From Candidatus Omnitrophota bacterium (GTDB lineage: Bacteria; Omnitrophota; Gorgyraeia; Zapsychrales; JANLHA01), in NCBI GenBank assembly GCA_038222225.1, contig JBBRHV010000008.1, positions 1-56,243 of the forward strand: a stretch of DNA of 56,243 bases, read 5' to 3'. Numbering within the stretch: the stretch's first letter is position 1; each line of letters begins with the position of its first letter. Shown piece after piece: positions 1 through 56,243 of the stretch. The position numbers were made by a program, and so were the translations under genes. A model generated the notes under the pieces. It did not search any database. It had not been told where the DNA came from and saw only the letters and a list, made by a program, of their open reading frames with translations.

Positions 1-1
1 C

Positions 2-475
2 CAGAACACAGTCCAGGAGACTTTTTTAGCTGCCCTGAAAGCCAAGGACTCCTTCTCCGGAAGATCAAGCGAACGGACTTGGTTGATCGGCATTTTAAAA
101 CATAAGGTTATTGATTATTTCCGCAAGAAATACCGCGAGACCCCGGTTTCCAACCTGCAATCCAATAACGATGATCAGATGACCCTGGATTCCTTCTTTG
201 ATCAGACTGAACATCCGCATAAATTTCCGTCTGATTGGACAGCGAATCCGCGGGAACTGGCCGGAAATCATGAATTTTGGAAGGTTTTAGAAGGCTGCAT
301 TGAGAAACTCCCTGAAACAACCGCGACGGCATTCAGCCTCAGAGAGATCGATAAGCTCTCCACCGATGAAATCTGTAATCTCCTTAAAATCACATCGACT
401 AACCTCTGGGTAATGCTTCACCGGGCTCGATTACAGCTCAGGGGATGTTTAGAAAAAAACTGGTTCGAAAGGTAG
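2..475 (+). CDS. ECF-type sigma-70 family RNA polymerase sigma factor (5' end lies outside the window)
   Basis: Frame 2 is open from nt 2. It encodes QETFLAALKAKDSF...TWLIGILKHKVIDYFRK (region 2-like) and LREIDKLSTDEICNLLKITSTNLWVMLHRARLQLR (region 4 HTH). The track start at 83 is an internal TTG. Confidence 0.85.
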   Translation, partial: QNTVQETFLAALKAKDSFSGRSSERTWLIGILKHKVIDYFRKKYRETPVSNLQSNNDDQMTLDSFFDQTEHPHKFPSDWTANPRELAGNHEFWKVLEGCIEKLPETTATAFSLREIDKLSTDEICNLLKITSTNLWVMLHRARLQLRGCLEKNWFER

Positions 476-488
476 AACAGCATAAAGA

Positions 489-767
489 ATGACTGAACAT
501 ACAGATAAGAAAATTTTTATTTCCTGCAAAATGGCCACCAAACTCATGTCGAAAAGTATGGAAGAACGTCTTTCCTTCTTTGAAAAGGCGCAACTCAAGG
601 CGCACCTTTTTATATGTAAAACATGCGTCTTTTGTTTCAAACAAATCAAAAGCGTCAGTCAAACCCTCAACCACTATATCGACGCTATCTGTAAAACCCC
701 TCCCGTCTCCGGCAAGACTCTTTCAGACAGCGCCAAAAACAAAATGAAACAAGCCCTCCTCAAATAA
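489..767 (+). CDS. Putative zf-HC2 anti-sigma factor
   Basis: 92 aa. It starts 14 nt after the sigma factor stop codon. It carries an H-x3-C-x2-C signature (HLFICKTC). Confidence 0.6.
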   Translation: MTEHTDKKIFISCKMATKLMSKSMEERLSFFEKAQLKAHLFICKTCVFCFKQIKSVSQTLNHYIDAICKTPPVSGKTLSDSAKNKMKQALLK

Positions 768-830
768 ATCTCCAAAAACCGATTTATCCGGACCGCTCTC
801 CACGCTTCATCTTTCGTGAGAAATGACAGA

Positions 831-1529
831 CTATGCTGAAATTGTTTTCCCGGTGAGCTTCTCATACTCTTCGATGGAATGGAACATGTGATCTCGTTCA
901 TCCAAGGCGATCCGCCGAAGCAGATCAGCAAGACTTTTCTGACGGGGATAGAATTCAAAATACTTGGATTCGACCGGCTCGTTATCCCACTCCGGATGAG
1001 CCTTGGCGAACTTCATATATTCGTGTTCGGCATGAGATTCGAAGGCCGCGTTCATATGAAATGACGTCGCGGGACTGAATAGAAAAATTAAATGACTCAA
1101 ACACAGATAAGTAAAAGCCATGATACGGGGCAGCAAATCATGCTGCAGCCATGAAAGCGGAATGCCTTTTTGATTGATCAGATCCTCGGCCAACAGCATA
1201 TGAAGTTCTTCATTGTCCTGGCTATACCGCCCCAGCCAAATGTAGTGCCGGCTGCGGTCCACTTGACTGCGGTCAGGCTCTGTTGTCCTGGCATAAAGTC
1301 CGGTCAAACCATGATAACCGCCTTTTTCCCAGGCCCAGTAGGGATAGCGGGCCAGGATCTCCAGGACTTTCACTTTCGGCAAGCTCACTTCTTTGCCATA
1401 AAGAACATCCATGGTCCAATACATTCCCTTTAAGATAAAATTCGATCTCAAACAGGGACTGGCCAATGTCTTTTCCTGCTCAGCCTTAAGATCAAGTTCC
1501 TTACCCGTTGTGTACTCATACTTAGACAT
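831..1529 (-). CDS. Alternative oxidase (AOX)-like di-iron carboxylate protein
   Basis: Four AOX-type ligand motifs occur in order: VLEILARYPY, DNEELHML (E-x-x-H), FESHAEHEY, LDERDHMFH (E-x-x-H). I chose the start at MSKYEY (ATG at 1527-1529, preceded by AGGGGTGA) because the longer ORF overlaps the upstream gene. Confidence 0.6.
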   Translation of the reverse strand: MSKYEYTTGKELDLKAEQEKTLASPCLRSNFILKGMYWTMDVLYGKEVSLPKVKVLEILARYPYWAWEKGGYHGLTGLYARTTEPDRSQVDRSRHYIWLGRYSQDNEELHMLLAEDLINQKGIPLSWLQHDLLPRIMAFTYLCLSHLIFLFSPATSFHMNAAFESHAEHEYMKFAKAHPEWDNEPVESKYFEFYPRQKSLADLLRRIALDERDHMFHSIEEYEKLTGKTISA

Positions 1530-1551
1530 CGTATCACCCCTGGTTAACGAT

Positions 1552-1920
1552 TCAATCTTCATCAAGCAGCTGCAAAAGACACTCAAAATCAATCGGTTTA
1601 CTGATAGCAGGATACTCGTGGCCTGCGACTAAAATTTCGTCAACGCATCCTTCCTGCCGGGAAACAATGCCTGATAAAAAGATCACTCTGGTATTCTTAA
1701 ATTTCTCCTGACCCTTCAAAACTGCGATCGCCTCCGGGCCATCCATGTCCGGCAGCATGATATCCATGATGACCGCATCCACGCTATACGCAATCGCCCT
1801 ATCGATCGCCTGCCGGCCGGTTTGGGCCTGAACAACCTTATAGCCGGCGGATATCAAAAGCTCTTTCAAAAGCTTTAACGTCACGGCATCATCATCAACG
1901 ATTAAAACAGTTTTGATCAA
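1552..1920 (-). CDS. Single-domain response regulator (CheY-like receiver)
   Basis: 122 aa with VLIVDDD...VIMDIMLPDMDG...K, the pattern typical of REC domains. No output domain is present. Confidence 0.85.
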   Translation of the reverse strand: MIKTVLIVDDDAVTLKLLKELLISAGYKVVQAQTGRQAIDRAIAYSVDAVIMDIMLPDMDGPEAIAVLKGQEKFKNTRVIFLSGIVSRQEGCVDEILVAGHEYPAISKPIDFECLLQLLDED

Positions 1921-1949
1921 AGCACTGTCCTCGGATTATAAACGAAAAA

Positions 1950-3653
1950 TCATAGGCCGTGAGGCACTGGTTTTTCAGGTTTCGACCTGGTTTCTGCCTT
2001 ATATTTACGCCATTGCATCTCGCCGATAATGCTTTGAGAGATATTCGTGAGGTGATCAGCAATTTTTTCAAGATTATCAATAAAATCCAAAAAGACAAAA
2101 TTCGCCTTCAACGAACACAGTCCCTGATTCAACCGTTCGATGTGGGTTTCTTTCAACCGGATCTGCATGGCATTCATCCGGTCTTCACGTTCAAGAAGCT
2201 TTTCTGCCATTTTACGGTCAACTTTCACGAACGCGTCTTTTATTTCCACAAACATATCCTTCAATTCCTGCCACATGACTTTCAACTCCTCGATGGCCGG
2301 CTCTGAAAAGAGAATGGCATTATCGATACGCAACTGAGCAATTTCCGTAATATTCTTGGCGTGATCTCCCATACGCTCAATATCATTGACATTGTGAAGA
2401 AGGACCGGGATCTCCTGCGAATCCTCAGCAGAAATTTCTCTTTGAGAAAGGTCAATGACATATTGAGTGATCTCTGACTGCAAATGATCAGTGGCCCGTT
2501 CATATTTTAATGCTTTCTGAACCAACGCATCATCTTTATCTAAAAAACCCTGCACGGCTGTATTGACCGCCTTCTCTGCCACCCCCAGCATATACAATGT
2601 CTCATTACGGACCTGCTGCATAGCCACCGGAGGCGTGTCTAATAAATGTTCTTCCAGATATTTAACCCCTAATTCATCGCGCCCTTTCCGGTGAGGAACC
2701 AGCCAGATAGAAATCTTCTCAATAACCCCGATGAACGGTAAAAAGACCATTGCGTTGACAACATTAAAGACCGAGTGAGCAACCGCGATATGAAACATAA
2801 TATTTTTTAATGTGATCTTACCCGGAATGATAAAATCAACAAACCGTTCATACCATCCGAGATACACAAAAATAATCATGTACGACACGCCGATCACATT
2901 GAACATCGTATGCGCCATGGCAGCCCGGCGGGCGTTCAAATTTGTCCCCAGCGCCGCCAGTTGAGCGGTGACGGTGGTACCGATATTGTCTCCCAAGATC
3001 AGCGGGATCGCCGCGGAAAAACCGATGATTCCGTTAAAAGCCAGAACCTGAACGATCGCGATGGTCGCCGATGAACTTTGCAAAATGACCGTAAAGACCA
3101 TCCCGGCCAAAACACCCATAATAGGATTCTTCGCGAAAAATACAAAAAGATCCTTTAGCTGCTGCGTATCTCTCAACGGATCAAAAGCATCCTTCATCAA
3201 ACCCAGCCCGATAAACAGCATGCCGAATCCCAGTAAAACTTCTCCCCAAAACTTCACCTTGCGGGACCATCCAAAAGTCATGATCACAAACCCGATCCCG
3301 ATCGCCGGTAACGCGTATTGGGTGACCTTAAACACCGCCATGGACGAAACAAGCCAGGCGGTCATTGTTGTGCCGATATTAGCCCCGAAAATGACGCTGA
3401 TCGCCTGACTTAAGGTAAGCAGGCCCGCATTAACGAACCCAACAACCATGACGGTTGTGGCACTGGAAGACTGGATCAGGCAGGTCACAAGCATTCCGAT
3501 CAAAAGACCGACAATCGGCACTTTGGTGACCATATGAAGAAAGGATTTTAAGCGTTCGCCAGCAACTTTTTTAAGGCCTTCGGACATGGTTTTCATACCG
3601 TAAAAGAAAAATCCCAGGCCTCCGAGCATCAAAAAATAAAAGTTGCCTTCCAT
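1950..3653 (-). CDS. Na/Pi cotransporter family protein with C-terminal PhoU-like repeats
   Basis: 567 aa. It has duplicated QSSSATT / QSSSATI membrane repeats and a helical C-terminal half containing D-x-x-E-R-x-x-D-H (NDIERMGDHAKN, NLEKIADHLTN). Confidence 0.85.
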   Translation of the reverse strand: MEGNFYFLMLGGLGFFFYGMKTMSEGLKKVAGERLKSFLHMVTKVPIVGLLIGMLVTCLIQSSSATTVMVVGFVNAGLLTLSQAISVIFGANIGTTMTAWLVSSMAVFKVTQYALPAIGIGFVIMTFGWSRKVKFWGEVLLGFGMLFIGLGLMKDAFDPLRDTQQLKDLFVFFAKNPIMGVLAGMVFTVILQSSSATIAIVQVLAFNGIIGFSAAIPLILGDNIGTTVTAQLAALGTNLNARRAAMAHTMFNVIGVSYMIIFVYLGWYERFVDFIIPGKITLKNIMFHIAVAHSVFNVVNAMVFLPFIGVIEKISIWLVPHRKGRDELGVKYLEEHLLDTPPVAMQQVRNETLYMLGVAEKAVNTAVQGFLDKDDALVQKALKYERATDHLQSEITQYVIDLSQREISAEDSQEIPVLLHNVNDIERMGDHAKNITEIAQLRIDNAILFSEPAIEELKVMWQELKDMFVEIKDAFVKVDRKMAEKLLEREDRMNAMQIRLKETHIERLNQGLCSLKANFVFLDFIDNLEKIADHLTNISQSIIGEMQWRKYKAETRSKPEKPVPHGL

Positions 3654-3779
3654 GAAAACCCTTTCGTTGAAATTCCAACTGTTCTAGTTTATGTCTTAGA
3701 AAACAGCCCTATAATAACAAATATTAAAAAAAGGGCAAGTTTTTTGTTCTGGGAACGGCAGCTTCAACGCGAAAAATTC

Positions 3780-4142
3780 CTATGAAGCCAACTTTGACCT
3801 GCGAATCATCTCCTGCGCCACGAAAAGGACAAATTTTCTCTGTTCTTCTTCAGCCCGATCATCAATCTGCAAACCAACCAAGTACTCCGAACCGCCTATT
3901 TCAAAAGACTCTTTGACCCAGCGGACCACGGCCGGCAGACGAACGCGTTGTCCTTTAGCAATACCGACCAACAGAGTCAACTCTTGGCCGGCCTTTAAAT
4001 ATTCCCGCGTTAAAAAACTCAATCCCGTCGCACTGATATTTAAAGTGCTCGTAATCACTTGATTTTTTTGAGTACCGCGAATATCAAAGGAAACCGGCAA
4101 ATCAATATCTAAACGAATACATCGGCGTTTCTCTTGGCCCAC
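3780..4142 (-). CDS. PilZ domain protein
   Basis: 120 aa with RRCIRL (RxxxR-like) followed by LNISATGLSF (D/N-x-S-x-x-G), the c-di-GMP binding signature. Confidence 0.7.
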   Translation of the reverse strand: MGQEKRRCIRLDIDLPVSFDIRGTQKNQVITSTLNISATGLSFLTREYLKAGQELTLLVGIAKGQRVRLPAVVRWVKESFEIGGSEYLVGLQIDDRAEEEQRKFVLFVAQEMIRRSKLAS

Positions 4143-4162
4143 CTATGTTCTCCTTTCGTATA

Positions 4163-5434
4163 TCATTCCGCCCTATTCAAACCGTCCTGTATCGCACTCT
4201 GCCCAGCCAAATATCCGCTTGAAAACGCGGCCTGCAAATTAAAACCGCCTGTATCCCCGTCAATATCCAGGATCTCTCCTGCAAAAAACAACCCTTTAAT
4301 CAGTAACGAAGCCATCGTTTTAGGATTGACCTCTTTTAGAGAAACGCCCCCCTGGGTCACCATCGCCGTGTTGAGCGGAGCGGTCCTCATGACATCAAAA
4401 GAAATTTTCTTAAAAAACGCGACACACCGTTGCCGCTCTGTCTGCGTGATCTGATTGGCCCGTTTATCCAAGTCCAGACCCGCAAGGTTCAAAAACACAT
4501 CCACCATACGCTGAGGCAAAAAATCCTTCAACACGGTTTTAATGCTGCGGCGCGGAAACGCATGAAACTCTTTTAATAGCCGTTTGTCCACCTGGCCTAA
4601 GTCCATCCCGGGTTTAAGATCAATCGTCGCTGTCACCTTTAAACCGTCCCTTAGCCAGTCGGCCACCTGATTGCTGGCGCTGATCACCAACGGCCCGGAA
4701 ATTCCACTATGCGTAAATAACAGCTCCCCCACCTCCGTCTGAATGATGCTCTTGCCGTTCGAAAATTCAAGGGCAATATTTTTCAGCGTCAGTCCTTCCA
4801 GCAACTTGGGGAAATGCTCCCGTGTTTCCAGCGCCACGAGTCCCGGCCGCAAAGCCACCACATGGTGGCCTAAACGCTTGGCGATCTCCAATCCGTCTCC
4901 CGTGGAGCCGGTCTCTTTATACGTCACACCGCCGGTTGCCAAAATCACCTGGGAAGTTTTAAACACTCGCCCGTCCACCGTTTTTACGCCAAAAACTTCC
5001 TGGTTCTCGACCTGAATATCAGCCACCGGACAATCGTAGATCACATGAACGCTGCAGCGGGCTAACACGTTCTTTAAGACGCTCACCACACTGCTGGCGC
5101 GGTCGGTTTCCGGAAAAACACGTTTCTGCCGTTCCGTCTTCATTTTCAGACCGGCATCCTCAAAAAACTCCATCAGATCATCATTGAAAAAAAACTTAAA
5201 GGCGTCTCTTAAAAAATTTCCGTTTTTCGAAAATCTTTTTAAGAAATCGGGCAGCGAGCAGGCATTGGTCACATTACAACGTCCTTTCCCCGTCAGAAGA
5301 AGCTTGCGCCCTAACTGAAAATTCTTCTCTAAAAGCAGAACCCGGGCCCCCAATTCACCGGCTCGAATGGCCGCCATGATCCCCGCCGGTCCGCCTCCCA
5401 CAACTATCAGATCACATCCGTTCATCACTGACAA
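4163..5434 (-). CDS. HI0933/YhiN/BaiN-family NAD(P)/FAD-dependent flavoprotein
   Basis: 423 aa. The N-terminus has DLIVVGGGPAGIMAA (GxGxxG), followed by GKGRCNVTN. The C-terminus has GLFFAGEILDIDGDTGGFNLQAAFSSG. Confidence 0.85.
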   Translation of the reverse strand: MSVMNGCDLIVVGGGPAGIMAAIRAGELGARVLLLEKNFQLGRKLLLTGKGRCNVTNACSLPDFLKRFSKNGNFLRDAFKFFFNDDLMEFFEDAGLKMKTERQKRVFPETDRASSVVSVLKNVLARCSVHVIYDCPVADIQVENQEVFGVKTVDGRVFKTSQVILATGGVTYKETGSTGDGLEIAKRLGHHVVALRPGLVALETREHFPKLLEGLTLKNIALEFSNGKSIIQTEVGELLFTHSGISGPLVISASNQVADWLRDGLKVTATIDLKPGMDLGQVDKRLLKEFHAFPRRSIKTVLKDFLPQRMVDVFLNLAGLDLDKRANQITQTERQRCVAFFKKISFDVMRTAPLNTAMVTQGGVSLKEVNPKTMASLLIKGLFFAGEILDIDGDTGGFNLQAAFSSGYLAGQSAIQDGLNRAE

Positions 5435-5617
5435 AACACCGCCGCGGGCCGTGTTTCTGATTTCTCCTTAAATGAGCGCATCATTTATGGAATAGCATGA
5501 ACATAAATGATCAGCGCGAATTTATCCCGAATCCCAACGTTTTGCTCTACAAAACAATACTGCTCCTACTCCTGATCCTTCGGACCGGGGACTATCATAT
5601 TTTTCAACAGAGCTTCA

Positions 5618-6055
5618 TCAAGCCAAACAATCCTTCACGAAAATCCCGATCTGAGCACTCGCCGCTAAAGCCTCCTCCACAAAAACGTCAGCCTTCACGG
5701 TTCCCCTTCGATCTGCCCATTGAACCGGTGTGATTTCAACACGAATCCGGTCGCCGGGAATCACCGGGCCTAAGAATTTCGCCTCCACTGTTTCCAAGGA
5801 ATACACAGCCTTGCGGTCCAGCTTCTGCGAATAATAAAAATAGAGATACGCCGCCTGCGTCATGGCCTCAACCAGCAGCACGCCGGGCATAACTTTTTGA
5901 TCGGGAAAATGTCCGATAAAGTGCGGTTCATTCACAGAAACATTCTTCATAGCCGTCAACTTAACACCCGGCTTGACTTCGACCACCTTATCGATCATCA
6001 AAAAAGGAATCCGCTGAGGTAAAATCGTTTTGATCTGATGAATGTCGGCTTCCAT
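5618..6055 (-). CDS. fabZ: 3-hydroxyacyl-ACP dehydratase
   Basis: 145 aa with LPQRIPFLMIDKV and HFIGHFPDQKVMPGVLLVEAMTQ, the hot-dog active-site region. Confidence 0.9.
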   Translation of the reverse strand: MEADIHQIKTILPQRIPFLMIDKVVEVKPGVKLTAMKNVSVNEPHFIGHFPDQKVMPGVLLVEAMTQAAYLYFYYSQKLDRKAVYSLETVEAKFLGPVIPGDRIRVEITPVQWADRRGTVKADVFVEEALAASAQIGIFVKDCLA

Positions 6056-6103
6056 AAACCCCTTAGATAATTTTAAATTTTAGCCATCGTCCTGTGTTTT
6101 TTC

Positions 6104-6865
6104 TCATCGGATCGCCAGCCCTCCATCCACCTGAATGATCTGCCCTAAAATATAGGCAGAGGCGTCACTGAGCAGAAACTTCACCGCGCCGGTCACATCA
6201 TTCACGCTGCCGATGCGACCTAAAGGAACGGTCTTTAAAACTGCCGCGCGCGTTTTCTCATCGAAGCCTTCCAGCATATCGGTTTCAACAAAACCCGGCG
6301 CGACCGCGTTGACCCGCACACCATAGGGAGCGCACTCTTTGGCCAGGGCCTTGGTGAAAGCATTCATCCCGCCTTTGGAGGCCGAATAATTGGTTTGGCC
6401 GGCCAGCCCGATCGCTCCGCTGATCGAAGAAATATTAATGATGTGGCCTTTGCGCTGTTTTAATAAATGAAAAATACTGGCCCGGCTCACATGAAACATT
6501 CCGTTCAAGTTGGTGTTGATAACGGCGTGCCAATCTTCCGGCGGCATCATCAGCAAATTTTTATCCCGGATGATCCCGGCATTGTTGATCACAATATCCA
6601 ATCCGCCCAGCTGCAGCCGCGTCCCGTCAACCCAAGCCTTCACCGCGTCAAAATCACAGACATCCACCTGAGAGGCCGCGCACTGGACCCCCAGTGCTTC
6701 CACCTCTTTCACCAGCTCCTCTGCCTTGGCCCGGTTGTGCAGATAATTAAAAGCCACCTGGCAGCCTTCCGACGCCAGCATCAGCACAATCGCCCGGCCG
6801 ATTCCGCGTGACCCGCCGGTCACAACCGCAACTTTGTTCTGAAACAATCCCATCAGCCTTCCCAC
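6104..6865 (-). CDS. fabG: 3-oxoacyl-ACP reductase (SDR)
   Basis: VAVVTGGSRGIGRAI, NNAG, and the S...YSASK catalytic motif. The start could instead be the ATG at 6851-6853, which overlaps the upstream stop as TGATG. Confidence 0.88.
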   Translation of the reverse strand: MGRLMGLFQNKVAVVTGGSRGIGRAIVLMLASEGCQVAFNYLHNRAKAEELVKEVEALGVQCAASQVDVCDFDAVKAWVDGTRLQLGGLDIVINNAGIIRDKNLLMMPPEDWHAVINTNLNGMFHVSRASIFHLLKQRKGHIINISSISGAIGLAGQTNYSASKGGMNAFTKALAKECAPYGVRVNAVAPGFVETDMLEGFDEKTRAAVLKTVPLGRIGSVNDVTGAVKFLLSDASAYILGQIIQVDGGLAIR

Positions 6866-8097
6866 TTTCGTAAAATAAGACAGGTGTTCGCCCCGGATGG
6901 CGAAAAATTCATGATCATCGCGTTCTTAATGTCGGCCTTCACCGACTGATTGGCAATAATGTTGAGATCGCACTCCGGGTCCGGGACCTTGTAGTTGATC
7001 GTCGGAGGAATAAACCCGCGTTCCATCGACCCCAGCGCCGCCCCCACCGCCATCGCCCCGGAGACGCTGTAGGTTTCCCCGATCATGGATTTGATCGCCG
7101 TCACCGGAACGGTCTTGGCCGCTGCCCCGAAGACTTCCTTGATCGCGAAGGCTTCGATGCGGTCCGCCGCCTGAGTGGAATTGGCGTTGGCAAAGATCAC
7201 ATCGATATCGCCCGGCGCCATTCCGGCTTCATCCAACGCTCTACGGATGGAACTCTTCATGCCGGTTGCGCGCGGATTAAATTTGTGAAGGCGGAACGGA
7301 TCAAACTCATAGCCGAAGGCGACGATCTCCGCCATGATCTTCGCTTCTCTTTTTTGAGCGAACTCCAGGTCTTCCATTCCGACCAGCAGCGCCCCTTCGC
7401 CGAACACGATCCCGTTGCGCCGCTTATCGAACGGGCAGTTGACAAATTCTTCACCCGGTTTGGAGCCGGATAAATATTTCAGCGTGTGAAATCCGAAAAA
7501 CGTGTGCCAGCCCATTTCCTCGACCCCGCCGCCGAACACCACTTTGACGCGATCCAAATCAATAAAATCATAGCCGTACTGCATGGCATCGATGCTGGTC
7601 GTGAAGCCGTTGGAAAGCGTTGAATTAAAACCCTGAATGTTGAACCAGATCGAGATGTGGCTGGCCGCCGCATTGATCACCGTATTGGGAAATAAGGCGG
7701 GATTGACATAGCGCGGACCTTCCCGCAGGGTCACCTCATCAAAATCCGCGATGCTTTTCAGGCTGCCCAGCGTGGTCCCGACCGAGACGCCGAAATCATC
7801 GGTCTGCTCCTCGGAAATCTTCTCGCCGTAGCCGGCATCTTCCATCAGAAGCTTAGCCGCGCAGACCACCAGACGGGTGGTCCGGTCCATGTTGCGCAAA
7901 CCTTTTTTCCCCAGGTATTGAGTGGCATCAAAATCCGGAACTTCTCCGCCGATATTCGTGTTGAATTCCGAGGCGTCAAACAGCTTGACCGGCCCATAGC
8001 CCGGCCGGCCTTCCTGCAAAGCATCCCAGTAGTCCTCTTTGCCCTTGGCATTGGGGGCCAGGACACCTAAACCTGTGATCACGATTTTTTTAGACAT
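6853..8097 (-). CDS. Beta-ketoacyl-ACP synthase (KAS I/II)-like protein lacking the Cys-His-His triad
   Basis: 414 aa with a thiolase-fold KAS layout (MSKKIVITGLGV..., PPTINY, C-terminal FSPSGANTCLIL). The three catalytic positions read F165, N304 and E341 (see finding). Confidence 0.8.
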   Translation of the reverse strand: MSKKIVITGLGVLAPNAKGKEDYWDALQEGRPGYGPVKLFDASEFNTNIGGEVPDFDATQYLGKKGLRNMDRTTRLVVCAAKLLMEDAGYGEKISEEQTDDFGVSVGTTLGSLKSIADFDEVTLREGPRYVNPALFPNTVINAAASHISIWFNIQGFNSTLSNGFTTSIDAMQYGYDFIDLDRVKVVFGGGVEEMGWHTFFGFHTLKYLSGSKPGEEFVNCPFDKRRNGIVFGEGALLVGMEDLEFAQKREAKIMAEIVAFGYEFDPFRLHKFNPRATGMKSSIRRALDEAGMAPGDIDVIFANANSTQAADRIEAFAIKEVFGAAAKTVPVTAIKSMIGETYSVSGAMAVGAALGSMERGFIPPTINYKVPDPECDLNIIANQSVKADIKNAMIMNFSPSGANTCLILRKWEG

Positions 8098-8103
8098 GAC
8101 GGT

Positions 8104-8112
8104 ATTATAACA
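8104..8112 (-). promoter_or_regulatory. Candidate extended -10 promoter element (TGTTATAAT) directly upstream of the KAS-like gene
   Basis: The minus strand reads ...TGTTATAATaccgtcATG. The -10 hexamer ends 6 nt before the ATG. No Shine-Dalgarno sequence is visible. Confidence 0.3.
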
Positions 8113-8181
8113 TAAGGCGCACGGCGTGAAAGCCCAAAAGTCAACTCTTTAAGCCCGGCTTTTTAGAGTTCACTCTTCTTT

Positions 8182-8781
8182 TTAATCTCCGACTTCCCGT
8201 GCGTGAAGAATATATTTGGCGAGCATGTCGGTCTCGATGTTCAGCTTTTGACCGATCTTTTTCTTTCCGAACGTGGTGACATCCAGCGTGTGCGGGATCA
8301 GATAAATCGAGAAGGTGTTGGTGTTCTTTTTAACCCACCCGATGGTCAGGCTCACGCCGTCCACGGCCACCGAAGCTTTGGGCGCGATGTATTTCAGCAT
8401 CTTGCGGTCGACCTGGATCTGCCATTCCACATAGTTTTCCATGGTGACCTTTTTCTTGAAGGTTCCCATGCCGTCCACATGGCCGGAGACAAAATGCCCG
8501 CCGAGCCGCGCGTTGACTTTGAGCGCGCGCTCGAGATTCACCTCGCTGCCGGTCTCGGCAAACCCCAGGGTGGTGGCATCCAGCGTTTCTTTCATCAGAT
8601 CAAAGGTCAGAACCTTGCCGCGGATCTTCACCACCGTCAGGCACACCCCGTTAATGGCAACACTGTCCCCGATCTTCACGCCCCGGACCACCCGATCCCC
8701 TTGGACATCCATGGTGATCAGATTTTTCAGGCGCTTAATATTCTTAACCGTTCCTTTTTCTTCCACAATGCCGGAAAACAT
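8182..8781 (-). CDS. ribE: Riboflavin synthase
   Basis: 199 aa with an MFSGIVEEKGTV N-terminus and two lumazine-binding repeats (GDSVAINGVCLTV, ASVAVDGVSLTI). Confidence 0.92.
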   Translation of the reverse strand: MFSGIVEEKGTVKNIKRLKNLITMDVQGDRVVRGVKIGDSVAINGVCLTVVKIRGKVLTFDLMKETLDATTLGFAETGSEVNLERALKVNARLGGHFVSGHVDGMGTFKKKVTMENYVEWQIQVDRKMLKYIAPKASVAVDGVSLTIGWVKKNTNTFSIYLIPHTLDVTTFGKKKIGQKLNIETDMLAKYILHAREVGD

Positions 8782-8799
8782 AGCGAACTCCTTTTTCTT

Positions 8800-9894
8800 C
8801 TAAATTGCGTAACAGACATTTCCTTCCAAACAAAAATCATTTCCGATCGGCGTCAGACGGATATCCTTTAACCCGATGGTTTGATCCACACGGGCCACCT
8901 TCAGGCCGCCCACCGAACTCAACGCATCCTCATCCCCGAAGATCTTCGGCGCGATGTAGATCACCATTCTGTCCACGATCTTTGCCGCCAACGCCTGGCC
9001 GATGACCGTGCTGCCACCTTCGATCAGGACATTGGAAATCTCCTGCCCGGCCAAATACTTCATCAGCCACAGCAGATCGACCTGACCCGCGCGGGTTGGG
9101 CAAACCACAACGCTCACTCCCTTTTTTTCCAACAGAAATTTTTTGCGCGCAGAGGCCTTCGGCGTTGTGGCGATCAAGCAGGAAAACTGATCCAGCAACC
9201 GCGCCTTCAACGGGATTTTTAAAGAGCTGTCCAGAACGATTTTGGTCCAAGGCTTACTTTTCAATGCCGGGCTCAGCTGCGGATCGTCTTTCAGAACCGT
9301 GTTGATCCCCACCAAAATCGCATCAAAGGCATTGCGCTGCTGACGGGCGTACAGACGTGTTTTGGCAGAGGTAATCCATTTCGACTGGCCGGAAGAGGCG
9401 GCCACCTTTCCATCCAAACTTTGAGCGATCTTGACTGTCACAAAAGGCACCTGTTGCGTAATGTACTTGTGAAACGCTGCGTTAAGCGCCTGAGCTTCCT
9501 GCCGCAAAAGGCCGCTGACCACCTCCACGCCGGCCCTTTTGAGTTTTTTGATGGACCGTCCGTTTACTCCCGGGTTCGGATCCCGGGACCCGATGACCAC
9601 CCGCTTGATCCCGGAAGCGATCACTTGATCCACACAGGGAGGGGTTCGCCCCTGGTGAGCGCACGGTTCCAGGGTCACGTACATGGTAGCGCCGCTGGTC
9701 TTCCCTTTGGCCTGGCGCAAAGCCAAAATTTCCGCGTGCGGGCCCCCGCAGCGCTTGTGCCATCCCTCACCCACCAACTTTCCCTGCCGGATGATCACGC
9801 AGCCGACCATCGGGTTGGGAAGCGTTCTCCCCAGTCCCCGCCGGGCAAGCTCCAAGGCATACCCCATGTACTGAATGTCTGTGTTCATAAACAC
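8800..9894 (-). CDS. ribD: Bifunctional diaminohydroxyphosphoribosylaminopyrimidine deaminase / 5-amino-6-(5-phosphoribosylamino)uracil reductase
   Basis: It has the CMP/dCMP deaminase zinc motif HAEILAL...TLEPCAHQGRTPPC, followed by a RibD C-terminal reductase domain. Confidence 0.92.
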   Translation of the reverse strand: MFMNTDIQYMGYALELARRGLGRTLPNPMVGCVIIRQGKLVGEGWHKRCGGPHAEILALRQAKGKTSGATMYVTLEPCAHQGRTPPCVDQVIASGIKRVVIGSRDPNPGVNGRSIKKLKRAGVEVVSGLLRQEAQALNAAFHKYITQQVPFVTVKIAQSLDGKVAASSGQSKWITSAKTRLYARQQRNAFDAILVGINTVLKDDPQLSPALKSKPWTKIVLDSSLKIPLKARLLDQFSCLIATTPKASARKKFLLEKKGVSVVVCPTRAGQVDLLWLMKYLAGQEISNVLIEGGSTVIGQALAAKIVDRMVIYIAPKIFGDEDALSSVGGLKVARVDQTIGLKDIRLTPIGNDFCLEGNVCYAI

Positions 9895-9897
9895 CTC

Positions 9898-10719
9898 TTA
9901 ACCGGCACGCTGCCGCAGCTCTTCAACCACCGCGTAATCCACGCTGACATGTCCGATCAAACTGTAATCGCGCCCCTTGCCGTGAGAATCGGAACCGCCG
10001 GTCGCGATCAGCTGATATTTCTTGGCCAACTTTTCATAAAAGCGCGTTTCCGAGATCGAATTCCCCAAATAATAAACCTCCAGCCCCACCAGGCCGGCAT
10101 CAACAAAACTGGAAATCAATTCATCTTTGAGCGTCTTCATCGGATGCGCCATCACCGCCGACCCTCCGGCGCGGCGGATCAGCGCGATCGCTTCATACGG
10201 ACTCTGCTTAAATTTCGGAATATTGTAAGGGCAGCCTTCTCCCAGAAACCGCGCGAACACATCGGTCACGTCGGCCGCGTATCCCTTTTCGATCAGCACC
10301 TGCGCGATGTGCGGACGGCCGATGGCATCGGTTTTCGAAAGATTCTGAACATCTTCAAAGCTGATGTTGGAATACCCTTTTTCCTGAAGTTTCTCCACAA
10401 TGTCCCGCGCCCGCTGAAGGCGAGCAGAACGGAACTGTTCTAACGCATCGTTGAACTCCTGATGGTTGGGATCCATCAGGTAGCCCAGAATATGAATATC
10501 GGAACCGCCCCATTCCGTCGAAAGCTCGACCCCGGAGATCACCTCCAACGGAAGATCAGCCGCCTCCTCCATCGCCGGTTTGACCCCTTCCACACTGTCA
10601 TGATCGGTGATCGCGATACAGTCCACGCCCTTTGCCGCCGCTATGCGCACAACCTCTTCAGGAGTATCTAAACCGTCCGAACAACATGTATGAATATGTA
10701 GATCTGCGCGTTTTGTCAC
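9898..10719 (-). CDS. PHP-domain phosphoesterase (TrpH/YciV-like)
   Basis: 273 aa with ADLHIHTCCSDG, AITDHD, the HILGY region and GGSDSHG. Its start overlaps the nusB stop, and its stop lies 4 nt from the ribD start. Confidence 0.8.
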   Translation of the reverse strand: MTKRADLHIHTCCSDGLDTPEEVVRIAAAKGVDCIAITDHDSVEGVKPAMEEAADLPLEVISGVELSTEWGGSDIHILGYLMDPNHQEFNDALEQFRSARLQRARDIVEKLQEKGYSNISFEDVQNLSKTDAIGRPHIAQVLIEKGYAADVTDVFARFLGEGCPYNIPKFKQSPYEAIALIRRAGGSAVMAHPMKTLKDELISSFVDAGLVGLEVYYLGNSISETRFYEKLAKKYQLIATGGSDSHGKGRDYSLIGHVSVDYAVVEELRQRAG

Positions 10720-11144
10720 GATGCTGGATTCGATGAGATGATTTCTGTTTTATGGATTTTATCCAGAATACCGTTTACAAATTTGCTGGATTCCAGGTCT
10801 CCGAACCGTTTGGCCAGTTCAACCGCTTCGTTGATGCTGACCTTAGGCGGAATGTCTTTGGCGAAGAGCAGCTCGAACAGCCCCAACCGCAGAACATTGC
10901 GGTCAATAATCGCCATCCGTTTCAGCTGCCAGTTCGTAGCATACGCTGTAATTTTTTGATCAATCTGTTCCAAATTTTGGTGAACCCCGAAGACCAGCCG
11001 TTCCGAAAAACTTTTCACCTCCGGGTCAACCTCGCCTTCGCGCTGCCAAACATCCGCCATCACCGGATGCGCCTCCATGCGGGTCACATCCATTTGGTAA
11101 AGAATCGCTAAAGCAACTTCTCTGGCTTGAGTACGTTTTCGCAT
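10716..11144 (-). CDS. nusB: Transcription antitermination factor NusB
   Basis: 142 aa with RTQAREVALAILYQMD and DRNVLRLGLFELLF...PPKVSINEAVELAKRFG. Confidence 0.9.
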   Translation of the reverse strand: MRKRTQAREVALAILYQMDVTRMEAHPVMADVWQREGEVDPEVKSFSERLVFGVHQNLEQIDQKITAYATNWQLKRMAIIDRNVLRLGLFELLFAKDIPPKVSINEAVELAKRFGDLESSKFVNGILDKIHKTEIISSNPAS

Positions 11145-11164
11145 GAAGAGCTCTCCATTCTGCG

Positions 11165-11626
11165 CTAAACAGAATCTAATGTTTGAACCATCTCGATAGC
11201 AACCTGGGCAGCCTCCCGGCCTTTGTTGTCCCCTTGCTCTTCAGACCTTTTATATGCCTGATCGACCGTTTCGGTTGTAACCACCCCGAAGGCAATCGGC
11301 TTGCCTGTGTCTAAAGACACCCGCATCAGGCCTTGAGCAACCCCTTGCGCCACCAACTCAAAATGATAGGTTTCTCCCCGGATCACACAACCTAAAGCGA
11401 CCACCGCGCAAACGTTGCGTTTTTTTGCTAATCGTTGCGCCAGCACCGGGATCTCTAAAGCGCCCGGAACCCCGAAGACCTGAACGCGCTTTTTAGCAAT
11501 GCCCTGTTTTTGAAATTCATCCAGGCATCCGTCCAGCAAACGCTGAGAAATAAATTCATTGAAACGGGAAACGACCACCGCATACGAGCCGCCCGTTTTT
11601 TTATTCGTTGATTTGGAAACCGTCAT
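11165..11626 (-). CDS. ribH: 6,7-dimethyl-8-ribityllumazine synthase
   Basis: 153 aa with VVVSRFNEFI, VPGALEIP and GCVIRGETYHFELVA. Confidence 0.92.
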   Translation of the reverse strand: MTVSKSTNKKTGGSYAVVVSRFNEFISQRLLDGCLDEFQKQGIAKKRVQVFGVPGALEIPVLAQRLAKKRNVCAVVALGCVIRGETYHFELVAQGVAQGLMRVSLDTGKPIAFGVVTTETVDQAYKRSEEQGDNKGREAAQVAIEMVQTLDSV

Positions 11627-11640
11627 CGCAGCTCCTTCCC

Positions 11641-12849
11641 TTATGGCAAAAAATGGCCCAACTTATCACGCTTCGTGTTCAGATAGCGCTCATTATGTTC
11701 GGTCGCCACAGTCTCGAGCGAAACTCTTTCCACCACCGTCAACCCATACCCTTCCAGCCCGACAATCTTGCGCGGATTATTGGTTAGCAGACGGAGCTTA
11801 TGGATTCCCAAATCCGCTAAGATCTGGGCGCCGATCCCGTAATCCCTCAAATCATCCGGAAATCCCAAAGCCGCATTGGCTTCAACCGTGTCCATCCCTT
11901 GATCCTGAAGACTGTAGGCTTTGAGTTTATTTAAAAGCCCAATTCCTCGGCCTTCCTGGCGCATATAAAGAATGATCCCGGACCCTTCCGCGGCGATCGC
12001 CTTCATCGAAGCGGCCAGCTGCGCGCGGCAATCACACCGCAAAGAACCGAACACATCCCCGGTCAAACATTCCGACTGAACCCGGACCAGGTGCGGCTTT
12101 TCATCTGTCATGTCTCCCATGACCAAGGCCAAATGCGTTTGATCTTCGACACCCGAACGGTAGCCGATCATCAAAAAATCGCCATATTCCGTCGGAATCA
12201 TCGCTTCAGAGACCCGCTCGATCATCTGCTCATAGGTCCGGCGGTGCTCGATCAAACTGGCGATCGAGCAAATCTTCAGTTTGTGCTTTTTGGCAAATTT
12301 CAAAACATCATCCGTGCGCGCCATGGTTCCGTCCTCGTTCATGATCTCGCAGATTACGCCGGCCGGATACAATCCTGCCAAACGGGTCAGATCCACTGCC
12401 GCCTCGGTATGGCCGGCGCGAACCAAAACTCCTCCGCGACGGGATTCCAAAGGAAACAAATGTCCCGGAGTTTCCAGATCACTGGGCTTTGTGTTGGGGT
12501 CAATCAAAACCTCGACCGTACGCGCGCGGTCAAATGCCGAAATCCCGGTGGTAATCCCGTTAATCGCGTCCACCGAAATCGCCCAGCCGGTACTGCTGCG
12601 CTGATGCTGATGATGCGACAAAATATTATCCTTCATCGGATGAAGCCCCAACTGTCTTAAACGGTCAGCTTCCATCGGAACGCAGATCAATCCGCGGGCA
12701 TGTTTCGCCATAAAATTGATCAAGTCCGGAGTCACATGCTCAGCCGCAACCAAAATATCACCCTCATTCTCACGGCCCTCATCATCCATCACAACGATCA
12801 TCTGGCCCTCTTTTAATTCCTTCAAAATCTCTTCAATCGAACTGAACAT
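11641..12849 (-). CDS. ribBA: Bifunctional 3,4-dihydroxy-2-butanone-4-phosphate synthase / GTP cyclohydrolase II
   Basis: 402 aa. The N-terminal half has DDEGRENEGD and the GHTEA region. The C-terminal half has ECLTGDVFGSLRCDC and YMRQEGRGIGL. Confidence 0.92.
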   Translation of the reverse strand: MFSSIEEILKELKEGQMIVVMDDEGRENEGDILVAAEHVTPDLINFMAKHARGLICVPMEADRLRQLGLHPMKDNILSHHQHQRSSTGWAISVDAINGITTGISAFDRARTVEVLIDPNTKPSDLETPGHLFPLESRRGGVLVRAGHTEAAVDLTRLAGLYPAGVICEIMNEDGTMARTDDVLKFAKKHKLKICSIASLIEHRRTYEQMIERVSEAMIPTEYGDFLMIGYRSGVEDQTHLALVMGDMTDEKPHLVRVQSECLTGDVFGSLRCDCRAQLAASMKAIAAEGSGIILYMRQEGRGIGLLNKLKAYSLQDQGMDTVEANAALGFPDDLRDYGIGAQILADLGIHKLRLLTNNPRKIVGLEGYGLTVVERVSLETVATEHNERYLNTKRDKLGHFLP

Positions 12850-12995
12850 GTTTCTACTCTCTTGGTAAACGGTTGATTAAAAATGTTTAATAACGCTCCT
12901 CAGACCAAACCCGCTGAACCTTTCAAAACCCTTCGCTGATCCGCCAACGGATCAAATCGCCGGGGTTATTTGCCCTGATAAATTGGAAGGCAAAC

Positions 12996-13022
12996 AAAAA
13001 AATCCCGAGATCACTCCCGGGA
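12996..13022 (-). terminator. Intrinsic terminator (expression platform of the FMN riboswitch)
   Basis: The minus strand reads TCCCGGGA-GTGA-TCTCGGGA followed by TTTTTTT. This gives an 8-bp stem with one G-U pair. Confidence 0.65.
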
Positions 13023-13089
13023 TAAAATAAACGCGAAAAAATATTTCGAACCTGCGCTCAAAATACTTGCAACCATCTTCATTTTCGCT

Positions 13090-13270
13090 ACTTTCTCCCC
13101 TCTAGGCTGTACTATTGGCTCAAGACTTATCTCTGCAATCAGACATTTCACTTGATCCACCCCATTAAAATGGGGGTCGTAGGCTTCCGTAAACCAACCT
13201 CGGTTTACGATCACTACCAGCTGGGAATTTCACCCAGGCTCCGCAACTTCTGCGAAACCATCCCGAAAGT
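13090..13270 (-). promoter_or_regulatory. FMN riboswitch (RFN element) upstream of ribBA
   Basis: The minus-strand RNA contains the conserved blocks GGGUGAAAUUCCCAGCUGGUAGU, AGCCUACGACCC, GGUGGAUCAAGUGAAA, GCCAAUAGU and CUAGAGGGGAGAAAGU. A P1 helix closes it (ACUUUC...GAAAGU). Confidence 0.85.
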
Positions 13271-13376
13271 ATTGAAATTAATATAGTTTATCCCCTCCCA
13301 AAAGTCAAGGCCATTCTACGGCAATGTTTTATTATTATTTCTTTTATTTTAAACCTTCCATATATATACTTATACT

Positions 13377-13844
13377 ATGAAAATCGAAGAAAAAATCATA
13401 AGACTCATGTGTCAGAAACACAAAACGCTTGCCACCGCAGAATCCTGTACCGGGGGACTTTTGGCCAGCCGCTTGACCGATGTCAGCGGATCTTCCGCTG
13501 CCTTTAAGCTGGGCCTGGTCACCTACAGCAATGAAGCAAAAACTCAGCTGGCAAACGTCCCCAAAAATCTAATTGAAAAAAAAGGCGCTGTCTCTGAAGA
13601 GGTCGCGATCGCGCTGGCTCAGGGAACCCGAAGCCGCTATTTCACCGATTTAGCGGTCAGCATCACCGGTATTGCCGGACCAACCGGCGGAACGCGCGCC
13701 AAGCCGGTCGGTCTGGTCTATATCGCCGTTGCCACCGAATTGGAAACCCTGTGCCTGAAATGCCAATTTCCCGGAACGCGTTTGCAGATCCGGCGCGCTG
13801 CGACAACCCAGGCCTTAAAACTTTTGCTTGAGTTCGTTGAATAA
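13377..13844 (+). CDS. pncC: CinA C-terminal domain protein / nicotinamide-nucleotide amidohydrolase
   Basis: 155 aa with LATAESCTGGLLASRLTDVSGSS and ITGIAGPTGGTRAKPVGLVYIA. Confidence 0.85.
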   Translation: MKIEEKIIRLMCQKHKTLATAESCTGGLLASRLTDVSGSSAAFKLGLVTYSNEAKTQLANVPKNLIEKKGAVSEEVAIALAQGTRSRYFTDLAVSITGIAGPTGGTRAKPVGLVYIAVATELETLCLKCQFPGTRLQIRRAATTQALKLLLEFVE

Positions 13845-13957
13845 AACACGGGACACATGACATCCTACACAAACCGAAGGTTTGTATAGGCCTTGAGCAA
13901 ATCACAGATTTGCCAAAATTTGTCCCATGCAAAAAATTTTTTTGCGTGAGAGACCAA

Positions 13958-14051
13958 TCCTGGGAATTCTGACGAATTCCGCAGGGCCCCTAGAAATTGC
14001 AGCGCAATTTCAGGGACTGAGTCCTGGGAATTCTGACGAATTCCGCAGGGC
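13958..14051 (+). repeat. Two identical 30-bp direct repeats (13958-13987 and 14022-14051), each containing a hairpin
   Basis: TCCTGGGAATTCTGACGAATTCCGCAGGGC occurs twice with a 64-bp period. Inside each copy, GGAATTC-TGAC-GAATTCC is an inverted repeat. Confidence 0.9.
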
Positions 14052-14071
14052 AAAACACAGAAACAGACAAA

Positions 14072-14626
14072 ATGAATATTCGGTGTTTTTTGGCGTTAAC
14101 CATCCCCCGGCAAGCCCAAGCTGAACTTGCGGGCATGCAGAAGTTTCTGCAAAACCACGAAGCCAAAGCCCGCTGGGTCAAACCGGACAACATTCACTTA
14201 ACCTTACGTTTTTTAGGGGACCGGCCTGCGAAAAAGGTCGAGCAGATCGCAGCCGCGTTGCCCTCGTTCTGCCCGGGCTTTCAGCCGTTCAAAACAACCA
14301 TCGAGGCTCTGAATGGATTTCCCAATTCAAAAAATCCAAAGGTCATCTGGGCCGGGCTTTCAACCGGCAGTGAAGAAACTTTAAAAATTTATCAGGCGGT
14401 CAATGACGGACTGGCGCACCTGGGAATTCCGAAAGAGCGTGAAGAATTCATCCCGCATCTGACCCTGGCGCGCTGCAAAACCCCCCAAGAATCACGCTTA
14501 ACCGCCTCTGCCATAAAAAAAACCGGCATCACGCCGGTCCACACCGAGATCATTTCCCTCGTTTTCTACAAAAGCACCCTCTCCTCCACGGGCTCGATCT
14601 ATGAGGTCATTCAGTCCCTGCCCTGA
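14072..14626 (+). CDS. thpR: RNA 2',3'-cyclic phosphodiesterase (2H phosphoesterase, LigT/ThpR)
   Basis: 184 aa with two H-x-T-x motifs (HLTLRFLG, HLTLARC). Confidence 0.85.
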   Translation: MNIRCFLALTIPRQAQAELAGMQKFLQNHEAKARWVKPDNIHLTLRFLGDRPAKKVEQIAAALPSFCPGFQPFKTTIEALNGFPNSKNPKVIWAGLSTGSEETLKIYQAVNDGLAHLGIPKEREEFIPHLTLARCKTPQESRLTASAIKKTGITPVHTEIISLVFYKSTLSSTGSIYEVIQSLP

Positions 14627-15381
14627 GACTTGGCCCGGAATTCTAAAAAGAACCGCGCATACAACACATAGGCCACAACGGCGATTGAAACCCATTGAAA
14701 AGATGTCAGCCCGAAATAAAGCGGATGAACAGCCCGCCAGAATTCCTCAAAGAATCGAAATGAAAAATAAAGCAGAATAAAAACCGCGAACAGGATCCCC
14801 GGTCTTTTGGCGCGCTTCTGAAACGCGCTTAAAACAAAAAACAGGATCAAACAAAATGCCGCTTCATAGAGCTGCACCGGATGCCGGAGAATCCCATCGC
14901 CAAAATCCACTCCCCAGGAAAATGTTGTCGGCTTTCCAAAACAGCATCCCTGAAAAAAACATCCCAGCCGGCCGATGGCGATCCCCAAAGCGATCGGGGC
15001 GGCCAAAACATTCCCGGTCCGTGTTTTGACCCCGATTTTTTTCTTCATCCATTCGACCGCCAGCGTGCCGCCGATCAGCCCACCGACAATAGTTCTCCCG
15101 GACAAAAGCAGCCTGATGTCAGGAAAGGCGCCGACGATCTCGCGCCAATGAACAACCCAAACCGGCAGTTTCGCTCCGATCACTCCGCCGACCAACGCGG
15201 CGATCACCACAAAGAACATGCGGTCATCCGCCGGCTTCATCTTCTTTACATTTCTCCAGATTAATATACAGGGGATCAGGATGGCCAGCAGCATAAAGAC
15301 CGGATAAGCCGGAAGCTGCATTCCCCAACCATCAAAAAGAACCGGGCAAACGCCCCAAGGCTCTGAAGGAACAGCGGTCAT
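14611..15381 (-). CDS. lgt: Prolipoprotein diacylglyceryl transferase
   Basis: A polytopic protein with GRLGCFFQGCCFGKPT and HPVQLYEA. I placed the start at MTAVPSE (ATG at 15379-15381), 2 nt after the upstream stop. The 3' end overlaps thpR by 16 nt (convergent genes). Confidence 0.85.
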   Translation of the reverse strand: MTAVPSEPWGVCPVLFDGWGMQLPAYPVFMLLAILIPCILIWRNVKKMKPADDRMFFVVIAALVGGVIGAKLPVWVVHWREIVGAFPDIRLLLSGRTIVGGLIGGTLAVEWMKKKIGVKTRTGNVLAAPIALGIAIGRLGCFFQGCCFGKPTTFSWGVDFGDGILRHPVQLYEAAFCLILFFVLSAFQKRAKRPGILFAVFILLYFSFRFFEEFWRAVHPLYFGLTSFQWVSIAVVAYVLYARFFLEFRAKSQGRD

Positions 15382-15383
15382 TC

Positions 15384-15800
15384 TTAAACTCTTTTTCGTT
15401 GAAATAACAGTTTGTAGATCTGCAGTCCCGTGCAATATCCTAGCGCGCCCAACGTCTTGACGATCGCGATCACAAAAACGATCCGCCAGCCGATCCGCTC
15501 ATCAATGACATACACAAACAGCAGCAGGATCAAATGAATAAACGCCCCCAGTCCCTGGGCAAACGCGATTCCGTTCTCATCCAGCTCTTCCATTCTCGAA
15601 GATGGAAACCATTTGCCCAATGTCTTTCCATAAAAAACAATGAGCGGCGATTTTGGAACTTTCAGGATCGCCGATGACAACAAGATCAGAAGGTTAAGCG
15701 CCAGCAACCATTTGACCCTTAAAAAAAATGAGACCCATAATACGAGCGCGATGCTCCACCGGCAAAATTTAAACGCGTGTCTGGAAACGCTTACGGTCAT
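15384..15800 (-). CDS. Small polytopic membrane protein, DUF4395-like
   Basis: 138 aa with four hydrophobic segments. It has LDENGIAFAQGLGAF and a C-terminal GALGYCTGLQIY, which resemble the DUF4395 pattern. This assignment is from memory only. Confidence 0.4.
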   Translation of the reverse strand: MTVSVSRHAFKFCRWSIALVLWVSFFLRVKWLLALNLLILLSSAILKVPKSPLIVFYGKTLGKWFPSSRMEELDENGIAFAQGLGAFIHLILLLFVYVIDERIGWRIVFVIAIVKTLGALGYCTGLQIYKLLFQRKRV

Positions 15801-16408
15801 TGTCCGCTCCTTTTCTTGAAAACCCGGGGAACAAACATCCCCACCCGATGTTTATATTCTGTATAACTCGGAAAAAATTTTTCCAGCAGGGCCTCCTCCT
15901 GGCTGGCCCGATAATACATCAAAGGAATAAAAATAATTGTGTTGGCCAGGAATCCCCCCCAATTGGAATAGACCAATGCCGACCCGTAAAACATAAGGAT
16001 CAGCGACGCATACAACGGGTGTCTGACCCACCCATAAACATCATGGCTCACCAATTCGTGGTCTTCATAGATCTTGATCTGGTTCGACCAGTTCTTCCGC
16101 AGGACCAACCGGCCCCGGATATTGATGTAACAGCCGAACACCACCATGAAGACCCCGCTGATGATCATCATCAAACGGACCAGGCTATTCTGGACCGGAA
16201 GAACATGCAGGCGGAAACGGACCATCAGATAAAAACCGACAAAAAAAAGCGTCATGGTCCCGGTGGCCACAACGCTCTTCTTAGTGCTCCTGGTATCACT
16301 GCGCTTGTCGTATTCAAAAAAATTCATGAAGATCGCCACAAACAAAGCCATCACGCAAAGACCGATGATGCTGCGGGCAATAGCTTCCGCTAACGTGACT
16401 CCGCTCAT
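15797..16408 (-). CDS. ICMT/PEMT-family membrane methyltransferase
   Basis: 203 aa polytopic protein with HELVSHDVYGWVRHPLYASL (the RHPxY motif region). Its stop overlaps the next gene's start by 4 nt. Confidence 0.75.
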   Translation of the reverse strand: MSGVTLAEAIARSIIGLCVMALFVAIFMNFFEYDKRSDTRSTKKSVVATGTMTLFFVGFYLMVRFRLHVLPVQNSLVRLMMIISGVFMVVFGCYINIRGRLVLRKNWSNQIKIYEDHELVSHDVYGWVRHPLYASLILMFYGSALVYSNWGGFLANTIIFIPLMYYRASQEEALLEKFFPSYTEYKHRVGMFVPRVFKKRSGQ

Positions 16409-16409
16409 A

Positions 16410-17816
16410 TTATGCGCTCCTTGTCCGATAAAACATATTATAAGACGAAAAGGGTATGCGTTTCAAATCCGGCGTGATCATGTGCACGCATTCTTTCTTG
16501 AGCGCGTTCAGATCGCAATTATAGAGATCCACAAAAGAGGTCACGCTCATCCGGAAAGTATTCTCATCCACGTAGCGGATCCGCTCGTCCCGGCTTTTGG
16601 ACATCAGCTCAGAGGGAACGATCGGCAAAAAATCTTTCAGAAACGCCATGCATTGGCAAAGCTGACCGTTTGAAAAAGCGGCTTGCGCTTCGGCTAGGAT
16701 ATCCTCCAGATTAAAGGCAAATGTGTTTTTGATCATCGGCAAGTAATCCCGGATCCTGGCATTGCGCGTCACCGGAACAAATTTTCCGTCCTGTTTGTAA
16801 AAATAGATCACGCTCACCCGTTCGACATTACAGGGAAGCGGGATAAAGTCACTCAACCGGACATCTCCCTGCGTCTGCTTCTCAATGCGCTTCAAAATAC
16901 CGGTCAAGGTCATCGCGCTCTGTCCGTCATAGCGGTTATACTCCGCAAAACGCGCCACCGGCTGAAAATTGACCCCGCGGACGTAAGGCGCTTGCATACC
17001 GAATTCAATGATCCGTCCCAGGTCCCCGTCATTGACACCTTTTTGAATGGTCGGCACCAGCGTGATCGGGATCTGGTATTTGGCAAGCTGCTCCACGGCC
17101 TTCAGTTTGATGTCCTTAAATTCCGGGCTGCGCAGTGTGGAATAGATCGCGTCGGAAAATCCGTCAAACTGCAGATAGACCTCAAAGTGCCCCTTAAACT
17201 GCGCTAAGCCCCGCACGAACTCCTCGTCCTCGGCGATCCGGCGGCCGTTGGTATTGAGCATCACATATTTTGCCTTTTGCCGGGCCAGACGGATAATGTC
17301 AAAAATTTGCGGGTGCAGGGTCGGCTCTCCTCCGCTGATCTGGACGACTTCCGCGCGTCCCCCTTCGGCATCATTGTAAAAATTCAGCATGCGTTCCACA
17401 GTCTGAAGGTCCAGGTCATTCTTTTCACAGTCGGAGTGCGCATAACAAATCGGGCAATGCGTGTTGCAGCGCTGGGTAATTTCAATCACGCCGATACAGG
17501 TATGCTGCCGATGCTGCGGGCACAACCCGCAATCAAACGGGCAACCGAGCGCGTTCTCCATCTGCCGCGAAGAATCCGTGCCCGGCTTATCAAACGAATA
17601 CCGGTCACGATAATACTGCGCGTCCTCTTCCAGAAAATCAAAAAATTCTCCGTGCTCGGCGCAGGACCTTTTTAAAAAGACCTGGCCGTCATCTTCAAAG
17701 ACTTCGGCCGCGATCTGTTTTTTGCACACAGGACAAACCGAATGTGTTTGATTTAAGACATCCAGCTTTTTAAACATAAAACGACTTTGGGATAAGGCAA
17801 GCGATGGTTTCATCAT
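16410..17816 (-). CDS. Radical SAM enzyme, MJ0619 / GDGT-MAS (Tes)-like architecture
   Basis: 468 aa. The N-terminus has CPVC...SCAEHG (rubredoxin-like). This is followed by GCPFDCGLCPQHRQHTC (an auxiliary cluster motif), CNTHCPICY (CX3CX2C) and ISGGEPTLHP. Confidence 0.6.
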   Translation of the reverse strand: MMKPSLALSQSRFMFKKLDVLNQTHSVCPVCKKQIAAEVFEDDGQVFLKRSCAEHGEFFDFLEEDAQYYRDRYSFDKPGTDSSRQMENALGCPFDCGLCPQHRQHTCIGVIEITQRCNTHCPICYAHSDCEKNDLDLQTVERMLNFYNDAEGGRAEVVQISGGEPTLHPQIFDIIRLARQKAKYVMLNTNGRRIAEDEEFVRGLAQFKGHFEVYLQFDGFSDAIYSTLRSPEFKDIKLKAVEQLAKYQIPITLVPTIQKGVNDGDLGRIIEFGMQAPYVRGVNFQPVARFAEYNRYDGQSAMTLTGILKRIEKQTQGDVRLSDFIPLPCNVERVSVIYFYKQDGKFVPVTRNARIRDYLPMIKNTFAFNLEDILAEAQAAFSNGQLCQCMAFLKDFLPIVPSELMSKSRDERIRYVDENTFRMSVTSFVDLYNCDLNALKKECVHMITPDLKRIPFSSYNMFYRTRSA

Positions 17817-17834
17817 GAAATTTTCTACTCCATT

Positions 17835-18212
17835 CTAGAAACGGCTGAACATGAGGAAGCAAAACCCAAACAGCACAAACGGGGCAACGACCCCTGTGAT
17901 CATTCCGGCCAGAATATAACTTTTTCTTATTTTCCAAAGATAAACTCCGACTACAATAATCCATACAACAGAACAACTGCTCAGTACGATGGATCCAGGT
18001 CCGGCGTAATCATAGAAATAAGAAAACAACAATGTTAAAAATCCCCCGAACCACATCCCGTTGCATATCAACAATAAAAGGCCTGTAAAAAAATCCAAAA
18101 CCTTATCTCGCCTCGTTTTTTCTGCTGGCGGAGGATCAATCAAGCGCACACGATCAACAACAGCCACGCTGACCAGAGAAAGAATGGCTAAGAAAATCAA
18201 AAACGGGAACAT
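17835..18212 (-). CDS. Small integral membrane protein, unknown function
   Basis: 125 aa with four hydrophobic segments. I recognised no motif. Confidence 0.5.
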   Translation of the reverse strand: MFPFLIFLAILSLVSVAVVDRVRLIDPPPAEKTRRDKVLDFFTGLLLLICNGMWFGGFLTLLFSYFYDYAGPGSIVLSSCSVVWIIVVGVYLWKIRKSYILAGMITGVVAPFVLFGFCFLMFSRF

Positions 18213-18238
18213 ACGACCTCCTTTTTTTTATAAATATC

Positions 18239-20533
18239 CTACCGATTACACTGTTGATCATCTTTTCCGATCGATAACCGGTTATACAAAAATGAAACAC
18301 CCAAAAAAACACATCCCAGAGCAATGAAGGTGATGATCTTAAAAATAATATTCAGCTGAGCCATATCAACGACGATCAGCCGCAAGATCACCAGTCCAAA
18401 AAAACAGATCCCCGCAATCCGGCAATACGCATCTTTCAGGAAGATCCCTAAAACGGCAAGCACCATCCCGCAGATACCCCACCCTAATGTTGCCCATTGA
18501 TCCGGAAGAACCTGATAGGTTTTTAAGCCGATAAGGACCGCCCCCAACGAGAACAGAACGATCTTTTCAAAATCACCATCCTCTTTATCCACGTCCGACC
18601 ATTTCAATATGGAATATAATACGAAAGCCACCATCATAAAACTCACCGTCAAAATGCCTTCCCGGGCCGAAACCGGCACGAAAAGCTGATGATAAAAAAG
18701 CAGATCCGCCGCCGGAACCGCCATAGCCAGATACCCCTGAAAACGGAATCGCTTCAATTTAAAAACAAAAGATAACAGCCACCAACCGGCGGAAAAAAGA
18801 ACCAGCGCCAATGAAAGGTCCAGTCCCTTAAGGAACGTCGCCATCATAAATCCAAACAAAATGACCGCTGCCAGCGAGAACCCATGATTGATCATATCGA
18901 CCACGCCATACGGATCATCTTCCGGCTGTCTTAGAAAACGATTGATACAAAAACATGCGAACATGGAAATAGCGGCAAATAAATATAATGTCGTCATCGC
19001 CGACCATTGGCACGAGCCCACGTTCCAGATCCAATTTTCATTCAGCGTTCGGATCAGCAGCCATACTAACGAAACCACTGCCACCGCGTCACCCAAAAGA
19101 CGATAGACCTTTTCCTGACTGACCCGGCCGGAAAACAATAATAACGGCGCCTCGGCAAACCAGATCAAAAGCGTGTCTTGCGCCGAGAAGCGCAAGGGGA
19201 TCGCCAGCGTGATCGCCGAGATCCCGATGACCAGATCGCTTAACGCTATTTTTTGAGACTTCAAGCTCCTCATCACAAAGGCCATCATGGCATAAGCGAT
19301 CCCCAATCCCAAGATCCCTTGGAACTGATAGGCTTCAAAAAGATCCATAAAGACCGGAAATCCCATCATCAGATATACGGCTGCAGCCGCGCCATTGATG
19401 CCAAGCGCCACCTTCTCCGTGTCGGGATCCTTCGAGCGCAAGGCGACCATGTGCGAGCCCAGCATGAATACGATCCAATATCCTGTTAAAAATGCCAGAT
19501 TCAGCATATCACCTTCGCGGCCCGACGCCAGATGCGGAGCGACCCAGACATAATGCGCTCCGAATGTCACCACTCCCCCGAGGATCAGCAGCCGGTACCA
19601 GTTAAACCAGTACACAAAAAGCAAAAGAAGCCCAGCCAGAATGATCGTACTCAAAAACGTGAATTCGTTCACATGAATGATCGTGGTGGTCAGATACGCA
19701 AAAAATATGGCCCCGGCCATCACGGACTCTTCTTTATACTGGAGTGCATGACGGATCATGAACCCCGCGATCAAACACAAAAGCCCGATTTCAACGGTGC
19801 TGCTCTGGATCAGCTTCACCGCCGGAAAATGATAGATCGCAAATGTGATAAAATACACCAAGGCCCACCCGCCGATCAAAAGGACCCGGCCATGCTGTTT
19901 CCAGGATTCTTTCTTTTCCAACCGCGCTCCGAACACAAACATCAGCCCGCTCAACCCATACCCGAAAAAGACCTTGGCCACCGCCCCCATATACTGGAAC
20001 GAATAGGTGATCAAAAACCCGATCCCCAACAAAAGGATCCCCATCCCGATCTTATTTAACCAAAACCGTATAAAATCCACATCGCTTTCGGAGGAGACCG
20101 GCGCAAGAACAACCGCCGGCTGAACGAACTTCACGCTCTCCGGCCTCGGCGCCTGTTCAAGGTGAGGCGTAATTTTCGGCAGAGCATCTAAAAATGAATC
20201 GGCTGTAACCGGTGCCGGCGAAACCTGCTGACCGCCGGCTTCCAGATTGCGAATGGCCTCTTCCAGCCTTTGAATGCGCCCTTCCAAAACAACGGATGAA
20301 TACCGGACCGACTGCAATTCTTTTTTGAGGTCCTCCAGCGAACGGATCCCGGCGCCGGCATTACTAGGCTCAATAAAATTTTTGTGTTTATCTTCTGCGA
20401 TCCAAACCGCCAAAAGCGAAAACGGCCCGATGATCACACCCAGCAGAAAATATTGCCATCCTGGCAGCCCCTTAGAATCGGCCCACATAAACGCGATCAC
20501 CGCCGGCACCAACCACCAAAGAATATATGTCAT
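18239..20533 (-). CDS. Large polytopic membrane protein, DUF2339-like
   Basis: 764 aa. It has N-terminal TM segments, a coiled coil (LEDLKKELQSVRYSSVVLEGRIQRLEEAIRNLE) and then about 20 hydrophobic helices. Confidence 0.6.
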   Translation of the reverse strand: MTYILWWLVPAVIAFMWADSKGLPGWQYFLLGVIIGPFSLLAVWIAEDKHKNFIEPSNAGAGIRSLEDLKKELQSVRYSSVVLEGRIQRLEEAIRNLEAGGQQVSPAPVTADSFLDALPKITPHLEQAPRPESVKFVQPAVVLAPVSSESDVDFIRFWLNKIGMGILLLGIGFLITYSFQYMGAVAKVFFGYGLSGLMFVFGARLEKKESWKQHGRVLLIGGWALVYFITFAIYHFPAVKLIQSSTVEIGLLCLIAGFMIRHALQYKEESVMAGAIFFAYLTTTIIHVNEFTFLSTIILAGLLLLFVYWFNWYRLLILGGVVTFGAHYVWVAPHLASGREGDMLNLAFLTGYWIVFMLGSHMVALRSKDPDTEKVALGINGAAAAVYLMMGFPVFMDLFEAYQFQGILGLGIAYAMMAFVMRSLKSQKIALSDLVIGISAITLAIPLRFSAQDTLLIWFAEAPLLLFSGRVSQEKVYRLLGDAVAVVSLVWLLIRTLNENWIWNVGSCQWSAMTTLYLFAAISMFACFCINRFLRQPEDDPYGVVDMINHGFSLAAVILFGFMMATFLKGLDLSLALVLFSAGWWLLSFVFKLKRFRFQGYLAMAVPAADLLFYHQLFVPVSAREGILTVSFMMVAFVLYSILKWSDVDKEDGDFEKIVLFSLGAVLIGLKTYQVLPDQWATLGWGICGMVLAVLGIFLKDAYCRIAGICFFGLVILRLIVVDMAQLNIIFKIITFIALGCVFLGVSFLYNRLSIGKDDQQCNR

Positions 20534-21285
20534 GACCCTTCCTCCTCTTGATGTATTTCTTTGCGTTCTCTCATTTTTTCCCGCATCGACTCAGCAGGAA
20601 TCCCGAACCACACATCGCGCGGTTCAACTTTGGTGTCTTTCAACAAGACCGCGCTGGCCCCGATCATGGCTTTATCGCCGATCTCACAGCCCGGCATAAT
20701 GGTACAGTGTGAACCGAGCGTCACATTTTTTCCGATCTTGACCTTCTTTAATTTCAACCGGCCATGTTCCACCATGTGGCAATCAATGATCGCGCCCCCG
20801 CCGACCACCGTGTTATCCCCAATCTCAAGCAGGCTGGCATCAAAAACATATTTGGAATTGAACTGCACATTTTTGCCCAGCTTTGCGCCTAACAGACGGA
20901 ACAACAGATTAGAAAACGGCGTCAGCAGAATGAAATCAATAAAGGTATATTGAATCATATTATACAGGGAACTCAAAAAGGCCCACTTGATCGCCTCCAA
21001 GGAAAATAATGCGTATGTTCCTTCTTTCAGTTTCAAGCGGAATATAAAACGAAATAAGCCGACAAGCAAGACCAGGGTCAAACCGAACAGGAAATATCCT
21101 AAAGCCAAAACTGTGCCCACTAAAAACAACCGCAACCATAATGGCGCTGCGGCGGTCGATTCCCAGATATGAAACAAAAGAAAGAGTCCCGGCACCATGG
21201 CTGCCCCAAAAAAAACCGCCCCCATCATGTACATAAAGAGCGCAAACAAGATCTGCGCCAATGTGATCCATAACCACTTCATCAT
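20530..21285 (-). CDS. Membrane-anchored hexapeptide-repeat (left-handed beta-helix) acyltransferase
   Basis: 251 aa with N-terminal TM helices. The C-terminal half has GDNTVVGGGAIID...IGKNVTLGSHCTIMPGCEIGDKAMIGASAVL. Its stop overlaps the DUF2339-like gene's start by 4 nt. Confidence 0.7.
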   Translation of the reverse strand: MMKWLWITLAQILFALFMYMMGAVFFGAAMVPGLFLLFHIWESTAAAPLWLRLFLVGTVLALGYFLFGLTLVLLVGLFRFIFRLKLKEGTYALFSLEAIKWAFLSSLYNMIQYTFIDFILLTPFSNLLFRLLGAKLGKNVQFNSKYVFDASLLEIGDNTVVGGGAIIDCHMVEHGRLKLKKVKIGKNVTLGSHCTIMPGCEIGDKAMIGASAVLLKDTKVEPRDVWFGIPAESMREKMRERKEIHQEEEGS

Positions 21286-21294
21286 CGCCCTCCT

Positions 21295-22044
21295 CTAAAA
21301 TGTTTGATCAAGCCAGCTCCGGATTTCTCCCAAAAATTCATTTTTATGTTTGCGCATCAAATATTCTGCGTGCGGCCCGCCCTGGAGGATCTTCAAATGT
21401 TTCTGCGTAGGCGTCTTTTCATAGAGCGTTTGAGCATGCCACGGTTTGATCGTCCAATCCTCATCGCCGTGGATATAACAGACCGGCACCGCTAAACTCC
21501 CCACAATATCCAACGGCTGAACCTTGGGCTGCCAGAACGGGCCCGGCCGGGCGCCTTTTCCTTTGCCCCCGGGGCCAAGATTGAAAATGATATCGTTCTC
21601 AACATCTAGCTCCCACCAACGGAAATCAATTTTGTGAAATTCCGAAGGTCCGCTCACAAAGATCAGATTGTCCATCAGATCCGTTGTTCCGGCCACGATC
21701 ATGCCGATCCCAGCCCCGAACGAGAATCCGATGACCGCGATTTTTTCATAATCCGGCCGGAGATAGCGCAAGACAGCTTCCAGGTCCATCGGCTCTTTGG
21801 AAGCCCAATGAAACAGGCCGCCGCTTTTGCCGTGCCCGCGGAAGTCCATAATCGCGATATCATATTGATCAAGAAGCTTTTGACCCAACTCCTGAAGAAG
21901 TGGCGAGGATTTACTGTTATAAAACCCATGGGCGATCACGATCAGTTTCTTCTGGCCGGCCTTATAATGATCAAATTCGATCTTTAATTTATCTTCTGTC
22001 TGGACTATTCTACTTTCTTTAACGACACCCATGTGAAACTCCAA
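21295..22044 (-). CDS. Alpha/beta hydrolase
   Basis: 249 aa with VIAHGF, a nucleophile elbow GFSFGAG, and HGDEDW...GPHAE. Confidence 0.8.
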   Translation of the reverse strand: MEFHMGVVKESRIVQTEDKLKIEFDHYKAGQKKLIVIAHGFYNSKSSPLLQELGQKLLDQYDIAIMDFRGHGKSGGLFHWASKEPMDLEAVLRYLRPDYEKIAVIGFSFGAGIGMIVAGTTDLMDNLIFVSGPSEFHKIDFRWWELDVENDIIFNLGPGGKGKGARPGPFWQPKVQPLDIVGSLAVPVCYIHGDEDWTIKPWHAQTLYEKTPTQKHLKILQGGPHAEYLMRKHKNEFLGEIRSWLDQTF

Positions 22045-22055
22045 TAATGTTTGCT

Positions 22056-22610
22056 TTATAAATAACTTTCGATCGACTGGTCTCCTAGCATCAAAGACTC
22101 GATAACCATTTCACCGTTCAAGATACGCACGACCATATAGGCATCCCTCTTCTCCCGGGTCGAATGTTTAAGGTACAAAGCTTCTGCCTGCGGCGCCTTT
22201 TTCTCATTCATATAATACCGGTCAACTGGGAAGGTGAAATTAGCTGAACTCTCCCCTTCAAATGGCATATAATTCATAATTCTGGTTTTAAAATAATTCC
22301 CTGCCATTGGCTTATCAGCAACCAATCGTTCAACGTAAGCATACCCATCCTTATCAACATTAATAAGGGCATAACCGATATGTTTGTTCTGCGCAATCTT
22401 TTTGTCATCTTCGCTGGATAATGGAGCTGTGTTTTGTTCGTTTCTGAGCGCCACATATCTTCCACGGAAAATATCATAAGGGTCAACCGGTGCCGTCTTA
22501 AACTTATACACGACTCCCTTATTTAAAATCCGTTCATTGGTCTTCATGAATGAAGCAGGTACCGCTAGTTGGGCCACTATAAGGAGAACTAATGATATTT
22601 TCTTGATCAT
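22056..22610 (-). CDS. GDYXXLXY-domain membrane-anchored protein
   Basis: 184 aa with an N-terminal anchor. DPYDIFRGRYVALRN corresponds to the family motif. It pairs with the upstream DUF2157-like gene through a 4-nt overlap. Confidence 0.6.
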   Translation of the reverse strand: MIKKISLVLLIVAQLAVPASFMKTNERILNKGVVYKFKTAPVDPYDIFRGRYVALRNEQNTAPLSSEDDKKIAQNKHIGYALINVDKDGYAYVERLVADKPMAGNYFKTRIMNYMPFEGESSANFTFPVDRYYMNEKKAPQAEALYLKHSTREKRDAYMVVRILNGEMVIESLMLGDQSIESYL

Positions 22611-23965
22611 TGGACGGCCTCCTGCTTAACTTTCTTAGATAAAAACATATTCGTAAACACAAAGGCTGTTCCGATAATCATAAAAACGATACCCCGTTCC
22701 AGAATTCCCAATGACGAATCTAAAAAGCGTGTTAAAAGAACCAGCCCGGAAATTAAAATGCCGCAATTTGTCAGGTCCAACCGGATTTCGCGAACCCCAA
22801 AATAAATGCACAGGCCCCCCAGAAAAAATAAATAGGAACTGAAAATACCCGCCGATATATCATCGCTTCCCGACCCGCTGGCGATTGAATAACAGAGCAC
22901 GGTGATAATGGGGATAACTCCAAAAGCTGTTTCAAAAATCCTTTTTTGTTTCGCGGCATGCACCAAAAATACAATGGCGGCCACAAACATCCCGGCAACA
23001 ATCACATAATCCATATACCCTGCGGCTGTCTGAAAACCCCACCCGGCGCGGTAATACCGCCAGCCGACGTCTTGCCAAACCCAATTGAAGGTAAACAGAT
23101 AGGACAGCACAACCAGCCCGGCCATTCCATAGTTGCGGAAAGACCTTTGCCAAAATCCGTCGCCGTCATCAAACCATAATTTTCCGGCCAAATATAATGT
23201 CGCAAAAAACGCGCTGTAAACGATCACCCAAAGCCCGGGAACCACCTTTTCCAAAGACACGCCCATTCCCACCGAGAGCGCCACGCAGGTGGCAAACGAA
23301 AGCCATAAACTGCTCATCGAAAACCGGTCCGCTGATAAATGTTTCCAAAAATACGGGACCACCGCCGCGAACAGCGGCCAGAACAATATAGCGTTACCTC
23401 CCAGATTCTGAGCATAGCCCGCCCAACAGGAGATCCCGATCAAATAAGCGACCGCCGCAAGTGTCGAAGACATTATATAAACCAACGGCATCGACAACAA
23501 CATCCAGACCAATAAAAACCGGTCAAATGTCCCGGGAATGTGATAGATTTGGCTGATCAGAGCGATCGCGGCGCCAACCGACAGGATATTAAAAATCGAC
23601 GAACCCTCCCGGATCGCAAAGCTGCTTTTCTCTTTTACAACTGCCCAAGAGACGAGTGCCAGCGAGATCACCAACGGCGCAAAGGCCAAACAGGTTTTTG
23701 TGAACCGCGAAAAATCATCCCATCCAAAGGCAAAAAACAAAATAATGCCTAGCCCGATACAGATCGCTCCAATGACCGCAAAGATCCCCAAGACAATATT
23801 GATACCGCCCTTTGCCGCCAGCTCCTGCCGATAGTAGGCGCGGATTTTCTCTGCGTTGCCGTCGCTTACAAAGCCCATGCCGACAAACTTAGGCAGCTCC
23901 TGGTTCAGCCATTTCACAAATTTTGCTAATTTCATATCGACCTTCCTCCATTGGATCAGACTCAT
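22607..23965 (-). CDS. DUF2157/DUF4401-like polytopic membrane protein
   Basis: 452 aa. The N-terminal soluble segment is LAKFVKWLNQELPKFVGMGFVSDGNAEKIRAYY, followed by about 12 TM helices. Confidence 0.55.
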   Translation of the reverse strand: MSLIQWRKVDMKLAKFVKWLNQELPKFVGMGFVSDGNAEKIRAYYRQELAAKGGINIVLGIFAVIGAICIGLGIILFFAFGWDDFSRFTKTCLAFAPLVISLALVSWAVVKEKSSFAIREGSSIFNILSVGAAIALISQIYHIPGTFDRFLLVWMLLSMPLVYIMSSTLAAVAYLIGISCWAGYAQNLGGNAILFWPLFAAVVPYFWKHLSADRFSMSSLWLSFATCVALSVGMGVSLEKVVPGLWVIVYSAFFATLYLAGKLWFDDGDGFWQRSFRNYGMAGLVVLSYLFTFNWVWQDVGWRYYRAGWGFQTAAGYMDYVIVAGMFVAAIVFLVHAAKQKRIFETAFGVIPIITVLCYSIASGSGSDDISAGIFSSYLFFLGGLCIYFGVREIRLDLTNCGILISGLVLLTRFLDSSLGILERGIVFMIIGTAFVFTNMFLSKKVKQEAVQ

Positions 23966-23988
23966 TTTACAATGAATAACATAATTTT

Positions 23989-26900
23989 TTATTCCCCGCC
24001 GCAGAATTTCTGAGCAAGCTGTTTGACTTGCTTTAAATCCGTCTTGCCGGAACCTAAGAGCGGAATCCCGTCAACTTTAAAAAAGTTCTCTTTCTTCGGG
24101 ATCCAAAGATTCGGCAATCCACGCTCTGCTAACTTTGCGCACAACCCTTCCACATCAATGTCGCCGACATACAACACGGCCAAACGCTCACCCTTTTTTT
24201 CATCCGGAACGGATGTGACCGAGCACCTCGGTTCTGACGTTTCAAGCGCGGACAAAATTTCTTCCTCGATCTTAACATGCGGAACCATTTCTCCGCCGAT
24301 CTTGCTGAAACGGCTTAAACGGTCGGTAATCTTGATAAACCCCTCCTTATCGATTGACGCAATATCTCCCGTCACATACCAGCCGTCTTTGAGAACCTCT
24401 GCTGTCTTTTCCGGATTCTTCAAATACCCCTTCATCACATTGGCACCTTTAATCAATAAAAGCCCTTCTTCATCATAACCCAATAGTTGCCCCGTCTCCA
24501 GATCAACCACTTTGGCCGCGACCCCGGGGATCGGATGTCCGACTTTACCAAACTCATACCCCTTCTGATGAATGCGCCCCTGTTCGCTGATATAATCCGG
24601 AATCCCCATCGAAACAATCGGCGACAACTCCGTGGCCCCGTAACCTTCAAAGAGCGTGATCCCGAACTTGTCAATAAATTCGCGAACCATGGTCTCTTTC
24701 AATTTTTCAGCACCGGCCGCCGCATAACGCAGACTCTTAAACTGTTCTGGTTTGCATTTGCGCATGTAAGCTGAAAAAAACGTCGGTGTTCCGATCAGAA
24801 TGGTTGCTTTATAACGCTCCACCATCTTTCCGACGGTTGCTGCATCCAATGGATTATGATGATAGACAACTGATAAACCCACCCCAACCGGAAAGCACAA
24901 ACACGCGGTAAACCCGAAAGAATGAAAAAACGGCAGAATTCCCATGACCACATCATTACGCTGGATCTGAGCAACTTGATAAAACCCTTCGATATTGGAA
25001 AAAATATTGGAATGCGTAAGCATCACGCCCTTGGGTTCGCCGGTGCTTCCGCTTGAAAAGATCACCGTGGCCAGATCGTGAACACTCGTGCGATTGCCTT
25101 TAACGTAGAACTTCTCGATCATCCATCCGGGAAGCAATAAGGCCCTTAAGAACCAGCGCACCTTTTCACCCTGTTCGATCTGTGCGCTTAAATCCTCCAA
25201 AAAGATCATGCGCTCATCTTCCGGAATATTCAGCTTCTCCAAAAATTTCCGCGATGTGATGATGCGCTTCATCTCGCATTGGCGGATCGCCGAAGCCAGG
25301 CTTTCCTGCGAAGCGGTAAAATTCAAATTGACTGGAATATTGCCGGCCATAAAACAGGCCCCGTTGGCCAGGGATGCCATGCAGCTTGACGGTAAAAGGA
25401 TCCCGGCCATTTCCTTTTGATCAGCGCCTTTCGCAGAAAATAATTTTTGAGACAACAGCAGCGCCATGGCTAACGCTTGGACGTAATTCAATTTTAAACC
25501 AGTGGAGTCCGCCATACAGAATTTCAGCGGGCGTTTCTTGGCTTCATGAATAAAGGCCAAATGCAACGGTTTCTGCTCTTTGCCGCGATGCTCAAAAGCC
25601 TCGGCGGAAAGCTCTTCCACGGCCAATCGCACTTCATGCGAAGCCGCTGTTGCCGGCATGGGCTTTCCAAAGCAAACCGTGACCGGATGCAAAAAATCTT
25701 TCGGCCATTTCCAAAAATATTTCCCCTCATCAAAACTGAAGATGCTTCCCCAGATCGAATCAATATTCACCGGAATGATCGGGGCAGTCACCCCTTTCAT
25801 AATAAATTCAAACCCCCGGCTAAAGGGCAGCATATTTCCAGTCCGCGTGAGCCCTCCTTCGGCAAAAATGCAAACCACATGACCATCTTCCACCGCCCGG
25901 CGGGCTTCCTGCAAAGACGCGGCGATCTTTTTCGGCGAATCCTCCATGGCAACGGGGATCGCCTGCATCACCCGGCACAACGGCCCGAAGACCGGATGCT
26001 CATAAAACCGACGGTGCATCAAAAACCGCACATGCCGTTTGGTGGCGGCCATGATCAAGGCCCAATCCACAAACGAGACATGATTGCAAACAAGCAACGC
26101 CCCTCCGGTTTCCGGCAAATTCTCGACTCCCACGCTGCGGATGCGGTAGAGAGTATGAGAAAAAACCCAATTGAAAAATCTTAAAAACGCATCCGGCAAG
26201 GTCCGTAAAATATACATTGTCCCGAACAGCGAAACAACACCCATGATAAAAAAGACCTGCCGGGCATTGAAGCTCATCGCATCCCCCAGCAGCCACATAA
26301 CGCCGGCCCCCATCAAAACCGCGAAGGCGTTAGAAGCATTCAAGACCGCCAGATATTTCCCGCGTTCCTCTTGCGGGCTGTTCTGCTGAAAGAATGAATT
26401 GAGTGGAACCGTATAGAACCCGGCCGAGAGCCCGAGCACAAAGATCCGCAATAACGCGTCCGAAAACCCCAGCGCCGGAGCTCCCAAAAAGAGTGAAAAG
26501 ACCGTCAACCCGATCGCCCCGACCGGCACGAGGCCAAATTCGATCTTTCCTTCAGATAACCTTCCGGCCAAAAGGCTTCCGATGCCGATACCGAAAGATA
26601 CCGCCACCAAAAATAAACTTGTCTGTAAATCCGATAAAGCCAGAATATTTTTTCCGTAAAGAAGCACGTTGGTCTGAAAGACCGCCCCCAGGAACCAAAA
26701 ATAATTGACGGCCAGCAAGGTCAAAAACATCGCGTTCTTGGATTTGATGCGCTTGAAATACTCCCAAAAATCAGCAACAAAATTCGCTTGAAACGGCCGT
26801 TGTGAAGCAACGACATTTGTCTTTTCAATAAACAGGCTCGACACGGTTCCCAGGACCGCGATGCAGATAAACGCGCCGGCGATCCGCGTGATATCGCCGT

Positions 26901-27402
26901 GAACCAACTGCATCAGGACCCCGCCGCCGGCTGTTCCTAAAATGATCGCGATAAAGGTCCACATGCCGACATAACCATTGCCCTGCGACAGTTCTTTTTC
27001 ATCCAGCATTTCCGGTAAGATCCCGTATTTGGCCGGGCCGAAAAACGCGCTCTGAACGGTCATCAAAAAAAGAACCACGATCATCCAGAACAACTGTCCA
27101 GATAAAAGGGCCAAAAAACCAAGCAGCATGACAAAAATTTCAGCGACCTTGACCCAAACAATGATGTTGCGTTTTGAAAACCGGTCGGCAAGTTGCCCCG
27201 CGTAAGGAGAGCAAACCAAAAACGGAACGATAAACAGCGCCGAAATAATGCTCATATACCGGGCATGCGTCTGGGGATCTATAAAAATGCGTAGCGCGAA
27301 TAATGAAATAACGATCTTGAAGGCATTATCATTAAAGGCGCCCAAGAATTGAGTTGTAAGAAAAGCTTTAAAGGAACGGCTTTTGCAACTGTGCGAAGAC
27401 AT
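23989..27402 (-). CDS. aas: Triple fusion: MFS lysophospholipid transporter (LplT-like) + PlsC-type acyltransferase + acyl-ACP synthetase (Aas)
   Basis: 1137 aa. The first ~410 aa are polytopic MFS. NHVSFVDW (H-x4-D) and FAEGGLTRTG mark the acyltransferase. IFSSGSTGEPKGVMLTH and GYGATE mark the adenylate-forming domain. Confidence 0.85.
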   Translation of the reverse strand: MSSHSCKSRSFKAFLTTQFLGAFNDNAFKIVISLFALRIFIDPQTHARYMSIISALFIVPFLVCSPYAGQLADRFSKRNIIVWVKVAEIFVMLLGFLALLSGQLFWMIVVLFLMTVQSAFFGPAKYGILPEMLDEKELSQGNGYVGMWTFIAIILGTAGGGVLMQLVHGDITRIAGAFICIAVLGTVSSLFIEKTNVVASQRPFQANFVADFWEYFKRIKSKNAMFLTLLAVNYFWFLGAVFQTNVLLYGKNILALSDLQTSLFLVAVSFGIGIGSLLAGRLSEGKIEFGLVPVGAIGLTVFSLFLGAPALGFSDALLRIFVLGLSAGFYTVPLNSFFQQNSPQEERGKYLAVLNASNAFAVLMGAGVMWLLGDAMSFNARQVFFIMGVVSLFGTMYILRTLPDAFLRFFNWVFSHTLYRIRSVGVENLPETGGALLVCNHVSFVDWALIMAATKRHVRFLMHRRFYEHPVFGPLCRVMQAIPVAMEDSPKKIAASLQEARRAVEDGHVVCIFAEGGLTRTGNMLPFSRGFEFIMKGVTAPIIPVNIDSIWGSIFSFDEGKYFWKWPKDFLHPVTVCFGKPMPATAASHEVRLAVEELSAEAFEHRGKEQKPLHLAFIHEAKKRPLKFCMADSTGLKLNYVQALAMALLLSQKLFSAKGADQKEMAGILLPSSCMASLANGACFMAGNIPVNLNFTASQESLASAIRQCEMKRIITSRKFLEKLNIPEDERMIFLEDLSAQIEQGEKVRWFLRALLLPGWMIEKFYVKGNRTSVHDLATVIFSSGSTGEPKGVMLTHSNIFSNIEGFYQVAQIQRNDVVMGILPFFHSFGFTACLCFPVGVGLSVVYHHNPLDAATVGKMVERYKATILIGTPTFFSAYMRKCKPEQFKSLRYAAAGAEKLKETMVREFIDKFGITLFEGYGATELSPIVSMGIPDYISEQGRIHQKGYEFGKVGHPIPGVAAKVVDLETGQLLGYDEEGLLLIKGANVMKGYLKNPEKTAEVLKDGWYVTGDIASIDKEGFIKITDRLSRFSKIGGEMVPHVKIEEEILSALETSEPRCSVTSVPDEKKGERLAVLYVGDIDVEGLCAKLAERGLPNLWIPKKENFFKVDGIPLLGSGKTDLKQVKQLAQKFCGGE

Positions 27403-27451
27403 CTTCTCTCCTGTAATATTAATATGTATATTATAAAGTTACTTATACGCT

Positions 27452-28189
27452 TTAAAAATAGATTTTCATCTTTTCTACAAATTCATCCGCCAGCTGCGCG
27501 ACCGCAATGTTTCTTTGCTCTACGAAAGAAACTTCCTGACCGGTTCCATAATAGTCCGGCGAATAAATCGCGGCAACACGACTGCGCGCCTGATGATTGG
27601 CACTGACCAAAACAATCGGCCGGCGGTCTTTCACATCAATGAGGACCCCGACAGAATTGATATCGAGCTGCACTTTCCGGCTCGGGACAACATACGCCCC
27701 TACGATCGTGAGATCCAGCAAAGACCAAGCGGTGGCCTGGCTGGCAACTTCTGCTGATCCGCCGTACAGGAACACGTAATCCAATCCCATATCCTCAGCG
27801 ATCGCGCATAATGTCATGACCCGGTCTGAAACATCCTTTTCGCTGTCGTTCTGCTGATAATAGGACGTCCCTTCACTCTGGATTCCTCCCAACGGCAATC
27901 CCGTGACTTGGGTAAACATCTGCGTCTGCTTTTTCAATGACTCCATCATTGCCGGGCTGGGAACATTTTCCCCGACCTGCGCAACTCCCAGCTTAATCGG
28001 TTCTTGCGGATTAAAGATCCGCGCAGCCGACTGCCGGGTCTGCGATTTATCACTATAAAGCCCATAGACCAGGTTGGAATAATTATAAAGCCCCCGTTCT
28101 TGTGCTGAGAGACCGGTGGTATAACAGCCTGAAACAGATACTGCCAAAATCAAAACTCCTAGGACCATCAGATTTGTATTGTTTTTCAT
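27452..28189 (-). CDS. Lipoprotein, unknown function
   Basis: 245 aa with a signal peptide and lipobox (LAVSVSG-C). An AAGGAGG sequence lies upstream of the ATG. Confidence 0.6.
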   Translation of the reverse strand: MKNNTNLMVLGVLILAVSVSGCYTTGLSAQERGLYNYSNLVYGLYSDKSQTRQSAARIFNPQEPIKLGVAQVGENVPSPAMMESLKKQTQMFTQVTGLPLGGIQSEGTSYYQQNDSEKDVSDRVMTLCAIAEDMGLDYVFLYGGSAEVASQATAWSLLDLTIVGAYVVPSRKVQLDINSVGVLIDVKDRRPIVLVSANHQARSRVAAIYSPDYYGTGQEVSFVEQRNIAVAQLADEFVEKMKIYF

Positions 28190-28220
28190 CCGCCCCCTCC
28201 TTTAATTGAACTATCAACTG

Positions 28221-28236
28221 TTAACTTGTTAAGTAT
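28221..28236. promoter_or_regulatory. Operator-like box TTAACTTGTTAAGTAT upstream of the lipoprotein / lplT-aas operon
   Basis: It matches the box upstream of marR at 15 of 16 positions. On the minus strand it overlaps a TTAACA -35-like hexamer. Confidence 0.4.
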
Positions 28237-28249
28237 ATAATGAAAAAAA

Positions 28250-28720
28250 TTACCTTATAACAACGTCCAACCACTTCACTAAGATATCCGCCACTGTTCT
28301 TTGATCTTCGGCTGACAACCCTTGCAGACAATACATCAATTCCTGGTTATATCGCGGCCAGATCTCATCCAGCAACTGCGTTCCCTTCTCTGTAATATGC
28401 ACTTTATTGACTCTGCGGTCATCCGCCTCTGCCCTGCGGACCGCCAATCCTTCCTGCTCAAGCTTATCAAGGAGTCGCGTTAAGTTCGACGCTGTGGCAA
28501 TCAGCTTTTTCCCGATTTCGACCTGACTGATACCGACCCCTTCTCCCTGATGCTGTATTACTAACAACACATTTAATTGCGCCGGCGTTAAATTAAAGTG
28601 TTTCAAATACGATGACATCCGATTGTTCCAGTGATTATAGAGAAGGGCCACCGAATAAATGATCTCTTCGTGGTGTTTCCCCTGCCCTGTTTCAACTCCA
28701 AAATTCTCAAGCAAGCTCAT
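28250..28720 (-). CDS. MarR family transcriptional regulator
   Basis: 156 aa with a winged-helix region LTPAQLNVLLVI...ISQVEIGKKLIATASNLTRLLDKLEQEGLAVRRAEADDRRVNKVHITEKG. Confidence 0.85.
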   Translation of the reverse strand: MSLLENFGVETGQGKHHEEIIYSVALLYNHWNNRMSSYLKHFNLTPAQLNVLLVIQHQGEGVGISQVEIGKKLIATASNLTRLLDKLEQEGLAVRRAEADDRRVNKVHITEKGTQLLDEIWPRYNQELMYCLQGLSAEDQRTVADILVKWLDVVIR

Positions 28721-28741
28721 TGTCTTATCTCCTTAGTTATA

Positions 28742-28774
28742 AGTTTACATTGCAATTATTAACTTGTCAAGTAT
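28742..28774 (-). promoter_or_regulatory. Candidate marR promoter with an embedded palindromic operator
   Basis: The minus strand reads TTGACA-17 nt-TAAACT. The palindrome ACTTGTCAAGT (28762-28772) overlaps the -35 hexamer. Confidence 0.45.
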
Positions 28775-28784
28775 TTGTTTAAAA

Positions 28785-28816
28785 TTTTTGGGGAGCCGAC
28801 CACCTCTCCCCAAAAA
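28785..28816 (-). terminator. Intrinsic terminator after the pgsA-pgpA-BI-1 transcription unit
   Basis: TTTTTGGGGAG-(10 nt)-CTCCCCAAAAA. It lies 5 nt downstream of the BI-1 stop. It has a T-tract in both orientations. Confidence 0.7.
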
Positions 28817-28820
28817 CCTT

Positions 28821-29603
28821 TTATCGTCTGCGCAATTTTGCCAATAAACGCAAAATCTCTAAATAAAGCCAGACCAAAGTCACCATCAACCCGAAAGCGC
28901 CATACCATTCCATATGCTTTTGAGCCCCCATGCTCACACCCTGTTCGATCATATAGAAATCCGCCAACAGATTGAATGAGGCAATACCCACAACAATCAC
29001 GCTAAACCCGATCCCCATGGGTGTGCTGGCATATATAAAGGGAAGTGAACGGCCGAAAAATCCGAAAATCCAGCTGCACACATACACCAGACAGATCGCC
29101 CCGGTTGCCATGCTCAATCCCATAATAAATTTCTGATTGATCGGGATAATGCCGCTTTTATAAAGTAGCAACATCACCACCAGAACCGCCATTGTTAACG
29201 CAACCGCCTGAACCACAATTCCCTCATACATGACCTGATACATGGCCGAAATCCCGCCTAAAACCAACCCTTCCAACAACGCGTAGATCGGAGCGGTGAC
29301 CGGAGACCATTCGCGCTTGAAAATCGTGATGAGCGCGACAATGAACCCTGCGATTGCGCCGAAGATCACATACCCGCCAGCAGCAGCATTCACTTGCGCT
29401 GCAGAGGTGTCTTGCAGATACCCGACAATCGCCGGAGCGGTTGCCATGGCCTGACCCCAAACCCACGACGCTGAAAGAACAACCAACAACAAAAGAAAAA
29501 AACACTTATTCACTGTCCCCTGAATGGTCATCACGTCTGCGGTACCAGCGCTGGACTGCTCAAACGATCTAGAACTTAACGTGGGATTGCTTGTGCGAAA
29601 CAT
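28821..29603 (-). CDS. Bax inhibitor-1/YccA-like membrane protein
   Basis: 260 aa with an MFRTSNPTLS N-terminus followed by 7 hydrophobic helices. Confidence 0.65.
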   Translation of the reverse strand: MFRTSNPTLSSRSFEQSSAGTADVMTIQGTVNKCFFLLLLVVLSASWVWGQAMATAPAIVGYLQDTSAAQVNAAAGGYVIFGAIAGFIVALITIFKREWSPVTAPIYALLEGLVLGGISAMYQVMYEGIVVQAVALTMAVLVVMLLLYKSGIIPINQKFIMGLSMATGAICLVYVCSWIFGFFGRSLPFIYASTPMGIGFSVIVVGIASFNLLADFYMIEQGVSMGAQKHMEWYGAFGLMVTLVWLYLEILRLLAKLRRR

Positions 29604-29645
29604 TTGTCTCCCTCCTTTTTGTGTTGCGTCCTGATATGTTTTACC

Positions 29646-30101
29646 CTATACGATTCCGACAATCCGTACAGCAATATGCATTATAACACCCGTATAAATT
29701 CCCGCAACGATATCATCCATCATAATTCCTTTGCCTCCCCTGATCTCCTCAAATTTGCAGACCGGATAAATCTTAAACATGTCAAATGCTCGAAACAGAA
29801 AATAGGCCGTCCAAATCACCGCCGGAGTCATGGGCAAAAGAAAAAACGCGATCAAAATCCCCGACACTTCATCAATGACCACGCAGCCCGGGTCTTCTTT
29901 TCCGACAATCTTCTCCATCGGCCCGCTCACCTTAAACCCGATCGCCGTCACGGCCGCAAAAACCAGGATATACAAAACAATCGTCTGATGCATGAGGACC
30001 GCCAAAATAGCGCCGGCCAGACTCGCCATACTTCCCGGCGCGAACGGCGAATATCCGATATAAAAAAATGTCGACCATAATTTAATCCAGCGTTCTGACA
30101 T
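29646..30101 (-). CDS. pgpA: Phosphatidylglycerophosphatase A
   Basis: 151 aa with FFYIGYSPFAPGSMASL, VIDEVSG and FRAFDMFKIYP. Confidence 0.85.
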   Translation of the reverse strand: MSERWIKLWSTFFYIGYSPFAPGSMASLAGAILAVLMHQTIVLYILVFAAVTAIGFKVSGPMEKIVGKEDPGCVVIDEVSGILIAFFLLPMTPAVIWTAYFLFRAFDMFKIYPVCKFEEIRGGKGIMMDDIVAGIYTGVIMHIAVRIVGIV

Positions 30102-30110
30102 ATAAGCTCC

Positions 30111-30683
30111 TTACTTGAATTTAAGCATTGTTCTGTTATTCCAAAGAACCAGAACCCCTGAAATAACCGTTACCGCAACCATCATATACTCCAACACAGG
30201 CAAACCATACCCAAACACACACTTTAAGTCTTCTGCGAGTAAAAACCTGCCGGAAACCAGGATCATCCAAGCTAATAAGAGAAGCGCAATGATCATCTGA
30301 AAAACCGTTTTGAGTTTTCCCATCCGCTCTGCCGCCAGAATCTGGCCGCGCGCCATGGCCCAGAAACGGAATACCGTCAGCCCGATCTCACGAAAGGCGA
30401 TCACCCAGAACGCCCAACACGGCAAAAGCCGCTGCCCGGCAAATAACGCGAACGCCGAAAGCATCAAAAACTTGTCTGCGATCGGGTCCATCATTTTTCC
30501 GAACGAACTGATCACATCATATTTCCGAGCGAAGTATCCGTCAAGCCAATCCGTGACCGCCGCTAAACCAAAACAGACCGTTGCCCAAAGAATACCGGAA
30601 AACTCTCCCTGCAGAAAAAACCATATAAAAAATCCTGTTAAAACAAATCGCAAAACCGTTAGGATATTCGGAAGCTGCTTCAT
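30111..30683 (-). CDS. pgsA: CDP-diacylglycerol--glycerol-3-phosphate 3-phosphatidyltransferase
   Basis: 190 aa with NILTVLR and the CDP-alcohol phosphatidyltransferase motif DWLDGYFARK...GKMMDPIADK. Confidence 0.9.
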   Translation of the reverse strand: MKQLPNILTVLRFVLTGFFIWFFLQGEFSGILWATVCFGLAAVTDWLDGYFARKYDVISSFGKMMDPIADKFLMLSAFALFAGQRLLPCWAFWVIAFREIGLTVFRFWAMARGQILAAERMGKLKTVFQMIIALLLLAWMILVSGRFLLAEDLKCVFGYGLPVLEYMMVAVTVISGVLVLWNNRTMLKFK

Positions 30684-31936
30684 GTTGCCACCTCGCCGAT
30701 CAAATCGTATTCATACCCATCCGTGATCTTAACCCGGACAAATGCTCCAATGGGCAATTTCCTTGCCGAACGGACGTAAACAAGCCCGTCCACATCCGAC
30801 GCGTCATATTCTGTCCGTCCTGTATACAGGCCCTTTTCCTGCTGATGCTCAATCAAAACATCACAAACCTTCCCGATCATCGCCTGCTGAAGCTGGCTGG
30901 AAATTTTTTGCTGGATCTTCATCAGTTTGTCCCGCCGGGCTTTCCGCACCTTTTGCGGAACTTGACCGGGCATATCAAAAGCGGATGTTCCTTCTTCAGC
31001 GGAATACTCAAAGACGCCGACTTTATCAAAACGCAGCTCCCGCACAAAATCACACAGCTGAGCGAACTCCTCCTCCGTCTCGCCCGGCAAGCCGGTAATA
31101 AAGGCGGTCCGGATACGCACGCCCGGTATCATTTTACGGATCTTTTCGATCAGAGCATACGTCTGCCGCGTTGTGATATTCCGTTTCATGGCTTTTAAAA
31201 TACGGTCACTGATGTGCTGCAACGGCACATCGATATATTGGCACACCCTCTTTTCATCGGCTATCACGCGCAGCAAATCATCCGTGATGTGCGCCGGGTA
31301 CATGTAGAGCAACCGAATCCAATGAATATTCTTTGCCTGGTTGCAGAGACCCCGCACAAGCTCCGCGAGCATTTTTTCACGCTTAAGCTCCATGCCATAG
31401 GCGGTGATATCCTGACCGACAATGTTCAACTCCCGCACGCCCTGAGCATCCAGCTGCGCTGCTTCCTTGAGAACCGAGCTGATTTGACGGGAAACAAACG
31501 TTCCCTTGATCTGAGGAATAACGCAGAAGGCGCAATGATTAAAACAGCTTTCACAAATTTTGAGGTACGCCAAGTACCCGGGAGTTAAGCTCACCTGTTC
31601 CGGGACCTTGTCCTTCACCAGCGGCTGAACGCCCCGGAACTCATCCACCTCGGGAAACTCCTCTTTAAGCTCTTTGGCATAACGTTCTGAAAGACAACCG
31701 GCAACAATGATTTTCTTGATCTTTCCTTGGGCTTTCAGCTTGATCACCTCCAGGATAGTATCAATGGACTCCCGTTTAGCGTCTTCAATAAACCCGCAGG
31801 TGTTAATAATGATGGTGTCGGCATCTTCCAATCCTACGATCTGATGCCCCCGGCCTTTGGCCTCACCCAGCAATATCTGCGAGTCAACTGTATTGCGGAC
31901 ACATCCCAACGTGATGATCGAAATTTTATTTACCAT
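30680..31936 (-). CDS. rimO: Ribosomal protein S12 methylthiotransferase
   Basis: The N-terminus has ISIITLGCVRNTVDSQ. The radical SAM motif is CFNHCAFC. A C-terminal TRAM domain is present. I placed the start at MVNKIS (ATG at 31934-31936). Confidence 0.85.
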   Translation of the reverse strand: MVNKISIITLGCVRNTVDSQILLGEAKGRGHQIVGLEDADTIIINTCGFIEDAKRESIDTILEVIKLKAQGKIKKIIVAGCLSERYAKELKEEFPEVDEFRGVQPLVKDKVPEQVSLTPGYLAYLKICESCFNHCAFCVIPQIKGTFVSRQISSVLKEAAQLDAQGVRELNIVGQDITAYGMELKREKMLAELVRGLCNQAKNIHWIRLLYMYPAHITDDLLRVIADEKRVCQYIDVPLQHISDRILKAMKRNITTRQTYALIEKIRKMIPGVRIRTAFITGLPGETEEEFAQLCDFVRELRFDKVGVFEYSAEEGTSAFDMPGQVPQKVRKARRDKLMKIQQKISSQLQQAMIGKVCDVLIEHQQEKGLYTGRTEYDASDVDGLVYVRSARKLPIGAFVRVKITDGYEYDLIGEVAT

Positions 31937-32039
31937 AATGAAAAACCGCACCTTGTATCCCGCATATCGCACCCCTTACGACACCATGCGAACATACGAA
32001 CACGAAAGATGCGGCACCCTTCTTTTTAAATAAAAATAT

Positions 32040-32936
32040 TTACTCCTTAACCGACCATCCGTCTTTAGTGATAATAACCCGACGGGCAGTCCGGTCAGCG
32101 CGGCCTAAAGAGCCCAGCACTTTTCCGTTCAGTTCAAACTCCAGCTCATGGATGATTCGGCCTGAGATCTCGATCTGCTTATCCGCAGACCAGCTTTCAA
32201 CAGCCCCTTCGCGGATGGTCGACTGCAAAACAAGCGCCCCATCAATTTTCACCTGAAGCCAGCCTCGTTTGCGCGCGCGGATGGTTAAACGGACTTTGTC
32301 CTCCTGCGGCTTGGAGTCAGCCGCTTGAGGAACTTCCGGGTCCTTTGTTTTCTGAACAGGCACCGGCGCAGGCGCCGCGACTTCTGAAGAAGCCGTCTTT
32401 GTGTCCGGCAGACTGACATTCTGTGCCGCCGGAGCTGCTGAGTTTTTCTTCGCCTTTGGTTTCGGAATCGGAACAATCTCTCCCGTTTCCTCTCCGGCTA
32501 AAAGCGGGACTTTGGAATCAGGCGCGGGTGCTTTAAGCTTTGCTGAAAGACATCCCCCCACCCGAAAAAGCAAAAAAAGCAGAAAGAGCACACCCGCGAC
32601 CATGACGATCTTACGCTGACGGTCTTTACTCAAAAAAGGATCAGATTGGATCTCCAGCTTTTGGATGATTCTGACCGGCTCTTTTTCGTGCTGATCTAAC
32701 TCTGTGGGCTCGTCGATGAACTCAACCTCAAGATACTGAGCGTACATCTTAATAAACGCCTTTAAATAAAACGGCGCGAGGGTATGAACCGTATATCCTT
32801 CTTCCACCGCCTTCAGAACATCCATCGGGATTTTCGTAATTTCATGGACCGTATATAGTGAAATGCCTTTGGCTTCTCGCGTTTCTTTCAGAATCCCCCC
32901 GATTGACTTCTTTTGAGATCCGCTCGAATATGCCAT
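32040..32936 (-). CDS. rodZ: RodZ-like cytoskeleton protein (HTH + TM + DUF4115)
   Basis: 298 aa. The N-terminal HTH is LKETREAKGISLYTVHEITKIPMDVLKAVEEG. It has a single TM, a Pro/Ala-rich linker and a C-terminal beta domain. Confidence 0.7.
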   Translation of the reverse strand: MAYSSGSQKKSIGGILKETREAKGISLYTVHEITKIPMDVLKAVEEGYTVHTLAPFYLKAFIKMYAQYLEVEFIDEPTELDQHEKEPVRIIQKLEIQSDPFLSKDRQRKIVMVAGVLFLLFLLFRVGGCLSAKLKAPAPDSKVPLLAGEETGEIVPIPKPKAKKNSAAPAAQNVSLPDTKTASSEVAAPAPVPVQKTKDPEVPQAADSKPQEDKVRLTIRARKRGWLQVKIDGALVLQSTIREGAVESWSADKQIEISGRIIHELEFELNGKVLGSLGRADRTARRVIITKDGWSVKE

Positions 32937-32967
32937 TCCTCTCTCCCTTCTTAAAGTCTGCTCTACT

Positions 32968-35220
32968 TTAAGCGTCGTCTTCCTGAGAATTTATGTTCTT
33001 CAGAAGCCATTCTTCCCGATCTACCAACAGCTCCCTCGCCTTGCTTCCACAATAAGGGCCGACAATTCCGCCCTGTTCCATCATATCGATCAAACGAGCC
33101 GCCCGCGTATATCCCAATCTCATTCTTCGCTGCAGAATGGAGACCGACGCCTGATTCGTTTCAATGACCACCCGTACCGCCTCATCATACAATTCATCCT
33201 GGCTTTCTGATCCTCCGCCGGAACCGGTTGTCTGCTGAGTCAGGATGGTATCATCATATTCGGGCGTTTGCTGCTTCTTAATAAAATCAATGACCCGAAA
33301 AACCTCCGCATCCGAAACAAAACTGCATTGCCCGCGCGTCGGCTTGGCGTCGCCAGGCTGAATGAACAGAAGATCGCCTTTGCCCAACAGGGTCTCAGCG
33401 CCGTTCATATCCAGAACGGTGCGGGAGTCCACCTTGGATGCGACCTTGAAAGACACCCGGGCCGGAAAATTCGCCTTAATGACGCCGGTAATAACATCCA
33501 CCGACGGACGTTGTGTTGCTAGGATCAAATGGATACCCACCGCACGCGACAACTGAGCCAGGCGGGTGATGGAACTTTCAATCGTTTTCGCAGAAACCTG
33601 CATCAGGTCTGCCAACTCATCAATGATGACAACAATATAGGGCATCGAAAGGCCCTTTTCACGATACCCCTTAATATTACGAGCCCCTTCTTTGGACAAA
33701 CGTTTATACCGGTGTTCCATCTCGGAAACAATCCAATTCAAGGCCGCGGAAACCTTTTTAGGGTCCGTCACCGCCGGAGCTAGCATGTGCGGAATGTCAT
33801 TGTAACAGGCCAGCTCCACCATCTTTGGGTCCACCATCAGAAACTTCAAATCTTCCGGTGATGAATTGTAAAGCATGGACATAATAATCGTGTTCACACA
33901 GACCGTCTTCCCGGAACCGGTTGTCCCCGCGATCAAGAGATGCGGCATCTCCGATAAATCCGCGATGAGCGCTTTTCCGGAAATATCTTTTCCCAAGGCC
34001 AGTGTCAATTTTGATTTCGCGTTCTGGAACTGCGGTGTCGCTAAAACATCTTTCAGATAAACCGCCGCCTTTGAGCTGTTCGGGACCTCGATCCCAACGC
34101 GGTTCTTGCCCGGAATCGGCGCCACAATACGTACCGCCGCCGCACGCATAACCAAGGCAATATCATCGGCCAGGGTTGTGATCTGCTGAACCTTCACCCC
34201 CGGCGCCGGCTCAAGCTCATAACGCGTAATAACCGGTCCCCGCTCAATATCAGCGACCCTGACCTTCACATTAAAATCCCTCAATGTCGTTTCCAGGATT
34301 TGAGCTCCATTTTCCAAATCAGACTGCAGGGCGCTCTCAGAGATGACCGGCGGATCCTCCAAAAGGTCCAAACTCGGCAAATGATACTCACCGACAATTT
34401 TTGGTTTCATGTCTTTTGCCCGTTCTGAAACGGGATTGGAAATACGAATCGTCGGTTTCGCAGGTGCCGCCGGCCTCTCCTCCTCTTCGTATTCATATTC
34501 ATCCTCGGCCTGCTGCTCGCCACCATTCTCCTCTTCCTCGACCTCTTCATATTCATATTCATCTTTATCTTCGGGATCAGCACGGCGGGCTCGAGGCTTC
34601 GGTGATTGTTTTTTAGCTGCCGCTGTTTTCGCCGGGACCAGGGTCTGTTTCAAATTCGCGAATGGATTTTTAAGTGAAACAACCCCCGACTGAAACACTT
34701 CAAATAATTTGACAAGAAAGGGCGAAAGCAAAAATTCTCCGGTCGTGATCAGCGTTAGCGCCCCCAACGTGAAGAGCACAATATACGACCCGGTCCAGCC
34801 CAGATATTTGACTAAAAAATCCGCGGCCAAGAATCCCACCAGCCCTCCGCGCATAAAACGAAACGACTCGATTTGAGAACCGGTCATTCCGAACAAGGTG
34901 CTGACCGAGCAGAAAAGGATTACGGCCGATATCAATTTTGAAAATGTGAATTCCAGCTTCCGGCCGGCAAATTTATTCCAGCTCCAAAACAGCAGAAACC
35001 CCGCGAGAAAATAGGCGCTATATCCAAAAACAAAAAAAACACTGCCGGCCAAATAAGCGCCAACAATGCGGATCAGATTTTGGACAGGAACATTCGGATT
35101 AGAGGTATACCAGGAGAGGTCTTCGGGCACAAACGAAATCAAGCTGGCCAGCAAAATCAAGCCTACGGCAAAAATAAGAACACCCTTAATTTCATCGATA
35201 TGCTCTTGTTTCATGATCAC
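32968..35220 (-). CDS. ftsK: DNA translocase FtsK/SpoIIIE
   Basis: 750 aa with an N-terminal membrane domain and an acidic linker. It has Walker A (GTTGSGKT), Walker B (VVIIDELADL) and a gamma-domain winged helix (ASVSILQRRMRLGYTRAARLID). Confidence 0.92.
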   Translation of the reverse strand: MIMKQEHIDEIKGVLIFAVGLILLASLISFVPEDLSWYTSNPNVPVQNLIRIVGAYLAGSVFFVFGYSAYFLAGFLLFWSWNKFAGRKLEFTFSKLISAVILFCSVSTLFGMTGSQIESFRFMRGGLVGFLAADFLVKYLGWTGSYIVLFTLGALTLITTGEFLLSPFLVKLFEVFQSGVVSLKNPFANLKQTLVPAKTAAAKKQSPKPRARRADPEDKDEYEYEEVEEEENGGEQQAEDEYEYEEEERPAAPAKPTIRISNPVSERAKDMKPKIVGEYHLPSLDLLEDPPVISESALQSDLENGAQILETTLRDFNVKVRVADIERGPVITRYELEPAPGVKVQQITTLADDIALVMRAAAVRIVAPIPGKNRVGIEVPNSSKAAVYLKDVLATPQFQNAKSKLTLALGKDISGKALIADLSEMPHLLIAGTTGSGKTVCVNTIIMSMLYNSSPEDLKFLMVDPKMVELACYNDIPHMLAPAVTDPKKVSAALNWIVSEMEHRYKRLSKEGARNIKGYREKGLSMPYIVVIIDELADLMQVSAKTIESSITRLAQLSRAVGIHLILATQRPSVDVITGVIKANFPARVSFKVASKVDSRTVLDMNGAETLLGKGDLLFIQPGDAKPTRGQCSFVSDAEVFRVIDFIKKQQTPEYDDTILTQQTTGSGGGSESQDELYDEAVRVVIETNQASVSILQRRMRLGYTRAARLIDMMEQGGIVGPYCGSKARELLVDREEWLLKNINSQEDDA

Positions 35221-35265
35221 GACGGATATAGAATTTGATGGTTTGGTTAAAAGAGAAACGAAGCC

Positions 35266-35346
35266 AAAAGAAAAAGCGTTCGCGCTTCTCTAAAATGTTA
35301 GTATTATTATTGATTTTTATATTAACATTAAAGAAGCGCGAACGCT
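35266..35346 (-). terminator. Long hairpin terminator after pnp
   Basis: Exact 15-bp arms (35275-35289 and 35332-35346) flank an inner AATGTTA/TAACATT pair. On the minus strand the structure is followed by TTTTTCTTTTGG. It begins 4 nt after the pnp stop. Confidence 0.6.
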
Positions 35347-35349
35347 AGA

Positions 35350-37455
35350 CTATTCAGCTTGTTTTTTGCTCAAGTTACAGCGCTTAAGTTTATCAACTTC
35401 TATCAACTTCAGCTTGATGCGGTCCCCAACTTTCACGACCTCATTGCAGTCCTTGATATAACCGTCAGACAGCTCAGAAATATGAACCATGCCTTCACGG
35501 CCGGGTAAAAATTCACAAAATGCGCCGAAGTTCATGATCCTCTTCACTTCCGCGTCATAAATTTTCCCGACTTCCGGCTCCTCAGCAAAACCCTGCAAAT
35601 ACTTCAGGGCTCCGCGAGCGTTTTCCATATTAATGGCCGCAACAACGACTTTACCGTCATCGTCAATATCAATCGACTCGCATTGAAAATCTTCAATCAT
35701 CTTCTTAATGACCTTGCCGCCCGGACCGATCACCGCGCCGATTTTATCGACAGGTATCTGGCATTGTAAGATCTTCGGAGCATATTCCGAAACTTCTACG
35801 CGAGGCTGCGCGAGCACTTTATCCATTTGAGATAGAATATGGTGCCGTGCCTGTTTGGCCTGTTCTAAAGCCTTCCCCAATAATTTCAAATCCACATTCT
35901 GAATTTTCAGATCCATCTGGATCGCGTTCACCCCTTGAGATGTGCCCGCTACTTTAAAATCCATATCTCCAAAATGATCTTCCAGACCCATGATATCCGT
36001 TAACAAAACGGGTTCCTTCCCCTCTTTGGTCACAAGCCCGATCGAAATACCTGCTACCGCAGCTTTCACCGGAACGCCGGCATCCATCAAAGCCAATGAA
36101 CCTGAGCAGACCGAAGCCATGCTTGAAGACCCGTTTGACTCTAAAATTTCAGAAACAATACGAATGGTATAAGGAAAGTCTTCCTTCGTCGGTAAAACTG
36201 CCTTTAAAGCCTTCGCCGCCAATGCCCCATGCCCGATATCCCGGCGGGATGGACCACGCAAAAACTTAACCTCTCCAACGCTGAAAGGAGGAAAATTATA
36301 ATGCAGCATAAAATTCTCATAAGTTGTGCCCTCCAAGGCCTCAACCAGCTGTTCATCCCTCTTGGTACCTAACGTAATAACACCCAAACTCTGTGTTTGT
36401 CCGCGGGTAAACAGGCTTGATCCATGCGTACGGGACAGGATACCTGTCTCGCAGGAAATCGCACGGACTTCTGTTAATGAACGACCATCCGCACGGCGTC
36501 CTTCTTCAAAGATCAGACGGCGAACTTCATCATACTCAATTTGATCTAAAAATTTAAGAATAGCCGATGCTTTGATGTCTTCATCGTCTGTACGTTTACA
36601 GGCATCATAAACGCTTAAATCCCCGGTCAATTCTTTGATCAATGCATCACGGGCTTTATCCCGTTCACCTTTATCGGAAATTTTATAAATGGCGGTCAGT
36701 TTTTGAGCCGAACGGCTTTTGACCTCATCCAATAACCCCTGATTGATCGAAACAATCTCAATATCAGCTTTAGGTTTTCCAAAAGAAGCTTTCATTTTTG
36801 TTTGAGCTTCTAAAATCGGAGACATCTGATCGTTCACAAAAGCCAACGCTTCAATGATTTTCTCTTCCGGAACTTCTTTAGCCTCGCCTTCAATCATGAC
36901 TAGACCATCGCCCTTAGCCACAACAATAAAATCGAGTTTGGCTGCCTCACGCTGCTTATAAGTCGGATTTAAAACAAACTGATCTTCAACCAACGCGACC
37001 CGGGCTCCGGCAATCGGACCCTGAAAAGGAATATCAGAGATTCCCAACGCTGCCGACGCTCCATTGATCGCCAAAATATCGGGATCATAATCACCATCAC
37101 TGCTTAAGACCGTGGCCACCACCTGAACTTCATTAAAAAATCCTTCTGGAAATAACGGACGAATAGGGCGGTCAATCACCCGCGATGTCAAAACTTCTTT
37201 TTGAGTCGGTCGTCCTTCGCGCTTAAAAAAACCGCCTGGAATCATCCCGGCGGAATATGTTTTTTCTTGATATTCGACCATCAGAGGAAAGAAATCAATT
37301 CCCTCACGCGGCGTTTTAGACATACAAACCGTCACCAAAACGGTTGTTCCCCCGCAAGTTACGGTCACAGCCGCATTGGCCTGCTTCGCTAACTTACCTG
37401 TTTCAAAGACAATGCTTTGATCCCCAAATGCAATCTCAATACGTTCTTCCTTCAT
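35350..37455 (-). CDS. pnp: Polyribonucleotide nucleotidyltransferase (PNPase)
   Basis: 701 aa with two RNase PH domains, a KH domain (IGAVIGPGGKVIKKM) and an S1 domain (GKIYDAEVKRIMNFGAFCEF). Confidence 0.95.
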   Translation of the reverse strand: MKEERIEIAFGDQSIVFETGKLAKQANAAVTVTCGGTTVLVTVCMSKTPREGIDFFPLMVEYQEKTYSAGMIPGGFFKREGRPTQKEVLTSRVIDRPIRPLFPEGFFNEVQVVATVLSSDGDYDPDILAINGASAALGISDIPFQGPIAGARVALVEDQFVLNPTYKQREAAKLDFIVVAKGDGLVMIEGEAKEVPEEKIIEALAFVNDQMSPILEAQTKMKASFGKPKADIEIVSINQGLLDEVKSRSAQKLTAIYKISDKGERDKARDALIKELTGDLSVYDACKRTDDEDIKASAILKFLDQIEYDEVRRLIFEEGRRADGRSLTEVRAISCETGILSRTHGSSLFTRGQTQSLGVITLGTKRDEQLVEALEGTTYENFMLHYNFPPFSVGEVKFLRGPSRRDIGHGALAAKALKAVLPTKEDFPYTIRIVSEILESNGSSSMASVCSGSLALMDAGVPVKAAVAGISIGLVTKEGKEPVLLTDIMGLEDHFGDMDFKVAGTSQGVNAIQMDLKIQNVDLKLLGKALEQAKQARHHILSQMDKVLAQPRVEVSEYAPKILQCQIPVDKIGAVIGPGGKVIKKMIEDFQCESIDIDDDGKVVVAAINMENARGALKYLQGFAEEPEVGKIYDAEVKRIMNFGAFCEFLPGREGMVHISELSDGYIKDCNEVVKVGDRIKLKLIEVDKLKRCNLSKKQAE

Positions 37456-37474
37456 AACACTCCCAACATGGTTT

Positions 37475-37744
37475 TTATTTACGTAAATTTAATTTTTGAA
37501 GAGTTTCTTCATATTTTTCAAGTTTATGCTTCTTGAGATAATCCAGAAGCCGGCGCCGCTTTCCGATCATCATCAAAAGACCTCGGCGAGAATGAAAATC
37601 TTTTTTATGGGTTTTCAAATGCTCTGCCAGCTCATCGATTTTTCCTGAAAGTATTGCAACCTGCACTTCAGGCGAGCCTGTATCTTTCGCGTGCATCTTG
37701 AAATTATCAATAATTTCTGTCTTTTTTTCTTTAACTAATACCAA
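37475..37744 (-). CDS. rpsO: 30S ribosomal protein S15
   Basis: [16 protein letters not shown]...[30 protein letters not shown] prefer the TTG at 37742-37744 (6 nt after GGAGG, giving 89 aa) over the track start at 37750. Confidence 0.9.
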
Positions 37745-37799
37745 TTTCAACCTCCATCGTATATTAAAATTATATTATAATTATCTGAAAAGTTTGGGT

Positions 37800-37828
37800 A
37801 TTATACTATCCAACCCCCATTAAGTCAA
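37800..37828 (-). promoter_or_regulatory. Sigma-70-type promoter for rpsO-pnp
   Basis: The minus strand reads TTGACT (37828-37823), an exact 17-nt spacer, then TATAAT (37805-37800). It lies about 55 nt upstream of the rpsO start. Confidence 0.6.
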
Positions 37829-37961
37829 GCGGAAAAGGGACATGCAAAATCGAGTTTTATGCTTTAAAAAAATACACCACTTATAAACATAACAATCTCA
37901 ACATATTACACTTCTAAACTTCGCCAGAAAACAGCTGCCCTGCCAGACATTTGCCCGTTTT

Positions 37962-38321
37962 TCACTTATTGGGCTTTTTGGAAGACTTTACGCCCTTTGA
38001 TTTCTCACCCGCCGTTTTCAGTTTGCGTCTTATTGCGCGCTCTTCTTTCTCAAATCGATCCAATTCCGCTAAAAGCTTTTTCATCTGTTCAGTCTGTTTG
38101 CCGGTTTTCTGAGATTTCACATAAATCTTGCCAATCTGAACAAATAACCGGTCCTTCTTCAAACTCAGCGTGGTTGAATCAATATGCAGCTTTCCCTGCT
38201 TTGAAAACGCCGCCAACTGCTCCTCGCCCTTTTTAGCCAAAACAATAGCTTCCTTGCTCATCAGAATCAGCTTATCCTTAATTTTCGGCCACTCTTTTTT
38301 AAAATCATATTGATCTGTCAT
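37962..38321 (-). CDS. Hypothetical Lys-rich coiled-coil protein
   Basis: 119 aa ORF with a charged helical composition and a basic tail (KSKGVKSSKKPNK). I recognised no motif. Confidence 0.45.
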   Translation of the reverse strand: MTDQYDFKKEWPKIKDKLILMSKEAIVLAKKGEEQLAAFSKQGKLHIDSTTLSLKKDRLFVQIGKIYVKSQKTGKQTEQMKKLLAELDRFEKEERAIRRKLKTAGEKSKGVKSSKKPNK

Positions 38322-38429
38322 CAGTCACCCCCCTTTTAAGGAAATTATTATATCGAAAAATACCTGTTATCGCCAACTTAAATTTGAAGCCCATCTTGCA
38401 AAAGAAAAAAAATATAGTAAACTAAAAGC

Positions 38430-38690
38430 ATGAAACCACTTGCCATTCTTTGTGTCATTCTTGCGGTTTTAGTCGTTGGGTTCTATAGCTATATTAACCT
38501 TATCGGCAAAACCATGAACACTCCTGACGCCGAAAGCGAACTTCCGGAAATCGAACAAATGATGAGTGCCCAGCGCACACATATGGAAGAAGTTCAGCGA
38601 GACCAAAAGAAAATGCTTGAAGAAAATCGGCGCGCCATGGACGAACAACGGAGGCAAATGCAGGATTTGCGCCGCCAACAAGGACATTAA
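38430..38690 (+). CDS. Hypothetical small membrane-anchored protein
   Basis: 86 aa with an N-terminal TM (LAILCVILAVLVVGFYSYI) and a charged helical tail. A strong terminator follows it. Confidence 0.45.
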   Translation: MKPLAILCVILAVLVVGFYSYINLIGKTMNTPDAESELPEIEQMMSAQRTHMEEVQRDQKKMLEENRRAMDEQRRQMQDLRRQQGH

Positions 38691-38708
38691 TCATCTTTTC
38701 CTATATTC

Positions 38709-38741
38709 AAAAACCCTCTTCTAAAAACGAAGAGGGTTTTT
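38709..38741. terminator. Bidirectional intrinsic terminator
   Basis: AAAACCCTCTTC-TAAAAAC-GAAGAGGGTTTT is a 12-bp stem flanked by A- and T-tracts. It lies between convergent genes ending at 38690 (+) and 38773 (-). Confidence 0.8.
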
Positions 38742-38772
38742 GCTCTCCCGAAACATCTGCACAGCACACACG

Positions 38773-41700
38773 TCACAACACAAGCGCTTCTTCTTTTTCA
38801 AAACCCATTTGACTCAACTCATGTGTTGCCCCTTGTTCTGACCCGTCTTCCCTTAACCCGAGCAAAAAAGGCAGCGTCTGAACCGGCACCGTATTAATAA
38901 TAATTGGAACAAATCCTTCAATATTCATGTTTTCAATCGGCTGTTGAGGAAGCGGAAGCGGTATGCCGTTGCCATCACGCTTGATCTGCAAATCCAGAAA
39001 TGCCGGGTTCAGGTCAATACCACCCACTTTTTCACCTTCCCGTCGTCCAGTATCCGGCTGAAGCACGGAAGAATTGACAGCCGAACTTCCACTGGCAAAC
39101 TGAAAAAACAAAGCATTAAAATCTTCCATCCTTCCCGCCCGAACAAGTTCAACTGCCCGCGGCATGAAAACGCCGAGCTCATCCACCGATACGGTTCGAA
39201 TGGTGTCTACGCCCATGTTCAGCGATGAAAAAAGAAACTCCACACCCTGACCGTCTTGACTTTTTGCAACAGGAAAAATCCCGGCGTCCGGCTGCAGCAA
39301 ACCTGAAGGACGAACAGCAAAATCAATAGGACCATAAGAAACTCCAGCTTGAAAAACCTCCTCGATATTCACACGGTCAGTCGGAGTCATAAGCGTAGCT
39401 GGGTTTGTCGCCATCTCATGGTTCTGCGCTAAATCCTTCCATACCACACTTAATTCTTGCCGCGCCGCATTAACTTCATCCCATAACGGACGACCTCTAT
39501 CACGCGAAACCGCATCCAAAGAACGCAACCCCCTCTCGCGCGAAACAACCGCCTGTAAAGCCGTTGCATCCGCTTTAATATTACGCCGTATTCTTTCAGG
39601 GTACCGCAACTCCCGCTCAAAATCACCGCCTTCCTTCAATCGTTCAGCAAGAACCGGGATGTCCTCTTCCGGAATAGCATTAGCAGCCGCCACCCACCCT
39701 GCAACAACGATCGCCTGCGCATCTTCAAAAGTGCCTCCTCCGGCCTCCTGAACCATATTGATGGCGTCAACCATTGACCCCGTGCCCTGCAAAAAGCTCC
39801 TGACCCCTGTAGATTTTTCGTTAAGATTATATCGCTCGCTGACACGACCGACAACCCGCTCAATGCGAGACGGAAAAAAACTCGCCGGAACCTGGCCCAC
39901 TTCATATCCAGCGGCACCCGTTCCATTAATCAGGGACGTAAAAAACCTGGCATATTCGCGCACCATCTTATGCACATTCACATTTGCGTGCGAAGAACGA
40001 AAAGACGAAAGCATTCCATCCAGCATCCGATTATCCCGGCCCTCCCTATAGTCATTATATTCGACAACAGCTTCTTCCATATACTGAGCCAATTGACGGC
40101 TGCCTTCTCTATGCCACTCATCGATCATCTGTTGATTCCGATTTTCAAACCCCCACATAATGTCTGCCAACTTTCGATCTTTAAACACGTAAATGAGCCA
40201 ACCGTTCACTTTATGTATCATCCATGCCAATACCCCACCGCTGGCTGTGGCGATCACCTTATGCCCATTGAACCCCGCCCTCTCATCACTGGTACCAGAA
40301 GCCTCACGTGTCGGACGCGGTAAAACAAGCCAAAAATCACTGGCACTCACCGCCAGCCGCATGATATCTACACCTGTCTCTGGAACAAACACCAGCTTGC
40401 CTCCCAATTCCGGATCGTTCTGAAGCTTTTCAAATTCTGCAGACCAATACTTTCCCGCATCATCACGCCCGGGTCCGCCGAGTAACACATTAGCTCCCAA
40501 ACCTTTCTTTCGTCCTAACGGCGTCTCATACTCCTTCTCCGGATCCCCAGTGATCCACCGCAGCATAGGCAACAGCATGCCCTGTTCTTTATATTCGACT
40601 AACCGTCGCAAAGCGCCGAACATCGGACGGTTCAAATCCGAAAATGTATTGTACGGTTTGCCATTTATTTGTTGCTCCAACAACCAGCTTTGAAGCTCTT
40701 GTTTGGCAGATTGGCCCGCGTCAAAAAGATCTTTCCCTGTAATTTTATCAAGACCTTTTTCCGTCACAAGCTTAGCCAACTTGCTCCCATACCACCAATC
40801 CGGAAAAGATCCGTTCTGAATACCTGAAGTCTTCCAACCATACGCCGGAAGAACAACCTCCTGAGTTACCTTTCGATGCTCATCCGAAACAGCTGTCACC
40901 CCATCAGCCCTTTGCGCAGCAACATTGGCGGCATCGATAATACGTCGACCATCAGGAGTCGTTGAAATCATATCATCACGCACAAGATCCGATCCCAGAA
41001 GCCCTCTTAAATAATCAGCATCATCAACCGGCAACGCCGCTTTTTCTGGAGTATGCGTAATAAAATGAAACTTCGTATTGGCATGTACACTTTGTTCGCC
41101 TGTTCCCAACCCCTGATAAAACCTCGCATCATTTTCGGCAGCAACCGCCACATACAATGTTTGCGCCTCATTTAAAACCGCCACATCAGGCCGTAAACGA
41201 ATATTTTTCATGAGCTCCGCATAAGCCCTGCCAAAAAAGCCATATTGTTTTTTTTGCAGGTCTCCATCCGGATACAAACGCTCAAAAATTTCTGCGTTAT
41301 AAAGCATAAAAACCGGTGTGCCGTTGGCATTGATCCAATACACCTCCACGCTGTAACGCCTGCCGTTGAAATCTACCGGAATCGTCAATTTTTCATCCCG
41401 GCCTTCGGCGTTTTTAACCATGACCCGCTGAATTCCTTTTTCGTTTTCCCAATCAATTTTTTCTCTGACCGCTCCTTCCTGAAAATAGGCATACAGCGGC
41501 ATGACCCCCATCGCGGCAAACCCGTCCTGCCAGACATCTCGATAAGCATAATAAGTCTCGCCTTTTAAATAACCTAAACCGCCCTTTCCCGCGGATCCCT
41601 GCGCCAACGGCGAGAGGCCCGGAAAAAAAGCTTCCAGGGTTTCATCGGTAACCAGCTGTTTTTGAGTCAAACTGGCATATTGAAAAAACTGCTCAAGCGC

Positions 41701-43308
41701 CGGGTCAGAAAAACGTGCAGAACCTTGATACTGAGCTCCTCCAATCATTTGAGCAGCCTCCGGATGCTGCTCAAAAAAGGCCTGCATCCTTTGATCATCC
41801 GGCTGCATCGTTAATCCGGCATAACGCCAGATCTCCCGAAGCTCCTGCTCCTGAGCGTTAACCTCACGCCTAGCGGCATTGATCGCCTCGTTTTCCTTCG
41901 TTCGCGCCTCTATATCAATAGCCGCAGCATTCTCTTTCTCCCGACGGGCCAAACTCGCCTTTTGATCCCTGATCTGATCATAGATCTTGGAATTAAGAAC
42001 CACTTCCAAGGCTTGATTTCGATCATGCAACAGCACCGCGCCATTGGTCTGTTCCTCAGCCTGGCCTTGTCCGACTTTTGTTTCCACATTTAAAGCAGTG
42101 ACCCACTGCTGGCTTGATGCTCCCCTCGGAGTCGCGGCAGCCAATCCTTGTCGGATCAAGCGGCCCTGATCGGCCGGCAGCTCGTTTAAATCTCCCTTGA
42201 GCCGTGAACCAGTGACACCCGTTTCTAATTGGGCCGCATCAAACCCGCCGGAAAAATATCTGCGGGGGATCACGCTCTGAGTCAACGGATCATAATCTTC
42301 CTTAATATAGTTATAGACGCCGTCTTGAAATGCCGATAAATACGCACCATAGATCTGTTCCTTGATGGATGCATCGGCCACATCCACGCCCTTGACCTTG
42401 TTCTGGTCCACATAGACTTTCCCCAAGAGGCTTTCTTTCAAATTCAACTTAAACCACGTTGCCAAAATCATCGAATTATAGATCTGCCTCAGCTGGCTAA
42501 AATTCTCGCCCTCATTAACCTCTTTTTCGATCTCCGGGATCAAAACCTCACGAATGATCTGCTCAGATACCTCGCTAATCTGATCGATCTGGCTTTGCTC
42601 AAGTCGATGCAGATCAAAATCTGCATTATGAAGATTCTCCTTTAAGGCAACATAGTCCTTCTCCAGCATAACCTTGAGGCTGCTTTTGACAACATAAGCC
42701 GCCCCATCGTATTCCCAGACAACCGCGTCTTTGGGAATAATCCAAATCTTATTAAAGGAATCCATCGGAATATTGGTTGTACCGAATTCCTCTTGAGCGC
42801 GCTTAAAGACCCGATCCCAAAAAGTCTTTCCAAGATCTTTTTCCGGATACATCAGGCTCGCGGTCAGCTGTTTTAAAATATAATCCTGGGCAAGCAGATC
42901 CATGCCCATTTCAGTGGAACCGAAACCGGTAGGAATGATTCGGTCTTTCTCATACGGCGAAAGGTTCACCCACATGTCCTTCTCAGGGACAGTCAAGGCA
43001 GCTAAGAAATAACGGATCAAACGCAGCGATTCCTGATTGAAATCCTCACCCTGAAGATGAGAATCCCCGCTATCAACTAAAAAGGAAAACTGTAACGGAT
43101 TAACCGGATCAGGACGAATACCTTTAATGAGTGTGGGAACATATCCGGGGCTTGCGACAACTAGGGCCCCGGGAAGAGACAACGAGGGTAAAACTTGTGC
43201 CGATACTAGAGGGGGACAGATAAGGGTAAAACAAAATGTGAGTGCCGTGAGAAAACTGATAGTGCGTTTTAAAAAACCGGTTCGGCCGTTGCTGCACATC
43301 TGGAGCAT
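38773..43308 (-). CDS. Giant signal-peptide protein with a divergent GT35 (alpha-glucan phosphorylase)-like core
   Basis: About 1,511 aa from the ATG at 43306-43308, which lies 7 nt after GGGGA. The track ORF extends to a TTG at 43329. It has a signal peptide (...LICPPLVSAQ). Residue numbers below follow the track ORF numbering. It shares an N-terminal module with the next gene, has a coiled coil, a core from about aa 565 to 1135 (GGLGYLKG, VLNEAQ, FITHTPEKAALP, RRLVEYKE, PTREASGTSDERAGFNG), and a shared C-terminal module. Confidence 0.75.
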   Translation of the reverse strand: MLQMCSNGRTGFLKRTISFLTALTFCFTLICPPLVSAQVLPSLSLPGALVVASPGYVPTLIKGIRPDPVNPLQFSFLVDSGDSHLQGEDFNQESLRLIRYFLAALTVPEKDMWVNLSPYEKDRIIPTGFGSTEMGMDLLAQDYILKQLTASLMYPEKDLGKTFWDRVFKRAQEEFGTTNIPMDSFNKIWIIPKDAVVWEYDGAAYVVKSSLKVMLEKDYVALKENLHNADFDLHRLEQSQIDQISEVSEQIIREVLIPEIEKEVNEGENFSQLRQIYNSMILATWFKLNLKESLLGKVYVDQNKVKGVDVADASIKEQIYGAYLSAFQDGVYNYIKEDYDPLTQSVIPRRYFSGGFDAAQLETGVTGSRLKGDLNELPADQGRLIRQGLAAATPRGASSQQWVTALNVETKVGQGQAEEQTNGAVLLHDRNQALEVVLNSKIYDQIRDQKASLARREKENAAAIDIEARTKENEAINAARREVNAQEQELREIWRYAGLTMQPDDQRMQAFFEQHPEAAQMIGGAQYQGSARFSDPALEQFFQYASLTQKQLVTDETLEAFFPGLSPLAQGSAGKGGLGYLKGETYYAYRDVWQDGFAAMGVMPLYAYFQEGAVREKIDWENEKGIQRVMVKNAEGRDEKLTIPVDFNGRRYSVEVYWINANGTPVFMLYNAEIFERLYPDGDLQKKQYGFFGRAYAELMKNIRLRPDVAVLNEAQTLYVAVAAENDARFYQGLGTGEQSVHANTKFHFITHTPEKAALPVDDADYLRGLLGSDLVRDDMISTTPDGRRIIDAANVAAQRADGVTAVSDEHRKVTQEVVLPAYGWKTSGIQNGSFPDWWYGSKLAKLVTEKGLDKITGKDLFDAGQSAKQELQSWLLEQQINGKPYNTFSDLNRPMFGALRRLVEYKEQGMLLPMLRWITGDPEKEYETPLGRKKGLGANVLLGGPGRDDAGKYWSAEFEKLQNDPELGGKLVFVPETGVDIMRLAVSASDFWLVLPRPTREASGTSDERAGFNGHKVIATASGGVLAWMIHKVNGWLIYVFKDRKLADIMWGFENRNQQMIDEWHREGSRQLAQYMEEAVVEYNDYREGRDNRMLDGMLSSFRSSHANVNVHKMVREYARFFTSLINGTGAAGYEVGQVPASFFPSRIERVVGRVSERYNLNEKSTGVRSFLQGTGSMVDAINMVQEAGGGTFEDAQAIVVAGWVAAANAIPEEDIPVLAERLKEGGDFERELRYPERIRRNIKADATALQAVVSRERGLRSLDAVSRDRGRPLWDEVNAARQELSVVWKDLAQNHEMATNPATLMTPTDRVNIEEVFQAGVSYGPIDFAVRPSGLLQPDAGIFPVAKSQDGQGVEFLFSSLNMGVDTIRTVSVDELGVFMPRAVELVRAGRMEDFNALFFQFASGSSAVNSSVLQPDTGRREGEKVGGIDLNPAFLDLQIKRDGNGIPLPLPQQPIENMNIEGFVPIIINTVPVQTLPFLLGLREDGSEQGATHELSQMGFEKEEALVL

Positions 43309-43453
43309 AGACATATCCCCTTTGATCAAAATTTTTCACGATGAAAGTTAGGTTAGCTGCATAAAACCACTTCTTCTTTCTTGCGCCGCCGCCTTTATCA
43401 AAAACTGCGCTGTTGGGCTCAATTCCATCCTGGCCCCAACTACAACTTCACTC

Positions 43454-46400
43454 TCAATTCAGCAAAAACGAAAGGTCTCCTCTGCTGTCATCAAGCCGCT
43501 CGTCTTTCTGAAAAAACGGCTGAAGGCGGCTGATATCCCGCCCGCCATTATTTCTATCCGTTTGTCCTTCTTTCTGCGGAAAGTCGGCTACTCCTAAAAT
43601 AAATGGCAAATTCCGTACCGGCGTCATGTCTATAATCACCGGATAGAACCCATCGATCTTGATTGTATCCAGCGGCTGCTGAGGCAGCGGAAGCGGAATG
43701 CCGTTCCCGTCTCTCTCAATAGTCAAATTCAAAAACGCCGGATTAAAATCGATACCACCCTTTTTCCACTGGGTCCGTTCTGCCATTTGACCCGGAGATA
43801 AAACAGCTGCATTTGTTTCCGCCCCGGGAGCATCCCCAACAAACTTTTCCCATTTGGCGACAAACTGCACAGCTTCAATCAAATCCGTCACTGTTTTGAA
43901 ATCACAAATATCTTCATCCAGGCGAATCCGGAACGGCACAACCTGATTTCCCTCCATGAGTCCTGTGATATCGCCAGTCACAAGTTCAACATACAACCGG
44001 CCGTCTTTTGCCCTCAAATAATAGGGAAGGCTCAACCCTTCCAATGTCTGCTTAAGCGCTCGAATACCATAGATATTTCGAAACGCATTATAAGGCGTCT
44101 GCTGTTTTCCGATCTCCGTCGTATATTTCACCCAAGACGGCGTACTCATGGATATAGTCTCACCTAAAAACCTCTTCCCTGTTTTAGTATCGCGGAAAAA
44201 ACTTCCTCCCTTTTGCCCCTTGAGATTCCTGACAAGTTCAATGGCAACACCAACACCCTTATCCATCTGCTCAAGAAAATAAGCGATCCGATCGATACTT
44301 CCCACATCTTCGGTCCACAAACTCACATCATTAATTCTCTGGGCTCTCAGAACCTCAGCCCCGCGCGCCTCAAGAATCGACAAAAGGCCTCCTTCTAAAT
44401 TCTGCCGCGCCCCCTGGGCATCCAATTGAAAAACCGTACCGGGTTGATTCATTTGGCGAAGAATATATCCATGCCCTGGCGGAAGCTGATCGCTTCCTCT
44501 ATTCATATGCAAATTCTTCCACTCCGATAGGTCAAATCCACTCACAACTGGAACAGACACGAAATATACATTTTTTCTATTAAAGCCATAAAAATCATTC
44601 CTATCAAGGTCCTCTAGGACCTCTGGCAAAAGACTGCTGTCATTGATGCGAATAACGATGGGAGCCTGATCCAATACGGCCTTAACTTTGTGGCCCTTAT
44701 CCCGCGCTAAATTTTCCAAAAATTTCCGGTATGCAATCAATTGTCGTGGCCCCATGCCATACTGTGAATCGCTCAACCCGGCCTCATCAAATTCCTTCCT
44801 CAACGCATCCAGAAAAGCATCTCTGGCCTGCGCATCAAGCACATCATCTTTAGTAAATGCGGCATCAATATTCTTCCTAAGACTTGCTTTTCGCTCAGGG
44901 GTCAAATTACTCTCGCGCCCAATGGCTTCAAGAACCACTTGTTTGATATCTACGCTATACATAGAGCCAAGCCCTAACCGAGTGGCCGCTCCGGCAAAAA
45001 TAAAATCCGGGACAATTTGCCCATCCAAATATTTCTGCGCAGCTTCTTCTCTTCGCGATGCAAGCCTCTTCTCGTCCAATTCAGAGAGCACTTCCCCCGG
45101 CTCAGCTACCAAGTCTGCGATATTGACCAATTCACCATTAACGCGCAATGCATTAACCTCGTTGATCAAGGCCGCCAACGGCTTTTCCCCTGCTTTTCCG
45201 GCCTTTAAATACTGCAAGACCTTGCTCCTTTGATCCGACGGAAAGCGCTGAAGTAATACCTGTAGCGCCCCTGAAATCTCAGACTCTACCGTTGATAATA
45301 CTGCTGAATTGACACTTGTTGCTCTTGCTTCAAATGCGCCCGAAATAAATCCTTCATATCTTTGAATATAATCAAGTGCTTGCGGAAGATCCTGCGGTGC
45401 TTTCATATCTTTAATTTCTTCCTTCGCATCCAACTGAAATGCCACAACACGTTCAGGATTCAGCTGAGTGACATCTCCAGTGATGGTTTCGGTATAAAAA
45501 TGGAACTGACCATCTTTACCCCTTTTATAACGCAAATACCGTCTCAAAGAAAACTCTCCGTTTAATATCTGTTCCAGGCCGGCAACAGTATAAAAATTCC
45601 GAAAAGCGTTATAATCCCAATTTTCCCGGCCGGTTCTCTGATAAAGATCCGCATAACCATCGGACATCATGGCAGCTGTTTCAATTAAAAATAATCTCTG
45701 CGGCTGCGACTGGGTAGTAACATAGGTTCCGCCCTTTTGCTCTGTTGTATTCGTAACGAGTTCAACTCCAATCCCAACATTCCCCTGTTCAACCATGCCC
45801 AAAAAATAAGCTAATCGTTCGACGCTTCCAACATCTTCTGTCCACATGGTTAAATCATTAACTCTCTGAGTACGGACAGTTTCAACCCCCTCGCTCTTTA
45901 AGATCTGAAGTAATGATCGACCCTTTAATAAGGAAGGCATTCCTGTTTCATCAATGATATACACCTGGTCATTCAATTTAAACTGCTCAATGGTAAACCC
46001 ATGACCGGGAGGAAGCAGCTGGCTTGCGGAATCAAGCTGTAATGTTCCATCTTTTTGAAGAGAGGCCCCATGAACAACCGGAACATTCAAAATAAAAACA
46101 TTTTCTCTCTTAAACCCATAATAATTGTTAGCCTCCAGATCAGCAATTCCGAGCACGAAATTTTCATTATTAAAGTGTACGATGATCTTTGTCTTTGCGA
46201 TGACCTCCTCAAGATTCCTCCCCTGCTCAGCCGCAAGTTTCTCCAAAGAAGCACGGTAGGCAAGCAACTGACGTGGGCCCATCGGAATATCCCGCCGGGT
46301 TTCATCTAAAATAAAACCTCTTTGCGCCTCAAGCGCAGCGATCAAAGCTGCCTGCTTGGCAGGAGCCATCTCATCAAAATTTTTGCGGAGACGCTGCCTT

Positions 46401-48082
46401 TGGTCTCTCGTCAAACCATTTCTAATTCCTAAAATCTCCTTCGCAGCGTCTTTGATCTTAACGTCATACATCAAGCCCATAAATCGGGTCGCCCCACCTG
46501 CAAAAAGAAAATGGGAAGCGATCGTGCCATCCAAATACGCGTCATTAGCCGCTGTTTTTTTCTCTTGGGTCAAAGCATTTCCTCTCACAACGCCCAGTCC
46601 TTGTCCTCGAACTAAATCACTGGCAGGAATATATTGGCCTTGGATCTGGACTGCATTAATTTCATTTACAATCCTATCAACCGTTGCTTGATCTCCGGCT
46701 TCAACAGCGGCAAGAATATCTTGCAACCTGGGCTGTATCATTGCCTGTGTATCCCGTCTCATCTCTTCCTGTACACGCAGATCTTCTTCGCTCATGTTCA
46801 CGACAGCCGAGTTAATTCCGTCTGCTGTAGTATTCTCAACAAGATCCGTCGTCAGATCTACGTTCAAAGACCCCTCAGGCCCGCGCATACCGTTGGCCAC
46901 TAAGGCCAGCTGATCCGGAGAAAGAACGGCTGAATTATTTCCGTCGATCCGGGTTGCACTAATATTTTCTTGAAGCGTCCGCCCCCGCGCGTCATGCTCA
47001 CCGTCAAACCCGCCGGAAAAATAACGCCTTGGAATAAACTGACCTGTTGTCGGATCTTCTTCCTCGCGGATATATTCATAGACGCCTTTACGGAATGCCT
47101 CGACATACTGATCATAAATCGCATCCTGTGCGACTTTGGCATCCTCAATATCCACACCTTTAACCTTGTTCTGATCCATATAAGCGCGGCTCAAGAGCGT
47201 CTGTTTCAAATTCATTTTGTACCACGTCGCTAAAACCAAAGAATGATAGATCTGGCGAAGTTTGGCGAAATTCTCGCCTTCATTAACCTCTTTTTCAATT
47301 TCCGGAATGAGGATCTCACGAATGACCTGCGAAGAAACCCCGCTGATCTCCTGAGCCGTATCACCGGTTTTGGCACTCATGCCGTATTGGGCGTTACCTA
47401 AGTTTTCACGCAAAGCCACATAATCTTCTTCCAGCATGACTCGCAAAGAACTTTTGACAATATAAGCTGCGCCGTCCCTTTCATAAACAACCGCCTCATT
47501 AGGCACAATCCAGATTTTTGTAAATGTGCTTAAGGGAATATGCGTTGTGCCGAACTCCTTTTGAGCCCGGGCATAGACCCGGTCCCAGAAATTTTTGCCT
47601 AAATCTTTTTCCGGATACATCAAACTGGCTGAAAGCTGCTTTAAAAGATAATCTTGTGCCAACAGGTCCATGGCCATTTCAGTCTGACCGAAAGAAGCCG
47701 GAACCACTCGGTTTCCTTCATAAGGTGACAAGTTGACCCACAGATCTGTTTCCGGAACAGTTAAAGACGCTAAAAAATATTTGATCAGCCGGGCAGACTC
47801 TTCACGCAAAGCGATGGGTTCTGCCTCGTCATTTCCGGTATTGACAATAAAATGAAATTGCAGAGGATTCTGCGGATCCGGCCGGATGCCTTTGATCAAA
47901 ACCGGAACATAGGCCGGACTTGTGACCACCATACTTCCTACGCTTGGCAAAGTCGGCAAGATCTGCGCCTGAACAGCATAGGGCGGAATGATAAAGGAAT
48001 TTAAAAAAGTACTAAGAATTAAGACGGTCAGGGCTTTAGATAAGATAGTCTTCTTGGCAGAGCGGTTCCATTGCAGAAACAT
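43454..48082 (-). CDS. Giant signal-peptide protein with two tandem UDP-sugar pyrophosphorylase (UDPGP)-like domains
   Basis: 1542 aa with GGAGGA 5 nt upstream of the ATG. It has a signal peptide (...PPYAVQAQ). It has the shared N-terminal module, two internal units of about 465 aa (FAGGATRFMG / FAGAATRLGLG; LLPPGHGF / LPPGHGY; ELVTNTTEQKGGTYV / ELVRNLKGQKGGSFF), and the shared C-terminal module. Confidence 0.75.
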   Translation of the reverse strand: MFLQWNRSAKKTILSKALTVLILSTFLNSFIIPPYAVQAQILPTLPSVGSMVVTSPAYVPVLIKGIRPDPQNPLQFHFIVNTGNDEAEPIALREESARLIKYFLASLTVPETDLWVNLSPYEGNRVVPASFGQTEMAMDLLAQDYLLKQLSASLMYPEKDLGKNFWDRVYARAQKEFGTTHIPLSTFTKIWIVPNEAVVYERDGAAYIVKSSLRVMLEEDYVALRENLGNAQYGMSAKTGDTAQEISGVSSQVIREILIPEIEKEVNEGENFAKLRQIYHSLVLATWYKMNLKQTLLSRAYMDQNKVKGVDIEDAKVAQDAIYDQYVEAFRKGVYEYIREEEDPTTGQFIPRRYFSGGFDGEHDARGRTLQENISATRIDGNNSAVLSPDQLALVANGMRGPEGSLNVDLTTDLVENTTADGINSAVVNMSEEDLRVQEEMRRDTQAMIQPRLQDILAAVEAGDQATVDRIVNEINAVQIQGQYIPASDLVRGQGLGVVRGNALTQEKKTAANDAYLDGTIASHFLFAGGATRFMGLMYDVKIKDAAKEILGIRNGLTRDQRQRLRKNFDEMAPAKQAALIAALEAQRGFILDETRRDIPMGPRQLLAYRASLEKLAAEQGRNLEEVIAKTKIIVHFNNENFVLGIADLEANNYYGFKRENVFILNVPVVHGASLQKDGTLQLDSASQLLPPGHGFTIEQFKLNDQVYIIDETGMPSLLKGRSLLQILKSEGVETVRTQRVNDLTMWTEDVGSVERLAYFLGMVEQGNVGIGVELVTNTTEQKGGTYVTTQSQPQRLFLIETAAMMSDGYADLYQRTGRENWDYNAFRNFYTVAGLEQILNGEFSLRRYLRYKRGKDGQFHFYTETITGDVTQLNPERVVAFQLDAKEEIKDMKAPQDLPQALDYIQRYEGFISGAFEARATSVNSAVLSTVESEISGALQVLLQRFPSDQRSKVLQYLKAGKAGEKPLAALINEVNALRVNGELVNIADLVAEPGEVLSELDEKRLASRREEAAQKYLDGQIVPDFIFAGAATRLGLGSMYSVDIKQVVLEAIGRESNLTPERKASLRKNIDAAFTKDDVLDAQARDAFLDALRKEFDEAGLSDSQYGMGPRQLIAYRKFLENLARDKGHKVKAVLDQAPIVIRINDSSLLPEVLEDLDRNDFYGFNRKNVYFVSVPVVSGFDLSEWKNLHMNRGSDQLPPGHGYILRQMNQPGTVFQLDAQGARQNLEGGLLSILEARGAEVLRAQRINDVSLWTEDVGSIDRIAYFLEQMDKGVGVAIELVRNLKGQKGGSFFRDTKTGKRFLGETISMSTPSWVKYTTEIGKQQTPYNAFRNIYGIRALKQTLEGLSLPYYLRAKDGRLYVELVTGDITGLMEGNQVVPFRIRLDEDICDFKTVTDLIEAVQFVAKWEKFVGDAPGAETNAAVLSPGQMAERTQWKKGGIDFNPAFLNLTIERDGNGIPLPLPQQPLDTIKIDGFYPVIIDMTPVRNLPFILGVADFPQKEGQTDRNNGGRDISRLQPFFQKDERLDDSRGDLSFLLN

Positions 48083-48280
48083 GTTTCCTCCTCGAATGTG
48101 AAAGATAAAAGGACTTCAATGATAGAATATTGATATATTCTAAAAGGGGCGTAATAAAAGTATATATGATATAAAAATGGAAAACAACCTTATTTCAAAA
48201 AAATATATGTTGCGAATAATGGACTTAACGCTTTTTTATGTCTCAAAAATTAAATATTGCGGAAGCGCTTTCTCCAAAAC

Positions 48281-48308
48281 AACCTCGTAGATTGGAACCT
48301 GCGAGGTT
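48281..48308 (-). terminator. Candidate weak terminator after the GH57 gene
   Basis: The minus strand has an AACCTCG...CGAGGTT stem followed by GTTTTGG. An alternative GAACCT-GCG-AGGTTC pairing is also possible. Confidence 0.35.
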
Positions 48309-48317
48309 CAATCGGCA

Positions 48318-49754
48318 TTATTCGCAAAAACTTTGCCCGCGGCGACAGAGCTCTTTGGCGTACTCTGTCCAAACGCCTGATCCCCAATAGCGGAAACAGC
48401 TGGTTTGCGATAACAGCAGATACAAAAGAGCGTTCTGATACTGGCTGGATTTCACTTCTTTTTGGGTCATTTTTTCAAATTTTTGATGAAACGCAGCACT
48501 TAATCGGTTAATCGGGTCTAAGACATCCGCGTAACCAGCCACCCAATTACGGTCGCTGGTCCAAGACGCTTTGTCCAAATTAAACCCGTGATCTTTCTGC
48601 TTGATATGGTCAATGGCCTGATCAGCGGCACCAGGCCCATAAGCCTCCTTAAGCTCAGCCCAGATCCGGTGCTGACCGATCGGCTGAATCGGCAGAAAAT
48701 CTTTATCAGAAAGACCCTCTCTTTTCAAAAGATCAAGATATTCGGACCCATTCAAACCCACCACTCCATTCGTCCCGATCCCCTCAAATCCGATATTATA
48801 ATCCCGCGGGAACTCGTTCATCATGACCCCACCGTTCTCACCATCCCCGATCTGCAGAACATACACAGGAATATTCTTTCCGGCATAATCTTCGCGTCCC
48901 CGTCCCCTGGCTTCGGCCAACGGCTGCATTTGGGCCACAAGCTTAGTGTCTGACCCTTGCGTCTTCACCAGGACCGCGATCTCAACGATTTCGCCTTTGG
49001 AATTTTTGGCCACCAAACGGTGCGGAACATGCGGCCGACGAATCCCTGAACCATCCATATTTTCAACCGTGTGTTCCTGAACCATCAGCCACTCGTATCC
49101 ACATTCCTTAAGCGCCTTGATATACTCATAACATTGATCCGGATGGATCGGAAGATGCATCTCTGGCGGCGAGAACCCTTTAACCCGGCGGACCGCATCC
49201 ACCCCGAACACAGCGGCAAAATGTTTACGCCAGGCCATGATATGAAGTTTCAAATCCGGAATTGGTGTGGACGTTGCGACCGCATGCGACCACATCGTGC
49301 CAAGCCATTCGGCATGCGTAAAATATTTTGGGTCACACACAATCCCGCGCAGCGTTTCGATGGTCTCATTAGCACCCATCTGCGGAATCCCCCAAAAGAG
49401 ATTTCCCGAATAATCCAGCATGATCCTCGCGTTATTTCCGCGGCTAACCAACTCCGGAATAAAACGCCCCATGCGCGTATAACAATCCAAAAAAACCGGC
49501 GCGTTATGATTATCGCCGGTCCCCTGATTGTCCATCATATGTTTTAAATTAGAAATCAATGAGGCACTACGCAGATCACCAGAACCGGCAGGGATCGTCG
49601 GCTGATGCATATGCAGCGCGATGCCAAACGACGACTGCAGATCCTTTAAACGAACATTGGACACTTTGGCATAATCAAAATCAGGCCTTAGCTCTTCAAC
49701 ATCTTTAGGGGTAAAAAAAATATCCGGAAGACCATTGGCGAGAATACCGTTCAT
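48318..49754 (-). CDS. Glycoside hydrolase family 57 protein
   Basis: 478 aa with GIALHMHQPT, GFSPPEMHLP (nucleophile-Glu region) and QIGDGENGGVMMNEF (DGEN motif). Confidence 0.65.
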   Translation of the reverse strand: MNGILANGLPDIFFTPKDVEELRPDFDYAKVSNVRLKDLQSSFGIALHMHQPTIPAGSGDLRSASLISNLKHMMDNQGTGDNHNAPVFLDCYTRMGRFIPELVSRGNNARIMLDYSGNLFWGIPQMGANETIETLRGIVCDPKYFTHAEWLGTMWSHAVATSTPIPDLKLHIMAWRKHFAAVFGVDAVRRVKGFSPPEMHLPIHPDQCYEYIKALKECGYEWLMVQEHTVENMDGSGIRRPHVPHRLVAKNSKGEIVEIAVLVKTQGSDTKLVAQMQPLAEARGRGREDYAGKNIPVYVLQIGDGENGGVMMNEFPRDYNIGFEGIGTNGVVGLNGSEYLDLLKREGLSDKDFLPIQPIGQHRIWAELKEAYGPGAADQAIDHIKQKDHGFNLDKASWTSDRNWVAGYADVLDPINRLSAAFHQKFEKMTQKEVKSSQYQNALLYLLLSQTSCFRYWGSGVWTEYAKELCRRGQSFCE

Positions 49755-49777
49755 GGGACCTCCTTTGCGGTAAGGGA

Positions 49778-51385
49778 TTACTTTAAGTACTGCTTAGCAC
49801 AATCAATATCGGCGAATATATTATCACGCCATTCGACTTCTGACAACCAATCTTCATCGACCCGGTTCTGCAAAATATCCTCATAGAGTTTGGTAAAACG
49901 GGAAATATGCAAACGCACCCGACGATTGGCATAGGGCACCATGGTCCCGGACTTCATGATAAACGGCCAGTCACTGGACTCAGCCAACAGCAGCTCGCGG
50001 GCAGCCTGGTTGAGAGCACGCCGCATCAGCGTCGGTTTTGACATACGGCGAGTCAATTTTGAGCGATATGTATTGGCCAATTCAACCATCCGCTCACCGG
50101 CCTTATGAATATGACGATAGATCCAGTCATTGCCCCCCTCCAGCCAATACTCGCTATACCCCTTATATCCCCAGCTGGAGGTCGACGGAACCGCCATCTG
50201 ATTGACAGTATATTCCGCTAAATATTCCGACGGCGTAATAGACTTAATGGTGTCCTGATCATGATGCATCTTGCGGAATAAAAAATCCAAAAACATCGGC
50301 CCTTCATACCACCAATGTCCATAAAGCTCGGCGTCATAGGGCGCCACAATAATCGGCTTGCGGTCCATATAATGGGTGAGATGTTCAACCTGTTTTTCCC
50401 GATTAAACAAAAAATTTCCGGCATGCTGCGCCGCTTTTTCACGGGCCCAATCCGGCCGATAAGCTTCCTTATAATCGCTCTTACCGGTGATCCGCCAATA
50501 TTTCATGCCTGTATTCACTCGAATCCCGGACGGGTGAATATACGGCTTGATATACTCATATTCCAATTCATGGCCGATATCCCGGTAATATTCGCGATAA
50601 TCCACATCCCCCGGATATCCCTCCTGCGAACTCCAGACCTGTTTTGAAGACTCCCAATCCCGCGCGAAGGCCGCAACACCCGCCGGCGTGTAGATCGGAG
50701 CATAGACACTATAGCGCGGACGCGGGTCAGCGTTGATAATTCCATGCGAATCCACAAAAAAATAACGCAAGCCTGCCTCTTTTAAAATATCTTCCACCCC
50801 GGGAACATATCCGCATTCCGGCAGCCAAATGCCGCGGGGTTTGCGCTCAAAGACTTTGGTATAGTGATCAACCGCGACCTGAACCTGGGCCCGGGCCACT
50901 TGCGGATTAATTCCTAAGATCGGTAAAAATCCATGCGTCGCACAGCAGGTAATGATTTCCAGCACGCCGATATCCTGAAAATATTTAAATGCGCTGACAA
51001 TGTCCCGGCTGAGATCATCCACAAAAAGTTTGCGGAATTCACGAAACCGGTGATTGTACATCAGCGCCAAGCCGTGAAAATGCGGCTCATATCCTGTGCG
51101 GTGAATTTCCAGTTCTGAAAGTTCAATGAGGCGGTCCAGATGGCGGATATATCGCTCCTGCAAGAGAGGATCCTGCAGCATGCTAATGAGCGGCGGCGTC
51201 AAAGACATGGTAATACGGAAGTTCACCCGATCACGCACCAATCCATCAAAGACTTTCAAAAGCGGAATGTAGGTCTCGGTGATCGCCTCATACAACCAAT
51301 TTTCTTCGAGGAAATACTCCTCTTCAGGATGTCGGACAAACGGAAGGTGTGCATGTAGAACTAAAGCAAGATATCCTTTGGGCAT
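49778..51385 (-). CDS. GH57-type 1,4-alpha-glucan branching enzyme (with DUF1957 C-terminal domain)
   Basis: 535 aa with GYLALVLHAHLPFVRHPE, GIWLPECGY, APYDAELYGHWWYEG and a helical C-terminal domain. Confidence 0.85.
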   Translation of the reverse strand: MPKGYLALVLHAHLPFVRHPEEEYFLEENWLYEAITETYIPLLKVFDGLVRDRVNFRITMSLTPPLISMLQDPLLQERYIRHLDRLIELSELEIHRTGYEPHFHGLALMYNHRFREFRKLFVDDLSRDIVSAFKYFQDIGVLEIITCCATHGFLPILGINPQVARAQVQVAVDHYTKVFERKPRGIWLPECGYVPGVEDILKEAGLRYFFVDSHGIINADPRPRYSVYAPIYTPAGVAAFARDWESSKQVWSSQEGYPGDVDYREYYRDIGHELEYEYIKPYIHPSGIRVNTGMKYWRITGKSDYKEAYRPDWAREKAAQHAGNFLFNREKQVEHLTHYMDRKPIIVAPYDAELYGHWWYEGPMFLDFLFRKMHHDQDTIKSITPSEYLAEYTVNQMAVPSTSSWGYKGYSEYWLEGGNDWIYRHIHKAGERMVELANTYRSKLTRRMSKPTLMRRALNQAARELLLAESSDWPFIMKSGTMVPYANRRVRLHISRFTKLYEDILQNRVDEDWLSEVEWRDNIFADIDCAKQYLK

Positions 51386-51456
51386 GCCTTATAAATTCCT
51401 ATAAAATAACGCGCCTACATCTGCCGCGCAACACTCAATTCTACATTGAAAACATT

Positions 51457-52878
51457 TCACGCTGCCAGGTTTTCAGATTCAACGTTTGATTTTTCGCTGT
51501 ATTCTGTTTTATCTCGACCCGCAGCGGTTACAATCGAGCGTTCATGTTTCTGATTATAAGAGACCGCCAGAAAATCCAGCGGGATATGCGTATCGGTCGG
51601 AAGCGCCATGCGCAAAGTAAACGTCCCGTCGTTACGCAAAGGAATCACACGGTCCCCCCACGTCACTGTCGCATCCGGTTCTGTGCGCCCGTAAACAATC
51701 AATTCCGTTCCCAACTCAAAGAAAAATCCTTCTTGCGGTTTAGGCTGCTCGGAAGCGCCCCAGGATGAAACCGTCTCGCTGGCTCCGCCTAACACCTCAA
51801 ACGTCGGACGGATCTTTCGACCCCGCATCCAGGTTTCCTCAGAAGCGCCTAAGAGCATTTGCTTGAAATATTCATAACCCGGAAGGTCCATGTCTTCCAA
51901 ATATTCCAGCAGCAAATCGCCATCCAGATCCATCATCATCGCATCCATGGGGATCCTCTTGCCTCCCCGAGGGCGTTTTAACATTTTTCTTAAAAGCGGG
52001 AATAAACGGGAATAATACGCCCGGATATCCGCCTCGGTCAAAAAGATCTTAAATCGTCGGCCTCGCGCCGGAGCTGCCGGCTGCAATCCCTTCCCGTCTT
52101 CCGCTTCAAAAGCATACACGTAAGGCTGAAGTTCCGCCGCTCCTCCTTGAGCACCGGAAACTCCTTCTTCAACCACCGGATGCTGAACATCCATCCATAC
52201 CAGTTCCGAACGTGCTGATATGTATTCCCGAGGCGTTGTCACAAAGTTCGAACGCGCCAACGTAAAGAAACGGCCATCAGGTGCCCGCAGACCGATGTCC
52301 GCGCAGTAGGTCACATTATCGCTCCAAATATTCACATACCAATGATTAGCCTCCCGGCCGACATCGATATCAAAGCTATGATTGGCATTATCGCCTTTAA
52401 AATCAACAAAGGTCACATCATAAAGTCTCAAAACATACGCGCAGCGGTCAATCAGATCCCCGATCTCCTTGCGGACATGTTCAAGAGAAAAAGCGGCAAT
52501 TTCCCAATAGGCATGAACCCAATGCGGATCGCGGGCCAGCAGGGTAATGCTTGTTGACCCGTAGTTTTGCGGCATAATCTCACTGTCAACAAACACGGCC
52601 TTTTTTGCACGTTCGGCATGCTCTAAATTCGCCTGGATCATTCCCTGGATTTTCGGATGGCTCATCGTCTTTGCGATACTGGAATCTGCTTGAACGGCTA
52701 GGGGCGCAACAGTCTTGGTCTTTTTAGCAGCACGAGGTTTTGCGATCGCAGATGACGCTTTCGGTTTTTTAACCGTTGCTTTTTTTACCGCGGTTTTCTT
52801 TGCCGCAGCTTTCGCAACAGTCGTCTTTTTAACAGCTGTCTTTTTAACCGTTTTCTTAATCTTGTCGTCTGCCACCAC
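51457..52878 (-). CDS. DUF4912-like protein with a Lys/Ala-rich N-terminal tail
   Basis: 473 aa. The first ~60 aa are KKT/AVKK repeats. LLARDPHWVHAYWEI matches my recollection of the DUF4912 signature. Its position between the GH57 branching enzyme and the glycosyltransferase is typical. Confidence 0.55.
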   Translation of the reverse strand: MVADDKIKKTVKKTAVKKTTVAKAAAKKTAVKKATVKKPKASSAIAKPRAAKKTKTVAPLAVQADSSIAKTMSHPKIQGMIQANLEHAERAKKAVFVDSEIMPQNYGSTSITLLARDPHWVHAYWEIAAFSLEHVRKEIGDLIDRCAYVLRLYDVTFVDFKGDNANHSFDIDVGREANHWYVNIWSDNVTYCADIGLRAPDGRFFTLARSNFVTTPREYISARSELVWMDVQHPVVEEGVSGAQGGAAELQPYVYAFEAEDGKGLQPAAPARGRRFKIFLTEADIRAYYSRLFPLLRKMLKRPRGGKRIPMDAMMMDLDGDLLLEYLEDMDLPGYEYFKQMLLGASEETWMRGRKIRPTFEVLGGASETVSSWGASEQPKPQEGFFFELGTELIVYGRTEPDATVTWGDRVIPLRNDGTFTLRMALPTDTHIPLDFLAVSYNQKHERSIVTAAGRDKTEYSEKSNVESENLAA

Positions 52879-52885
52879 TCACTCC

Positions 52886-54046
52886 TTAGGTTTCATAAAT
52901 TGACAACACTTCATCCGCGATAATATCCCACGAAAATACGGACTCAGCCGCAATACGACCATTACGACCCATCCAGCGGGCGTCATCAAAATCTTCAAAC
53001 AACGTTCCAATCCCCCAAGCGATCGACTCCGGATTATCCGAGATCTTAAGCCCGTTCACCTCATGCCAAACGATCTCTGACGGACCGCCTTTATCACAGG
53101 CCACCACCGGTTTTCCCGCGCTCCAGGCCTCCAAAATCACAATTCCAAACGGCTCATTACGGCTGGGAACACAAACACAATCCGTTGCCTTAAACAAATC
53201 TTTCAGCTTCCAGCCATTGACATGTCCTAAAAAGCGACAGGCATGTCGAACCCCCAGATGCGACGCCTGCTCCTCCACTTGATGGCGCATCTCGCCGTCT
53301 CCGGCGAAGACAAATTTTGCGTTCGGATAATAGGCCAAGACATACGGAATTGAACTCACCAACAGGTCCACGCCTTTCTGATAGACCATGCGCCCCACAA
53401 AAAGAACCATGGGGTCCATCGGCCCGATATCATACATGCGCTTAACCCCGGCCGGTTCTACCCAGCCGTCAAAATGGCGATAATCAATTCCATTATAAAT
53501 CACATTCACTTTTTCAATGGGCGTACTATAAATCCACTGCACTTCGTTCTTCAACAAATGCGATACCGCAACCACGCTATCCGCCTCATAACAGGCCTCC
53601 CATTCAATATGACGAATCCGTTCGGACCCGCCTCCGAAGAAATTGTTCCCGCAACGTCCGTATTCCGTGGAATGCATCGTGAAGACCGTATGATGCGGCC
53701 TGCCCTTTTTAATCCAATACATCGCAGGCGCTGCCAGCCAGTCATGGGCATGAACCACATCAAAATGACCAAGCTGATCTTCCGTTCCGAAAAACGTACT
53801 ACAGAAGGAACGGCACATATTATGAATTTCTTCGATAAAATCCGGATTGGAATCAAAAAGACAACGATGATAATGAACACCATGAATCAATTCATAGTGC
53901 GAGGGGTTGGATTTTCCCATGCGGGTAAAAACATGCACTTCATGTCCCTTTCGCTGAAGAGCGCAGGCTAATTCTGTAACATGAAAAGCGACTCCCCCTA
54001 CATAGATCGAATGAACGGCTTCCCATGATAAAAGTGCGATACGCAT
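52886..54046 (-). CDS. GT-B glycosyltransferase (GT4/GT5-type, glycogen-synthase-like)
   Basis: 386 aa with MRIALLSWEAVHSIYVGGVAFHV and the E-x7-E motif (NEPFGIVILEAWSAGKPVV). Confidence 0.75.
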   Translation of the reverse strand: MRIALLSWEAVHSIYVGGVAFHVTELACALQRKGHEVHVFTRMGKSNPSHYELIHGVHYHRCLFDSNPDFIEEIHNMCRSFCSTFFGTEDQLGHFDVVHAHDWLAAPAMYWIKKGRPHHTVFTMHSTEYGRCGNNFFGGGSERIRHIEWEACYEADSVVAVSHLLKNEVQWIYSTPIEKVNVIYNGIDYRHFDGWVEPAGVKRMYDIGPMDPMVLFVGRMVYQKGVDLLVSSIPYVLAYYPNAKFVFAGDGEMRHQVEEQASHLGVRHACRFLGHVNGWKLKDLFKATDCVCVPSRNEPFGIVILEAWSAGKPVVACDKGGPSEIVWHEVNGLKISDNPESIAWGIGTLFEDFDDARWMGRNGRIAAESVFSWDIIADEVLSIYET

Positions 54047-54508
54047 CTAAATAAGCTCCTTTACAGAGTTTAACGTACCATGAGGATTAAAAACCGTGGC
54101 ATTATTATGCGGGTCGGTCTGCCACTCTCCATCAACGAAAAATTTATATTCATAACGACCCGGGCCAGGCAAAGAAATCTTGCGGCGCCAAAGACCATCT
54201 TTAAATCGTTTCAGCGGAATTTTCTTACTCCAACCGGTAAAATCACCAATCACCGCCACCGCAGACGCGTTTGGGCAAGGCCACACAAAACTAATGGACT
54301 TCTCTGTCTTGGTTGAATCACCTTTGATCAATTCTTCTAATTTAACACCAAGAACTTCCGCAATGTCTTTAAGGATAAAGGCTTTCAACTCTCTCTTGTT
54401 GGCCTCCCAAAGACATATCGCCTGACGCGAAACACCGAGTTCTTCCGCTAATTTTCTTTGAGTAAATTTTCGTTTTTGTCGAATGCGCTTGAGATTCTCA
54501 CCAAACAT
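54047..54508 (-). CDS. XRE-family HTH fused to a CBM48 / AMPK-beta glycogen-binding domain
   Basis: The N-terminus has NLKRIRQKRKFTQRKLAEELGVSRQAICLWE. The C-terminus has VAVIGDFTGWSKKIPLKRFKDGLWRRKISLPGPGRYEYKFFVDGEWQTDPHN. I placed the start at MFGENL (AGGA upstream); the track ORF extends to 54541. Confidence 0.75.
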   Translation of the reverse strand: MFGENLKRIRQKRKFTQRKLAEELGVSRQAICLWEANKRELKAFILKDIAEVLGVKLEELIKGDSTKTEKSISFVWPCPNASAVAVIGDFTGWSKKIPLKRFKDGLWRRKISLPGPGRYEYKFFVDGEWQTDPHNNATVFNPHGTLNSVKELI

Positions 54509-54602
54509 AGATGTCCTCACATGCTGCAAGAGTGTCAACACAATGTTAACATCTCAAAAATTCTGAAATAAAAAAACCTAACTTTTGAATAATGCCACGC
54601 TT

Positions 54603-54624
54603 AACAAATTGTATACATTTTGTT
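54603..54624. promoter_or_regulatory. Imperfect 22-bp palindrome in the divergent intergenic region (candidate operator)
   Basis: AACAAATTGTA|TACATTTTGTT, with arms matching at 10 of 11 positions. An extra AACAAATT half-site lies at 54634-54641, overlapping a minus-strand TTGACA. Confidence 0.4.
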
Positions 54625-54679
54625 GGCTTTGTCAACAAATTTTAAGGACCCTCCTTTTTAAAAAAGGGTCCCGTTAAAA

Positions 54680-56191
54680 ATGTCCACAGAACTGTTGATT
54701 TTTGTTCCCGGGCATGCTATCTTCATGAACAATCAGCACTTATTGCAATTTATGAAAAATCCATTACTTCAAAAAATCCTAACTTTTCTTTTCCTGTCGA
54801 CCCTATGCGTGTCAGCTTTTTTGATCCGTTTTGAAAACTTTCAAAACTCACCCAATGTCACCATTGATGAAATGGTTTACGCGCGCATGGGCTCCCAAAT
54901 GGCAAAGAACCCTTTTGATTACAATACGATTGCCTACGGACATGATCTAGCTGCTAATGGACGCCCTCTACCTGAATATTTCTTTAAACCGCTTTTTAAG
55001 CATCCTCCTTTGTTCACGGCATTGGTTGCGATCTCTTTCAAAATCGCCGGAAACGAATTTAAAAATTCCGTCTACCCTTCTCTGCTGGCAGGCATTTTTT
55101 CAATTATCCTTATTTATCTGTTAGGTTCCATACTGTATTCAAACACGGTCGGCCTGTTAGCCGCCTTCCTTCTGTGGATGGATCCGATCAGCATTGTCTG
55201 TTCACAGAAAGTCTGGATGGATTCTCTGATTACTTTTTTCACCCTACTGGCCGTTACCTGTTTCGCCTACGCCATTAAAAAGAGAAAACCCTGGTTTTTT
55301 ATCTGCTTCGGATTAGCCGCAGGCTGCGCCATCAATACAAAATACACAGGAATCCTGCCGGTCCTGATCTGTTTGGCATACTCTCTGCTCTATGATCATT
55401 CCCTCTTCAAAATGAAGCGTTTTCGCATCGGAATGGTCCTGCCGGTTTTAATGCTCACGCCATGGTTCTTGTGGAATGGCACGGTGTATGGAACAAGCCA
55501 TCTTTTAAAAACCCTCCAGCAACACGAAGAATTGAAAGCCGTCCTGCAAATTCTCATGCAAAACATGTTTTTGGCTGTTTTTCTGCTATCTTTAATTCTG
55601 CTGGCCCAAATCCTTCTTACAAAGTTTTTCCGATTCAAAAAACCGCCACAACCCCAGAAAAAGGCCCCATCTGAACACGCGTCCTCCATGCTTGAACGTT
55701 TCAGTTATCTGCTCATTATTGTCATTTTAGCCTTCTGGTTCAAAGAATACATTCTTCGCAGCCTTGATTTCTGGGATATCCCGGTTGGGACATGGTATCA
55801 GGGCGTTTTCTCCCAAGAACCGCCCAAATTTTACATCGGCAGGCTTATAGAATTTTCAGCTCTTTATACATTTGGTATTATTTCACTGCTGACATTTCAC
55901 CAAAATGCCCCTAAAGAAGAAGCCCTTCTGCGGCTCTCGGCAGGAATCATTCTGGTGTTTTTTATTTTGTGGGGAAACTTCCAATCCCGCTATATTCTCT
56001 CAGCCATTCCATTTGTCATTCTGCTGTCCGCTGATCTTCTGATCAAAACTTTGCGCTGGACTGAAACCCAGCCCTTCCTGCTGCGTCTTGTCGGAAAACC
56101 CGCGTTTGTTCTCTTTATTCTCTACGCCATCGCAAAAACCGGAACCATTGATATGGTTTTTGCCTTCCCAAATGATATGTGTTATTTTTGA
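54680..56191 (+). CDS. GT-C fold glycosyltransferase, family 39 / ArnT-PMT-like
   Basis: 503 aa polytopic protein with a first-loop IDEMVYARMG (DE motif) and KHPPLF. The start is uncertain (alternatives are MNNQ and MKNPLL). Confidence 0.6.
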   Translation: MSTELLIFVPGHAIFMNNQHLLQFMKNPLLQKILTFLFLSTLCVSAFLIRFENFQNSPNVTIDEMVYARMGSQMAKNPFDYNTIAYGHDLAANGRPLPEYFFKPLFKHPPLFTALVAISFKIAGNEFKNSVYPSLLAGIFSIILIYLLGSILYSNTVGLLAAFLLWMDPISIVCSQKVWMDSLITFFTLLAVTCFAYAIKKRKPWFFICFGLAAGCAINTKYTGILPVLICLAYSLLYDHSLFKMKRFRIGMVLPVLMLTPWFLWNGTVYGTSHLLKTLQQHEELKAVLQILMQNMFLAVFLLSLILLAQILLTKFFRFKKPPQPQKKAPSEHASSMLERFSYLLIIVILAFWFKEYILRSLDFWDIPVGTWYQGVFSQEPPKFYIGRLIEFSALYTFGIISLLTFHQNAPKEEALLRLSAGIILVFFILWGNFQSRYILSAIPFVILLSADLLIKTLRWTETQPFLLRLVGKPAFVLFILYAIAKTGTIDMVFAFPNDMCYF

Positions 56192-56243
56192 TTTATACCA
56201 AAACGGCGTTCCCTGCGGACAAAAACCGCTTTCCCTGACCACA

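Follow-up and report, generated by a model that had tools for sequence, protein, structure and literature searches.

The described enzyme closest in fold to the radical SAM (rSAM) protein of this study is the archaeal tetraether synthase Tes/GDGT-MAS (MJ0619; PDB 7TOL, 7TOM; NCBIfam NF045702), which binds bacterial phospholipids and couples lipid tails via a cluster-S-C intermediate. In this enzyme, Met439 and Tyr459 are strictly conserved among 1,000 archaeal homologs. The curated family with the best score to our rSAM protein is the radical SAM (seleno)protein TrsS (NCBIfam NF045646), whose sole mention in the literature searched is in a table of a selenoprotein review. Mss from Thermotoga and Thermoanaerobacter is a bacterial radical SAM protein proposed to couple lipid tails, and according to its authors is a remote relative of Tes (Sahonero-Canavesi et al. 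2022). The partner gene of the rSAM protein belongs to the Lgt family. In E. coli Lgt (PDB 5AZB, 5AZC), the R143/R239/Y235/E243 centre is the proposed site at which the C3-O bond of phosphatidylglycerol is activated and then attacked by the Cys thiol; H103 and E151 are intolerant to mutation, and none of the H103 substitutions A, N, Q, R and Y complemented (Mao et al. 2016).

The window analysed here is a stretch of 56,243 nucleotides from a Candidatus Omnitrophota bacterium; its locus was found only in a DNA metagenome. The earlier note had placed at 14611-17816 a tight operon of a radical SAM enzyme, a membrane methyltransferase, a DUF4395-like protein and Lgt. The four open reading frames, all on the minus strand, and their Pfam matches bear this out, with a 1-nt gap between the rSAM and methyltransferase genes, a 4-nt overlap between the methyltransferase and DUF4395 genes and a 2-nt gap before the Lgt-family gene. 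As the extent of the module, however, these coordinates missed a fifth gene directly upstream. The features are as follows.

17835-18212, minus strand: Cys-tail four-helix small membrane protein, 125 aa (open reading frame; alignment to linked small proteins)
16410-17816, minus strand: Tes-fold radical SAM enzyme, 468 aa (Pfam Zn_ribbon_HMPTM and Radical_SAM)
15797-16408, minus strand: ICMT/PEMT-fold integral-membrane SAM-dependent methyltransferase, 203 aa (Pfam ICMT/PEMT)
15384-15800, minus strand: DUF4395 four-helix membrane protein, 138 aa (Pfam DUF4395)
14611-15381, minus strand: Lgt-family paralog, 256 aa with the ATG at 15381 as start (Pfam LGT, 129 bits)

The longest open reading frame of the Lgt-family gene (14611-15435) reaches a TTG at 15435; judging from agreement with relatives, the ATG at 15381 is most likely the start.

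Relationship of the radical SAM protein to Tes, TrsS and Mss

The rSAM protein carries three motifs in the order noted earlier, C28-P-V-C31...C52-A-E-H55, G91-CPFDCGLCPQHRQHTC107 and C117-NTHC121-PIC124-Y, which contain a rubredoxin-like site (C28/C31/C52/H55), an N-terminal auxiliary cluster (C92/C96/C99/H102) and the RS motif (C117/C121/C124). On the one hand, the protein is related to MJ0619/GDGT-MAS over its full length (7TOL, E 6e-70), with about 31% identity to Tes and the same four-domain fold along the whole chain; the predicted fold gives a TM-score of 0.81 to 7TOM, and the next best match reaches 0.41. Both share the rubredoxin-type C-X2-C-X20-C-X2-H, the three-Cys-plus-His N-terminal cluster and the CX3CX2C motif with identical ligand spacing, and the equivalent of C456 is retained. 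On the other hand, unlike GDGT-MAS, the rSAM protein is without Met439, Tyr459 and Cys338, 438, 455 and 470; C107, H105 and C329 are invariant residues of its own. Two clade-specific invariant cysteines, C329 and C443, lie in the C-terminal domain in addition to C107. Three of the four Tes metal sites are kept, and the C-terminal cluster region is rewired. Action on a lipid chain is probably common to both enzymes, but since the C-terminal cluster ligands differ from those of GDGT-MAS, the coupling chemistry may differ too.

The proposed placement in the MJ0619/Tes family holds for the full-length relationship and the GDGT-MAS fold, but not for the Tes equivalog, which is ruled out by a score of 300 bits where the cut-off is 450, by the missing residues and by a phylogeny in which the rSAM protein splits from archaeal Tes in 40/40 bootstraps. 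In profile comparison, the best matches were TrsS and Tes, not peptide maturases. The rSAM protein aligns with TrsS from end to end (residues 23-461 against positions 2-431 of the 441 in the model), including the C-terminal domain, which is poorly alignable with Tes. We nevertheless reject membership of TrsS, since the rSAM protein scores 357 bits against the curated cut-off of 490. All tested rSAM members of the window's clade (tier 1) and of the larger tier 2 also score below this cut-off, and the window gene has no selenocysteine codon. Mss, which we set apart by its description only, comes from anaerobes in which Tes homologs are absent, and in E. coli it works on its own, whereas the rSAM family is tied to an Lgt paralog and has many aerobic hosts too.

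An Lgt paralog as the constant partner

The last gene of the operon had been named lgt in the earlier note. It is not the housekeeping gene but a paralog dedicated to the module, and its active site is altered: N146 is replaced by Cys and H103 is lost. The Pfam LGT domain spans the whole protein as it does E. coli Lgt, and the H-P-x-Q-L-Y-E segment is common to both. However, the paralog falls below every NCBIfam lgt cut-off in every tier, and the Lgt motif G-R-L-G-N-F-I-N-G-E-L-W-G is replaced by G-R-L-G-C-F-F-Q-G-C-C-F-G. Residue analysis of 67 rSAM-linked paralogs showed Cys at the N146 position in all aligned members, V, L, M or I in place of H103, and retention of R143, G154, Y235, R239 and E243 (D). 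Tier-1 paralogs have two more invariant cysteines. By these sequence features, the paralog is a distinct subfamily. Considering that H103 and E151 are both replaced, it may not be an Lgt-type transferase. It was found on an archaeal contig (L008) too.

The rSAM gene and this paralog are linked in both directions. The paralog lies on the same strand in 57/65 informative rSAM-anchored genome loci (38 within 150 nt), and a reverse synteny test recovered the rSAM gene or its partners in 61 of the 64 informative metagenome loci anchored on the paralog. In contrast, Tes genes stand alone; no LGT, ICMT or DUF4395 gene was found within 5 kb at any of four bona fide Tes loci. The operon is also conserved as a unit: in a scan with one genome per species, the order rSAM-methyltransferase-DUF4395-LGT was kept in all eight complete distant loci of the same clade, and it was found in 12 metagenome loci as well. 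This arrangement is far beyond chance. The universal core consists of the Lgt paralog and the rSAM enzyme, and the methyltransferase and DUF4395 protein are extras of the window's clade. We found no publication describing this module.

Small membrane proteins and clade-specific extras

The module core is usually joined by one to four small membrane proteins keeping a single Cys near the C-terminus. Such Cys-tail genes, as many as four of them in tandem, adjoin the cluster in 14/20 tier-1 and 42/66 tier-2 loci and went undetected in 6/20 and 24/66, respectively. In an alignment of the window protein with 40 linked small proteins (41 sequences), the only invariant column is the C-terminal Cys, about nine residues from the C-terminus, in a lipobox-like position preceded by a basic loop and then by 18 hydrophobic residues. 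Among 78 Cys-tail sequences, the uncharged stretch before the Cys has a median length of 18 aa and the loop preceding it a mean net charge of +2.1, while a further 9 aa (median) follow the Cys; conservation around the Cys is limited to small residues. A canonical lipobox fits 4/79 Cys-tail proteins, which is consistent with a need for a dedicated transferase. These proteins diverge faster than the enzymes (61% against 84% identity to the same relative), and one member (L033 7919-8581) has a 140-residue domain after the Cys in the fashion of a lipoprotein.

In the window, 18 nt separate the small-protein gene from the rSAM gene downstream, and the small protein ends in ...KIRKSY-ILAGMITGVVAPFVLFGF-C-FLMFSRF. 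It matched no Pfam or NCBIfam family and was not detected by a profile trained on tier 2. Its substitution pattern against relatives is coding-like. We assign it provisionally to the Cys-tail family by the alignment, by its geometry (about 1% of similarly sized open reading frames pass the same test as background) and by one weak phmmer match to a Brevibacillus counterpart (E 4e-4). The curated family most often matched by Cys-tail proteins is NCBIfam NF058595, 'lipo-invert putative C-terminal anchoring domain-containing protein', whose name implies an inverted, C-terminal lipoprotein-type anchor, the same idea as ours. It matches only 4/41 members, all below cut-off (the best E value is 0.0076, and one such hit scores 14.5 bits where 37 are required), and gives no match to the window protein. 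No paper on 'lipo-invert' was found, and neither the Lgt paralog nor the rSAM protein was hit by a partner-enzyme model of this name.

The methyltransferase aligns over its full length with ICMT of Methanosarcina acetivorans (4A2N; Pfam PF04140; residues 17-196 to 8-193 of 194, E 4.9e-13) and keeps the RHP-x-YA cofactor motif; its score to the NCBIfam isoprenylcysteine O-methyltransferase model, 80.8 bits, is below the cut-off of 160. ICMT acts on S-lipidated cysteines, whose carboxylate it methylates, and in this respect the gene fits a module built on lipidated Cys. The ICMT fold is, however, also used by lipid and small-molecule methyltransferases (PEMT, MddA, LmtA). Moreover, unlike in ICMT substrates, the Cys of the Cys-tail proteins is not C-terminal, and the module encodes no protease to remove the tail, neither a signal peptidase II-like nor a CaaX-type enzyme. 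The methyltransferase always co-occurs with DUF4395; both are confined to tier 1, and the methyltransferase is absent from tier 2. In alignments, DUF4395 has two invariant cysteines, C13 in 'FCR' and C123 in 'G-x-C'. A Cys-rich C-terminal tail (C...G-x-CC) is found in most tier-1 members and is missing in the window's clade. The DUF4395 and Cys-tail families are unrelated (hhalign probability 0.4%).

Proposed function and alternatives

The locus belongs to a widespread and so far uncharacterised membrane module. Our favoured, though tentative, reading is that this module serves protein-lipid modification, in which the Lgt paralog would lipidate Cys and the rSAM enzyme would modify the chains. 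Gene content, conservation, fold, metal-ligand pattern, Lgt signature and Cys-tail geometry are results of the analysis, and the chemical steps are ones we infer from them. The Lgt paralog, with its R143/R239/Y235/E243 centre, would activate the glycerol C3-O of a glycerophospholipid and transfer a diacylglyceryl or related lipid to a thiol. The acceptor would be the invariant Cys of the small proteins, which, like that of a lipobox, terminates a signal-peptide-like segment on its outer side; these candidate acceptors have a non-canonical motif near the C-terminus, whereas Lgt acceptors have an N-terminal lipobox. By analogy with GDGT-MAS, the rSAM enzyme would activate an unactivated carbon of the lipid chain by means of 5'-deoxyadenosyl radicals and of a third Fe-S cluster; through the C-C (or C-S) bond so formed, the attached lipid would become cross-linked or macrocyclic. 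In the window's clade, the ICMT-type methyltransferase may methylate the product, and DUF4395 may have an accessory role. The topology of this scheme is awkward, since the positive-inside rule would put the Cys near the outer leaflet and the radical SAM enzyme must act from the cytoplasmic side.

The earlier note had proposed a membrane-lipid tail-modifying or membrane-spanning-lipid module, in line with the brGDGT hypothesis of Zeng et al. 2022. A conserved uncharacterised module was indeed found, but bulk coupling of phospholipid tails by the rSAM enzyme into diabolic-acid-type or membrane-spanning lipids seems to us possible but doubtful. In such a scheme, the Lgt paralog would handle or remodel the phospholipid substrate, the methyltransferase would modify the head group and the small proteins would be accessory subunits. 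The Tes fold and Tes-type metal sites, a GDGT-MAS pocket that accepts ester-linked bacterial phospholipids and the Tes homologs in the brGDGT producer S. usitatus are consistent with it. Many host lineages (Bacteroidota, Bacillales, Xanthomonadales, Acidobacteria) typically have iso-branched fatty acids, whose chain ends resemble phytanyl. Phosphatidylglycerol-synthesis and acyl-recycling genes also lie near the operon (an MFS-PlsC-AMP-binding fusion at 23989-27402, PgpA at 29646-30101 and a CDP-alcohol phosphatidyltransferase at 30111-30683), but this lipid-centred neighbourhood is common to close relatives only. Furthermore, Tes homologs are present in only 3/14 Acidobacteria that produce iso-diabolic acid, and all tested producers of diabolic and iso-diabolic acid are without them. 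Unlike Tes, the rSAM family has mainly bacterial hosts without known tetraether production, including Bacillus, Paenibacillus, Flavobacterium, Hymenobacter and Rhodanobacter, and such lipids are not reported from Bacillus, Flavobacterium, Hymenobacter or Halobacteria. Halobacteria with 'Tes homologs' produce no GDGT (Zeng 2022). This host range argues against an abundant membrane-spanning lipid. Bulk coupling also leaves unexplained an obligatory Lgt-fold protein with a retained thiol-transfer centre and tandem small proteins conserving one Cys only. The linked small proteins with their invariant lipobox-like Cys favour a protein-lipid conjugate over a bulk membrane-spanning lipid.

It is rather unlikely that the module is a complex acting on another hydrophobic substrate (a free lipid, a polyprenol or a quinone-like compound), with the small proteins and DUF4395 as anchors or redox subunits and their cysteines as cluster ligand, thiol relay or disulfide partner. 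The rSAM enzyme, with no predicted transmembrane segment, needs membrane docking, and the cysteines gained by the Lgt paralog, those of DUF4395 and the many loci lacking a detectable small gene would agree with such a complex. However, two to four fast-diverging tandem copies are rare for structural subunits, the position of the Cys, at the distal and probably outer end of the last helix, is away from a cytoplasmic enzyme, and the post-Cys domain of L033 7919-8581 is lipoprotein-like.

RiPP-like maturation, in which the rSAM enzyme would act on the small-protein chain itself (for instance through a thioether or C-C cross-link at the Cys) and the Lgt-like protein would be a scaffold, exporter or immunity factor, appears improbable. 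Tandem small paralogs do adjoin a radical SAM gene, and the radical SAM core weakly matches SPASM and sactipeptide maturases. These matches are limited to the generic core (about residues 109-270, E 1e-14 or weaker) with TM-scores of 0.37 or lower, whereas the full-length fold with its lipid-pocket domain matches GDGT-MAS only. The rSAM protein has no SPASM or twitch Cys pattern, and the small proteins are integral to the membrane with only small residues conserved near the Cys. Finally, although Pfam calls the last gene simply LGT, chance adjacency of an ordinary Tes-type enzyme to a housekeeping lgt and unrelated membrane genes is contradicted by the two-way linkage across many phyla, the invariant Lgt signature with scores below the lgt cut-offs and the lack of such neighbours at true Tes loci, and we give it almost no weight.

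Taken together, the module points to an undescribed protein-lipid modification system and not to simple bacterial tetraether synthesis.

Composition and conservation of the locus

This locus belongs to a widespread and apparently undescribed module that combines known folds, namely a radical SAM (rSAM) enzyme resembling the archaeal tetraether synthase Tes (GDGT-MAS), a paralog of Lgt, and small membrane proteins keeping a single Cys near the C-terminus (Cys-tail proteins), with or without an ICMT/PEMT-type methyltransferase and a DUF4395 protein. ORF calls and Pfam matches bear out the four minus-strand genes for rSAM, methyltransferase, DUF4395 and Lgt-family proteins that the earlier note had read from the sequence, and these follow one another with a 1-nt gap, a 4-nt overlap and a 2-nt gap. 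A fifth component, a Cys-tail ORF directly upstream of the rSAM gene, had been missed there. The most likely start codon of the Lgt paralog is the ATG at 15381, for a protein of 256 aa as in its relatives. The genes of the module and its surroundings are as follows.

Module genes and neighbouring genes in the window
14611-15435 as the longest ORF, minus strand: Lgt-family protein (Pfam LGT)
15384-15800, minus strand: DUF4395 protein, 138 aa (Pfam DUF4395)
15797-16408, minus strand: ICMT/PEMT-type methyltransferase, 203 aa (Pfam ICMT/PEMT)
16410-17816, minus strand: rSAM protein, 468 aa (Pfam Zn_ribbon_HMPTM and Radical_SAM)
17835-18212, minus strand: Cys-tail ORF, 125 aa, 18 nt upstream of the rSAM gene
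18239-20533, minus strand: DUF2339 membrane protein
20530-21285, minus strand: membrane-anchored hexapeptide acyltransferase
21295-22044, minus strand: alpha/beta hydrolase
22056-22610, minus strand: GDYXXLXY protein
22607-23965, minus strand: DUF2157 protein
23989-27402, minus strand: MFS-PlsC-AMP-binding (LplT-PlsC-Aas-like) fusion, 1137 aa
29646-30101: PgpA
30111-30683: PgsA-type CDP-alcohol phosphatidyltransferase

Synteny is the decisive finding. A genome scan with one genome per species yielded 80 loci. In tier 1, the window's own rSAM clade (45-52% identity), all eight complete loci have the order rSAM-methyltransferase-DUF4395-Lgt; where labelled, the hosts are Clostridiaceae, Oscillospiraceae, Lentimicrobium, an actinobacterium, Holophaga and a Methanosarcinales archaeon. 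The broader set, tier 2 (35-41% identity), lacks both the methyltransferase and the DUF4395 gene, which always co-occur; among its hosts are Paenibacillus, Bacillus, Brevibacillus, Hymenobacter, Flavobacterium, Chitinophaga, Rhodanobacter, Acidobacteria, Planctomycetes, Chloroflexi and a Halobacteriales contig. A same-strand Lgt-family gene accompanies the tier-2 rSAM gene in 57 of 65 informative loci (38 times at no more than 150 nt, 18 times farther away but within 3 kb, and once beyond 3 kb), and no other conserved neighbour family was found around the tier-2 genes. In the reverse test, metagenome contigs anchored on the Lgt paralog carried the rSAM gene or its partners in 61 of 64 informative loci. 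On one metagenome contig (L158, 4872-8809) the order is permuted to Lgt-rSAM-methyltransferase-DUF4395, indicating that the association survives rearrangement. No Lgt, ICMT or DUF4395 gene lies within 5 kb of the four bona fide Tes loci used as a negative control, those of M. jannaschii, Methanohalobium and Methanothermus and one on a 706-kb metagenome contig.

Three loci are labelled archaeal. The Methanosarcinales MAG contig L008 (89.7 kb) carries a complete tier-1 module at 5974-10147 and 11027-12070, with an Lgt-family gene and two Cys-tail genes; it adjoins an eRF1/Pelota-family gene, a single marker by which the contig looks archaeal. In the other two, L006 (archaeon) and L026 (Halobacteriales), the Lgt gene is visible only in L026, where the order is Lgt-rSAM-Cys-tail; L006 ends inside the methyltransferase gene. 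According to a 2025 paper, archaeal homologs of Lgt have not been identified.

The earlier note was right that the neighbourhood is lipid-centred, as the MFS-PlsC-AMP-binding fusion, PgpA and the PgsA-type gene are all present. Six co-directional genes (18239-27402, minus strand) lead into the module, separated by no more than about 55 nt; they are present in relatives at 83-84% identity and in no distant locus, and the GDYXXLXY and DUF2157 genes are absent from L001, one of two close relatives. We rejected the wider lipid genes as part of the module, because the DUF2339, hexapeptide acyltransferase, hydrolase, LplT-PlsC-Aas fusion, PgpA and PgsA genes occur only in those 83-84% relatives. On the other side, an RNA 2',3'-cyclic phosphodiesterase (LigT/ThpR) gene (14072-14626, plus strand) converges on the Lgt paralog (14611-15381, minus strand) with a 16-nt overlap of the 3' coding ends, and the coding region of ligT contains a terminator-like hairpin (minus strand, 14540-14520). 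Promoter and terminator scans of the locus stayed at chance level, and the only public run in which the locus occurs is a DNA sediment metagenome. Further away, a riboflavin cluster (8800-12849, minus strand) comprises a ribD-type deaminase/reductase (8800-9894), ribH (11165-11626) and ribBA (11641-12849), interleaved with nusB (10716-11144) and a PHP-domain gene (9898-10719) in an order kept in close relatives. A second radical SAM gene (30680-31972, minus strand), a UPF0004-Radical_SAM-TRAM protein of the MiaB/RimO methylthiotransferase type, adjoins the PgsA-type gene and is unrelated to the module.

Fold and residue signatures of the conserved enzymes

The rSAM protein shares the fold of Tes without being one. 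On the one hand, the solved chain of MJ0619 GDGT-MAS matches it over the full length (E 6e-70). A confident AlphaFold2 model (pLDDT 82.9, pTM 0.86) aligned by Foldseek with the GDGT-MAS structure 7TOM at TM 0.81/0.77 over 488 columns, the next best fold being MoaA at 0.41, and it contains all four Tes domains (rubredoxin, N-terminal cluster domain, radical SAM core and C-terminal cluster domain). The three Cys motifs were found as the earlier note had described them. When aligned with the metal sites of GDGT-MAS defined by Lloyd et al. 2022, the rubredoxin-type C-X2-C-X20-C-X2-H site (C28/C31/C52/H55, for C9/C12/C33/H36 of MJ0619), the three-Cys-plus-His site of [Fe4S4]N (C92/C96/C99/H102, for C73/C77/C80/H83) and the CX3CX2C radical SAM motif (C117/C121/C124, for C98/C102/C105) showed identical spacing.

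On the other hand, the C-terminal Cys set of MJ0619 is largely lost: C338, C438, C455 and C470 are replaced by R, V, E and S, and the sole survivor is the C456 equivalent, retained as C443. C107, H105 and C329 are common to all 81 bacterial and archaeal relatives examined, and from the sequences we infer that the third cluster may be kept with a different ligand set, possibly C107, C329 and C443. Met439 and Tyr459, which occur without exception in 1,000 archaeal homologs, are Thr426 and Met446 here; since the M439A and Y459F/L variants of GDGT-MAS are still active in vitro, we consider these residues a family signature and not a catalytic requirement. The protein stays below the cut-off of the Tes equivalog NF045702 (300.3 bits vs 450), aligning well only over residues 23-341, and below that of TrsS (NF045646, 357.3 bits vs 490), the best curated family, though this alignment is full length; members from four other loci likewise fall below both cut-offs. 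In a neighbour-joining tree of 80 sequences, the 20 archaeal Tes (NCBI-named or closely related, euryarchaeal-type only, TrsS being left out) were separated from all 60 Lgt-linked proteins in 40 of 40 bootstraps. The window protein is 31% identical to Tes on average, 53% to tier 1 and 37% to tier 2. Mss, the bacterial membrane-spanning lipid synthase known from Thermotoga and Thermoanaerobacter, is described in the literature as only remotely related to Tes. Peptide chemistry of the RiPP kind is quite improbable: matches to SPASM/twitch maturases are confined to the radical SAM core (about residues 109-270; E 1e-14 or weaker, far below cut-offs), structural comparison gave TM values of at most 0.37, and no full-length match including the Cys-rich SPASM/twitch C-terminal domain was found.

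The residue pattern of the Lgt-family protein identifies it as a dedicated paralog. Its PF01790 LGT domain scores 129 bits, and it falls below the lgt equivalog cut-offs (TIGR00544, 75.7 vs 118.9; NF000778, 110 vs 334), as paralogs of four other loci from all tiers fall under every NCBIfam lgt cut-off. The Lgt signature G-R-L-G-N-F-I-N-G-E-L-W-G with N146 and E151, together with H103, was not found. In all 67 linked paralogs Cys takes the place of E. coli N146 (G-R-x-G-C-F vs the canonical G-R-L-G-N-F), and Val, Leu, Met or Ile that of H103 in the HGGL motif; E151 is Cys in tier 1 and Planctomycetes or Leu/Val in most of tier 2. The linked paralogs keep G154 and the H-P-x-Q-L-Y-E segment, and all of them keep the catalytic network of R143, R239, Y235 and E243 (the last as E or D). 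According to Mao et al. 2016, the pocket formed by R143 and R239 of E. coli Lgt activates phosphatidylglycerol at its C3-O bond, which the acceptor Cys then attacks, and the tested substitutions of H103 (A/N/Q/R/Y) or E151 (A/Q) inactivate the enzyme. Compared with these roles, the chemical centre is therefore kept, and the donor-selection-associated parts and the arm-2 region are changed. That the gene is simply the housekeeping lgt is ruled out by this signature and by the reverse synteny test; no second lgt was found within the 56-kb window.

The methyltransferase scores above the cut-offs of both PF04140 (38 bits) and PF04191 (37 bits), and the archaeal ICMT structure 4A2N aligns with it over its full length (E 4.9e-13), the RHP-x-YA motif being kept (RHPLYA vs RHPMYA). 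It is below the protein-S-isoprenylcysteine O-methyltransferase equivalog NF040696 (80.8 bits vs 160), and the ICMT fold is also used by lipid and small-molecule methyltransferases. The DUF4395 protein exceeds the gathering score of PF14340 (47.7 bits vs 24.5), and C13 and C123 are its invariant Cys residues. Most tier-1 DUF4395 proteins (loci L007-L014 and L086-L114) have a Cys-rich C-terminal tail, Y-x-C...G-x-C-C-..., which the window clade lacks, its C-terminus being the basic Q-R-K-R-V. Judged from the sequences, this clade may have lost a metal- or thiol-binding element. Kinship of DUF4395 with the shorter Cys-tail proteins was also considered and rejected (hhalign probability 0.4%).

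Cys-tail proteins

In many tier-2 loci the rSAM gene is directly followed by one to four small ORFs, which encode proteins of 63-140 aa with two to four hydrophobic helices. At least one Cys-tail copy is present in 42 of 66 tier-2 loci, with 56 copies downstream and 3 upstream of the rSAM gene. In tier 1 a Cys-tail gene abuts the cluster in 14 of 20 loci, usually after the Lgt gene, by a geometry test that about 1% of ORFs of like size pass. A simpler control, Cys in the last 25 residues compared with all other small hydrophobic ORFs, had a background of 55% that was noisy because spurious ORFs in GC-rich loci are Cys-rich; it was dropped, and the alignment and the geometry test were used instead.

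In an alignment of 41 proteins including that of the window, the only invariant column is the Cys near the C-terminus. Across 78 sequences, a loop with a mean net charge of +2.1 precedes an uncharged stretch with a median of 18 residues, small residues flank the Cys (for example F-G-A-C, L-G-I-C and N-A-A-C), and the tail after it has a median of 9 residues and a mean net charge of +0.33. This order of basic n-region, hydrophobic h-region, small residues and Cys is, in its predicted features, that of a lipoprotein signal peptide, located here at the C-terminus of a membrane protein. The canonical lipobox fits in only 4 of 79 sequences. By the positive-inside rule the Cys would be toward the outer face, and the active site of Lgt is on the outer face (Mao et al. 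2016).

The window ORF shows a coding-like excess of synonymous changes and evolves faster than its neighbours, at 61% identity to the same relative vs 84%. A tier-2-trained profile did not detect this 125-aa protein, which was assigned by alignment, geometry, clear resemblance to its tier-1 counterparts and one weak phmmer match (E 4e-4). No Pfam or NCBIfam family covers the Cys-tail proteins. The most often matched NCBIfam model is NF058595, 'lipo-invert putative C-terminal anchoring domain', with 4 of 41 proteins matching below its 37-bit cut-off (best E 0.0076) and no match to the window protein. We rejected membership on this basis and keep the model as a lead only; a literature search for the term 'lipo-invert' found no paper. 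One member at locus L033 (7919-8581) has 220 aa; after G-S-S-S-C come a Lys/Pro-rich linker and then some 140 residues forming a domain, and the protein resembles a conventional lipoprotein with an unusually long signal-anchor.

Possible chemistry and the meaning of bacterial Tes homologs

We consider it possible, at somewhat less than an even chance, that the Lgt paralog lipidates the Cys-tail proteins, after which the rSAM enzyme would act on the lipid chain, with methylation in tier 1 and an accessory role for DUF4395. By this route the Lgt paralog would move a diacylglyceryl-type group from a glycerophospholipid to a thiol, and the acceptor would be the invariant Cys of the small proteins. 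By analogy with GDGT-MAS, the Tes-fold enzyme would activate an unactivated carbon of the lipid chain and use its third cluster to make either a C-C or a C-S bond. The ICMT-type enzyme of tier 1 would methylate the product, and DUF4395 may have a thiol- or redox-related function. The multiplicity, fast divergence and non-canonical motif of the small proteins fit dedicated substrates. However, the loss of H103 and E151 weakens this reading, as do the cytoplasmic location of the rSAM enzyme, set against a seemingly outward-facing Cys, and the sizeable minority of loci in which no Cys-tail gene was detected.

Coupling of bulk membrane lipids, which the earlier note favoured and which the branched GDGT (brGDGT) hypothesis also implies, is rather unlikely in our judgement. 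Of the earlier note, the observations stood and the interpretation was partly supported. The tier-2 hosts (L016-L085) include many Bacteroidota, Bacillales, Xanthomonadales and Acidobacteria. These groups are rich in iso-branched fatty acids, whose terminal isopropyl resembles the end of a phytanyl chain; if real in the hosts, this richness would fit Tes-like chemistry on iso-branched acyl chains. Bacterial Tes homologs have been the leading genomic candidates for brGDGT synthesis, and Zeng et al. 2022, reporting 456 of them, proposed this role. In the same study, Halobacteria carrying Tes homologs had no GDGT, and the second homolog of M. acetivorans, MA_1114, gave only traces of macrocyclic archaeol; with our Methanosarcinales member as query, no M. 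acetivorans protein was among the best 120 matches. Sahonero-Canavesi et al. 2022 noted the absence of Tes homologs from diabolic and iso-diabolic acid producers and their presence in 3 of 14 Acidobacteria making iso-diabolic acid, Halamka et al. 2022 invoked 'one or both' Tes homologs of S. usitatus, and a 2026 review still describes the bacterial homologs as bioinformatic detections only. The Lgt linkage offers these homologs a different context from that of the earlier papers, and literature searches for DUF4395 and for an Lgt paralog with a radical SAM partner gene found nothing relevant; none of the papers searched mentions such a paralog or the small proteins.

Returning to the lipidation of Cys-tail proteins, a more specific form of it is unlikely as a whole. 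In this 'inverted lipoprotein' pathway, the Lgt paralog would diacylglycerylate the tail Cys, and the rSAM enzyme would join acyl-chain ends by a C-C bond, closing a macrocycle or tying the chain to a lipid of the opposite leaflet, with the protein then stapled to a membrane-spanning lipid. The window clade would add an ICMT-type methyl ester, an echo of eukaryotic CaaX processing. Also unlikely, in our view, is a complex of these proteins that would have the small ones as subunits and a different hydrophobic molecule as its substrate.

All 150 bacterial and archaeal homologs sampled in two independent scans form a clade apart from archaeal Tes and are nearly all linked to the Lgt paralog, and nearly all of their hosts are organisms not known as makers of branched GDGTs. 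Therefore, counts of 'Tes homologs' in genomes and metagenomes may misidentify brGDGT producers. Widely used proxies of palaeotemperature and pH are based on branched GDGTs, whose biological sources have long been in question. If the 'inverted lipoprotein' reading is true, most 'bacterial Tes homologs' used as brGDGT markers would be unrelated to brGDGT synthesis. The Halobacteria that have Tes homologs but no GDGT could be explained by an Lgt-linked module such as that on the Halobacteriales-labelled contig L026.

Complete modules are present in cultured bacteria, the five-gene form in Mangrovibacterium marinum and the core form in Paenibacillus, Bacillus, Flavobacterium, Hymenobacter and Chitinophaga, among many Bacillales and Bacteroidota, and these hypotheses are therefore directly testable. 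If the Cys-tail proteins are the substrates, the module would couple radical lipid chemistry to protein lipidation of a new kind.
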